DNA of 64,000 nucleotides from Macrostomum lignano (GCA_002269645.1 NIVC01002374.1:115628-179627), one strand, 5' to 3'; shown: positions 1-64,000, numbered from the stretch's first letter. Notes: a model not told the origin generated them from the sequence alone. Program-made: numbers and translations.

Positions 1-257
1 TTGAGGCTGCAGAGTCAATCAAGAATCGTCGCTGCTGTTGTTGCTGTTGAAGGAAAAATTGGGATTACAAAAAGTAAATCAAGTTGGATAAAACGTCCCA
101 GCTAATTATGCTAATGAGCTTCTATATTGTGCCGACTGTTCAGATTTACGGGAATTGCAGCGTTGATAAACCGCTGTTGCGATCTGATATCCTCCGCAGT
201 GATTCTGGGCTTGTGGTTAGTAGGGCCCTTCAACATAGCGAAATGTACGAATATTGT

Positions 258-720
258 GGCCACCTCCTGACACTTATTCTGGCCACCTCCTGACACTTTT
301 TCTGGCCACCTCCTGACACTTATTCTGGCCACCTCCTTACACTTATTCTGGCCACCTCCTGACACTTATTCTGGTCACCTCCTGACATTTTTCTGGTCAC
401 CTCCTGACACTTATTCTGATGACCTCCTGACATTTTTCTGGTCACCTCCTGACACTTATTTTAATGACCTCCTGACGCTTATTCTGGTCACCTCCTGACA
501 CTTATTCTGGCCACCTCCTGACACTTATTTTGGCCACCTCCTGACATTTTTTCTGATGACCTACTGACATTTTTTCTGGTCACCTCATGACACTTATTCT
601 GGCCACCTCCTGACACTTTTTATGGCCACCTCCGGACATTTATTCTGGCAACCTCCTGACACTTTTTCTGCCCACTTAATGACAGTTATTCTGGCCAGCT
701 CATGACACTTATTCTGGCTT
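258..720. repeat. 23-bp minisatellite (GGCCACCTCCTGACACTTATTCT), ~20 copies
   Basis: Direct reading. Confidence 0.95.
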
Positions 721-1734
721 ACCTTACAATAGAAAACTCTTTTAGCTTGTATCAGGATGAGTTTTAGGGTCAGCAGTCATACGTAATTTAGTTATCCATC
801 AGGTTATCAAACACCGATTTGACAAAACACTTCGACACCAGTATAAAAGTACTTATAATCTTTGCATCCAAACGCAAAATTATTATAGAGGAAGACAGGC
901 ACACACACGCTAATCCTGTCTGGACCGAACTGTCAGCCAGGCCTGATCCCTTGACCTCTGTTATAACGATCCCCAGTCAATGCGAAAGTCAATTTAATGA
1001 GAAAGTTTTAACAGAGAGAATTCTGGCCGGAATGGCAAGGCAGGAATGAAATTAATTGAATTCTGCAGGACTGCCCCGGCCGGTTGTGACCATGCAGCAG
1101 AGATTTGCGTGTCAAGGGCCAGCAGCCGCTGCAGATGCAGCCAGGAGAATGTCGCCCTCAGCTAGAAAATCGTGGGGATTTCCTGACAAGCGGGGATGGG
1201 AGTCTGGCCTTATAGATAGAGTTTTGGGGATTAAAATGGAATTACAATGTCACGCCTTGATGAATGGTGGGGTTTAAGGGGCTCAAAGGTATGTCGCATA
1301 TCTGCTGTTTATGCCTGCTGCAAGTTGCTTTAATCCTAAGCTTCGTGTGGGGACTGTGAGATCAGCTGCTGTACTAATGCTCGGATTTATGAATCTACGA
1401 GTAGTAATGGTGGACTTGTCACTCAGTTACTTGTCACTCAATTCTAAATAGAACTGGAAAACTCCAGGTGTCTATCTAAAAACTGATCCACTGAAGACCT
1501 TGAGGCCAGATGAACCCTCGGGGGGGTATCGTGCGCTCTTTGAGGAGGAGGCACCAGCCGATGATCCAGCTGGCACAACCACAAGGCTAGAGAAGCACCA
1601 AGGCAGCTGCTTTCAGTCCTGCGCTGCGAATCTGTTTAATCGGACCGCTGTTATCGCAGTTGCAGTCGGTGCTGGATCCGTATACAGATGCGTCCTGAGC
1701 AGAACCTGGCTCTTCATTTTTAATTTTACGAGCA

Positions 1735-2082
1735 TTAGAGTCAGGGGCTGTGTGCACCCTGGCGCACTTTAAGCGACATTGTCACACAACCGGCGAGAGG
1801 CATTGCTACCCATTCCGCCGAATACCCTGAGCAGGCACACAAACGCGCGGATACGTATACGCAGGCACCCACTCACACAGGAGTGTACAGCGGCCCGAAC
1901 TTCATTTATCCTTAGGGCATGTACACTTCACTGTGCCTTAGGGGTTGACCCTAAAGGGCGTTAATTGCACGAGCAGAGCCAAGCCGAGATTCCAATTTAG
2001 CCCCAAATTAGTGTGACTGCACTTGGAATCGAGCCTGGGCCGCTGGCACATCAGAGGGTCGCGCTGGACCACTGGGCTACGG
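1735..2082 (-). mobile_element. tRNA-derived SINE, near full-length copy
   Basis: Reverse complement aligns with 19311-19660 along its whole length. Confidence 0.8.
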
Positions 2083-2084
2083 AC

Positions 2085-2290
2085 CCCCTGACATATCGAA
2101 CTTCCTTGAGACATCCTCTGGAGTTTCTCCATAGAGATACGCTGGCGTCGCTCCTGTAGCTGGGTGCTACGGATTGCTCTTCCTACCAACAATGACGGAC
2201 GTCAACCGGAGTGGCGGCTCAGCGTGATCGGCTATCGGCTATCATCTCGCCCTGCTGTCATCAACTGTCGCGAGTGCCCAGCAACGGCGA
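2085..2290 (+). mobile_element. Short, older fragment of the same RTE-like family
   Basis: Colinear nucleotide similarity to ~26700-26945 (gaaacatcctctgg..gagatacgct..ctcgccctgctgtc), with internal deletions. Confidence 0.7.
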
Positions 2291-3467
2291 CGCAGAGACA
2301 GTCCTACTGTACAAAGCTGTAGTAGACTGGGCCGCTGAGCGCCGCCCAAGCGACCTGTTTAGCATTTCACAATAAAAGGTCGAGCTTGATAAACTTGCGA
2401 GAGAACCTCGGACGACACACACGCTTGGCTCGATCATTTTGAGCTGGGAAGTCCAAAATGTGAGACATTTGAGAAATTAATTGCTGAAAACTAAAAATTT
2501 GTAGGACACGCAAATTTGCAGCGGCCTGCTTCGGGCCAAGTTTTTCTGCTTCTTCCTGCCTAATAAACGAGGCTTCCTAAAGAGAAAATTTCATCCTATA
2601 GGAAACTCGGCTGGTAACGGTCGAATTCTGCAGATGAGGCCTTAGTGTCAGTTTAGCTCTGCAGGTGAGATTTTAGTGTCAGTTTAGCTCTGCAGGTGGG
2701 ATTTTAGTGTCAGTTAATTAGCTCTGCAGTTTAGGTTTGAGCTTTCTAAAATCATTTAGAATGTTTTGTTGACAAATAATATAGACTACTCAATATAGAC
2801 TAATTAATTTGAAGAGTCAAATTCGTTCTGCCATTTTGGTCAAAACAGATTTTTGCAATCAAATCATATTGGAAAGTCCAAAAGACGACACAATTTATTG
2901 ATTTGGTGCGTTTCTGCGCAGTTTTTGCGCCACTTCAAACCGACAGAAGCAATGCGTACATTTTTATTGAATCATAATTATAACCATTGAGACTTTTTAT
3001 GATGTTTATGGACACCGCGAGCTCTGAATGGGAGCTGGACATGTTGGGTCGCATTTCCATTAGATGCATTTTCACTGGGATATAATTCCCTCTATATGCA
3101 GAGTTTATTGCACCGGGGGTATTTATGATGGTGTCTGGGGGTGGGGCTGGGGTTTTAGCCAAAGTAAAGCCAAGCTCTAATTAATGCCTCCCAGGAGACT
3201 TAGCCCTGCACTGCACGCGACTGGGATAGCTAGCATAGATGCAGACGCATTCGAAAGCACAGATACGCCTGACCCCGGCATTTATAGCTATTTTGCATTT
3301 GGTCCCCAGTTTAATTGTTTAATTGCACTCAATTCGTTGGAATTGAATGTATCATTATCAGCATTTGTTCAAGTCAGCCTATAAGGTCCATTGGAAAGAG
3401 GTTGAAACTCCCAGCAACAGGACAATTGTTGAAGGTGTCCTTAGTGGCGTAGCCTTCCTATGGACAG

Positions 3468-4058
3468 TGAGGTTTTAGTGTCAGTTTAGCTGTGCAGGTG
3501 AGGTTTTAGAGTCAGTTTAGCTGTGCAGGTGAGGTTTTAGAGTCAGTTTAGCTGTGCAGGTGAGGTTTTAGAGTCAGTTTAGCTGTGCAGGTGAGGTTTT
3601 AGAGTCAGTTTAGCTGTGCAGGTGAGGTTTTAGTGTCAGTTTAGCTCTGTACATGAGGATTTAGTGTCAGTTTAGCTGTGCAGGTGAGGTTTTAGAGTCA
3701 GTTTAGCTGTGCAGGTGAGGTTTTAGAGTCAGTTTAGCTGTGCATGTGAGGTTTTAGTGTCAGTTTAGCTCTGTACATGAGGATTTAGTGTCAGTTTAGC
3801 TCTACCGGTGAGGTTTTAGAGTCAGTTTAGCTGTGCAGGTGAGGTTTTAGAGTCAGTTTAGCTGTGCAGGTGAGGTTTTAGAGTCAGTTTAGCTGTGCAG
3901 GTGAGGTTTTAGAGTCAGTTTAGCTGTGCATGTGAGGTTTTAGTGTCAGTTTAGCTGTGCATGTGAGGTTTTAGTGTCAGTTTAGCTCTGTACATGAGGA
4001 TTTAGTGTCAGTTTAGCTCTACCGGTGAGGTTTTAGTGTCTGCAGTTTAGTTCTGCAG
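3468..4058. repeat. 31-bp minisatellite (GTGAGGTTTTAGAGTCAGTTTAGCTGTGCAG); 3 further copies at 2636-2725
   Basis: Direct reading. Confidence 0.95.
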
Positions 4059-4883
4059 GTGAGATCTGTACCCAACGAGAAAACGGGATTGCTTGCACGA
4101 GAAAAGTTCCTATACATGTATTTTTTCTGGTACATGTAAGTTTGTGGTGGACGAACAAACTGCAGAGATTAATACACCAATTTCCGCAGTGGCAAACATG
4201 CTCTGCATAAGTAATTATACTTATGGAATAACTATGATTGCGGAAACTGAGTGAAGCCACGGCTCTTAGTGCGGACAAATGATCGAGTGAATTGGTCTTG
4301 GAAAGGTTTCCTATCGAAAATTACATGTACACTGTGTCCTCAAGCATATAGTAGTTTAGATCAAGGCGCCAGTACAGTTGGAGTACCATGCGATGGTAAT
4401 TGATTCTGCTGCTACGACACGCTGTGGCTTAAAGACACAGCGCCACTTTTCAATGTTAGAGGTCAAAGGCGCAAGATAGCGTCAATATGATAGTTACTTT
4501 TACATGTACATATTGGTCAGAGACGCCACTACATCAGAGCCAGGCAAATGAGGAAAATACACTGACAAAAAGCAATTGACAAGGCCAAGGATACGGCGCA
4601 AAGGAATTCCACGTCTGCGGCAGAGACCGAGTAATTGAGAGTCCCAACGAAAAGTTCTCACCGACATCAAGAGAAGCTGAAGTAATCTAATTAACTCGCG
4701 CTAACAAACTCGCAACAGTACAGGCGCGAGCTACCACCAGCTGTATATTAAGTTTCCGGATCAAAGACTGCAAAGATTTGGGATCAAGGACTTTCATAGG
4801 ATCATTATTGTAACAGACTGATAATCAGGAACAGTTGCGACCATGACCAATGGGGTTTGGGTCATGCTTTTTGCGACAATCAT

Positions 4884-5233
4884 GCACCCAATGCGTGGCA
4901 TGCCGAACAGTCGGCCTTGAATCACGCACCCATTGCGTGGCATGCCGAACAGTCGGCCATGAATCACGCACCCATTGCGTGGCATGCCGAACAGTCGGCC
5001 TTGAATCACGCACCCAATGCGTGGCATGCCGAACAGTCGGCCTTGAATCACGCACCCATTGCGTGACATGCCGAACAGTCGGCCTTGAATCACGCACCCA
5101 ATCCCAGGCATGCCGAACAGTCGGCCTTGAATCACGCACCCATTGCGTGGCATGCCGAACAGTCGGCCTTGAATCACGCACCCATTGCGTGGCATGCCGA
5201 ACAGTCGGCCTTGAATCACGCACCCAATGCGTG
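4884..5233. repeat. 42-bp tandem repeat, ~8 copies
   Basis: GCACCCAWTGCGTGGCATGCCGAACAGTCGGCCTTGAATCAC, with no spacers. Confidence 0.95.
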
Positions 5234-8039
5234 ACAAAATGAAAAAGGACTGAAGACTAGTAAAACGCGTACTTACGTACATTTTTTGCTTAATTTTACT
5301 AATCCAACAATTAAAACGGGTTTTTGATTAAAATTTGAAACCCGGATAGCCAATTACTTATAACTTAATATGTTTATTAAAATTATTGATGATATCGAAC
5401 AATCAACAGAACCAAATTAAAGGTGGCAAACTAAAGCTATTTAATTAAATCAGCAGGCAAAAAGGTAACTAATAATAATATATCATTAGGAGCCAACAAC
5501 CACAGGCTGATGCGTCGTAGGGCTGAAAAGTTTCGTGCACAGCAAAAGGAAGAGCACAAACTCGCATTGGTCTTAAGATCGAGAGAGAGAGAACGAGAGT
5601 GCCAAGGTCAGCAATAGCTGGGCCTCCACTTTGCTGGGTTAAAACAGCTCCACCCCTATCCAGCTCTCAGTCTCGCAGCAGTGGCGGCGCGGCTAATATT
5701 GCCTTAGAAGAGAGACCCGTGGGAAACTAACACATCCTCTTTTGCCAGAGAGGCGGAACCGAAATCCCCAAATCCCATTTCCCACTCACTCACTCTCCCT
5801 CCCTCATTCTCTTTCAGTTTTAAGATTATTTTTCTCTACGCAAAGCAATTTACCCGTGCACTCTCTGTTTCTCTCTCTCTTTCTCGATCTGGCTCTGAAG
5901 CCCTCGACTAGGTTATAATATAAATTCTCAACACAAATACTCGTATGCATTAAAAGGAACATTAGCCAATTAAGGCATCAAAGCCAGTAACAGTGATTCA
6001 GCGCAGAGATGCATAGTGAGCACGCATTTTTGTGTGTTTTATTATTTTTTTTCTTAAAGATTTTTGTCACACAGTAAAGTGCTCAGATAAAAAAAACTAA
6101 AACTGTACAAGCAGCAGGACAAATGATGCAGGAACTGTGTTTGTGTGTAAGTAAAATATAGCGGACTTAAACGAGTAAAAAAAACATTGGCTAACCATCT
6201 CCGAGCTACAATCAACTACTGCGGAGACGAATATTTACTAAAATAAATGGATAAAACTGAACAGAAAAAAACACACGTAAACAGCAGAGAAAAAAAGCGG
6301 CGGTGATACTCTCTGCGCTTTACTGCGAGTGGTATATAGTATAAATGCCGGATAAGATTACAGGGTAGAAGTAGATGAAATTTAAACTGAACATAAATTT
6401 CTAGAGAGTCAGCCACACGGTTACTATAGATAACTAAATAAATGACTAAACTAGTCATAGCAAAAGCTATTAATTTATTTTAATAAAACTCTCCTACGAA
6501 TAGTAGAATAAAGGGCGAACAGTGCCAGAATTAAATATAAAAAGGGGACAAAAGTGCAAACGCGCCCCAGACACGGAGCAGCACCAAGACTTGCTTGAAG
6601 AGAAATAATGAGAGACAACTGACAGTTTGCTAAGCTAAATAAAATCTCGAAAAAAACGTTTGATCAGTCTAATTCGACTACCCGAAGTTTTAGGCGAGAA
6701 AGAAGCGTTATAGACGCTGATTAAATTGTTTAGCGGAAATGAAATATTAAACGTATATACATACTTATAGGCAGTGTATTGCAAAAAGATGCTCTGATCT
6801 CTCTCTCTCTGTGTAAATGGGGGCTGTTAGATACGTACCAAGATAAATCATTAATTAACAACGAACACGCATACCAATTAGATTCGTGTAAATGTGACAA
6901 AAAGGACACAAAAAGAAGATGCACAGAAATAAAACAGAGAGGCAAAACACATCTGGATAGGGAGCATGTAAAATATTGACCATAAATAAAACAAGAAATG
7001 TCAGTTAATTAGGGGGGCCGATGCAGAACTTAAAAGAAGCGGACAAAGCTTTCTGATAGATTCTGCAACAAGGCCCAGCGAGACGGGAAATTCGAAGAGT
7101 CTTTAAGAGCAAAAAAACTTGTTTCGTATCACGCGCATTGTCAGGGTCACTAATAGCCAGGTAAAAAGTGCAAGCAGTGCGCGTTACAACACAGAAAAAG
7201 TACAACAAAATTGTTTTTTTTTCTTCACATTTTCACATTTTTGTATTTTGTATTGCTTTTTAAAAGATTTTTTACCAGCAAAAACTCTGTTACAATAGAA
7301 AGCCACAAATCGGAGCATATCATATAATTAAAAAAAAAACAAAAATAAAAAAGATAGACTTTTTAATTGCAATTTTTAAACAGGATAAAACCAGCGAGAG
7401 CAGCTCAAAAGAACATTGATAATTGCCGATAATAAAGTAATATATAAGCGTTGAGCAAATCAGAGTTAGTGTGAAGATGCGAGCGAAATCAGCCCCGCTA
7501 CAAGCACTCTATTTGACGCATAAATAAATAAATACACGTACAGTAAAATAAAAACGGATTAAGAGAATTAGACAGCAGTATTAAATCTACCAGGCGATAA
7601 TTGACTAATTAAAGCGTTAAGCCGGGTGTCCAATCAATCTGTTGAATAAATATCTAGGGTAAAAAGTGGGAGTAATTCTGACTGAGAATTATTGTCTTGT
7701 CATCTAACTAGTAAGTATTTGCCATAACAATGGGCAACGTTTCACGAGATTTCTACAGGTAACAACAAATTACAAGTATGACGTATTGATTAAGCTGTCT
7801 AGACGAATGTCCATGGCCTAAACCCAATTCGGCTACAGACTGGGAAGCCGCGTCTACTCTTTCTTCAGTAGTTTGTCTGCGCAGTGTCATTTAAATTTAA
7901 TGTGGTGACTAAAATTTCCTTTCCTTCCTCGGGGTTTGCGGCCTCGGAAGCATATCGAGTTAATTATGAACAACAGGCATTTAACTCGGGGTACACAAGT
8001 GAACGCAAGACGACAAAACTTAGTCTAGGGGGGGGTCAG

Positions 8040-8640
8040 GCCTAATCTAGCTCAGCCAATGAGAGAGCAGTAAGGACAGAGGGCAAATTTAGACGGACGA
8101 AACTCAAGCTAGGAGGCAGGCCTAATCTAGCTCAGCCAATGAGAGAGCAGTAAGGACAGAGGGCAAATTTAGACGGACGAAACTCAAGCTAGGAGGCAGG
8201 CCTAATCTAGCTCAGCCAATGAGAGAGCAGTAAGGACAGAGGGCAAATTTAGACGGACGAAACTCAAGCTAGGAGGCAGGCCTAATCTAGCTCAGCCAAT
8301 GAGAGAGCAGTAAGGACAGAGGGCAAATTTAGACGGACGAAACTCAAGCTAGGAGGCAGGCCTAATCTAGCTCAGCCAATGAGAGAGCAGTAAGGACAGA
8401 GGGCAAATTTAGACGGACGAAACTCAAGCTAGGAGGCAGGCCTAATCTAGCTCAGCCAATGAGAGAGCAGTAAGGACAGAGGGCAAATTTAGACGGACGA
8501 AACTCAAGCTAGGAGGCAGGCCTAATCTAGCTCAGCCAATGAGAGAGCAGTAAGGAGAAAGGGCAAATTTAGACGGACGAAACTCAAGCTAGGGGGGCAG
8601 GCCTAATCTAGTTTAACCAATGAGAGAGCAGTAAGGAGAG
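8040..8640. repeat. 80-bp near-perfect tandem repeat, ~7.5 copies
   Basis: cctaatctag recurs at 8041, 8121, 8201, 8281, 8361, 8441, 8521 and 8602. Confidence 0.97.
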
Positions 8641-9088
8641 AGATCAAATCAGAAACAATCGAGCAAGAGAAAAGCCTAACTGTTTATCGGCCAGGTTGGG
8701 GCTGGGGCGCCAGTCCTTTTCGATAAAACAGGATGGAGATGCTATTTTAATGGGCCTGCTTTTAGAAAGCCAGAGGCGATTGCTTTAGCTTTAAAACCCT
8801 GGGGCCTAGATATCTTGAAAATGTAATGATTTTTATTTTACTTTTATAAAGGCAAAAACGCTAATCATACTACCGAGGAAGAGTAATTAAAAGCATTTTT
8901 TGCGAGTGACAAATCTGGATATTCTATTGTAGTATCTGTGGCCTTAACCAGATTGCGGACACCCTGCCGAAACGAGCACAGCGCACTACAAAGTGTCAAA
9001 AAGATGAGCGAGAAACACAAAATATGATAAAAAAGTGATTTGCACACAAAAATAGGAGACAGTGTTCAGGGCTGAGAGACAGAGAATA

Positions 9089-9812
9089 CTGACCATTGTA
9101 TTATAAATATACAAGCTGTTGAAACCCGCGGATTTTGAACCCGGGGAATTCCAATACCCGGAACTACTTTTGCATGTATTCTGAAATCTAAAGCCATACA
9201 CAAACAAAAACTTGTTAATAGTTAGTAGGATAGAGGTAGACATAAAATGGAGCACATTCGTGTAAAATTAGGGTTTGAGACATTGTTGGCTGGGGTACTG
9301 CGCAGAATGTCAGGCAATGTCTGTCTGACTCTAAAACATATATTGCTAAACTCTGGTCTCTCCCTGACTCTCCCTACGTCCCTTGGATCCTTTAAAATTT
9401 CTATCGTCTCTTTGTTTCCTCTCATCTCTCTCGTCCCTCGTCTCTCCTCTCTCCTCTCTCCCCTCTTCTCTCGTATCTTCCCTCATCTCTCTTCTCTTTC
9501 ATCTCTCTTATCTCATCTCTTGTCTCTTCTTTTCTCTCTCCTCTCCTCTCTCCTCTCTACTTTTTCGTTTTCTCTCTCCTCTCCTCTCTCCTCTCTCTCT
9601 CCCTCTCCTCTCTCCTCTCACCCCCTCTTCTTTCTTATCTTCCTTCTCCTTTCTATTCTTTTCTCTCTTCTCTTAACTCTCTCCTCTACTCTCTCATCTC
9701 TCCCCTCTTCTCTCGTCTCTTCCCTCACCTCTTTTCTCTCTCGTCTTTGCTCTCTCATCTTTCCTTTCTCTTCTTTTATCTTTTCTCTCTTATCTCTTCT
9801 CATTTCTCTCTG

Positions 9813-9910
<98 letters not shown>

Positions 9911-10671
9911 GTCTTTCTCTCTTATCTCTTCTCCTCTCTCTACTCTCTCCCCTCTCCATTCTCCCCTTTCCTCTCCCCTCTCCTCACTCACTTCTCTACC
10001 TTTGTCTCTCCTCTCTCCTCTCGTCTCTGTAACCTCTCCTCTGTTCTCTCTACTTTCCCATCTTTTATCTGTTCACTCTCGTCTCTGCTCTCTCATCCCC
10101 CTCTTTAATCTGGCATCTCTGTCTTATATGTTCTCTCACCTCTCTCCTCTGTACTCTTTTCTTTCCCCTCTTTTGACTCCTCACTTTCCTTTCTCCTTTC
10201 TTCTTTTCTCTTCTCTTCCCTTTTCTATACTCTGTCTCCCTCTCTTCTCTCACTCCACTCTCCTCTATCCGTTATCTCTCATCTCTCCTTCCACCTCTCA
10301 TCTCTACAACCTTAGAGATGTAGAGATGTATCTTTATCTCTTCTCTCTTCCCTGTACTCTCTCATCTCTTCTTTCACCTGTTTCCTCTCTGCTCTCCTCT
10401 CTGCTGTCTCCTCTCTCCTCTCATCTGCAGCTCTCTGCTCTCTCATCTCTACTCTCTACTCTCGCTTTTCCTCTCTCCCCTCTTCTCTCCCTCTCTCTCA
10501 TCGTCATCACCCCCTCATCTCTCCTATTATCTTTTATCTTTTCTTTTATCCCCTCTTTCGCTTCTCTTCTCTTCGAATCGTCTATTCCTTCTTCTTTCCA
10601 CTCTCATCTGCCCCTCAGCCATGAGCTGGATTCTTTATCTGGCCTTTGAGGTAAAAGTCTGCCCATCCCTG
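9089..10671 (+). mobile_element. CT-rich non-autonomous element, copy 1, with a hAT-like right terminus
   Basis: The unique 300-bp left part is homologous to the reverse complement of 23710-24020. The right end TCTGCCCATCCCTG resembles hAT TIRs (CAGGGATGGGCAGA). The interior includes (CT)n at ~9815-9905. Confidence 0.55.
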
Positions 10672-11171
10672 CTTGGAAAGCCAGTTTGTGAGACGTAGTA
10701 CTCTCATGGTTGTTATCATGCTTTGATCACGTCATTTTTCTTGCAAATTTGCAGCCCTGAAAGGAATTTGGGTATCTTCAGCTCCACTGCAGTCTGCATC
10801 AGTCTAACAACCAAGGAAATACGCATTTCTTAGAAGGCCATTTAAAATTTACACGGTACCTTTAAACGAAACCTAAAATTTCCATGGTGTGCCTAATTTA
10901 GTAGGGTTGTATGTATTTCATTGCATCGCATCGCCTTTTCATAAATCTTTCGCTTTTACAAACCATGCTGGTTAGTGGATTCCCTCGATTTGCCAATTGC
11001 CAATTGCCATCCACTGTTAAACTGCTGCAGAGTTTGCCAATACAGAGGGGAGGGCAGTGGTTAGAATTTCTCACTAAACTGTCATGGCTAAACGTAGCCT
11101 CTCCACTCTGGGAGTGCAGAGAAGGCTATTAAAAAGTTATTCCAAAACACTGTACATTCGCTATGTACATT

Positions 11172-11851
11172 CAGTCCTATTGCCTGACCCTTCGTCTGGC
11201 TCTGGGGGAATGAGTGAGTGAGTGGCACAAACAACAGAAAAAGCAGACAAACTTCACATGCTTACAGTTTCTTTTTCGGTTGAGTTACAGAGTTGAAACT
11301 TTACATTTAGATAGAGAATGAGTCAATGAAGAATTGTGTCAAGTTTGAAGTCAATCGCTTTATTTGGAGCAAACTTATGGCAGCTGAAAGTTAGTCAATT
11401 TTGAAACCCTTTTACACATCTGGGCCCAGATCGGGATCGAGAAAGAGAGGCAGGCGGGCGGAGATTGGGGTGGTTGCTACGCTGAAAAAAGCAGCCTAAC
11501 TTTAAAAGTGCACAGCGCCGTTCAGGATTAACTTTGAAACTCGAAATTTTACATGATTGTTCCAAAATAGTTGAAGATTATCTGTGTCAAATTTGAAGAG
11601 AATCGGTAAAAGTGGAGCGGCGCTATGGAGGATTTAGTGAAAAAATCGCGCATTTTAAGCAGTTTTTTGTACTTTTAGGTAGGAAGACTTGAGTCTAGGA
11701 AATTAAAAGGTAGCCTAAGACATTCTCCGTAGTGAGTTTAGGGTGGGTGTAAAGTTTAGTGTAATTTGGTTGAGTGGTTTGGGAGTCCATAGCGATCAAA
11801 ATTGTCCACACACACACACACACACAGAGTTTTGATTTTTATATGTAGAGA
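11172..11851 (-). mobile_element. Non-autonomous Helitron-like element (Lep1/HINE-type architecture)
   Basis: On the minus strand it starts A|TCTCTACATATAAAAA, followed by (GT)n, internal GAAACTTTAC..GTCAAGTTT repeats and a 3' GC-rich GCCAGACGAAGGGTCAGGC segment. A canonical CTRR end is not clear. Confidence 0.5.
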
Positions 11852-13389
11852 TCAGCAAAACTGGTTACTATAAGTAGGCAGCGCGCAATTATGATTAGCA
11901 GAGCAGAAAGGTGTTAAAAATTAGCATAATCTTAAGCTCGAAACAGCTGCTTTGAGGAAGTTTGTCACTGTTAATAAATGAAAATGTGTATAGACTTAAT
12001 AAGCACTATTAAATAAGTAATTTGAATCTTAGTAAACAATGTAAAACCTGTAATTAGCACACGAGCTGGGCTAAGGGGCAAGCAGTCTGCAAAAGTATGC
12101 AACTGGGATTTCGTACACGGCGCAGACTTGATAAAAATTAAATTTGCAATTATATTAAATACATTAGAGATAATATAGAATATACATTATTTTCCATGGG
12201 AAAGCAAGTTCATTGTAAAGAATTGTAAAATGTAAACAATATATAGATACACATATATATATCAATATTTGAGGAAGTATTTTAACAGGCTTATTGGGGC
12301 CAGCATGTAACAGTGAAAGTTAATTCAAAGCTGAAATTATAATGAACTAGAAGAAAATTCCTTATTAATTTATTAAATTGACAATTAATATTAGTACATA
12401 GTAAAGGTAAACAATGAATGGTAATTTCGGGGAATGCAATGCACTGCGTGGCTGTGTGTTATCAATCACTTGTACAGTCTTGTCTCACTTCTCGCACAAA
12501 TAAAGAGCATTTTAAAAAAGCCGTTTGTATAATATAATATAATAAAGAGACACAATTGAGAAAGCACACAGAAGAGCTGGGTATAGTAAACAATAATTTT
12601 TAATAGTAAAAAAGCTGAAAAAGCAAACGTAAGCCTCTGGTTGAATTTTTTAGGGGAAAAAACGTAACCAAGGCGTAAGTATAGATGTACGCCAGGTGGG
12701 TAAATAAAATAGGGGGAAAAGTGGTTTTTTTAGCGGTGCAGCATGTTGAGACAAATATTAAAGTTCAGGGAGACTGGTGGGAGCAGCAGTGCAGTCTATC
12801 GAATCTTTCTAGCTAATTAATATACGCAAAAATACTTGCTTTTTGTGTTCGTTTTTTGTTGTTTTCTTTAAATCTTTAAAATCAAATAGCAGACAAATTT
12901 CAATGTAAAAAATAGCAACACTATAAGCAACACGTAGATAGAGGATGACTTCGAATCGCCTTGCAAAGGTGCTTAGTTGACATTGAATTGTCAAGCGCAC
13001 GAAATGATAAATGAACAAGAATTAATAAAAGGAAAATAAAATAGAAATAATAGGACAAACAGAGAGTTGGCATCTTGAGTTGCAAAATTGTTTTTGTTAT
13101 CGATAATGGTTTGGGTTGTAAACAGTAAAAATAGATTATAGACTTGAAGAAGATAGACAAGAATGAGACAAAAATGTTGCAAATATATTTTTTTGTTTTT
13201 TTTCAATATGGATAAATTTATATCCCTCACAAAAAGCGCAGTTTATCCGGAGCAATGAACGCCAGAAAAAAACTAAGAAAACATAAATCAGTCCCGACAG
13301 AGGGTCCGACAGGTAGAGTAGGATTTTGCCTGAAATTGGGACAGTGATTGTTTTTTAGTTCAATTGCTGGATGTACTACTAGGAATCTA

Positions 13390-14135
13390 CCCTGATGCTG
13401 TACACAGTGTCACTGATGCTGTACACAGTGTCCCTGATGCTGTACACAGTGTCCCTGATGCTGTACACAGTGTCACTGATGCTGTGCACAGTGTCACTGA
13501 TGCTGTACACAGTGTCCCTGATGCTGTACACAGTGTCACTGATGCTGTACACAGTGTCACTGATGCTGTACACTGTCCCTGATGCTGTACACAGTGTCAC
13601 TGATGCTGTACACTGTCCCTGATGCTGTACACAGTGTCACTGATGCTGTACACAGTGTCCCTGATGCTGTACACAGTGTCACTGATGCTGTACACTGTCC
13701 CTGATGCTGTACACAGTGTCACTGATGCTGTACACAGTGTCCCTGATGCTGTACACTGTCCCTGATGCTGTACACAGTGTCACTGATGCTGTACACAGTG
13801 TCCCTTATGTTGTACACACTGTCCCTGATGCTGTACACAGTGTCACTGATGCTGTACACAGTGTCCCTGATGCTGTACACAGTGTCACTGATGCTGTAAA
13901 CAGTGTCACTGATGCTGTACACAGTGTCCCTGATGCTGTACACAGTGTCCCTTATGTTGTACACAGTGTCCCTTATGTTGTACACAGTGTCCCTTATGTT
14001 GTACGCAGTGTCCCTGATGCTGTACACAGTGTCCCTTATGTTGTACGCAGTGTCCCTGATGCTGTACACAGTGTCCCTTATGTTGTACACAGTGTCCCTG
14101 ATGCTGTACACAGTGTCACTGATGTTGTACACAAT
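13390..14135. repeat. 21-bp minisatellite (GATGCTGTACACAGTGTCMCT) just downstream of the mei-P26 stop
   Basis: Direct reading; 19-bp deletion variants are present. Confidence 0.97.
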
Positions 14136-14289
14136 ATTCCTCTGTACCCGATCCTGAACACCATATCCCAAGTGGCAGTGTCCCTGATCCCGTACAAAAC
14201 ACCATAAATATCAAAGTCGGAGTTTAACTTACACAATAAAGCGAAACAGCTCCAGCAGTTGCAGGTCGCTCAGAAAGTAAAGTGCTCGC

Positions 14290-17200
14290 TTAGCTGATGT
14301 ACAGGGTGTTGAGCACCAATACGTGGTGATTGTTTTTAGCCAGGGTCACCACATAGCCCTCGCCAGTGATCTTCAGGCCGCAGCAGCGGGACACTTTCAC
14401 AGTCGGGCACTCGAACTCGGAGGTCAGCTGGCCCAGCCTGTTAAACACGGCCACGTGGAATTTGTTGCCATGGGAATCGCCGACTAGAACGTCGCCGTGG
14501 TCGCTAATGTCGATGCCGTTAGGGAAATTGGTGATAGCCTCGGAGCCGATGCGGCGAAGGTACACGCCATCCTCCTGGAACACGCAGACGCAGTGGCCCT
14601 TGAAGTCGCAGATGAAATACTCGTTACCGTGGATAGCGATATCAGACGGCTCGCGCATATAGCTGGAACAGTCGAACCATTTCACCAGATCGCCAGCCTC
14701 GGCGATGACAAACACGGTTGGCGACACGGAGTCCACGGCGACGATGTGCTGCTTACTGTTGATAGCCAGGCCGGCCACAATGTCAATGTAGCGGATGGTG
14801 ATTTTGCGCAGGAAATTGCCGGACCGGCTGAAGATCTGCATACGGCTGCGCTCGCTGCCGCGGTCGCACACGATGAACTTGCCAGTTTGGCGGGCCACCA
14901 CCACTTTGCGCGGATACCAGAGCTGGCCCTCCTCTCGGCCGGGCACGCCGAATTGGAATTTGTGCTCGCCGGATTTTTCGAATACCTGCGCAACAAATAT
15001 GGGAGTCAGGCTTTTTTCTAACTACTACTATCAGTACTAAGTAGAGAGAGTCACGTAGGGTATCCAATTGAATCGTTTGAGTCATTGTACGCGACTCTTG
15101 TGGCGACTCAAATCGGGCTTTTAAGGGAGCAGCTCTCAGCGCCACGACCCCCTTGCTTCGATTCCGTGCGCAGCATATCCCGGCCAACACCCAAGAGAGT
15201 GTACATGCCTGACGATTAGAAAGTCAGGGCTGCTGTACACTCTGTGTGGGCGTGTGCTCATATGTTTTGTTACGCTACTAAGAATTCGTATTTAGAAAAT
15301 TTTGTCTGTTCTCTTTTTTACCTGAACTCGATGATTTTGCGTGTCGGCCACAACAATTTCTTCGTCAACGCCCAGACAGAAGCCGTGGGGCGAATTGAAC
15401 TGACCCCTAGACGAGCCCAGCGAGCCCCAACGATGCCGTACAGTCATCGAAGAGCAGCGGCCCATGCGATTAGGGTAAGAGCTACTGCCGCCGCCGCCGC
15501 TAGCAGAGGATTGCAGCGGGCTGCCCAGACTGCCGGGCGCTCCGCCGCCTGTGATGACGCCGCCGCCAGTCGCGGCGCCGAAATCCAGGCTGCCAGTCGG
15601 CGTGCCAGTTCGACCAATGGCGGCGGCGGCCGCTGCTGCCGCGGCGGTGCTGAGAGCAGCGGGATCCGTGACCAGCTGCAGCTTGGCGGCTAGCATAGAG
15701 CTCAGCAGCGCATCGGAGCCGTTGCTAAGGCCGCTGTCCGAGCCGGGGGCGCCGGGGCTTGGCTGCGATTGCGTCGGTGGCGGCAGGCCAAACAGGGCCG
15801 GGTTGCTGTAGGCGGCGGCGGCCGCGGCTACGGCGGCAACCGAAGGGTTGGAGGATGCGTGCGCGGCATCGAGTGCCGGCTCAGAGACCGCGACGGCGCC
15901 TTCGACATCGGCGGCGCCGACACTGCCAGCAACGGACGCGACAATCGAGGTAGCCTAAAGAGAGCGAATGTAGTGTCGGTTCTTAGTTATTTCAAAGAGA
16001 GGGCAGAGGCGGTGCCCCAATGAATAACCAGGGGGAGGGGGTGGGTGCGAGAGAGAGGCGGTGGCCATATAAATAATCAGGGGGGTGGCTGCGGGACAGA
16101 GGCGGTGGCCCTATAAATAATCAGGGGGGTGGCTGCGGGACAGAGGCGGTGGCCCTATAAATAATCAGGGGGTGGCTGCGGGACAGAGGCGGTGGCCCTA
16201 TAAATAATCAGGGGGGTGGCTGCGGGACAGAGGCGGTGGCCCTATAAATAATCAGGGGGTGGCTGCGAGACAGAGGCGGTGGCCATATAAATAATCAGGG
16301 GGTGGCTGCGGGACAGAGGCGGTGGCCATATAAATAATCAGGGGGTGGCTGCGAGACAGAGGCGGTGGTCCTATAAATAATCAGGTGGGGTGGCTGCGAG
16401 ACAGAGGCGGTGGCCCTATAAATAATCAGGTGGGGTGGCTGCGAGACAGAGGCGGTGGCCATATAAATAATCAGGGGGGTGGCTGCGAGACAGAGGCGGT
16501 GGCCCTATAAATAATCAGGGGGTGGCTGCGGGACAGAGGCGGTGGCCATATAAATAATCAGGGGGTGGCTGCGGGACAGAGGCGGTGGCCATATAAATAA
16601 TCAGGGGGTGGCTGCGGGACAGAGGCGGTGGCCCTATAAATAATCAGGGGGGGTGGCTGCGAGACAGAGGCGGTGGCCCTATAAATAATCAGGGGGGGGT
16701 GGCTGCGGGACAGAGGCGGTGGCCATATAAATAATCAGGGGGTGGCTGCGGGACAGAGGCGGTGGCCCTATAAATAATCAGGGGGTGGCTGCGAGACAGA
16801 GGCGGTGGCCATATAAATAATCAGGGGGTGGCTGCGGGACAGAGGCGGTGGCCCTATAAAAAACAGAGGGTGGTGGGAATGGGGCAAGTCGCTGTTCAGG
16901 TCTCACCTGCAGGTCTCCAGCCGTGGTGGTGGTCACGGGAGCTGCAGCAGAAGCAGCAGTGACAGTGCCAGAATTAATCTGAGCCCTATCGCTGCCAAAA
17001 GTGCCGAAATTGGCCATTACAATGGCTTTAAAACTGGGATGATTGGCCGTGAAGGGCACTGATGTGGGCAGGTCAGTGTCCCAGTGGGCCCGGAGCAGAG
17101 TGGCAGACCAGTCGTGCAGCACTTTAGCAGCGTAGGCCAGCACAACGGGCCCGGCCCGGTCAGTATACGCCTGTACAAAGCTGGCAGCCTCGGCCATCTG

Positions 17201-20200
17201 CTCGGCGCCTTTGGCAGTGTGCTCCATTAGCTCCATAGCGCGCATCTCAAGCTCGGAATGGACTCGACGATTCTCTTCAAGAAATCGTTTGCCAGCTTCG
17301 TCTAAGAAGGCCCGATAACTGGCCAGGGCCTCCTTGATGGCGCCTTCGTTGTGCTGGCGGCTGTCGGCGATTTCGGACAAGCGCTCCTGAGAAGGGGGTA
17401 GAGAGATTGCCGCTAAACTGTGTTAATATGAAATGCTATCTGTACTACTCAGTGCATTTAGTAAAAGCTTCTGCGCATAACTTTTAAAAGTGTAAATTCA
17501 TACGATATGAAGAATAGCAATATCCATTAATTATATTTGGACTTAAGCGTGTATGGTGTTTATCTGTCTTTACTAGAGGCAGGGGGGTTGTGTGCACCCT
17601 GGCGCACTTTAAGCGACATTGTCACACAACCGGCGAGAGGCATTACTGCCCATTCCGCCGACTCCCCTGAGCAGGCACACAAGCGCGCGGATACGTACGC
17701 AGTCATACGCACAGGCACACACTCACACAGGAGTGTACAGCGGACCTAACTTGATTCATTGTTAGGGATGTTTGGGCTTTAAGCATGTAGCCGTAAGCCC
17801 AAAAAATAGAGACATAATATCGAGACATTATTAATTTCCACGAGACATAAGGAGACATAGCCCGAGACAAGACAAAGCTAGGAATAGTTAATAATGATGG
17901 AATATGTAAGAATAAAAAGTTTACAACTTATCGGAAAAATGTCTCCCGATATCTCATTCAATGTCTCTGGGGCAACATCTCAAGGCAATGTCTACAAAGA
18001 GACATCTTTCAATAAAAATACAGTACTAGTGATAGACCGAATGTGGATTTATGCAAGCTTCCGAAACCGAATCCGAATGTACAAAAAATTCCGAATTCGA
18101 ATGTGTTTCCGAATGTAAGCAAAGTAAAGGGTGAACGGCGGGAGTAACTATGACACTTTTAAGTAACGAAAATGCCTTGTCGTCTAACTAATGATCTAAG
18201 TAAGCAACTAGACTACTCTTTAAGTGAAATTCAAGTGAAATTGCAAGGATTGAAACTTAATAGAGACTAAATAAGTTTGAATAAGCGAGACATTTTTTCG
18301 GATTCGGCGGATTCATCAATATACAGTAGATATGAAACAGCTTTTGAAAACGCACTGTACTTACATCAATGAATATAAAATGTGTACTAAAACAAACATG
18401 GATGACCAACCTGCAGTTTATCCTGCTCTCGCTCCCAACGCCGCCGACTATCGCGCAGAGATCGAGCGTCTTGGCTAAGCAGAGTCTGCAGTTCGGCACC
18501 GGCAGTGGTAGCCTGATCAATATTGTGCAGCTTGTGTCCGGTGGCCACACATTCCGGGCAGTGAAGACTGCCACAATCACGGCAGTAGTATTTCAGCTGA
18601 TCGGCTGGGTGCTCCTGGTTGGGATGGGTGGGGACAGGTTTAATGGTTTGAAATCGATCGCATAGAAGCTAGATAATGCCAACCATTCATACATGTACCT
18701 GGCAATAAATAGGCTTATGCAGCAGTCCGCTATCAGCCTCGGGGTCGCTACCCGGCTGCTCAAGATCTTTCACGTGGTGACGGCTGAACATTTTCATAAC
18801 GGAATGCGCCTGTCGGCAGGTGCTGCACAGATAATCGGCGCATTCACGACACTTGGCCACGGCCTCCGCTCCGGTGGTGCAGCCGCCGCATTTCACCTCG
18901 GCTAGATGGGAGCCTTGCAGTTCCTGCGCGGATGAAAAGGATGGGGGAATACTTATAATTAGGAGGGTACAATAATGTAACACCAGTACTGAGTAATACC
19001 GAGAAGGTTTGAGCTTGTGAAGTTGATCGCCACACACACACACACACCCTCAGTTACCCCAGCTAATGCTGGCACCCATTTTACAGCTGGTCCTGCTCAA
19101 GGACGCATATCACGGTACAAGTCGCTAAAAAGTCGTCAAAGAGTTGCCTAAGACTCAATTTAAAGCGTTTTATTGTCTAAGACTTTGAAATGATTCTGGG
19201 GCGACGGTATAACGACTTTCGGGTCGTATAGTCACTGAGTTGCGTTCGAAGCGCATTTGCATTGCTTGATGAATTAGAGTCACATCACGTGACGCGCTTT
19301 TGACGCTTTTGCCGTAGCCCAGCGGTAGCGCAGCTGCTCTGGTGTGCCAGCGACCCAGGCTCGATTCCAAGTGCAGTCACATTAATTTGGGGCTCAATTG
19401 GAATCTCGGCTTGGCTCTGCTCGTGCAATTAACGGCCTTGAGAGCCAACCCCCCAAGGCGCAGTGAAGTGTACATGCCTAACGATAAAATAAAGTTAGGG
19501 CCGCTGTACACTCCTGTGTGAGTGTGTGCCTGCGTACGTATCCGCGCGCTTGTGTGCCTGCTCAGGGGAGTCGGCGGAATGGGCAGTAATGCCTCTCGCC
19601 GGTTGTGTGACAATGTCGCTTAAAGTGCGCCAGGGTGCACACAACCCCCTGCCTCTAATAAGAAAAAAAATTAAATCGCAACAAACTTAACAACTCACCT
19701 GCAAGTACAGGTGATCTCTAGTCAGGCCAGCCAGTCCAGCCTCCGGATTAAGCACGGTAGGAGTCTGGCAGCGCGGACAGAACAGCAGGAAACCGCCAGC
19801 CGCGGCAGCCTGAGCGGCCTCCAGACAGGGCAAATCGAACCGGTGCAGACAGGCCAGAATCACCGGCTCGGTCAGCTGACGCTGGCACAGGGAGCATTCC
19901 GAGTTCGCGCCGCCGATTATCGCGTCTGCGCCGTTACCGCCGCCGCCGCTACCGCCGGCGCTGCTGCCGGCCCGGCCGCCGTCGCCGCTGCCGTTCAAGC
20001 CGGAGCCATTGATGTCGTCGTCGGCGTCGCTGCCGAAAGTTTCGCGCAGAAGGTTCTGGAAAATCAGTGGCAATGGGCCGGTAGGCTCTATCAATAAATT
20101 ATTATTCATATTCTTACCGACTCTTCTCAGTGATCGGATGAGATAAAAATAATCCGGATCAGGATCCCATGTTATGAATTTTGGATTAATGGTGTCATTT

Positions 20201-21203
20201 CGGATACTGTCCAATCTGTAACTAGAATTAGAGGATCGGACAAAGGAAGCAAAACGTTCGGGAGTTGGTACCGTCCCATTTTCACTGGAATTATTCTAGG
20301 CCCTTAGGACTAGGAGGCTAAGACAGACAGACAGACAATCAGAAAGGTAGAGACACTCAGACAGACAATCAAAAAAGGCAAACAGACAGACAGACAGGTA
20401 ATCAGAAAGGCAGACAGACAGCCACTCAGAGGCAGACAGACAACTCATGCAGAAAGACACTAAGACCGGCAGGTAGATAATCAGAAAGGCAAACAGACAG
20501 ACAGACAGACAGGTAATCAGAAAGGCAGACAGACAGCCACTCAGAGGCAGACAGACAACTCATGCAGAAAGACACTAAGACCGGCAGGTAGATAATCAGA
20601 AAGGCAAACAGACAGACAGACAGACAGGTAATCAGAAAGGCAGACAGACAGCCACTCAGAGGCAGACAGACAACTCATGCAGAAAGACACTAAGACCGGC
20701 AGGTAGATAATCAGAAAGGCAAACAGACAGAAACTCAGAGAGGCAGACAGGCAGACATACCGACAGACACTCGGAGAGGCAGACGGACAACTCATGCAGT
20801 AACACCGACAGGTAGATAATCAGAAAGGCAAACAGACAGACAGACAGGTAATCAGAAAGGCAGACAGACAGCCACTCAGAGGCAGACAGACACACTAAGA
20901 CATACTAGCCAAAACGTGACTGCTGATTGGCGAGATGCACATTGGGGATCATACAATACATGGGCAAAGAAAGCAAGCTAAACTAACCTGGTCGTCTTCT
21001 TCCTCCTCGCCGCCATTGCCGCCGAGAAGGCACTCGCCAACATTCTCTAAAGCATCTCCGGCGGAGCGCAGGTCGTCCCCTGGGATGCCTAAACCGCTGC
21101 CAGAGTCGTTGCCGGAGGCTGAGCCATTATTCATCATCATTAGCAGGGAGACCTCGCGATCTTCAAGTAGGTCTTCCACAGCATGCGCCATATCGTCGGA
21201 CAT
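14290..21203 (-). CDS. mei-P26: TRIM-NHL protein (RING, 2 B-boxes, coiled coil, NHL beta-propeller), Mei-P26/NHL-2 orthologue, ~936 aa, 7 coding exons
   Basis: Exons 21203-20988, 20055-19699, 18923-18699, 18614-18411, 17386-16907, 15954-15322 and 14985-14290 are all GT-AG and join in frame (2811 nt incl. TAA). [21 protein letters not shown]; B-box1 [20 protein letters not shown]; B-box2 CQ|[20 protein letters not shown]. The NHL sequence ([17 protein letters not shown]|[76 protein letters not shown]) matches my recollection of Drosophila Mei-P26/C. elegans NHL-2 rather than Brat or LIN-41. Confidence 0.93.
15198..15250 (+). mobile_element. SINE fragment (mei-P26 intron 6)
   Basis: agtgtacatgcctgacgat..gggctgctgtacactc matches 19466-19513. 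Confidence 0.55.
16025..16860. repeat. ~43-bp minisatellite filling mei-P26 intron 5
   Basis: GGGACAGAGGCGGTGGCCCTATAAATAATCAGGGGGTGGCTGC, ~19 copies. Confidence 0.97.
17573..17750 (-). mobile_element. 5'-truncated SINE copy (mei-P26 intron 4)
   Basis: gtgtgcaccctggcgcactttaagcgacattgtcacacaaccggcgagaggcatt is shared with 1750-1805. Confidence 0.8.
18129..18194 (+). pseudogene. 28S rRNA fragment (R2/I-PpoI target region), copy 1
   Basis: GGGTGAACGGCGGGAGTAACTATGACACTTTTAAGTAACGAAAATGCCTTGTCGTCTAACTAATGA vs conserved LSU GGGTAAACGGCGGGAGTAACTATGACTCTCTTAAGGTAGCCAAATGCCTCGTCATCTAATTAGTGA. Confidence 0.85.
19311..19670 (+). mobile_element. tRNA-derived SINE, full-length copy (mei-P26 intron 2)
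   Basis: 5' head GCCGTAGCCCAGCGGTAG (A box 19315-19326) and GGCTCGATTCC (B box 19358-19368), ~290-bp body, A-rich tail. Near-identical copies occur elsewhere in the window. Confidence 0.8.
20325..20895. repeat. (AGAC)-rich composite repeat with a 115-bp higher-order unit, mei-P26 intron 1
   Basis: gccactcaga recurs at 20421, 20536 and 20651. Confidence 0.9.
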
Positions 21204-22639
21204 TTTTAAACTACTTGCACTGATTCCCTGACAAGTGCTGTATATAAACAGTTATAACTGTCCAAATCTTCCTCTTAAATTTAATATACTTCCCGTTGGC
21301 ACTTTAGAAATTAAAAAACGTAGAAGTGAAGCTACTAAACTGAGCGATTTTATAATTAGCACTGCACTGGCGTCCTTAGAGATCTAGATGCTGCCAAAAT
21401 TGAGATGAAAATTGGCAGGCATGAATCAACAAATAGGATTTATGCAACTTCAATAGTCTGATACTTTTACAATGCACCACAAAATTACTGCCATGCAGCT
21501 ACACTGCAAAAGTAGTATATGATTTTGAAATGCTATGAAAAACATTAAGTATAATCTATGTTGCTTAACACAATGAAGTCTACTTAGAGCTCTGACTTAA
21601 AATATAAAAATTATATATAAAATTTACTGATTGAATACAATAACTATATAGTGTAAATATAATAGCTAATATAAAGACATGTTAAAATTGTGCAAAACCA
21701 AACTAACCATGCTAGCAACAATAAAAAATTGTTGTATTTGTATTAAAGCCCTTAAAGGCACAGGTAAACAGTCAGGAAATTGAGTTGAATGACTGCTTGA
21801 GTTATGAGTCAAATATATCTGCCTTGTAATGAATGACTTACTATTGATTAAGTCTATATACCTGACTGATAGCAGACTTCAGGCCAAAGACATCTTTCAA
21901 ACTGTTACTTAGCTGACTATTATTTTGTTTATTACAATATATGACAAATATGATATTACCATTGGTTTTGAGTTAGAAAAACATAGTGATAAGATAATCA
22001 GATAATGAACTTATTTTTTAATATAAACAATTGACAACTTATGCTAGAAGCATGAGCATATCTAAAATAATCCCCACATATCTTCATGAACAATAATTTT
22101 TCATTTATACTAGCAATCTAGTGCCTCCCTTTGAGGCATGCAATAAGCAAGGAGCAAAAATTATTGATGCAAATCAATTATAAAGCACATTTCCTTAGGA
22201 ACAATTTTTTCTTCAGTTTTATAAATCACCTTATTCAATTAAAATTGTCACACACAAAGATGTTTGCTAAGAATCTCTTTTTTGTAAAAAAAATAACAAA
22301 AATACAGTAAAAAAAGCCTTTATAAAGATAACATGCATTTGTCTCTTTGACACCTGCTCAGAGCTAGTGAATGCTAAGCTTGGGTAGGCCTGAGTTCTAA
22401 GCACAAACAGCAACAAAACAGCAATAAAACAGCAAGAAAAATGAATTTTTAAAGGCCTTTTTTCTGCTATTTATTAAGACTTTAAACTCAAATTAAGCAC
22501 TTGGAATTGTGCTATCTGGAAAAAAGCAATAAGAAATTTAATGATTAAATAATCACAAAAGCTATATAGACCATAGTATACTTTAAGTGAAATTGTCACA
22601 CAACTGGCAAGAGGCATTACTTACTATCCATTCCACAAA

Positions 22640-24020
22640 CTCCACTTGAGCAGAAGGATAGAAATGAGCTTGCTGAGAAGGATAGAAAGGATAGAGGAGA
22701 GGGGATAAGAGGGGAAGAGAGGAGTGAGAAGAGATGAGATAGAGATAAGAGAGTGGTGAAAGAAGAGGGGAGAAAGGAGATATGAGAGTAGAGGGAAGAG
22801 GAGAGAGGAAAGAGATGAGGTTGTAGAGATGAGAGTAGAGATGAGAGATAAAAGAGGAGAGAGGAGAGTGCAAAAAAGACAAGAGAAGAGAAGAAGGTAG
22901 AGAGTATAGAAGAGGGAAGAGAAGAGAAGAGCAAGGAAAGAGAGGAGTCAGAAGAGGGGAAAGAGAAGAGTACAGAGGAGATAAGTGAAAGAACATATAA
23001 GAGAGTAAATATGACAAATGAGAGAGCTGCGAGAGCAGAGATAAGAATGAACAGATGAGAGACAGGAGAGTAGAGAGAACAGAGGAGAGATAAGAGATTA
23101 TAGAGACTAGAGGAAAGAGGAGAGACAGGGAGAGAAATGAGTGAGGAGAGAAAAGAGGAAAGAGGAGAATAGAGGGGAGAGAGTAGAGAAGAGAAGAGAG
23201 ATGGGAGGAGAGAAAAAAGAGAGAGAGAAAGAAAGAGCAGAGCAGAGAGAAATGAGAAGAGATAAGAGAGAAAAGATAAAAGAAAAGAAAGGAGATGAGA
23301 TAGCAGACAAGAGAGAAGAGAGGTAAGGGAAGAGACGAGAGATGAGGGGAGAGAGGAGATATTAAACAAGAAAAGAGATGACAGGAAAGAGGAGAGTCGG
23401 AGAGATAAACCAAGAAAAGAGATGAGGAAAGAGAGAGAGGAGAGTGGAGAGGAGAAGAAAGAGATGAGAGAAAAGGGGGAGAGGAGAGAGAAAAGAAGAG
23501 AGATATAAGATAAGAACAAGAAGATAAGAAGATAAGATAAGATAAGAAGATAAGAAGACAAGATAAGAAAGATAAGATGGATGAGGGAAGATATGAGAGA
23601 AGAGGGGAGAGAGGAGAGAGGAGAGAAGAAAAGAGATAAGAGGAGAAAGAGAAGAAAAAAGAGACAAGGGAGAGAGATGAGAGGAAACAGAAGAGAAGAT
23701 ACAAATTGCAATGGATCCAAGGGACGTAGGGAGAGTCAGAGGCAGAGGCCAGAGTTTGCCAATACATGTTTTAGAGTCAGATAGACATTGCTTGACATTC
23801 TGCATAGCATCTCAGCCAACAATATCAAATGTTTGCCTGAAATCCTAATTTTACAAAAACGTACTCCATTTTATGTGTACTCTATCTTACAAACTTTTAA
23901 CAAGTTTGTTTGAGTATGGCCTTAGATTTCAAAGCCTATGCACAAATATTTTAGGGAATTGGAATTCACTGGGTTCAAAATCCACGGGTTTCAAAAGCTT
24001 ATATACTATAAATTTCAGTG
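22640..24020 (-). mobile_element. CT/GA-rich non-autonomous element, copy 2 (inverted), flanked by two halves of an old SINE
   Basis: Homologous to 9089-10671. SINE pieces at 22580-22638 and 24021-24120 lie in SINE order and orientation. Confidence 0.55.
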
Positions 24021-24394
24021 TTTTGCACAAGCAAAGCCAAGCCAAAGTTTCAATTTAGCCTACAAATTAATGTGACTAAACTTGGAATCAAGCCTGGGCT
24101 ATTGGCATATCAGAGTGCCATACTATACCTCTAGACTAAGCCTTTTAAATTAAAGTCAAATGTTCAAAATGCCATATATCCTCAATTCAAAATGTGCTTA
24201 CAAATTGTTAGGCCTTTCTTATCTAACTTAAGTATTATATAGGGGATAATTATATATTTTAAATATTCTGATAAAAACTTAACTATAAAAAAGAAAACTT
24301 ATTATAATATAAATTATTTTTATATAACTTGCTATATCTTATTATAAAAAGTAATCATATCATTAATATAACTTTTATATTCCTTTTTTAAATT

Positions 24395-27300
24395 GGAAGT
24401 GCTTATCCCCACAGGCCACAGTCCCATACTGATAATTCCAATTTTATATATATGGATATATGTTGATAATTTCTAGCTTATCCCCATAGCAGCTTATTAA
24501 AATGGCTGCCACCATTCAAGTCTAGGCTATGTCAATAATTCAAATTTTATTCACACAGATCCATGTTGATAATTTTTAGCTTATCCCCACAGCAGATTGG
24601 AATAAAGAATCTTAAAATGAATCTGTTAAAAAAGCATCTATTTGTTTTCACTGTTTTACAAATCTTCCAATTTAAATAAACTAGGGCCTATTGAATTGAA
24701 TACTGAATAGTATTGAGTACTTTGTTAAAACTTTTTTATCATTAAAAGGATTAATTTTAAATATTTGCTTAGCTGTTGGCTTTGCTTAGAATGACTAAAC
24801 AACCCTAAAATTGAGGCAAATGAGATGAGACTTGCAAAATTCAAAATGTAATAATAATAATGATTAATAATACTGATAATGACAATATCAATTTAACATC
24901 AGTACACAAAACTAAACACAAACAACTGCAGAATCTTAGCTGTGGGGATTAGCTAAAAATTATCAACATGGATCTGTGTAGGCCTAGATAAAATTGGAAT
25001 TATTAACATGGCCTATAGACTTAAATAGTGCAATGGAAGCTATTATAATAAGTGGTTCCAGCCAAAGTTGTCATATTTGAGATTGTCATCTGCAGCTTAC
25101 GAGAAAAACAACTAGATTATCTAAATTGTCATCATCTCAGTATTAGACAATGCTGCATTCACTAAATTGTCATATTGTGTTGCATTGGCTGCACAAGGAT
25201 CTTAGCTCATGGTGGCAGCATATTTTTGTTTGGCAACAAATTAAAATGATTTACAGTGTATAACTTAATGCTTATTCAAACTACAATACTTGTATTCTAG
25301 AAACTTCCGCAAAACACGCACTTTCTATAGGCCTGTGATGTCATTGCACTACAGGAGATGTCTATCAGAGCCGACCTCAGACTTTACTGTGAGGACCTAG
25401 GCGCCAGTTGGACACTCTGGTACACTCAGCGGATGAGCCGTGGAGGAGTTGGAGTGCTGATCGGACCAAGGCTGCAACAGAGCTGTCGCTGCGTCTCCTT
25501 GTCTTCTTGGCTGCTTTGGGTTGATATCCAACTTTGCGGCCGGAATGCCCACCTGTTCTGTGCATATGCGCCACCTGCTACCTGCTCCAATGAGGCTCAG
25601 GCCTTCTTTGAGCAACTCTTGGTGTGGGTGGAGGGGATGGCACAACGTGACACAGTGGTCATTTTTGGAGACCTGAATGCAGTTCTGCGTAGGTCCGAGC
25701 AATTGCTGTTTGTGACAGCGCGCAAGAACGGCAACACCGGAGCGCTAGAGGACTTCTTGGAGAGACAGGACATGGTGTCGGCCAACACCAGATTCTGCAA
25801 GGGAAGATCTGGAGAGGCTCCATCTGAGTGGGCGGCAAAATTGCGAGGCGGAGGAGACTCTGGTGGCTGTTTACCTGCAGCGGCAGCAGTTTGCTGTCGT
25901 TGACGCCATTCAAGCCATCTCTGACGCAAGGCCCGATGCCAGAGGGCGCGTAGCCTGGTCCATCATCACTCTGACGGGGCAAAAGCGGCGCATCGCGCTC
26001 AACCTAGCAGGCAACACTCTGGATGAACACAAGAATGAGCTGCGCGAGTTCTTCGCTGCCATTGTCAACGCACCACCTCTTCCACTTCCAGAAAATCTGA
26101 GACTGCCGCTGGAGACGCCGTTGCTGGCAGAGGAAAGCTTCAACGTTGCCCCAGTCAACACAGCCGATGTTGTGAAGTTTGCTTAGCAGTCGCTAGGCGG
26201 CAAAGTGCTTGGTCTAGACGAGGTGCCCACCGAGGTGCTACGGATCCATTGCGTGGCTACTGAGGTCGCCAGAGTTATGAAACGCGTGCTTTCTGGTGAG
26301 GTGGCGCCAAACGAATGGACCACGGCGCACATCATTGCCATTCCAAAGAAGCCGGGCACCACCAAGCTTGAGGAGCATCGAGGCATCTGCCTACAGTCCT
26401 GCGCCACAAAGCTGTTCAACCGCATGCTACTATTGCAGTTACAGCCTGTGCTGGACCCGTACCTGCGGCCTGAGCAGAACAGATTCCAGCCCCATCGCGG
26501 CACAGTGACGCAGATCCTGGCTTTTTGGCAAGTCATCGAGGGGGCGCGCATCCACCAGTTGACCCTGATCCTGATTGATTTCAGGAAGGCCTTTGACTTG
26601 GTCATGAGTGACGCACTCCCAGAGGTGCTCCATGCGTATATGCCAGAGCTGCTGATTTCTGCTGTCATGGCGCTGTACCACGGCACAACGGCTGCTGTCT
26701 CAACACCGGACGGCCTATCGGATTTCTTTGAAACATCCTCTGGGGTGCTCCAAGGAGATACGCTAGTGCCGTTCCTATTTATTCTGGTGCTTGACTAGGT
26801 GCTATGGACTGCTCTGCCTTCCAACAACGACGGCTTCCTGCTGTGGCGATATGTGGGTCAACACCAACTAGAGAGACGGCTCAGCATGCTTGGCTACGCC
26901 GATGACCTCGCCCTGCTGTCCTCGACCGTCGAGGGCGCCCAACGACAGCTGGATAGGCTGGTTGCCGTTGCGGCAAGCGTCGGCCTGGTAGTCAATATGC
27001 AGAAAACCGAAGTGCTATGCATGCCAAACCACATTGAGGCTACAATCTTTTGCCAAGCGCTGACGGACAGGAGAGTGAGCTTCCAAGATGTCAGCAGTTT
27101 GTCTACCTCGGTGGTCTGGTTCCTGACATCTGCAAGGATCTGCTGCGTCGCCGAGGACTTGCCTGGGCTGCCTTTCATTCTATAAGCCTGCTGCGTGCCG
27201 CCTTCAAGATTGGCAACGAGCGAGTCACCAACATGGTGCTCTATCATTGCACTGGCCTGGCCCATCCTAGCAATCTGCTGTGCCGTCGGCGACTCCAGCT

Positions 27301-28169
27301 GGCAGGCCACGTCATCAGCGCTGAGGCCTACTATCTAGAGCCAGTGCAGGAGGTGCGCTACTTACGTTGCAGACACCCTACCAGTAAGGACAGGCGAGGA
27401 CTCGGCACTACGTCAACTGTCTACTGGCTGATGCCGGCGCCCCGGACTCTGCTGGTGGTGCGGCCTTTGTTCGCATCCAAGCTTTGAAGTGCACAATTGA
27501 CGCTGCTTTTGTGAACTGGCAGCATATTCTGTTATTGTTTTTAGACCTATTTGGCATTTTGAACTCCCGCGTACCCCTTTCTAAAAACTGCTTCTAGAAC
27601 TTTCTGGATTCTAGAATGTTCTATTAACACATATAAATAATATACAGCATCCTAACACGCGATTACTTGACTATTTATTATTTTCCACATAGAAAACAAT
27701 CAAAGAAAAATTAAAGAAAATGAACCACTGCGTTTCATGCCTCATTTAGGCCTTATTTACATAATTCTACAGGTGCATGCAAGGGATTTTTGCCTGAAGG
27801 TAGGAAAATCCTAAATTAATACACCCTTGCCTTTGGTCAAAGTCGTCATATTTAAATGTTTAAGTCTTCCAGATTTGTTCAAGTTGTCATCATCATATGA
27901 CGATTTTGAATAAAACAATTTTGGCTGCATCCTAATAGGCCTAAGCAGCAATCTTCAAGTTTCGTTCATTTAATTATTTCCGGAATTATTTCGCCCTCTA
28001 TTCAAGGGTGGTGGGGGGGTGGGTGTTGGAATTAAACGAACGAAACTTGAAGATACCCGCCTAAGCTGCCATGGGGATAAGCTAAAAATTAAATTATCAA
28101 CATGGATCCGACTCATCCATGTGGATAAAATTGGAATTATTGGTATGGGACTAGGGGAGAAGTACTTCC
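24395..28169. mobile_element. MULE-like long-TIR element interrupted by the RTE insertion
   Basis: ~100-bp inverted repeats (GGAAGTGCTTATCCCC.. at 24395; ..GGGGAGAAGTACTTCC ending 28169) resemble the termini of the 59172 element. The TSD is not clean. Confidence 0.45.
25334..27490 (+). mobile_element. Degenerate non-LTR retrotransposon (RTE-like), APE endonuclease + reverse transcriptase
   Basis: APE motifs DVIALQE, CAYAP and IFGDLNA. RT motifs IIAIPKKPG..HRGICL, IDFRKAFD, GVLQGDTL..FLF and GYADDLAL. Post-RT RRRLQLAGHV is typical of RTE. Several stops and frameshifts. Confidence 0.9.
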
Positions 28170-28249
28170 TTCAAATATTCCTACTTTTAAATTTTAAATA
28201 TATCTATTACCTAGATTTTTCTATCATTCTATCAAGCTAGGTTCTTCTG

Positions 28250-28625
28250 CTGGCAATGGCTAGAGTTCTGGCACTGGAACCTATTCTCTAAGGGCTATGG
28301 ATCCAGCAGTGGTACTCATTACTCTAGTAGGCCAGACTAGGCCCTAGTGCAAGTATAATTTATGGGTATAATAAATAATAGACCTATAGGCATAGCAGAA
28401 ACAATGAAACATTTTACTTTTTAATGGGTGGTTGTGTTGATATTTTGTTTAGGATAGGCCTTAGGCTAAGATTAAAATGAAACAATGAGATTTAAAACAA
28501 GATACTTTGAATCTAATGTTCAAAGATTTTCTTAGTAGATAACTGCCTGCAGAAGACTGCTAGATCTATAGGCCTAGCCATTAGAAAACGGGTTCCGGTG
28601 CTAGAACTCTACTAGCCATTACCAA
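28250..28625. mobile_element. Small foldback element
   Basis: ~60-bp degenerate inverted repeats: tggcaatggctagagttctggcactggaacc vs ggttccggtgctagaactctactagccattacca. Confidence 0.4.
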
Positions 28626-28667
28626 AATAGCACTAATAAAGAACTGTTTTAAAATATACTTCTTTGC

Positions 28668-28907
28668 CAGGGTTTTCTTTTTTGCCAGAGACAAGCAAGG
28701 TGCAAAATCGCACCCTATGCTCACTTTCATAGTGCAATTGTAAGGCTCAAAGTGCAATTTCTCTTTTTTCTTACTTCAAGGCAATGCAAATGAGGTTATA
28801 AATAGGTTATAAGATTGCACCTAAACTGCACCTACATTTCAATTTCAGGGTGCAATTTTTAAATTTAAGGTGCATACGCACACTCTATGCACAAAAAATA
28901 AACCCTG
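28668..28907. mobile_element. hAT-type MITE, 240 bp
   Basis: TIRs CAGGGTTT..TTTTT / AAAAAATAAACCCTG. Perfect 8-bp TSD TTCTTTGC at 28660-28667 and 28908-28915. Confidence 0.8.
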
Positions 28908-29989
28908 TTCTTTGCAATGTAGTTGATCAAAATGGCAATCAAACATAGCATTAAACAGTGAGATAAGGAGTTCCTACGACATTAAGTATAAAGCATAAAG
29001 CGTAAAGCTACGCATTAAGCACTTATAAGCATTCTAAGGAATTAGCGAGTAAAATTTCTCAATACTCGAAAAATACTGATTTGAAAGCATAACTTAGTTA
29101 CCTGAACATTTTGCAGTAAACAGTTTTAACAAAAGAAAATTTACAACGTATTTTGAACTTTGAAATAAAAGCATAGTTGCTAAACGAAAGAATTAAAACT
29201 GACGATAATACAATAAATTCAACTTATAATGAATAACCTTTGCTACTTCATTTTTTTCATTTTTATAAATTGTGAAACAACCTTTCATGTTACCTAATAA
29301 GTTCCAATGGCCCCATGAGCATGATTAAATGCATGCATGGTTCGTCGTCCCCTCTGCTTTTGTGATAGGGTAACGTCAGGTACTTGTGTATGTCCTTTTG
29401 CTCCTAGACTTGTCTCGCATTTTGCCAAAATAGACAAAACTGTCACAAAAATTTCTATTCACCATCCCTAGACACTAAGACACCACTAACTAACCACTGA
29501 CTAACTACCTAACTACCTAACTACCTAACTAACTAACCACTAGGCCTAACCACTAACACCACCGACTAGGCTTAACATTATTTAATATCTTAATATGTAA
29601 TAATATATGTCGCCAAAATAGCTATCCATTCCTTTTGGTGTCTATATATTATTGCATTTTTGCATTGCATTTTTGCATTGCATTGCATTTGCATTTGCAT
29701 TGCATTTGCATTGCATTTATTGCATTTTTGTTTACTCACTTAAATTTTGGATGCTAGGCCTAGGGCCTATTTAAAAATTAAAATAAATAAATACTAAATA
29801 AAAATATTATGTAGCATAGCATCTTTATAATTATATGAAGAATAGCAGCATGTTTAACTCTTGACCAGCACTTATTTTGTTTATTTTACAAAGACATGTT
29901 TATGCACTTTTTACTTGATTGGTGGTTCTTTAAAATTAGGCCTAAAAAGGTCTAATAACAGAAATAGGTAGTGTATACCAAGACTGCCA

Positions 29990-32526
29990 CCATGGTCAGG
30001 AAGGTGCAGCGTGTGCGCCGTAATAACATCCATCAAAATTTTTGTTGTGCGCCGCATGCGCCAAGAAAAAAAATTACTTGTGTGCCATATGCCCAGAAAA
30101 ATACACTTGAAAAAGCACCAAGTATTAAGTATCTAAATTGAATCAATACCAATTGAAGTTCAAGCAGTTCAATCATGGCTTCTATTTGCAAAATATTTAA
30201 GCAAAAAGGCACAACAAAAGCTGCAAAAGGCGCAAATTTGTTAAGTAAAAAGTACATTGTACATGATATAGTCAGACATATATGTAGTAAGCATATGTAT
30301 AAGTATAGTAAGCATTATAAGCATATACTAAGTATAAGTATTAAGGCCTATTCATACCGGTCAAAGAGACCAAATTTTGTGTGATCATGTAATTTTTTTT
30401 ATTGATTTTCATTCCTTTTGTGTCGTGTAAGTTGGTGGCTCACACCCTCACTCGATCGCAGTGTGAATGGGCCTCAGATAATAGGCCTAAGTGAAATAAA
30501 TTGCATTGTCCTTCTCTACTCAACTCATAGACCAACCTACTCTAGCTAGACTCGTCACTGCTCCTCAGCTTCTGCTTCCTCAGCCAACTGACGCCGCTGA
30601 TGCTGATACTGGCCAATGAAAGGACAGTGAGGGATGGAGTTGCTGTGCCAGTCAACAATCTTGCTTACGCAATACTTTTTTGCTGCCTGCTGCTGAATGT
30701 CGTAGAAAAATGGACCACGATAAGGCCGAAGACCGCGTTGCCTGTCTCCGACAAAAAAGAGCCTAGCAGCTTTGTTCAAAAGCAGTCGGCACTCCGGCGT
30801 ATTTACTTTGAGGGGCAGCATCCAGCTTAGTTTAGTTCATAACGCTAGAGTGTCATTAGTTTGGCCCCTTTGCTGCTCCTGCAATCGCATTACTGAGTAA
30901 TACATTTCAACTATCGCCTCTGAAATTAAAATATATGTTGTTTCTCCTGTCTATTGTCATATTTTATAATTGCTAACAGTACTTGTAGCTCGTACTTTTA
31001 AACCTATTTCTATATACAGAAACTTTACAAGCAGAAAGAAACTTATATAGACATCAAAATACTTTAAGAATTACTAAAATACTTTATGAAAGGCATAAAA
31101 AAAATATTTTCACCTGTGCCTCCAAGGTGAAGCACAAAGTCTAGCAAGCGGCATGCCTCCTGGCCAGCTGCTTTGTAAAGCCTTGGATCGGAGTACAGCG
31201 ACCTGTACATGGCAGCTTTGTTCAGCCATACTGAGCTCTTGTATCCGGACTCAGTAGTCACAACAAGCTGCAATGAAGCGAAAGCACGTTTGGAGCACAC
31301 AACTCTGAGCATACGACTCGTTTGATGGGCCCTTTCATGCTGGGTTCGAGCCAGGAATCGCAGCCAACACCAGACAAAAATTCCTGGTGAATGGCACCGG
31401 CATAGTCGGCCACGTACTTCCGAGCCAGCTGAGACCTCACACGCAGACTCTAGTGCTTCTCAGCCTGCTCGACAAACTTCAGAATGGTGGCAGAGGTGGT
31501 GAACTCCTCAGTGCTAATTTTGGGGTTGGCGGAGGTCAGAAACAGGATAATATTAGTTGCATCCAATACCATCGCACTAGCAGCCACAGAGGAGTGCTTG
31601 TCAGCCTTCGCTATACATGATGAGAGGCTCTCAAGCAGGGCAGCAGACAGCCAGACCAAGTCCTGCTCCATGTCACGGAGGTCCCGAGCAGTCCAGTTGA
31701 CACGCTGGTCTCTCTCGTCATCGTCCGTAAGCCAGCTGTCAAGCAGGGGCACACCGCAGAATGTACCACCTGTTGATAGAATTTGATTTATTGAAAATAT
31801 GTTGCTTGGGCTAGCTTATAGAAATTTTTATAAATTAATAAAAATAAGATTTAGCACCCAGTCTGAGTCTACCTGGATGAAGTGATCCGTAACAAGCTTT
31901 TAGCCTCGGATAATCCTCGACATTAAAGCCTCAAGCTCGGCATTCTAAGAAGCTAGCCACCTTCAGAATATCATGATATATGATATTCGATATTGATAAT
32001 TGATAGTCATCATTGGAAATTTGGAATTTGACTCCACTTGGAGTTGGACGACCCACCTTTGGCATTTTTACTGATGGTAGTAGCCGTGCCCGTAACTCCA
32101 ACTTCAAAATCTGCATCACGATCACTGTCACTGTCACTTGAGTGACTTGACCTTGACTTACTCATACTGAACTGAACTCAAGATGCTCCAACTTGCTCCA
32201 TTGCTCGTTGCTTTGCAATCATTAAAAGCTATGATTAATGAAATTTGAAATAGAAACAACATTGGAAATAATGACTATCATATCGACTATCGTTTATTTT
32301 ATTGATTGATTGACATTTAATATACGTTTTTTTATTATTCATTATTATATTGTCACGTACACTGACATACCTTGTGCACCATGCGCCAAGCCATGCACCA
32401 ATGCACCGAGCCATGCGCCGATGTGCCGAGCCATGCGCGCGGCGCAGTGAAGTGTGCGCCGTGCGCCAGCAAATTGCTGATTTGCGCCAGAAAATTCCGA
32501 GGATTCTACCATCTTCCTGGCTGTGG
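29990..32526 (-). mobile_element. TIR DNA transposon (hAT-like, 8-bp TSD) carrying a decayed spliced transposase-like gene
   Basis: Perfect 8-bp flanking direct repeat GACTGCCA at 29982-29989 and 32527-32534. Imperfect 17-bp TIRs CCATGGTCAGGAAGGTG / CCACAGCCAGGAAGATG (reverse complement). Confidence 0.8.
30555..32065 (-). pseudogene. Three-exon transposase-like pseudogene inside the TIR element
   Basis: Exons 32065-31873, 31769-31114 and 30919-30555, joined by two phase-1 GT-AG introns (103 and 194 bp), giving ..LHPG|GTFCGVPLL.. and ..LHLGGT|EAIVEMYYSVM.. . In-frame stops at 31933-31931, 31452-31450 and 30839-30837, plus a frameshift near 31330-31260. GTEAIVE..S resembles the hAT C-terminal dimerisation motif (weak, by eye). 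Confidence 0.65.
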
Positions 32527-33938
32527 GACTGCCACACTTGAAAAGCTAGGGAGGAATTTGGCTCAATGTTTTATTGGATAGTGCTAAAGAAGAGATAAGT
32601 GGGTAGGAAAGCCAGTAAAACAAGGCTGTGAGCTAGGTTTTTTGGGTTATATAGGGTTTTTGTTTTTTGGCCCCTTGAAAATCTCATTGGCAACTGGATT
32701 TTTGGCATCAGAGGCCAATCTGGCACTTCATTTCCTTGTGCCAGTTGCCACTTTCAGAAAATGATTTTGCAAATGTAATAAAAGTGCCATATGAATCTAA
32801 GTTGTGGCAAATACTAAGTTGCAAAAATTGCCAATGTCAATAACAAGTCCCAGATAGTCTCATTCCCATAGTCATATAGTGCATACATGTTTAATGAGCC
32901 TCGGAAATATCTATCCTCAAGAATGTGGCTAGTTGCCAATGGGCAACCAAAAATAGCCATTGGCAACTAGATTTTAGGCCCCAAGGGCCAGCTGGCATCT
33001 AAATTTCCAACCTTAAAAAAACCCAGGCTGTAAAAGAGGTACCTGTGAGAGGAATAGCAATGCTAGAAGATTGGTAGCTCCCTTTCAAAACTAGTAGCCA
33101 GTAATAGGCCCTAGCTGTGGCAAATAAGCTATACCAAATAGGCTATGCACGAAATAGGCTATGAGTAGGCCATTGGGAAGTTGCTTTTTTAAAAAGTACC
33201 AGCACCTTAACTAGTACTGGAAGTTATTATCCAGTACTGGGAACATAAAGGTTGGTAAACAGTAAAATACTTATAGACCTAGATATTTTTTAATTTTTGG
33301 TTATTTTTTAAAATAGGTTTTATTTTTCCTTTTGATTTCTTTTTGTAATGACTTTATAAAAAAAGAATTGAATTTATACCAGTTTTTTTAAAGTATTAGA
33401 ATATTTATTTGCTAACACTAATAGAAAAATAATCTAATCTAAACCAAAAGTATAAAGTAGTTTTTAAATCTAAAACCAATTTTAGATTAAATAAAATAGG
33501 GCCTATATGCAAATATACTAGGCCTTAGGCTAAATTAACATATCAAATAAGTTATATTAATAACTTAAACAGTATATTATTTTGCATGTGTAGTGGGCCG
33601 CTAGTTTAGTGTTTGGCGTTCCCCTTTGTTAGCAGTCTCCCTCGCTCTCGCCCTGGGTTGCTATCTCCCGCTGGTCAGCTTCCTACCCCCTTGGCCCATT
33701 TGTTGTTGCCCTTGGCTTGTTCTGCCCTTCCAGGTCTCTTTTCTTAGCCCTCAGCTTCTCTGCTGCAGGCTGTCTCTGTTTCATTCCCATCCCATTTTCC
33801 TCTGTCATGTGAGCAAGTCACATGATATATCCCTATTGCAGCGCATGGCTTAAGTACGCCAGACGCCTACACAACCTGCGCCACGCTGTGAAATGACTTA
33901 CCTGTGAAAGAAACCTAAAGCAAAGTTAACGCAGTTTT

Positions 33939-34002
33939 GGGTAAACGGCAGGAGTAACTATGACTGTCTTATCAAGCCTAAATGCCTCGGCATCTAATTA
34001 GT
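33939..34002 (+). pseudogene. 28S rRNA fragment (R2/I-PpoI target region), copy 2
   Basis: GGGTAAACGGCAGGAGTAACTATGACTGTCTTATCAAGCCTAAATGCCTCGGCATCTAATTAGT; same LSU segment as copy 1. Confidence 0.85.
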
Positions 34003-34171
34003 ACTGCGCCGCGCCGTACTAATCGCCGCGCTCGTATGCGCCGCGCCGCGCCGTATTAGATCCGCGCCGGACGCCGTCCGCCAAAATGCCCATGCGCTGC
34101 AATCAGGTGATATATCTTGCATTCTTGGAGTCTTAAAGTGCAGTAAACATGTTTACTGCACTCGTTGGCCC

Positions 34172-34915
34172 TGTTTACCAAGAGAATCCCATGCCTTCGG
34201 ACCCCTATCTTCTCTAAGGAGAGGAGTGACTCATGTTGCTAAAAATAGCAACTGAGTCACAGCCACATGTACTTTGGCCAGAGACCTCAAGTGATGTCAG
34301 TTCTAAAAATAGAACAAGTCACAAGGTCTTGTGCGCACTGAGACACTGCCCCAAGACCTCAAATGACATCAGTTCTAAAAATAGAACAAGTCACAAGGTC
34401 TTTTGCACGGGAGAATCCCGGCTATAAATAGGACCCCTCTATTTAGTCACTTGTTTCCATCAATGAGTCTTTGCCGGAGTCTTTGCGTGCTTCTAAACTT
34501 CTAAGATCCCTTGTGCATTATTGACTGAACTAAGTGCCCTTTGCTTACACTGAATCTGCTTGTACTGGTCTGACTAAGACCCCACTAAAGCCCAACCTCA
34601 AGCCTACAAGAGGCTAACTCAGCCCTCCCTGAACCAACCAAGCCTGGCAGGTGCTGCTGATGAGATGCCTTGTATTGTTGAACTACAAATCTATACCCGG
34701 TGCTGAGTTTGTTGACTTTGTTATTTCATTCTGACAGGAAGCTCACCTCATTGAAGGCTGAGACCTGAAGTAACTGGTGGCAGCACTACCTATGCTACTA
34801 AGAGTTAAGAAGGCTTCCAAGTGAGAAAACAGAGAGCCCAAGTCACTATGCTAGACAGCAGGAGAAACCCCAAGACAACCATAAGTATTTCACTGGTGGC
34901 AGCAGTGGGATTTGA
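34172..34915 (+). mobile_element. LTR retrotransposon remnant (LTR plus primer-binding site)
   Basis: TGTTTAC..GTAAC ends, duplicated ~57-bp U3 block, TATAAATA at 34423-34430, and Gypsy-type PBS-like TGGTGGCAGC at 34775 and TGGTGGCAGCAGTGGGAT at 34894. No gag/pol was found. Confidence 0.55.
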
Positions 34916-35350
34916 AGACCTACCAGGCCACCCCGTAGACAACCATTAGTACTTCAGATGTTATTCTATATATTAGACCTATTATTTAGAATATTCTGTA
35001 TATTATTCCTACATTCTATATATTTTGTGTATTACATATATTCTATAAATTATATATTTTTCCATTTTCATTTTTCTATAATGTGGATAAACTTTATAGG
35101 ATATAGAATAATATTTTAATAATTCATGACTTACTCATAGCTTATTGTTTTTCATATAAAAGTTATAGTTTTTTGTATATTTAGAGTACAAGCATATTTA
35201 GCTATTGTATTTTCTATTGTCCGTTTCAGATTTGTTTTATTAATATATAGCTTGAATCTAAAAGAAGTTAGCAACTAATCCTGACATTACTCTGCTTTGT
35301 TAAAGTGCACTTCCTGTGTGCTAGATTGTTGGAGAAATCTACTTCACAGG

Positions 35351-36358
35351 ATGCTGTTATTGCTATTGATAAGCACTTCGCTATTGGCGGCATCGCCTGT
35401 CAGAGCTGTTTGCCATATTTGGCAGGACATTGTCAGCTATAGTTTGACCAAATCGCAGACAACTAGAGGTGGTATTTGTCACACTGACAAGCTGTTTCAA
35501 CAGACTGGCCAGCTGATGACGATTGCCATCACCTTGTACAGGTCTGACGAAATGTCGCTTTCTTATCGAAACAGTTTGCTGCACTTCAATGCCACTGGTG
35601 AGGATTCATTTGGTTTTGAATGTTAAATTGAGTGCGTGTCTTTTCACGAAGCCAATATCTGATTGTTTTTTTGCCTGAGTCAGCCCGAGTTATTCAGCTC
35701 TGCATTTTTGTTTTCGGTTTTTGCTTTTGCCTGGCAGTTAATAATTATGTATTTATATAGATTTATACTATCAACAATTGTATATTATCTGTGGTCTCAC
35801 CCCAAAGATTCTCAACCCATAGACTCTCACCCCTCGCTAAGGAGTCTCAGCCCTAAGATTCTCACCCTTCGCTAAGGAGTCTCAGCCCTAAGATTCTCAC
35901 CCCTCGCTAAGGAGTCTCAACCCTTAGACTCTCATCCATCGCTAGGGAGTCTCAACCCTAAGACTCTCACCCTTCGCTAAGGAGTCTCAGCCCTAAGATT
36001 CTCGCCCCTCTCCAAGGAGTCTCAACCCTAAGACTCTCACCCCTCTCAAAATCTCACTCTAACCTCAGTTTTTACCTATTTCTATGTTAAATGTTTAATC
36101 TCTTTTAAACTGCTCTTTTCGTGCTTGGATTGCTTTTATTATTAAGTAACGGTTTGAAACCGTTTTAAAACGCTTCTATTGTCTTTTTATGCGTGCCTGA
36201 GGCTGCTAATTTAACAAAAAGCTTTTGTTTAGCCACTGTTTTTTGAGAGGGCTTGTTTAATTTTATATTGAACTCGTTCTCGTCGATTTTTTTTACTGTT
36301 CTTCAATCGTTGTTTGCGTGTCTCACGCAGTTCCAAGGCCTGCTACCTAAGCGGGTAG

Positions 36359-36425
<67 letters not shown>

Positions 36426-39400
36426 CCAATCCGTGCATTTTATTTCAGGTGCATTGCGAGATACAAAAATTGTCAAATGTAAACCCGGTGCATTCTGGCT
36501 TGCCGGCTTTACTCTGTGAAAAGAAAGGGTTGGGGGGGGGGCGTTAGCTGTCACGGGTTTGTTCTCCGGGCAGCCCCGGTCCAGGAGAACTAATAATCAG
36601 AGTCTGGTGCGATATAACTTGTCTGCATTCACAAATCTTAGATGAAAATATCAATATTTATATTTAGAAATAAATTTTCTATATCTCCCGGAGCTACGAA
36701 AATTTTATTTTGGTTTTAAATGTGAGCAAAGTTTGTACAAAAAAAATCGTGTAAACAAAAATGACGTTGAAAAACGGGTAAGAGTTGTTAGTCCGGAGCT
36801 CTGGCTCTAGACCGCCTTGACCGGAGCTGACCTCGTCTTTCTGTTTGCTTTTCTTTTTAGTTCAGGTTGTCAGTTCACTGCTTGTAAGATAAGCGTTTTT
36901 TGGTCGCCGCTATTTCTAAATACGCTCGTAGCTCTTCAGCTCTTGTTTTGTTTCAGGCGCGTGTAGGTTTTGTAGTTAAACGAGTTCGGGGTCATAAAAA
37001 CTTTGCAATGGTTATAAATTTAGCGGCATACTATGAGTAAGAGCCAAACTATGAGCTATTGACTTATGCAGGTCGGCTCAAAGGGTAAACGTATCTGACT
37101 CTTGTATCGGAGTCGAGACTGGATCTCGGGACAATTCGGGACTGGATCTCGGGACAATCTGGACTGGATCTCGGGACAATCTGGACTGGATCTCGGGACA
37201 ATCTGGACTGGATCTCGGGACAATTCGGGACTGGATCTCGGGACAATTCGGGACTGGATCTCGGGACAATCTGGACTGGATCTCGGGACAATTCGGGACT
37301 GGATCTCGGGACAATTCGGAACTGAATCTCGGGACAATCTGGACTGAATCTCGGGACAATCTGGACTGGATCTCGGGACAATTCGGGACTGAATCTCGGG
37401 ACAATTCGGGACTGAATCTCGGGACAATCTGGACTGGATCTTGGGACAAGTCGGGACTGAATCTCGGGACAATCTGGACTGGATCTTGGGACAAGTCGGG
37501 ACTGGATCTCGGGACAATTCGGGACTGGATCTCGGGACAATCTGGACTGGATCTCGGGACAATTCGGGACTGGATCTCGGGACAATTCGGAACTGAATCT
37601 CGGGACAATCTGGACTGAATCTCGGGACAATCTGGACTGGATCTCGGGACAATTCGGGACTGAATCTCGGGACAATTCGGGACTGAATCTCGGGACAATC
37701 TGGACTGGATCTTGGGACAAGTCGGGACTGAATCTCGGGACAATCTGGACTGGATCTTGGGACAAGTCGGGACTGAATCTCGGGACAATCTGGACTGAAT
37801 CTCGGGACAATCTGGACTGGATCTCGGGACAATTCGGGACTGAATCTCGGGACAATTCGGGACTGAATCTCGGGACAATCTGGACTGGATCTTGGGACAA
37901 GTCGGGACTGAATCTCGGGACAATCTGGACTGGATCTTGGGACAAGTCGGGACTGAATCTCGGGACAATCTGGACTGGATCTTGGGACAAGTCGGGACTG
38001 AATCTCGGGACAATCTGGACTGGATCTTGGGACAAGTCGGGACTGAATCTCGGGACAATCTGGACTGAATCTTGGGACAAGTCGGGACTGAATCTCTAGA
38101 CAATCTGGACTGAATCTCGGGACAATTCGGGACCGAATCTCGGGACAATCTGGACTGAATCTCGGGACAATCTGGACTGGATCTTGGGACAAGTCGGGAC
38201 TGGATCTCGGGACAATTCAGGACTGGCCAGGAATGTTTCATTCAGCTCAGCTGATAATATAACCAAGTCATTTTTGCTTGGCAACTCATCCAGTATTCGG
38301 ACCGGTTGAATATTCCTCTGGGATTTCGAGAGTGCGTAGGCCCGTAGGGGGAAGGGTTTCATAACTAGCAATTTTCCCGTATTTAGCTTATATTCGCTCC
38401 TTACTGGGCGCTCTTTTGGCCTTTGGTAGAATCTGGCGATCTAAAGGGTGGAGATCCTCCTTCAGCTCCTCCCTGTGTGCGCGCCTGTACTGGTGGTGAA
38501 CGAACGACCTTGGCCTTCCCGCCACCCCCTCCTCCCTCTCCTGAACCGCTAAGCTTATTAGAGAGAGAGGGGAGGAGAGAGCGAGTCACATGACTGGATT
38601 TCCTATTTACAACCCCTCCTATCTCTGTTTTTCTTCTCTCTCCTCTTCTCTCCCCCCACTCCCCCATTGCCCTTGGCCTGTACTAGTTAGTGCGCCTGCA
38701 CTGATAAGTGAGTGCCCTCCTGGACCGCGTGACACTACCCGGGCGCTGAATCCCGTTTCATCGCATCCCATTCTATGCCATCCCACGCAAAATTTCTTTT
38801 TTTTTTGCTTAGCATTTCCGCTTTCTAGTGTAGTGCAATTTGCTTTTTTTCTTAGTTACTTTTTGCTTAGGCCATGGGGTCGGCAAGCTCTGTCCGCGGA
38901 CCACATGCGGCCCTCAAAGCCTCTCTATTCGGTCCTCGGGCCTTTAAAACTTCACAATAGCAATGTGACCCGCTTAAGGTTTGTGTCTCTTCTCAGCTGT
39001 CCCCTCTTCTCCCCTCTCATCCCTCGCCTCTCTTCTCTTCTCTCTTTCCTCTCTTCTCTCCTCTCTTCCGTCTCCCCTCTTCTCTCTCATCCCTCCCCTC
39101 TCTTCTCCTCTTCTCTCTTCTCCTCTCCCCTCTTCTCTCTCCCCTCTCCCCTCTCCCCTCTCCTCTCTTCTCTCTCGTCTGCTCCCTCCCCTCCCATCTC
39201 TTCTCTTCTCTCTTTCCTCTCTTCTCTCCTCTCTTCCGTCTCCCCTCTTCTCTCTCATCCCTCCCCTCTCTTCTCCTCTTCTCTCTTCTCCTCTCCCCTC
39301 TTCTCTCTCCCCTCTCCCCTCTCCCCTCTCCCCTCTCCTCTCTTCTCTCTCGTCTGCTCCCTCCCCTCCCATCTCTTCTCTCATCTCTCCGTTTTCTCTC

Positions 39401-42400
39401 TTCTCATCCCTCTCGTCTTTTTCTTCCTCACTTCTCTCATCTTTCTACTTCTCTCTCCTCTATTCCCTCTCCTTTCCACTCTCACCTGACCATGATCTTA
39501 GGCTTAGGCTCCAAAATATACACAAAAAACTAAAAAAAAAAAACATTTCGCTTCAAGGTTCACTTCCAATTCAGTCTGCAGGCATTTTTATGCTTTTTTA
39601 GCTCTTAATTTGGCAATGTTTTCATCTTTTTGGCTTCTCGATTTTGGCTTTTAGATTCAAGCACGATCAAGTGCGCATACCAGCTTGATATGCATATTGG
39701 TTGTCTCATATAAATAAGACAGTGTTCTTCTACTGTTGATTTTGTAAAAGTATGTCGCTAATGTTTTTTTGAAGCGATTTTGGGCCATTCAATTAATTTG
39801 TATAGAATGTGGTAAATTTGGTATCGGTAGGAGTAGAGTGTGGTAAATTTGGTATCGGTAGGAGTAGAGTGTGGTAAATTTGGGATCAGTAGGAGTAGAG
39901 TGTGGTAAATTTCGGATCGGTAGGAGTAGTGTGGTAAATTTGGGATCAGTAGGAGTAGAGTGTGGTGAATTTGGGATCAGTAGGAGTAGAGTGTGGTGAA
40001 TTTGGGATCGGTAGGAGTAGAGTGTGGTAAATTTGGGATCGGTAGGAGTAGAATGTGGTAAATTTGGGATCGGTAGGAGTAGTGTGGTAAATTTGGGATC
40101 AGTAGGAGTAGAGTGTGGTGAATTTGGGATCAGTAGGAGTAGAGTGTGGTGAATTTGGGATCGGTAGGAGTAGAGTGTGGTAAATTTGGGATCAGTAGGA
40201 GTAGAGTGTGGTGAATTTGGGATCAGTAGGAGTAGAGTGTGGTGAATTTGGGATCGGTAGGAGTAGAGTGTGGTAAATTTGGTATCGGTAGGAGTAGAGT
40301 GTGGTAAATTTGGTATCGGTAGGAGTAGAGTGTGGTAAATTTGGTATCTGTAGGAGTAGAGTGTGGTAAATTTGGGATCGGTAGGAGTAGTGTGGTAAAT
40401 TTGGGATCAGTAGGAGTAGAGTGTGGTGAATTTGGGATCAGTAGGAGTAGAGTGTGGTGAATTTGGGATCGGTAGGAGTAGAGTGTGGTAAATTTGGGAT
40501 CGGTAGGAGTAGAGTGTGGTAAATTTGGGATCAGGTGTGGGATCTCTGCAGTTAGTACTTGTTTTGTTAAAGGATCAGTGGGTACATTGAGTTGGTGTGC
40601 AAGCGGCATTTAATGGCTACATATTGCTGCCCCTTATCGCCTCTCCGCCTCAGGCTTCGCCGACTTCCGCGGCGACAAGCTGATCTTAGTGATTGCCAGC
40701 AACGCCGCCAAGCGCCGTATCGAACTGCGCATCGAAGATCCGGCCGCGTTGCGAGTGCCGTTGGAAATTTTCCACAACCTGCACCAGCCAGACGGCCTGA
40801 GCATCGGCAGCCCCCTGCCGCCAGGCCAGCAACTGACGGTGAATCGCTTCAGCCGTAGCATAGCCGGGCTGAATGACATCCTGAGCGAGATGGGCCGGCT
40901 TAGACCTGCTGCCTACGTCGGCGCCATCCTGGTGATCCCATATACCAATGCCGTTCCCGAGGCCAGGTTTAGCCGCGTTGCCGGCCGCTATCCCAGCCCG
41001 CCGCATGTTGACTCCGAGGCGGCCTGTCAGAGCCGCTCTAACTACAAGATGCTGCAGCCGTTGTTGCGGCATTTTGCCCAGGTTGCCAGACAGCCAGTCC
41101 CTGTGCAACTGTTCGACACTCGCAGCCAGATGGCCCAGCCGTTCTGCCGCCTCCAGCCCGATGCTACTATTATTGCTCTGCATTTTATCAATGGCGAACC
41201 GTTGGTTGCTATGGCAACTATTATTGTCAGCTTGATTGGCAGCGAGTCCACTTTAGTCCTGCTGGCCGATTGGGGCGCCGCCTGTCCGCGCCGATTGCGA
41301 CTGCGCGCCGATAATTCTCTGTTGGCGCCCAGCACCGCCGCTGGTCCCAATGCCAGTCTGGCCGTACGGCACAACTGCGCTGATGACACCGAGATCTGGG
41401 CCGAGTCCAACCTGCTAGACTCTGTCGGTGACCGAGTTCGAATCGAGTCGGTGCCCGAGCTGAGTCTGGCTAGTATTCGTTCGACTGGCCGGCTGCTGCG
41501 ACATTTTATGATTCAATCGGGGCGTTTCAGGAATAGCGATGTGAGTAACGTTTAGCTGTGGGGCAGCAACTCGTTGCTGTTTTAGATTTTTTAGAAATGT
41601 TGGATGTTTTAGATTAGATGTTTAGGCTTCAAACTGAATCTTACCACCCCTTACTGAAATCTCACCACCCCTTACTGAAATCTCACCACCCCTTACTGAA
41701 ATCTCACCACCCCTTACTGAAATCTCACCACCCCTTACTGAAATCTCACCACCCCTTACTGAAATCTCACCACCCCTTACTGAAATCTCACCACCCCTTA
41801 CTGGAATCTCACCATCCCACAGTGGAATCTCACCACCCCTAACTGGAATCTCACCATCCTACAGTGGAATCTCAACACCCCTTACTGGAATCTCGCCACC
41901 CCTTACTCGAATCTCACCATCCCACAGTGAAATCTCACCACCCCTTACTGAAATCTCACCACCCCTTACTGAAATCTCACCACCCCTTACTGAAATCTCA
42001 CCACCCCTTACTGAAATCTCACCACCCCTTACTGAAATCTCACCACCCCTTACTGAAATCTCACCACCCCTTACTGAAATCTCACCACCCCTTACTGGAA
42101 TCTCACCATCCCACAGTGGAATCTCACCACCCCTAACTGGAATCTCACCATCCTACAGTGGAATCTCAACACCCCTTACTGGAATCTCGCCACCCCTTAC
42201 TCGAATCTCACCATCCCACAGTGAAATCTCACCACCCTTACTGGAATCTCACCATCCCACAGTGGAATCTCAACACCCCTTACTCGAATCTCACCACTCC
42301 TTCCTTGAATCTCATACCGTTTACTGGAATCTCGCCACTCCTGACTGGAATCTCATTATACCCACTAGAATCTCAATATCCAACTGGAATCTCATTATAC

Positions 42401-45400
42401 CCACTAGAATCTCACTATCCAACTGGAATCGCCCTATCCAAACTGGAATCTCACTATGCCTACGGGAATCTCACTATCCAACTGGAATCTCACTATGCCT
42501 AGGGGAATCTCACTATCCAACTGGAATCTCACTATGCCTACGAAAATCTCACTATCCAACTGGAATCTCACTATCTAACTGGAATCTCACTATCCAACTG
42601 GAATCTCACTATGCCTAGGGGAATCTCACTATCCAACTGGAATCTCACTATCCAACTGGAATCTCACTATCCAACTGGAATCTCACTATCCAACTGGAAT
42701 CTCACTATGCCTAGGGGAATCTCACTATCCAACTGGAATCTCACTATCCAACTGGAATCTCACTATCCAACTGGAATCTCACTATCCAACTGGAATCTCA
42801 CTATCCAACTGGAATCTCACTATCCAACTGGAATCTCACTATCCAACTGGAATCTCACTATCCAACCGGAATCTCACTATCCAACTGTAATCTCACTATC
42901 CAACTGGAATCTCACTATCCAACTGGAATCTCACTATCCAACTGGAATCTCACTATCCAACTGGAATCTCACTATCCAACTGGAATCTCACTATCTAACT
43001 GGAATCTCACTATCCAACTGGAATCTCACTATCCAATTGGAATCTCACTATCTAACTCGAATCTCACTATCTAACTGGAATCTCACTATCCAACCAGAAT
43101 CTCACTATCCAACTGGAATCTCACTATCTAACTGGAATCTCACTATCCAACTGGAATCTCACTATCCAATTGGAATCTCACTATCTAACTCGAATCTCAC
43201 TATCTAACTGGAATCTCACTATCCAACCAGAATCTCACTATCCAACTGGAATCTCACTATCTAACTGGAATCTCACTATCCAACTGGAATCTCACTATGC
43301 CTAGGGGAATCTCACTATCCAACTGGAATCTCACTATCCAACTGGAATCTCACTATCCAACTGGAATCTCACTATCCAACTGGAATCTCACTATGCCTAG
43401 GGGAATCTCACTATCCAACTGGAATCTCACTATCCAACTGGAATCTCACTATCCAACTGGAATCTCACTATCCAACTGGAATCTCACTATCCAACTGGAA
43501 TCTCACTATCCAACTGGAATCTCACTATCCAACTGGAATCTCACTATCCAACCGGAATCTCACTATCCAACTGTAATCTCACTATCCAACTGGAATCTCA
43601 CTATCCAACTGGAATCTCACTATCCAACTGGAATCTCACTATCCAACTGGAATCTCACTATCCAACTGGAATCTCACTATCTAACTGGAATCTCACTATC
43701 CAACTGGAATCTCACTATCCAATTGGAATCTCACTATCTAACTCGAATCTCACTATCTAACTGGAATCTCACTATCCAACCAGAATCTCACTATCCAACT
43801 GGAATCTCACTATCCAACTGGAATCTCACTATCTAACTGGAATCTCACTATCCAACTGGAATCTCACTATCCAATTGGAATCTCACTATCTAACTGGAAT
43901 CTCACTATCCAACTGGAATCTCACTATCCAACTGGAATCTCACTATCCAACTGGAATCTCACTATCTAACTGGAATCTCACTATCCAACTGGAATCTCAC
44001 TATCCAATTGGAATCTCACTATCTAACTCGAATCTCACTATCTAACTGGAATCTCACTATCCAACCAGAATCTCACTATCCAACTGTAATCTCACTATCC
44101 AACCAGAATCTCACTATCCAACTGTAATCTCACTATCCAACTGGAATCTCACTATCCAACTGGAATCTCACTATCTAACTGGAATCTCACTATCCAACTG
44201 GAATCTCACTATCCAACTGGAATCTCACTATCCAACTCGAATCTCACTATCCAACTGGAATCTCACTATCCAACTGGAATCTCACTATCCAACTCGAATC
44301 TCACTATCCAACTCGAATCTCACTATCCAACTGGAATCTCACTATCCAACTGGAATCTCACTATCCAACTGGAATCTCACTATCCAACTCGAATCTCACT
44401 ATCCAACTGGAATCTCACTATCCAACTGGAATCTCACTATCCAACTCGAATCTCACTATCCAACTGGAATCTCACTATCCAACTCGAATCTCACTATCCA
44501 ACTGGAATCTCACTATCCAACTTGAATCTCACTATCCAACTGGAATCTCACTATCCAACTGGAATCTCACTATCCAACTCGAATCTCACTATCCAACTGG
44601 AATCTCACTATCCAACTGGAATCTCACTATCCAACTCGAATCTCACTATCCAACTGGAATCTCACTATCCAACTTGAATCTCACTATCCAACTGGAATCT
44701 CACTATCCAACTCGAATCTCACTATCCAACTGGAATCTCACTATCCAACTTGAATCTCACTATCCAACTGGAATCTCACTATCCAACTTGAATCTCACTA
44801 TCCAACTGGAATCTCACTATCCAACTTGAATCTCACTATGCCTAAGGGAATCTCGCCACCCCTAACTACATGTAAAGTAAGTCTCACCGTCGCAGCCCCC
44901 GCGCCCCACTTACACAACAGAGCGAGATCACTTTCGACGTGCAATTCAACCAGTGGGTCTTCAGGCCGATGGCCGCCCTGCAGACCAAGCGAATAGTCAG
45001 CGGCTTCACTGCGGACTCGGCCCTTGTGCACCTGGATAAATCCGTGCTGAACAACTGCACGCACGGGCTGACCAACCTGTCCATCGGTGACTGTCCGCTA
45101 ATTGACAACGGCACGCATCTCCACCGGCTGCTGCCCACAGTGGGGCTGCTCAGCGCCTGTCGGATGAGGCGTAGCGGCAACCACATGCTTGCCACTCTGT
45201 CAGCCAGCGTCCAGCTGCCCAGCAATGCCGGGCAATTCCTCATCTCGCTGCCATTCTCCTGGACTCTGCCAGCCGGGATTAGCGCTAATCTGCCCCTGAC
45301 TGAGCAAACTCGTGACAGTCGCGCTTCGCCAACATCGGCCAGTTCCGCGGCCAGCGCTGCGCTGGACAAATTTCCATTCCGGCTGACTGTCAGCCAGCTG

Positions 45401-46869
45401 CTGTTGGATGGCCACTCCAGAGCGATTGAACTGCAATCAACAAGATTGGAATATTTGTATAGCGGCGAGCTCATCCATTGCGAGCTGATTGTCCGGGGCT
45501 GCGGACAGCCGGTTCCGCTCGTGTCCGATGGTTGCACCAGGAGCGGCGCCCTCTGGCTCGGCCCGGGCGTCGCCGTGCCGCTGCTCCGACTGCCGTCCTC
45601 GCTGCCATCCAGGGTCTGCAGCGGCAGCGGCACCCGGATGGCCGTCGTCGCCTGCCGACTGGCCGTCTGCCGACTGGCCGAGCCTGAGCTAGCTGGCTTG
45701 ACATCCGACGAGGCCGTTGCTATGGGAATGCGGCGCTGTCGGCCGCAGGGCGAGGCTTGCGGCGAGGCTGCTGGACGAATTGCTGCTCGGAATCAAAGTC
45801 GCTTGGTTTTGGTGAGGGTCATACGCTAATTCTCCAACTCTCCTGACACATCGCCATTCTCAAATCCCATCCGCTTAGCATCGCCATTGAATGAGATCTC
45901 ACCCTCTTGGCACTGTCAGTCGATGAGATCTCACCCTCTTGACATAGTCGATGAGATCTCACCCTCTTGACATAGTCAACGAGATCTCACCCTCTTGAGA
46001 TGGGCAATGAGATCTATCACCCTCCTGACACTGTCAGTCAATGAGATATGACCCTCTTGACACTGTCAGTCGATGAGATCTCACCCTTTCGACACTGTCA
46101 GTCGATGAGATCTCACCCTTTCGACACTGTCAGTCGATGAGATCTCACCCTTTCGACACTGTCAGTCGATGAGATCTCACCCTTTTGACACTGTACGAAC
46201 ACCTAAACACGTACCAACTGTTACAATCATAAATGATCAGTTATAATCCTACAGTCTGATTTCCACCGCCATCAGAGCCGCAATCTGCCGCTGCTGTCAC
46301 TGGAAACCGAGGCCCTGCCGTTGAGCACATTGTTTGCCGGTGCCAATGCGTCAGTTGTTAACCATGCCAATAAGCACCAAGCCGCCACCGACGCGCCTCC
46401 GGCAGTTGCTGCCGAAGTTATTTCATCAACCCATGCCACAATGCTGGCAGCGTCGATGACTGCGGCTCAGCCTACTGCGGAGCCCCGACCGGGCACTGAG
46501 ACCCCGCGGCTTAGCCAGAGTGCCGCGGCTAAACCGGACAGACCAGCCTACCAACTGTGGTCGCATCTGCTAGCAGCCGTATTGGCTTTCATTGTAGGCA
46601 TTGGCACCATGGCGTCGCTCTGGGCTATTGTACATCGCCTGCGTTGGCAGCGTCGTCGGCATCGGCGACAGCTTCGCGAGTGTCGCTGCAGCAGCAGCAG
46701 CAACAGCGGCGGCGGCGGAGGCGGCGGCTGCGCTGTTGCCAAATCTTCAGCTGATCCTCTGCTCCGCTTGGGTGGCGGTGGCGGCGGCGCAGGCGGCGGA
46801 GGCCATTCCTGCGACTCCTCATCTGGCTTTGGCGACTGCGGCGGCGGCGGCGGCAGAGCGAAAGTTTAA
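35351..46869 (+). CDS. Uncharacterised type I transmembrane protein with signal peptide and divergent LRR/LRRCT-like ectodomain, ~872 aa, 4 exons
   Basis: Exons 35351-35597 (MLLLLLISTSLLAASPVRA signal peptide; donor G|gtgagg, phase 1), 40654-41540 (donor |gtgagt, phase 0), 44921-45811 (donor |gtgagg, phase 0) and 46276-46869 sum to 2619 nt in frame. Seven N-x-S/T sequons precede the TM segment LLAAVLAFIVGIGTMASLWAIV, followed by basic HRLRWQRRRHRR. The link from exon 1 across a 5-kb intron rests on phase match and topology. Confidence 0.72.
35810..36050. repeat. 35-bp minisatellite, ~7 copies
   Basis: CTCACCCCTCGCTAAGGAGTCTCAGCCCTAAGATT. Confidence 0.92.
36360..36423. repeat. (GA)n microsatellite
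   Basis: Direct reading. Confidence 0.97.
37115..38225. repeat. 19/20-bp minisatellite (GGACTGRATCTYGGGACAATCT / ..ATTCG / ..AGTCG)
   Basis: Direct reading; explains the overlapping 300-390 aa ORFs. Confidence 0.97.
38872..39490 (+). repeat. hAT-like terminus followed by CT-rich low-complexity DNA with an internal ~180-bp duplication
   Basis: CCATGGGGTCGGCAAG..CCACATGCGGCCC resembles hAT MITE ends. The partner end was not found. Confidence 0.5.
39805..40535. repeat. 31-bp minisatellite (GTGTGGTAAATTTGGGATCGGTAGGAGTAGA)
   Basis: Direct reading. Confidence 0.97.
41630..44850. repeat. 21-bp grading into 19-bp minisatellite (GGAATCTCACTATCCAACT), filling intron 2 of the TM gene
   Basis: Direct reading; 686-bp block duplication starting at 42611 and 43297. 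Confidence 0.97.
45890..46195. repeat. ~32-bp minisatellite (CTGTCAGTCGATGAGATCTCACCCTCTTGACA); second array at 47025-47457
   Basis: Direct reading. Confidence 0.95.
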
Positions 46870-49389
46870 AACTGAGGGCTCTAGAGGGAGGGATGGCCTA
46901 TCTGTGCAAGTGTAGAGCATTATTATTATTACATGATGAGGCGCTACTCTATATAATAGCGCCACCTTTTGCTCATTTGAAGATCATATGTTTGATCTAT
47001 TTGATCATATCGATTAGATCTCGACACTTGGCACTGTCAGTCGATGAGATCTCACCCTCTTGACACTGTCAGTCGATGAGATCTCACTCTCTTGGCACTG
47101 TCAGTCGATGAGATCTCACTCTCTTGGCCCTGTCAGTCGATGAGATCTCACCCTCTTGACACTGTCAGTCGATGAGATCTCACTCTCTTGGCACTGTCAG
47201 TCGATGAGATCTCACTCTCTTGGCCCTGTCAGTCGATGAGATCTCACCCTCTTGACACTGTCAGTCGATGAGATCTCATCCTCTTAGCACTGTCAGTCGA
47301 TGAGATCTCACTCACCCTCTTGGCACTGTCAGTCGATGAGATCTCACCTCTTAACACTGTCAGTCGATGAGATCTCACCCTCTTGACACTGTCAGTCGAT
47401 GAGATCTCACCCTCTTGACACTGTCAGTCGATGAGATCTCACCCTCTTGACACTGACTCTTGATCTCGAAAGTTTAAACTGAGGGCTCTAGAGGGAGGGA
47501 TGGCTTATATGTGCAAATGTAGAACATTATTATTATTACATGATGAGGCGTTAACCTATAAAAATAGCGCACTCGCAATCTGGCGATTCCCATTCATTGT
47601 GACTACCTCTTAGGTCTGTTTAGTATTTGAATTTGTTTGTTCTTAGGCGAGTAGTAATTGTGTGCAAGTGTACAGTAGTTGTTGTGTTAGATGTGTTGTA
47701 CATAACAAAGGGTGATTTTTCAACTAAACCTACCGATATGTCAGCTTCTAGTCTATCTGTCTGTCTGTCTGGCTTATGCCACGCGTTCTGTCTCCAAATC
47801 GTTATTCCAGGCTAAAAAACTGTTTCATTGCTCACTAATCAGTGCAGGTAAACCATTTTTAACGGTTAGAAATCTTTCTAATTTGAAGTTCCGATCAGGG
47901 TTTTGAACAGTAGGTTAGTGATTTTGTGAGAAATAGTGAATTGTTCTTGCTGTGCATCATTCTGTTCCATCCGATTAATTATGGAGATATTTTTATGCAA
48001 AGCAGCGGCGCGTCTTTTCCTTTTTCCCTCCAATGATTAACAGCTTCTGGATACCCCATAGGGGGCCAAACAAGTCAAAGAAATATTGAACGGCTTGGTC
48101 TCAAGGGGAGAGAAAATAACCCTAAGACAGCGGCGCGTGACTTGTCCGGCTTTCTGACTTGACCACGTTTTGTCCTCTGGGATTTAACCCCCCCCCTCCC
48201 CCTCACTTGCCGCTTTGAGGCAGTTCCGGCACTTGCTTGACTACAAGTGATTAGGGAGTGAATGTTAAGCAAAGCTGCCGTATTGAAATAATTACAGCTT
48301 TTTTATTTGCGTAAAAATGCAATTTAAACACACTTCTGCAGGGCTCCTAAATCACTAACTGCCTCAGTATATTAATTGTACTTTAAATTTTCTTGCTTTT
48401 ATTGCTTCTCTGCTTGCCTGTTATAAAGTTGTCAAATTTTAATAGGGACTCAAACTTGACTAAGTTTTTTACGCTTCAAAAATCATATTTTTCTGTTCGA
48501 ATAATTCTTTAATTATGTAAAAATCTATAAATCTTACAATTGCTTTGTTTCTTGTCTTGTAAATTTTATATTGTCTGCAACTGTGCACTACTTACTTGAC
48601 TAACAGTAGTATATATTGTATGCAAACCCGGCAATTCGCCGCAGCGTAACAATCAGGGATTTATTGTTTCATTTTTTCACCTGTCGATATCGGATTTGAA
48701 AAGAGGATTGTACACCAAGCACCCGCTCCCCAAGCCGCTGTGTATGTTTCATTCAACCCATAATTTTCCATTTCAATTTGTTTCTGTACAGGCCTGTACG
48801 CATCGTTGTCTTATATTGTCTTATAATTATGCAATTGATGTGTAGCCCGTATGTACTTTTCCCATAATAATCCTCTGCTGTTGCATAGGAATCTACCTCG
48901 GTTTTTGCCAGGCATAGCAACAAGCTGGATATCAAGTCGAGCTGAATTCCAGTGATCTATTTTTCAAATAATTATACCCCTACGCCACGTAAGGTTATGC
49001 AATTTTTCGAAGTCTACTACTTCTTTGTCAGAGTAGTAGTATGAAAGCAACACAGTTAAGAACACGTGTTTCAAACTGATTTGTGAGCAGACGATGAAAG
49101 GCTTGTTAGCCTAAGATTATGCATTCAAATTTATTGCATTACATTACTGGGTCGGCAGAAACGACAAACCGCAAAATAAAATTTCATGTAACAAACTGAC
49201 AGAATTACCAGAAAACAACGCTGACATAAGCACAAAATTGAGCATAAAAGTAAGTTAATGTGAATTTTTTGACAACAAATTCCTAATTACACGCGAGATT
49301 TAATTGTAGAAATTCAAAAATTTTTATTCTGGCTGCACGCACAGTATCTATGGGATGGTTGTTGTTTTCGGTATCAATTCGGTAGCTAT

Positions 49390-49705
49390 TCCGTATTTAT
49401 GGGCCACACCGTTGCTTTTCGGTATCTATGGGACACCGTTGCTATTCGGTATCTATGGGACACCGTTGCTATTCGGTATCTATGGGACACCGTTGCTGTT
49501 CGGTATCTATGGCCCACACCGTTGCTTTTCGGTATCTATGGGGCACTATGTTGCTATACGGTATCTATGGAACACCGTTGCTATTCGGTATCTATGGGAC
49601 ACTGACACACCGTTGCTATTCGGTCTCTATGGGACACCGTTGCTATTCGGTATCTATGGCACACACCGTTGCTAGCCAGTATCTAGGGGAACATGTTGCT
49701 ATTCG
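49390..49705. repeat. 27-bp minisatellite (CCGTTGCTATTCGGTATCTATGGGACA)
   Basis: Direct reading. Confidence 0.93.
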
Positions 49706-50295
49706 GTATCTGTGCTTTGCCATTGCTAAAAGTGACTACAAAGCAACCAAATTGGTACTAAAGAGGCTTTAACTGAATAAAAAATGCAGTGGCTGATAGC
49801 TTAGAGTGATAAATTTAAGTGTTGAAAAAGCCGCTAAACTCATTTATAAATAGCTACGAATGCAGCTGCATAACCTGATGAACTTTGCTTAGTGAGATGA
49901 GAAATGATTATACTGGGCCGTAATAACTAAAATAATGTTTAACAAACGAGTACAGACTGGGTTACTACCAATGATTTCTCGATAAAGAAAAGGCACAACA
50001 TGTTCTAATCAAAGTACTACTGATAAAAGAAAACAGTAGATAAGAGCGCGAGCGCGTCCCCCATTCAAAATATTTAACAATAGATATTCGGTATGCACTA
50101 CTTACCTGAGCAAAAAACGCAGGTAAGTAGAAAGTGACGAATAGAAGCAGAAAAAAATTGCGCGGAAATAGAAACTACGAGACAACCAGAAGTAGGAAGC
50201 TGCTAGAACTGATGGAGTTCCATGCTAAAAATGATACAGATCGCTCTTTAGGTGAATATTTTAATCCAACGTGACAGACAAACTCGATTCCCAAC

Positions 50296-50838
50296 TCAAA
50301 TCAGCCTGAGAACCTCGGCCGAGTCCAGGAACACTCGGCCGGAGAAGCCGCCAAGCGCCAGTAGAGAATCGGCGCCGAGCGCCACCAGACCCAGACCGGC
50401 GCGCGGCACCGCCAGCTGAGCGGAGGACGCCGACAAACAAGAAGCCGATGTCGCTTTCGCCGATGCGGCGAGATTCTCGCAGCCGACCAGCGCCGGCTGA
50501 TGGCCGTCGGAGCCGCCGACGAGCCACAGGTCGCCGGGGCCCAGCGAGGCCATGGCGGCGCCGCGCCTCGGACAGGCGAGCGACAGCGGCTGCGACTGCG
50601 TCGGCTCAGCGTCGTCCACGAAGTCGTCATCTGAGGAGGATCCCCGGCCGAGCATCAGGTCGGATGTGACCGGATTGGCGTCCCAGCGGTTGACGCGCGG
50701 ATCCCACACTTCTAGGCTGGCCAGACAGCCGCCGCTCCAGCCGTCCGAGCCGCCGGCAACCCACAGCTGGCCCTGGGATGGCGGATGGGGCAGCTGGGTG
50801 TTCGACTGTCTGTCTGTCTGTCTGACTGTCTGTCTGAC

Positions 50839-50875
<37 letters not shown>

Positions 50876-53800
50876 GCCTGTCAGTCTGTCTGTCTGTCTG
50901 TCTGTCTTAGTGTCTGTCTTAGTATCTGTCTTAGTGTCTGTCTTAGTGTCTGTCTTAGTGTCTGTCTGTCTGTCTGTCTATCTGTCTGTCTGCCTGTGTC
51001 CTAGTGATAGTTAATCTATCCTTCTGACTTTCTGCTATTGGCATGTCTAAGTGACTAACGGCAGGTAACACAGGTAAAATAGGAAAGAAATGAAATTTTA
51101 GAGACGACTCTAAAACGACGAGATGTCACGTTACAGGTCGCCACGTTAGAGTCGCCTGAGAGCCACTCTAAAGTGTTTTTATTGTTTGCGACTCTGGAGC
51201 CGCAGAGTCAGATCTGAGGCGTGCCAGAGACGCTGCAGAATGACTGATTTGCGTCTAAAGCGCATCTGAGTCACTTTCAATTACATCATTGTTTTTTGTC
51301 AATATTAAACTAACCTGGGCAACGCGCATCAATGTCGCGCTGCCAGTACAGCTATCAGATACTTGCCTGGTGAGCGGCCATGCAGCACTCGTTTCTGGGT
51401 TCGGACAGTCCCGGCATTGCCTGCCAGCGGCCGACGCGCGGGTCCAACCATTCGGCGTAGCGCACCGACGCTGCGCCGTATCGGCCGCCGACGGCAAACA
51501 CGGCGCCGTTTAGTTCGGCGACGGCGCAGCCGCTGCGGGCGCGCGACATCGGCGGGCCGGGCAGCCAATGGTTGCCGTCGAACTCTTCAATCTGAGCGAG
51601 CGAATGGCGAGGATTCAAGCCTCAGGGATCTGAGGAGGTGCTCAAGCTGAGGATCCAATGAGGAGGTGCTCAAGCTGAGGATCCAATGAGAAGGTGCTCA
51701 AGCTGAGGAGTGCATGATGAGGAGATGCTCAAGCTGAGGAGTGCATGATGAGGAGGTGCTCAAGCTGAGGATCCAATGAGAAGGTGCTCAAGCTGAGGAG
51801 TGCATGATGAGGAGATGCTCAAGCTGAGGAGTGCATGATGAGAAGATGCTCAAGCTGAGCAGTGCATGATGAGAAGATGCTCAAGCTGAGGAGTGCATGA
51901 TGAGAAGATGCTCAAGCTGAGCAGTGCATGATGAGAAGATGCTCAAGCTGAGGAGTCCATGATGAGAAGATGCTCAAGCTGAGGAGTACATGATGAGAAG
52001 ATGCTCAAGCTGAGCAGTGCATGATGAGAAGATGCTCAAGCTGAGGAGTCCATGATGAGAAGATGCTCAAGATGAGGAGTGCATATGCTCAAGCTGAGCA
52101 GTGCATGATGAGAAGATGCTCAAGCTGAGCAGTGCATGATGAGAAGATGCTCAAGCTGATGAGTGCATGATGAGGAGATGCTCAAGCTGAGGAGTGTATG
52201 ATGAGAAGATGCTCAAGCTGAGCGCTCAGCCTGTGACGCTGGGCCTCCAGCTCACCGTGGCCAACTCAGAGACGCCATCGGAGCCGCCGCAGGCGAATAC
52301 ACGGCAGGCGCCGGTTCTGCCAACAACAGCGGCTGCAGAGAAGCGACTACGCGGGCCGCCTGCTAGCTCGGGTCCGGGACGCCAGGCGCCGCTGTCCGGG
52401 CAGTAGATCTCGCAGCTGCGCAGACACTGACCGCGATTATAACCCCGGCAACCAGCAGTTTAAATCCGCCTTCGCTTTTATCGTCCAGTCTAACAGCGCC
52501 AAAGGAGGCCCTGGGCGACAGCATGTACGGGAAATGATCGCCGTGGCCGCTAGTAGACGCCGAGTTGTCGCTGTGAAATGAGACCACGCTGCTCTGGGCG
52601 GACGAGCGGCGTCGAACCCGGCACTGCTCCCGCAGCAGGGGGTCCTCGGCTAGGGGCAGCTGGCGCACGCTCATGAGACAGAGGGAGGGGCCGAGCCGGG
52701 CGAGCAGGAGCAGGCAGCTGGCGCCAGCCCGCTGCTGCGGCTGCTGATCGATTATTGACAGCACTCGAGAGGGCAGCTGACGTGAGGAGCGCTGGTTGTT
52801 GCTCTGGGATTTATTAGGGAAGAGAGGGAGGCTGAGGCTGTTGTATTTGAAAATCACAGTGTATCAGGCTGGCTCAGCAACTGACACTCTGGGAGGCTGG
52901 CTCAGCAACTGACACTCTGGGAGGCTGGCTCAGCAACTGACACTCTGGGAGGCTGGCTCAGCAACTGACACTCTGGGAGGCTGGCTCAGCAACTGACACT
53001 CTGGAAGGCTGGCTCAGCAACTGAGGATCTGGGAGGCTGGCTTAGCAACTGACACTCTGGGAGGCTGGCTCAGCAACTGACACTCTGGGAGGCTGGCCCA
53101 GCAACTGACACTCTGGGAGGCTGGCCTAGCAACTGACACTCTGGGAGTGGGAGGCTGGTCCAGCAACAGAGGATCTGGGAGGCTGGTCCAGCAACTGAGG
53201 ATCTGGAAGGCTGGCCCAGCAACTGAGGATCTGGGAGGCTGGCCCAGCAACTGAGGATCTGGGAGGCTGGCCCAGCAACTGACACTCTGGGAGGCTGGCC
53301 CAGCAACTGACACTCTGGGAGGCTGGCCCAGCAACTGACACTCTGGGAGGCTGGCCCAGCAACTGACACTCTGGGAGGCTGGCCCAGCAACTGAGGATCT
53401 GGGAGGCTGGGCCAGCAACTGAGGATCTGAGAGGCTGGCACAGCAACTGAGGATCTGGGATGCTGGCTCAGCAACTGACACTCTGGGAGGCTGGCCCAGC
53501 AACTGACACTCTGGGAGGCTGGCCCAGCAACTGACACTCTGGGAGGCTGGCCCAGCAACTGAGGATCTGGGAGGCTGGCCCAGCAACTGAGGATCTGGAA
53601 GGCTGGCCCAGCAACTGAGGATCTGGGAGGCTGGCCCAGCAACTGACACTCTGGGAGGCTGGCCCAGCAACTGACACTCTGGGAGGCTGGCCCAGCAACT
53701 GACACTCTGGGAGGCTGGCCCAGCAACTGACACTCTGGGAGGCTGGCCCAGCAACTGACACTCTGGGAGGCTGGCCCAGCAACTGAGGATCTGGGAGGCT

Positions 53801-56800
53801 GGCCCAGCAACTGAGGATCTGGGAGGCTGGCCCAGCAACTGAGGATCTGGGAGGCTGGCCCAGCAACTGAGGATCTGGGAGGCTGGCCCAGCAACTGAGG
53901 ATCTGGGAGGCTGGCCCAGCAACTGAGGATCTGGGAGGCTGGCCCAGCAACTGAGGATCTGGGAGGCTGGCCCAGCAACTGAGGATCTAGGAGGCTGGCA
54001 TAGCAACAGAGGATCTAACGCACCATGATCTTAGCGTGCATCCGACGCGAATCAATGTAATCCCTCAGCTGAGGCAGGTGGCTGGCCAGCTCAAGCTTCG
54101 CGTCGTCGGCGGCCGCAGCGTCCTCGGGACCCGAGGAGTCGGACAAAGCCACCGCAGCAGCCGCAGCGACAACAGCCGTGGCGAACTGCTGCTGCTCGCA
54201 GTCGATAACAGCCGAACCGTCTGAGGTCAGGTAGAGCAGGTGAACCTGGCCGGCGATGTGCGCCAGGAGTCGCTGAGCAGTGGCTGTCTGGCAGAAGTCG
54301 CCGAGAGTAGCGACAGCTTCGCCGTACTCCTTCGCCCCGCCGGAGCCAGTCACTGTATTCCGGTCCGCGTCCCCGTTGTCGCTCAAGTCCGTGTCGCTGT
54401 CGGACGAGTCGGAGTCGGAAGTGCGGCGGTGTCGATCCCGACAGTCCAGTATCAGACGGTGTAGGGTTCCGGCGAACCAGTCGCACAGCAGGTCGCCTAT
54501 AGCGGCTGAGCTGGCGGTCTCAGTGGAGCCGACTGCGAGTGAGGACAGGTGTGTGTGCTGCCAGCTCTTGTTTGTGTGCTGCCAGCTCTTGTTTGTGTAC
54601 TGCCAGCTCTTGTTTGTGTGCTGCCAGCTCTTGTTTGTGTACTGCCAGCTCTTGTTTGTGTACTGCCAGCTCTTGTTTGTGTGCTGCCAGCTCTTGTTTG
54701 TGTGCTGCCAGCTCTTGTTTGTGTGCTGCCAGCTCTTGTTTGTGTGCTGCCAGCTCTGAGCTCTTGTTTGTGTGCTGCCAGCTCTTGTTTGTGTGCTGCC
54801 AGCTCTGAGCTCTTGTTTGTGTGCTGCCAGCTCTTGTTTGTGCGCTGCCAGCTCTTGTTTGTGTGCTGCCAGCTCTTGTTTGTGTGCTGCCAGCTCTTGT
54901 TTGTGTGCTGCCAGCTCTTGTTTGTGTGCTGCCAGCTCTTGTTTATGTGCTGCCAGCTATAGTGAGTGTGCTGCCAGCTATAGTGAGTGTGCTGCCAGCT
55001 ATAGTGATTGTGCTGCCAGCTCTTGTTTATGTGCTGCCAGCTATAGTGAGTGTGCTGCCAGCTATAGTGAGTGTGCTGCCAGTTCTGAATCAGTCAGTGG
55101 GTAGGTACCTAGTGACACCAATACATTACATATTAAGGGAAACCTCTATAAAGTCACACGATATAATAATACTCATACGTGGATTTCGCATGGTATTCAT
55201 AGCATAACTTTCAACGGAAAGCAGCTAACAGAACCCAGTTTTTCAGGCAGTTTAAACCCAGTTTTAGTTGTAGGAGTTACCAGTAAATCGAATAGCGATA
55301 CATAAATCACATGCAGTCAGCTAAAGTAGCAATTTCACTCTCACTGCTAGTGCCTGCTATGCCATCCCAAAGCGGTGTAGCTAGGAAGGCAACAAGTAAA
55401 CATGTTATTGCGCACTTTTATAATCAAGTCGCGACTCGTGACTTAAGAGAAGTTTGTTAATTTTAAAGATATTAAGAATTCATATAGATTGCGTAACTCT
55501 TACCTAGCAGGTCAACTTTTATCTTAGGCAGCGGACAATCCAAGTCCAAGTCTACTATCTCTGCCAAATGCTGCACAATGTAGTTATCGATACCGTCAAC
55601 TAGGCTGTCAAAGTCGGTTACTTGGGAGCGAAGCTCTGAAATATGGCACAGAGTTTTGGGAGAATTCATACAGATAGTATTAGAGGAATTCATGCCGGAT
55701 TACCCGTGACACCTGTGGGATTTTAGATCAATGGGGGATTAGTGGCAACACCTGTGGGATCTGATATCCATGGGAGATTAGTAGCGAGACACCTGGGGGA
55801 TCTGAGATCTATAGGAGATTAGTGGCGAACACCTGTGGGATCTATGGGAGATTAGCGACGCTTGTGGGATGAGATCCCTGGCTATGGGAGATTAGTGGCG
55901 ACACCTGTGGGATCTGAGATCCATGGGAGATTAATGACGACACCTGGGGGATCTGAGATCCATGGGAGATTACTGACGACACCTGTGGGATCTGAGATCC
56001 ATGGGATATTAAAGGCGAACATCTGTGGGATCTGAGATCCATGGGAGATTAGTGGCGAGACACCTGGGGGATCTGAGATCTATAGGAGATTAGTGGCGAA
56101 CACCTGTGGGATCTATGGGAGATTAGTGGCGACACCTGGGGGATTTGAGATCCACGGGAGATTACTGGCGACACCTGTGGGATCTGAGATCCATGGGATG
56201 TTAAAGGCGAACATCTTTGGGATCTGAGATCCATGGGAGATTAGTGGCGAGACACTTGGGGGATCTGAGATCCATGGGAGATTAGTGGCGAGACACCTGG
56301 GGGGATCTGAGATCCATGGGAGATTAAAGGCGAACACCTGTGGGATCTGAGATCCATGGGAGATTAGTGGCGACACTAATGTGAGATCTGAGATCCATGG
56401 AGATTAGCGACACCTGGGGGATCTATAGGAGATTAGCGACACTAGTGGGATCTGAGATCCATGGGAGATTAGTGGCGACATGTGGGGGAGCTCCAAGATG
56501 CACAATCAAGCTGCGGAAAAGAAGGCACAAAAGCAGAATACACCAACCAAGCACGTTGCGCGGCTTCAACCCAGCCAGTAGTGTCTGGGCGCAGTACTTG
56601 ACCAGAACAGGCAGGCGTAGGTAGCAGGCTGCCGAGTGCAGCTGGGCCAGAGCCAGAGGCTCCATCGAGCCGGGATCCGGCAGGCAGCCGGTGTAGACAA
56701 AGTGCAGCGCATGGCTAAACGCATCAGGCGTGAGATGACGCGGTAGGTTAAAGTGTCCACAGTTTGGTTCCTCAGTTAGCAGGCGCATGAAATGCGGTGA

Positions 56801-56935
56801 CGCCGCCGCTAGAACGCATTTGTGCGCCAGAAAGCGGCGCCCGTGAACGCTAATCTGCAGATCGCAAAACATGCCCTCCTCGCGTAGCTTGGCCAGCTTG
56901 GCCAGGTGATCGGGTATGCCACTAGGCTCAGACAT
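50296..56935 (-). CDS. IVNS1ABP: BTB-BACK-Kelch protein, IVNS1ABP/NS1-BP-like, ~759 aa if the 1-nt frameshift at 52443-52446 is corrected
   Basis: Exons 56935-56548 (BTB: [27 protein letters not shown]), 55635-55504 (BACK: [21 protein letters not shown], resembling IVNS1ABP VDAYIQEHLLQI..LPRLKLEVM), 54532-54024, 52803-52256, 51591-51367 and 50772-50296. Six kelch repeats, including [20 protein letters not shown] and [14 protein letters not shown]. Phases 1,1,0,0,0 are consistent. Confidence 0.82.
50806..50995. repeat. (CTGT)n microsatellite, Kelch gene intron 5
   Basis: Direct reading. Confidence 0.95.
51625..52222. repeat. ~31-bp minisatellite (TGCTCAAGCTGAGGAGTGCATGATGAGAAGA), Kelch gene intron 4
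   Basis: Direct reading. Confidence 0.95.
52865..54015. repeat. 28-bp minisatellite (GGGAGGCTGGCCCAGCAACT + GAGGATCT or GACACTCT), Kelch gene intron 3
   Basis: Direct reading. Confidence 0.97.
54550..55085. repeat. 21-bp minisatellite (GTGTGCTGCCAGCTCTTGTTT), Kelch gene intron 2
   Basis: Direct reading. Confidence 0.95.
55715..56480. repeat. ~39-bp degenerate minisatellite (GATCTGAGATCCATGGGAGATTAGTGGCGACACCTGTGG), Kelch gene intron 1
   Basis: Direct reading. Confidence 0.93.
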
Positions 56936-58028
56936 TTGGGATACGGTATAGCCTGTCCGTTTAAATGTTGTGGCCTCTCTGGACTGCTAATTTTAAGTGC
57001 AACGCATTCAAGCATGCAATTTTTTATTCAGAGTCTTGATGTTCAGAATGAACTTGAATAGACAATATAATGGCATGAAAACACAGTAAACACAATCATG
57101 CTTAAGCCATGGATCACTGGTTTGATTTTGTGTGCATTCATATTAGTTTGTGGCTTGTGCAAAAAATATCCTAAGGCTACATTGCTGCTAAGCTTTTGGA
57201 AAAAAAGGCCTACATTTCGGTTTACACACAATGATAAACCTTAAACTTAATTTGGTATATAAACAAAGTTTATCAGAATATAAATAAAAGAAATTTGTAA
57301 TCAATTTAAATGATCAAAACATTTTGAACATTTTGCATAGGAACATGAATTTTATTAAGTCAAATGTATACTTTTACAATTAAAAAACATAAAAAGCATG
57401 TTTAACTTCATCAGAACTATATAAATAGCAATGCTATAGTACTTAGCCATTGCTACTACGAGCTATTTAAACATTTTTTAAATTATCAAGTTAGTTCATA
57501 GATAAAACAATTTCTAATCTTAGCATATTAGCATAAGGTGCTAATATTTGTTTTTATTGTAATAGGCAATCTAACAACATTGCTATTAATATTTTATTAA
57601 AATGCCATAGGGTTAATAATCTCTCTATTAAAATCTACATATACTAATTAATGTAATAAACATGACATTAGGAACAAAATTTACTCCATAATGTTTTAGC
57701 TCTAACTTTTTTTGCTTAAACTCTAGCTACATTTCAAAAAGGCTTTAGATCTTATAGTTAGACATAGTCCATTGGATTTTTAATACAAATAGTTGGTAAA
57801 TCACTAGATCAGTAGCAGCATTGTTATAGACAAGATTGGCAATAGCATCGGGCAATGGGCATTGGCACTTATCACATTTTTTCTAGTATACACATACACT
57901 AAGCTATGCCTTTACTTAAAAAAATAATTATAAATAGTAAAGTGATTGCAGTTTCACTTTAACTTTATATAATTTATCCCATATATACTTAAAAAAAATT
58001 TATGAATGATATAGACATATTGTATAAT

Positions 58029-58674
58029 GGCAACCAATCAAAAGGGTGACAGATGAAAAGGGCAACAGTCAAAAGGGCGATAGTCAAAAGGGTGACAGGG
58101 TATTAGACCAAGAACTACTTAAGTAGAAGATTGGGAAACCTTGTTTCTTTGAAAATCTTAGAATCTGCCTCCTATCAAAAGCAATAACAAGATATGTTAA
58201 GACATTAGAAATATTAGGCCTAGAATTGTAAGTGTTGGTATTGTGCATGTATATATACATTAATGTACATTTAAACAGTTCAATGAGGTTTATTTATTTT
58301 ATTTATTTACTTCAAATACTGGAGAAAATTCAGCCGTGGCAACTGCTTAGCAGATGATCTACTAAAGGCAGTTAGTGAAATAAATGGACCTCACTGAACC
58401 ACATTTTAACATTAATAGTGTGTCCAATATGTGTCCAGCTTTTATACATAACTGCTTGTACATTTTTAACAATGTAACAATGTATGGTAACAATACCATA
58501 TATTGTTTTAACAAATACAAGTATGATACATTTTTACTGCTCTAGCAGTAACAAATACTTCTAATGTATATGGAACTTGTAATTTCAATATAAGTACACT
58601 GTAACTGTCGCCCTTTAGATTCTCGCCCTTTTGACTATCGCCCTTTTGATCTGTCACCCTTTTGACTTGCAGCC
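58029..58674. mobile_element. MULE-like MITE
   Basis: Inverted ends built of tcaaaagggygac units. Perfect 9-bp TSD TTGTATAAT at 58020-58028 and 58675-58683. Confidence 0.8.
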
Positions 58675-59171
58675 TTGTATAATGTAGTAAAAATAAATAG
58701 TATAATAAAAATAATAATGAAAAATGATAGACAAAAATTGAAACATTTTATACTATTAATAGATAAAGGTTTTTGGATAGTTTCTTCTTTTATTTTCTAT
58801 CTTTATCTTTATTTTAAGTAGACATATTAGTTTTAATTTAGAAAAAAGTTTCTTTTTACTTATCAATAAATACAATTACTAAACCTATTAACTATTTACT
58901 ATACTTTAGACAAAAAAATTAATTTCTTATATTTAAAAAATAGGTCCTATGCCTTACTATTTAGAATTCTTATGGCATAAATTATGACCATCAATGCCAC
59001 CTTATCTATAATGTGCAAAGTAAAGATTCCAATGATATATTTTTTGATATTTTAAGATTTTGATGTCCAACTTATTTGTTTAAGTAAAAGACCCTAGGAT
59101 CTTTTTTGCTTAAAAAGTTTTAATTTTTTATTGATTTTTGTATATTTTTAGTAGCTGGGTCATTTTAAGAT

Positions 59172-59835
59172 GGCAGTGCTTATCCCCACGGTACCGTAGG
59201 AATAATTTCTGTCTTATTCCAACGGTACCGTGCGAATAATTTTCTGCTTATCCGCACGGCACACTGAGGAGATAGCTGCCCTATCTTCTACATATGCCGT
59301 GCGAATAATTTTCTGCTTATCCGCATGGCACACTGACGAGATAGCTGCCCTATCTTCTACATATGCCGTGTTTAGTACATACGATTTGAGTGCAGTATAA
59401 CAACTTTGTTGAATTATTGTTGAATAAGTATACAGAAGGGTATCAGTAAAGCAGAATAACACGCATTTACACATGCATATACTAGTCTAGAACTGATTCG
59501 AGTTTATACATCATCAAGATCAACAGCTTCTTAGTATCCTCAGTTCAAATTCCCTTTCAATAAGCTATAAACTATTCACGCACAACATATATATGTAGCA
59601 GATAAAAACCGATAGGGCAGCTAGTAAAGCAGAGGAAATAAAACAGAGGACGTGTAGGGCAGCTATCTCGTCAGTGTGCCGTGCGGATAAGCAGAAAATT
59701 ATTCCCACGGCATATGTAGAAGATAGGGCAGCTATCTCGTCAGTGTGCCGTGCGGATAAGCAGAAAATTATTCGCACGGTACCGTTGGAATAAGACAGAA
59801 ATTATTCCTATGGTACCGTGGGGATAAGCACTGCC
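59172..59835. mobile_element. MULE-like foldback MITE with ~190-bp TIRs
   Basis: Near-perfect long inverted repeats GGCAGTGCTTATCCCCACGGTACC... Perfect 9-bp TSD TTTTAAGAT at 59163-59171 and 59836-59844. Confidence 0.88.
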
Positions 59836-61559
59836 TTTTAAGATAGGGTGTCCTATCATGTTTTTTAACTTAAAACATTTGTAACTTTTGAACCAAAATA
59901 GATCTAGAACAAGGCTGCAAAAAGCAATCTATATCAAACTTCTAGTTATATATTTTTATATAGCTGCTTATGAATCCTAAATTAACTAAACACATAGGTC
60001 ATAGTAGAGCATAAACTAGGCCTATGCTGATGGTTATTTGGTGATAAAAATGACTTGACTTAGTTTGAATTAATTTATTTGTATACCTAACTTTTATGCT
60101 TTTTCCTAGAATGTTTCCATAGTTCAGATTGTGTTTTAATGTACACTGGGTTTATGCCAGAAAAAATGACAAGACCTCATTTGTATGCCAGGTCCATAGT
60201 CCAGATCATGCTGGGTGCATGCCTGAACAAAAAATCAATAGTTACAAATGCACACTAATAAAACTGAGTGCATGTGCCCATTCTTAAAACTCTATAGGTG
60301 CTGCAACAACAAATGACCTTTTTCACATTGTGACAATAAATGACCTTTTTTATTGCATAATAGACCTTTTTGACAGATATTTGGTTTTGGCAATACTATT
60401 TATAGTAGAAAATTGATACATGCATAGATTTGTTTAAATGACTTATTACTAAAAAAATTATGATTGATATTTTCTTATTTAACAAGTCTACTTTATGACT
60501 TTCAGACTTATGTTAATGTTGGTTGCTTGCTTGCAGGTTGCAGCCATTGCTGGTTGGGTTGGGCTCCCTAAATACATATGCCCTTGTAATAGTAGTAGCA
60601 ATATTAAATGACTCAGGAAAAAAGCCTGACTGGTCAATATGAAAAGCTGTTTATCTAATTTTCTTGTTAAAAGTAAATTGAATGTACTAAATCTAAATTA
60701 TAGGCCTCCTCTTGGGCCTAGGCGCCTCCCGAAGTTAATATTTTCTACGAACTTATTAAATTTGAGTTTGCGCAAATTCAAATTACTTTTTGTATATTAA
60801 AAACAAAGCAAAACACGCCAAGTACAGTAAACTTTGTAGCACAAAATAATATTAGCTTTAAGAAAAAATTATTTTAGTATATTTAAATCTTTCGGTTTCA
60901 CACAAGTTGTGTAGGCTGAAGTATTTATGGTGACGTTTAAATTTGACTCTCCGGCCCGATCGACGAGGCGCCGCGCGGCTCTGCGCTGCCCTGCCCGCCG
61001 ACTAATTAGGTCTATGAGCAAGGACAAACCTATGCAATTTTTGCCTTTTTTAATAATTCCTGTTCTGTATTTAAATACAGCCTGTTGTTCTATTGTTTTT
61101 CGTTGAAGACCACCCGAAGATGCTGTTAAATATATTAGACCGAAAGGCGTGCTTTTAATTAAATACAAAATTTAGTACTGTGATTAGTTCTGTAATTTGT
61201 AAATTCTGTAAAACAAAGTTCTGTAATGTGTAAATTATAAACTTTTACTAGGGCCTAGTACTGTTTTATTTCTAAGTATATATTAGGGCGCCCAATAAAA
61301 TGCAGAATCCACAGCGGAATTGGAATAGTAATAGAATAGCTCAGTAAAATGCGGAATCCGTAGCGGAATGGTATAATGCAGAATGAGCAATGGAATCCAG
61401 TAACTTTAACTAAAATGCAAATGCAAAGTAGCTGAAGTGCATTTTGATCTATTATTATATATAATCTTATAACAATAAAGCTTTCAAAATTTTACCAAAC
61501 TACTAGAGAGAAAATTATAATACTTTTCAACACCCATCAGCCATGTTATTTATGAGAGA

Positions 61560-62370
61560 ACCTATATTACTACTTTGAGTAAGGTCCAGTAGATGCTGCT
61601 ATTTCTAGTTCAGTTTGCCTCCATATAGAATCATATTCAAATTTCTTTATATTGATGCAGGCCCTTCGCAAGTTTATAATATCCCACCGACTTGTCACCA
61701 AGTTGTTGTAGGCGTTCTCTCTATTTCTACTGGATCCCACAGCTGATACCAAGTTGTACCAGGCCTTCTGGCTCTCTCTATTTAATTCTAAAGTTTAATC
61801 ACTGAACTGCACTAAAACTGCTAAATTTGCTATTTCTAAGAATCCTATTTCTATATACTTATATGTACTTTTACGTTATGGGCTATCGTCGCTACGAATT
61901 ACCCTTGGTAGCTTCAGTGCCCGAGCGGCAAGACACTGCTGACTACTGCTAAATTCCTAAAATTATCCAGTCCAAACACGGCGTTTACCACAGACCGAGG
62001 GGTTTCCGGCTTCTTTTAGTACTGTCTCTTACGACTTAGAACTGCATCACGCTAATCTGAGCAACCTGAAAATAATCCCTTCCTGGGTAATCCAACCTTT
62101 CTACACTGGGTATTCCACCCTTTGTACTGGGTATTCCACCCTCTTTGCACTGGGTATTCCACCTCTTTACTGGGTATTCCACCCTCTTTGATCAGCAATC
62201 CCTGCTTATCACTGTACTGGCAAAACGCTTTCTGCTATCCAACACGGTAACTTAGTCTGCAATACTGCTTCAAAGGACTAATTCAGAAGAACCAAGAAAT
62301 CTTTTCCTGTTTCCTGTTAACTGATTAGGAAATCGAAAGGTTGAGGTTTCGTTTTATTTTGGCCTTGTAT
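61560..62370 (-). mobile_element. Possible LTR/PBS remnant
   Basis: On the minus strand, TGGTATCAGCTGTGGGAT (61751-61734) and TGGTGACAAGTCGGTGGGAT (61700-61681) are PBS-like. A short internal tandem repeat lies at 62100-62190. Confidence 0.35.
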
Positions 62371-62687
62371 TTATACTAGTAATTAGAGTCTTGTTTCATT
62401 GGCTTACGTATCTAACATTAAAACAAATGAATGGCTAAAACAAATTATTCGCATCATTAAAACAAAATATTATTCAGTAAAACAAATTTACGAATTAAAA
62501 CAAATCATACGGTACTTATTATTTTGGCGGGAATTTAATTTCGCGGAAACAAACTAATTTTCTAGGAATAAACATAAGCCCTTCTACAATATATCTTTTT
62601 TATATAGTTAAATTGCTGTTGGCAAAGCTATATATATTTAAAATTTCATTTTTTATCCTTACATTTTTCATTTTATGTTAGTGGATT

Positions 62688-62800
62688 CCATAGTCAGGAA
62701 GGTGGCAAGTGCACGCGGGGAATCAATTTATGGAAAAATCCTTGGTGCACGCCAATGTACACCAATTTTTTAAAACCCTTAACATGACGTTTCTGTTGCA
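62688..62800 (+). mobile_element. Terminus of a related TIR element
   Basis: CCATAGTCAGGAAGGTG matches the left TIR at 29990 at 16/17 positions. No partner end was seen in the window. Confidence 0.45.
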
Positions 62801-63139
62801 TGCCAAAAATCTTGAATACCAAAAATCATGTACGCCGAAAATTGTAGTATACCGTATTAGATACTATTTTTAAATAAATTTTCTACTTACGTTAAACAAA
62901 GTTTATATAGAAAAAGGAAATTCGCTTCAAAGAACATAGTGAGTATCAAAAACTTTTTCTTCACATTTCAAGAAACAAATAAACTAAAAGTCTACAAGAG
63001 TCACAAAATAAGAGCGTTTAAAAGTTATTAGATATTTTAATTTTAATGTTGGCTAGTAGAGTGTAGGCCTGGACTGTACGCATTTGTTTCCCATTGATAT
63101 TCGCATTGATATTCGAATTTTAACAAAAGCAAAATACTA

Positions 63140-64000
63140 AAAGCAACCCGTAGCATGAAACTTTACACAGAGTAAACTGCAACCGCGAAACGACTATTGG
63201 TCAAGTTTCAGCTCGATATGTAACTTTGGCTCTGAGCAGGAGCGATTTTCGATGTGTTCCATTTAAATACATGTGATTCCAAAATTCGTATTGATATTCG
63301 AGTACAGGTACTTCTGCTTCACTGATCTTGACGAAACTTTACACAGAGTAAACTGCAACCGTGAAACGACTATTGGTCAAGTTTCAGCTCGATATGTAAC
63401 TTTGGCTCTGAGCAGGAGCGATTTTCGATGTGTTCCATTTAAAATACATGTGATTCCAAAATTCGTATTGATATTCGAGTACAGGTACTTCTGCTTCACT
63501 GATCTTGACGAAACTTTACACAGAGTAAACTGCAACCGTGAAACGACTATTGGTCAAGTTTCAGCTCGATATGTAACTTTGGCTCTGAGCAGGAGCGATT
63601 TTCGATGTGTTCCATTTAAAATACATGTGATTCCAAAATTCATATTGATATTCGAGTACAGGTACTTCTGCTTCACTGATCTTGACGAAACTTTACACAG
63701 AGTAAACTGCAACCGTGAAACGACTATTGGTCAAGTTTCAGCGCTCGATATGTTAACTTTGGCTCTGAGCAGGAGCGATTTTCGATGTGTTCCATTTAAA
63801 ATACATGTGATTCCAAAATTCGTATTGATATTCGAGTACAGGTACTTCTGCTTCACTGATCTTGACGAAACTTTACACAGAGTAAACTGCAACCGTGAAA
63901 CGACTATTGGTCAAGTTTCAGCTCGATATGTAACTTTGGCTCTGAGCAGGAGCGATTTTCGATGTGTTCCATTTAAAATACATGTGATTCCAAAATTCGT
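63140..64000. repeat. 177-bp satellite array running off the window end
   Basis: acaggtactt recurs at 63304, 63481 and 63658; copies are nearly identical. Confidence 0.96.

Follow-up and report, generated by a model that had tools for sequence, protein, structure and literature searches.

What kind of protein is encoded by four exons that, with satellite-filled introns between them, extend over positions 35351 to 46869 of the Macrostomum lignano window (the whole 64,000-nucleotide stretch analysed)? A sequence-only reading had joined them into an orphan cell-surface receptor with LRR-like strands. Its gene structure is correct. Each of the four + strand exons is flanked by AG and GT, the introns being GT..AG, and the exons, 2619 nt in total, join in frame to encode 872 amino acids followed by TAA. 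Exon 1 (35351..35597) carries the ATG, the signal peptide (aa 1 to ~20), the first pair of conserved cysteines (C21 and C43) and the start of a FNATGF motif, and ends in phase 1. Exon 2 (40654..41540; aa 83-378) encodes the remainder of the N-terminal ectodomain region with conserved C207, C247, C293 and C324, exon 3 (44921..45811; aa 379-675) a putative divergent zona-pellucida (ZP) module, so named from a UniRef name and cysteine spacing, and exon 4 (46276..46869) the stalk, TM helix, cytoplasmic tail and TAA. The joined translation is 100% identical to PAA58445.1, the GenBank protein of M. lignano BOX15_Mlig026668g1, and differs by 1 aa from PAA79292.1. The Mlig_3_7 genome annotation, from which PAA58445.1 comes, has RNA-seq-guided gene models (PMC5730564). 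The locus is the gene Mlig026668, homeologue g1, an ordinary catalogued gene that had been annotated already, and the junctions proposed from sequence, 35597/40654, 41540/44921 and 45811/46276, are a correct re-derivation of the deposited model. The description of all four exons as GC-rich holds for exons 2-4 (60-63% GC) but not for exon 1, which at 45.7% is intron-like. Compared with the homeologous copy L001 there are 4 differences in the 2619 exon nt, 3 of them synonymous, and as the long aligned blocks of the locus are just ~96% identical, the 99.85% identity of the exons argues that they are under constraint.

The product is a lineage-restricted single-pass type I membrane glycoprotein, in accord with the earlier view of a lineage-specific receptor without TIR or kinase; no catalytic domain, whether kinase, TIR or other, was found in it with Pfam. 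The hydrophobic N-terminus of the signal peptide is present, as are the seven N-x-S/T sequons (N80, N315, N423, N430, N441, N669 and N699). The first part of exon 4 (46276..46557, + strand; aa 676-769) encodes the Ala/Thr/Pro-rich stalk, and includes the sequence LPLLSL, to which we return below. The single TM helix (46558..46632, +; aa ~770-794) is WSHLLAAVLAFIVGIGTMASLWAIV, and the cytoplasmic tail that follows (46633..46869, +; aa ~795-872) consists of a poly-Arg stop-transfer run, RLRWQRRRHRRQLR, a Gly/Ser/Cys low-complexity stretch and a terminal RAKV before the TAA. The suggestion that the final AKV is a PDZ-binding motif is weak because the protein’s paralogue ends in GAA.

That paralogue (P0006), together with its fused gene model (P0007), is the one other family matched by HMMER in a search of 1.84 billion representatives, among which no homologue was found outside M. 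lignano; in the databases searched, the family is limited to that species. It is 29% identical over aa 42-682 and has the same layout of signal peptide, TM helix, poly-Arg run and Gly-rich tail. An LWSH..A..W core is kept in its TM helix, FNATGF is invariant and 14 ectodomain cysteines are conserved. Its gene has intron 1 at the same position and in the same phase, while its introns 2 and 3 sit at other positions.

Is the ectodomain an LRR solenoid closed by an LRRCT cap and set on a stalk and TM helix, as would suit an LRR receptor of the adhesion or immune type? Type I topology, glycosylation and a cysteine cluster ahead of the stalk are indeed shared with LRR-LRRCT-TM receptors, and the Leu-rich strings to which the sequence-only reading pointed, such as LTNLSIGDCPL, do exist. 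However, the core motif LxxLxLxxNxL is no commoner than chance, with 1 match in aa 21-770 against 0.53±0.72 expected from 1000 shuffles; the protein has no repeat periodicity, and the quoted strings are not kept as LRR motifs in the paralogue. Pfam LRR, LRRNT and LRRCT gave no match even at E≤10, no LRR structure or protein is among the PDB sequence matches or Foldseek’s best PDB matches, and neither of two low-confidence AF2 models (pLDDT 33.7 and 30.3) shows a solenoid. The supposed cap, 94 aa with 6-8 cysteines, is far longer than what we take to be usual for an LRRCT. With repeat periodicity, motif enrichment and profile match all missing, the LRR receptor is effectively refuted.

The same cysteine cluster has instead the spacing of a ZP-C subdomain, and the family guess moves with it, from LRR to a probable and very divergent ZP-module membrane protein. 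In the most likely layout exon 3 (aa 379 to ~665) encodes such a module, within an ectodomain that is beta-rich and disulfide-bonded, and we give this reading as a whole about an even chance. The UniRef name ‘ZP domain-containing’, an automatic database name, is carried by three homeologues of this protein and also by P0007, the fused model of the 29%-identical paralogue. The sequence-only reading had held that a clear match to an annotated family would tell against its receptor, and what was found goes part of the way: a GenBank entry is identical to the translation, and UniRef calls this protein ‘ZP domain-containing protein’. The candidate ZP-N (aa ~380-495) contains C424 and C458, and is followed by a Ser/Ala-rich linker and the candidate ZP-C (aa ~530-665). 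In the latter, six conserved cysteines, C565, C583, C623, C628, C651 and C658 (45479..45760, +), would correspond in order to C5, C6, C7, Ca, Cb and C8 of ZP-C. Their spacing is 18, 40, 5, 23, 7, and the paralogue, which has all six, spaces them 19, 34, 5, 23, 7; the reference values are 21, 45, 5, 13, 7 for human TGFBR3 and 21, 39, 5, 7, 4 for UMOD, both comparison sequences having been verified against PDB. In a post-hoc test the pattern arose in 4 of 20000 ectodomain shuffles. As in membrane ZP proteins, the module directly precedes stalk, TM helix and short tail. The AF2 models, of low confidence, have an all-beta ectodomain.

Searches by sequence and structure neither establish nor overturn the ZP name; none reached significance. 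Pfam Zona_pellucida (PF00100) had no match at E≤10 to the protein, the paralogue or their fragments, no ZP chain in PDB was found by phmmer or hmmsearch, hhalign against UMOD, GP2, ZP3 and TGFBR3 alignments gave probabilities <1%, Needleman-Wunsch alignment gave z-scores <1, and with a home-made ZP HMM, run together with shuffled decoys, the protein came 90th of 514. An AF2 model of aa 379-692 reached pLDDT 30.3 and its Foldseek matches are generic Ig/FN3 folds at E≥0.18, with uromodulin filaments at ranks 9, 19 and 29 (E 0.4-0.9). The four cysteines of ZP-N (C1-C4, C2-C3) are not all there: the conserved ones in aa 380-495 are C424 and C458, and neither paralogue has a cysteine at the expected C1 or C4 position. 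Polymerising ZP proteins carry a consensus furin site and an external hydrophobic patch (EHP) ahead of the TM helix. Here the stretch from C658 to the TM helix contains no canonical RX[KR]R furin site, and in the paralogue it is free of basic clusters; the LPL(L/F) patch conserved in it (LPLLSL here) could be an EHP. An argument that exon equals module does not extend to the paralogue, whose introns 2 and 3 are placed differently. Compared with membrane-anchored ZP proteins (uromodulin/GP2, CUZD1, DMBT1), then, Mlig026668 is alike in its signal peptide, in a ~290-aa module before stalk, TM helix and short tail, in the six-cysteine ZP-C-like spacing including a C-x4-C pair, in heavy N-glycosylation and in the all-beta prediction. 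It is unlike them in having no sequence similarity to them detectable with Pfam, PDB or hhalign, two of the four canonical cysteines in its candidate ZP-N, a family confined to M. lignano in the searched databases, and no conserved furin-type site, which makes polymerisation doubtful.

Might the likenesses, to ZP as well as to the CUB and orphan domains considered below, be spurious altogether, the product of an automatic-profile false positive and poor-model noise, with the ectodomain a Macrostomum-specific orphan having a fold or folds of its own? All sequence and fold tests run here were non-significant, AF2 could not fold the protein (pLDDT 33.7 and 30.3), and the 1.84e9 representatives yielded no homologue beyond M. 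lignano, as such an origin would have it. Yet two gene models just 29% identical both carry the ZP name, the six-cysteine ZP-C spacing, rare in shuffles, is kept in both paralogues, and with respect to the TM helix the module lies where ZP proteins typically have theirs; we consider a wholly private fold very unlikely. If the ZP module is accepted, what precedes it? CUB-CUB-ZP-TM is a known architecture, that of CUZD1, and in a CUZD1/DMBT1-like protein the ZP module would be preceded by a degenerate CUB beta-sandwich or a pair of them (aa ~21-200 and ~207-345), the protein serving as a matrix or adhesion protein at the apical surface or in secretory granules. In UniRef the paralogue’s N-terminal fragments of 447 aa (P0010 and P0011) are called ‘CUB domain-containing protein’, and C207, C247, C293 and C324 match in order the canonical four CUB cysteines, while C21-C43, at a spacing of 22, resembles the first CUB disulfide. 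However, the spacings of 40, 46 and 31 each exceed the canonical ones by 10-18 residues, the second CUB disulfide, usually conserved, is missing from the first lobe, and Pfam CUB (PF00431) had no match at E≤10 to the protein, the paralogue or any fragment. CUB structures, although they should be well represented in PDB, are absent from Foldseek’s best 50 PDB matches, and overall the CUB proposal seems unlikely.

The alternative for the N-terminal 360 aa is an orphan domain of two intertwined beta-lobes, which with ZP, TM helix and short tail is the architecture of betaglycan and endoglin (PMC11865472), and the protein would capture a ligand of the TGF-beta/BMP family and hand it on to signalling receptors. 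Foldseek’s five best PDB matches to the full-length AF2 model (pLDDT 33.7) are all orphan domains of these two proteins at E 1e-3 to 5e-2: 9fdy_C (1.2e-3), 6mzp_A, 9fk5_E and 6mzn from rat and zebrafish betaglycan, and 5hzw_A (1.9e-3) from human endoglin. Their alignments span 297-345 columns, the next match is at E=0.68, and the ZP-only model does not match orphan domains. Conserved cysteines 21, 43, 207 and 247 of the N-terminal region may be set beside 28, 52, 197 and 221 of human TGFBR3, and beside 30, 53, 182 and 207 of endoglin, paired 30-207 and 53-182 (PMC5464963). The order and sizes of the parts are also alike, with an N-terminal domain of ~340-360 aa, ZP, TM helix and a short non-catalytic tail, and the last two ZP-C cysteines are, as in TGFBR3, 7 apart (CVPPDEAC against CRPQGEAC). 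Two weak and independent signals thus agree on one known layout. Against this, the TM-scores of the orphan-domain matches are 0.11-0.29, with rmsd ~20 Å, and E-values of Foldseek from models of pLDDT ~30 are not trustworthy: in a BFVD control the same full-length model reached a spurious E of 1e-6 with unrelated viral models, so its values are unreliable. Nor is there support at the sequence level, hhalign with the betaglycan orphan-domain alignment giving a probability of 0.2%, Needleman-Wunsch a z of ~0 and hmmsearch of PDB no match, while the N-terminal fragment of the paralogue is named ‘CUB’. The tail of Mlig026668, which ends in an AKV that the paralogue does not have, is rich in Gly, where those of betaglycan and endoglin are rich in Ser/Thr. 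Betaglycan and endoglin are described from vertebrates only, endoglin being reported in amniotes only (PMC5464963), whereas Mlig026668 is from a flatworm. This reading is improbable, and it is unlikely too that the two flatworm proteins are related to the type III TGF-beta co-receptors of vertebrates and have diverged from them in sequence past recognition. If they were so related, the type III co-receptor architecture would be older than vertebrates, and its origin and ancestral role could be tested on a flatworm counterpart, in a transgenic model capable of regeneration.

How, then, might a divergent ZP protein of this kind be built and work? After the signal peptide would come a two-lobed N-terminal region of ~360 aa (aa 21-378) with three conserved cysteine pairs, for which an orphan-domain-like and a CUB-like fold are both candidates, and then the ZP module (aa 379 to ~665), the Ala/Thr/Pro-rich stalk, the TM helix and a 78-aa non-catalytic tail. 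Gene structure, a match to the annotated protein at full identity, topology, conserved cysteines and confinement to M. lignano are shown; the ZP fold, the N-terminal fold and all of the function are inferred. As in CUZD1, DMBT1, betaglycan and endoglin, the N-terminal region would bind an extracellular partner, with the ZP module acting as a rigid, possibly dimerising, stalk. Since no furin-type site between the last ZP-C cysteine and the TM helix is conserved with the paralogue, the protein probably stays in the membrane, where it would act in adhesion or as a co-receptor, and is not released to polymerise.

The introns are as satellite-filled as had been claimed. Tandem repeats make up 51% of intron 1 (35598..40653, +; 5056 bp), with 35-bp, (GA)n, 45-bp x24.6, CT-rich 168-bp and 31-bp x23.7 arrays, and 95% of intron 2 (41541..44920, +; 3380 bp), where there is a single 19/21-bp satellite in >140 copies. 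Long ORFs in intron 1, for instance in three frames at 37056-38241, are by-products of its tandem repeats. In intron 3 (45812..46275, +; 464 bp) a 32-bp satellite accounts for 66%, and it is found again 3′ of the gene, at 47027-47455.

The four exons on the plus strand that the sequence-only reading had joined in frame into about 872 aa are right: exon 1 (35351-35597), exon 2 (40654-41540), exon 3 (44921-45811) and exon 4 (46276-46869) all have AG|exon|GT boundaries, together amount to 2619 nt that translate without interruption into 872 aa followed by TAA, and give a product 100% identical to PAA58445.1 (BOX15_Mlig026668g1, Macrostomum lignano), with one aa different from PAA79292.1 and 20 from PAA76872.1. 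The gene is already catalogued and is not a new one. Its homeologous copy (on NIVC01000642.1) has the same four exons and splice sites, only 4 of the 2619 exonic nt being different and three of those synonymous, and across the locus long aligned blocks are ~96% identical while satellite copy numbers differ. Behind the Mlig_3_7 annotation is a genome-guided RNA-seq transcriptome (PMC5730564), which gives the exon junctions indirect RNA support. One base ahead of the start ATG is an AG acceptor (TTCACAG|G, 35344-35353) which, since SL trans-splicing affects many mRNAs of M. lignano (PMC5730564), may be the trans-splice site of the gene. Neither AATAAA nor ATTAAA was found within 530 nt 3′ of its stop codon. 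An older model (P0002; UniRef A0A1I8JKM5, compared with 44921-54700) fuses exons 3-4 to out-of-frame, repeat-rich downstream sequence and carries the name ‘Protein kinase domain-containing protein’, a fusion and name that are probably an annotation artefact. Word-indexed homology searches with the full protein, the full alignment and a trimmed ectodomain alignment matched solely the protein itself and this old fused model.

The topology proposed earlier was found in all its parts, i.e., a hydrophobic N-terminus (MLLLLLISTSLLAASPVRAV), seven N-x-S/T sequons, a single strong hydrophobic segment at ~aa 770-794 as the one TM segment, a basic run (RLRWQRRRHRRQLR) and a Gly/Ser/Cys-rich tail with RAKV as its final residues; the ectodomain has 17 cysteines. 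The suggestion that the protein is lineage-specific also held, as a HMMER search across 1.84 billion representative proteins yielded four matches, namely the protein itself, P0002, and a single M. lignano paralogue represented by P0006 and the fused model P0007. That paralogue of 922 aa, BOX15_Mlig027385, exists as three homeologues; it shares 29% identity with the protein over aa 42-682 and is likewise organised as signal peptide, TM helix, run of Arg and tail rich in Gly. Common to both are 14 ectodomain cysteines (21, 43, 207, 247, 293, 324, 424, 458, 565, 583, 623, 628, 651 and 658) and the motif FNATGF.D.RG. The paralogous gene also has four exons (3001-12911 of locus L002, NIVC01000686.1), and the sole intron common to the two genes is intron 1, which is phase 1 and lies inside the invariant FNATG|F. 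The remaining introns are at other positions, which indicates that introns were gained or lost after the two genes duplicated. An argument that exon 3 represents one module was rejected, as introns 2-3 of the paralogue are placed elsewhere.

To what class does such a protein belong? Pfam gave nothing beyond TM and low-complexity noise for the whole protein, its fragments or the paralogue, and among PDB sequences neither the protein nor any of three profiles had a relevant match. The sequence-only reading had seen irregular LRR-like strands closed by an LRRCT cap, and so an LRR receptor; this we regard as refuted, there being no Pfam match to LRR, LRRNT or LRRCT even at E≤10, a single ectodomain occurrence of the LRR core motif where shuffles gave 0.53±0.72, and no LRR protein among either the PDB sequence matches or the fold matches. 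Most likely the protein belongs to a known class, as a very divergent member. UniRef names its three homeologues ‘ZP domain-containing protein’, and gives the same zona pellucida (ZP) name to P0007, which contains the C-terminal two-thirds of the paralogue. The six conserved C-terminal cysteines are spaced 18, 40, 5, 23, 7 (paralogue 19, 34, 5, 23, 7), compared to 21, 45, 5, 13, 7 for ZP-C in TGFBR3 and 21, 39, 5, 7, 4 in UMOD. A cysteine chain of this kind occurred in 4 of 20000 ectodomain shuffles, in a post-hoc test with a uniform null; the permitted spacing ranges had been chosen afterwards to bracket the values of UMOD, TGFBR3 and this protein, and the paralogue is just beyond the C6-C7 range. 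By eye, local context is also ZP-C-like (LVSDGC/LVAKGC, and RLLIRLAEF..SLIARCQFNPC compared to RFSVQMFRFAG..VYLHCEVYLC). A ZP module is accordingly probable, though not demonstrated by the tests here: Pfam found no ZP in the protein, its fragments or the paralogue, PDB profile searches and global alignment z-scores were not significant for it, and a home-made ZP HMM did not set the protein apart from shuffled decoys. With hhalign every probability was <1% against alignments assembled by us from UMOD/GP2, three ZP3 (chicken, medaka and mouse) and the ZP of TGFBR3 (human, rat and mouse), whose sequences were checked against PDB entries. An AF2 model of aa 379-692 (pLDDT 30.3) matched generic Ig/FN3 folds only, with uromodulin filaments at E 0.4-0.9. 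The candidate ZP-N retains just two cysteines, and no furin-type site is conserved between the protein and its paralogue.

The N-terminal region offers further leads. UniRef calls N-terminal fragments of the paralogue ‘CUB domain-containing’; on CUB, Pfam was silent for the whole protein, fragments and paralogue. The five best PDB fold matches of the full-length AF2 model (pLDDT 33.7) were all orphan domains of betaglycan (rat and zebrafish) or endoglin, at E 1.2e-3 to 5e-2 with the next match at 0.68, and the architecture of those TGF-beta co-receptors is orphan domain, ZP, TM and short tail (PMC11865472). N-terminal cysteines are at 21, 43, 207 and 247, compared to 28, 52, 197 and 221 in human TGFBR3; those of the endoglin orphan region are 30, 53, 182 and 207, pairing 30-207 and 53-182 (PMC5464963). 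However, TM-scores did not exceed 0.29, hhalign against a betaglycan orphan-domain alignment (<1%), alignment z-scores and hmmsearch were all null, and the same model searched as a control against the viral BFVD library gave E down to 1e-6 on unrelated proteins, so its E-values are not to be trusted. With both AF2 models at pLDDT ~30-34, the caution applies generally that Foldseek E-values from such a model need a control before being believed. A link to the TGF-beta co-receptors via an orphan domain seems to us rather unlikely, a speculative but testable lead and not the main explanation. When the N-terminal region was tested for an internal duplication, the best local match, aa 81-111 with 270-303 (32% identity), was in register but not significant (E=0.42).

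On the ZP reading, the protein would be a non-catalytic, membrane-retained surface glycoprotein that would engage an extracellular partner by way of its N-terminal beta-domains, with the ZP module as juxtamembrane scaffold; the function is, as a whole, what we infer. Mlig026668, Mlig006404 and Mlig027385 do not occur in expression data in the supplements of the M. lignano papers searched, and full-text literature search for the gene id found no paper and no phenotype data.

That the locus is satellite-filled was borne out, tandem arrays occupying 51%, 95% and 66% of introns 1, 2 and 3 (Tandem Repeats Finder), which is ordinary for a genome of which 15% is reported to be simple or tandem repeats (PMC5730564). 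GC-richness, claimed for all four exons, applies to exons 2-4 (60-63%); exon 1 is intron-like at 45.7%. Long ORFs within the 45-bp and 19-bp arrays were rejected as genes, being artefacts of repeats. A 32-bp satellite (ATGAGATCTCACCCTCTTGACACTGTCAGTCG) is present both in intron 3 (45891-46194) and shortly downstream of the stop codon (47027-47455), and so brackets exon 4. An Rfam search of the window gave no match. Upstream on the minus strand (14290-20214), an NHL-repeat ORF (14290-14946) and a RING/B-box-like ORF (19687-20214) look like a TRIM-NHL gene, whose homeologous counterpart has Pfam zf-B_box and NHL, and between it and the gene are non-LTR retrotransposon-like ORFs on the plus strand (25358-27487) with endonuclease-like and reverse-transcriptase-like stretches. 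Downstream is a BTB-Kelch neighbour, also on the minus strand (50296-56935), in which one ORF (56423-56935) encodes BTB and another (50296-50709) kelch, the Pfam BTB/Kelch matches being recorded for its homeologous copy; repeat-derived ORFs between the two (53014-54006 and 54549-55207) suggest tandem repeats there also.
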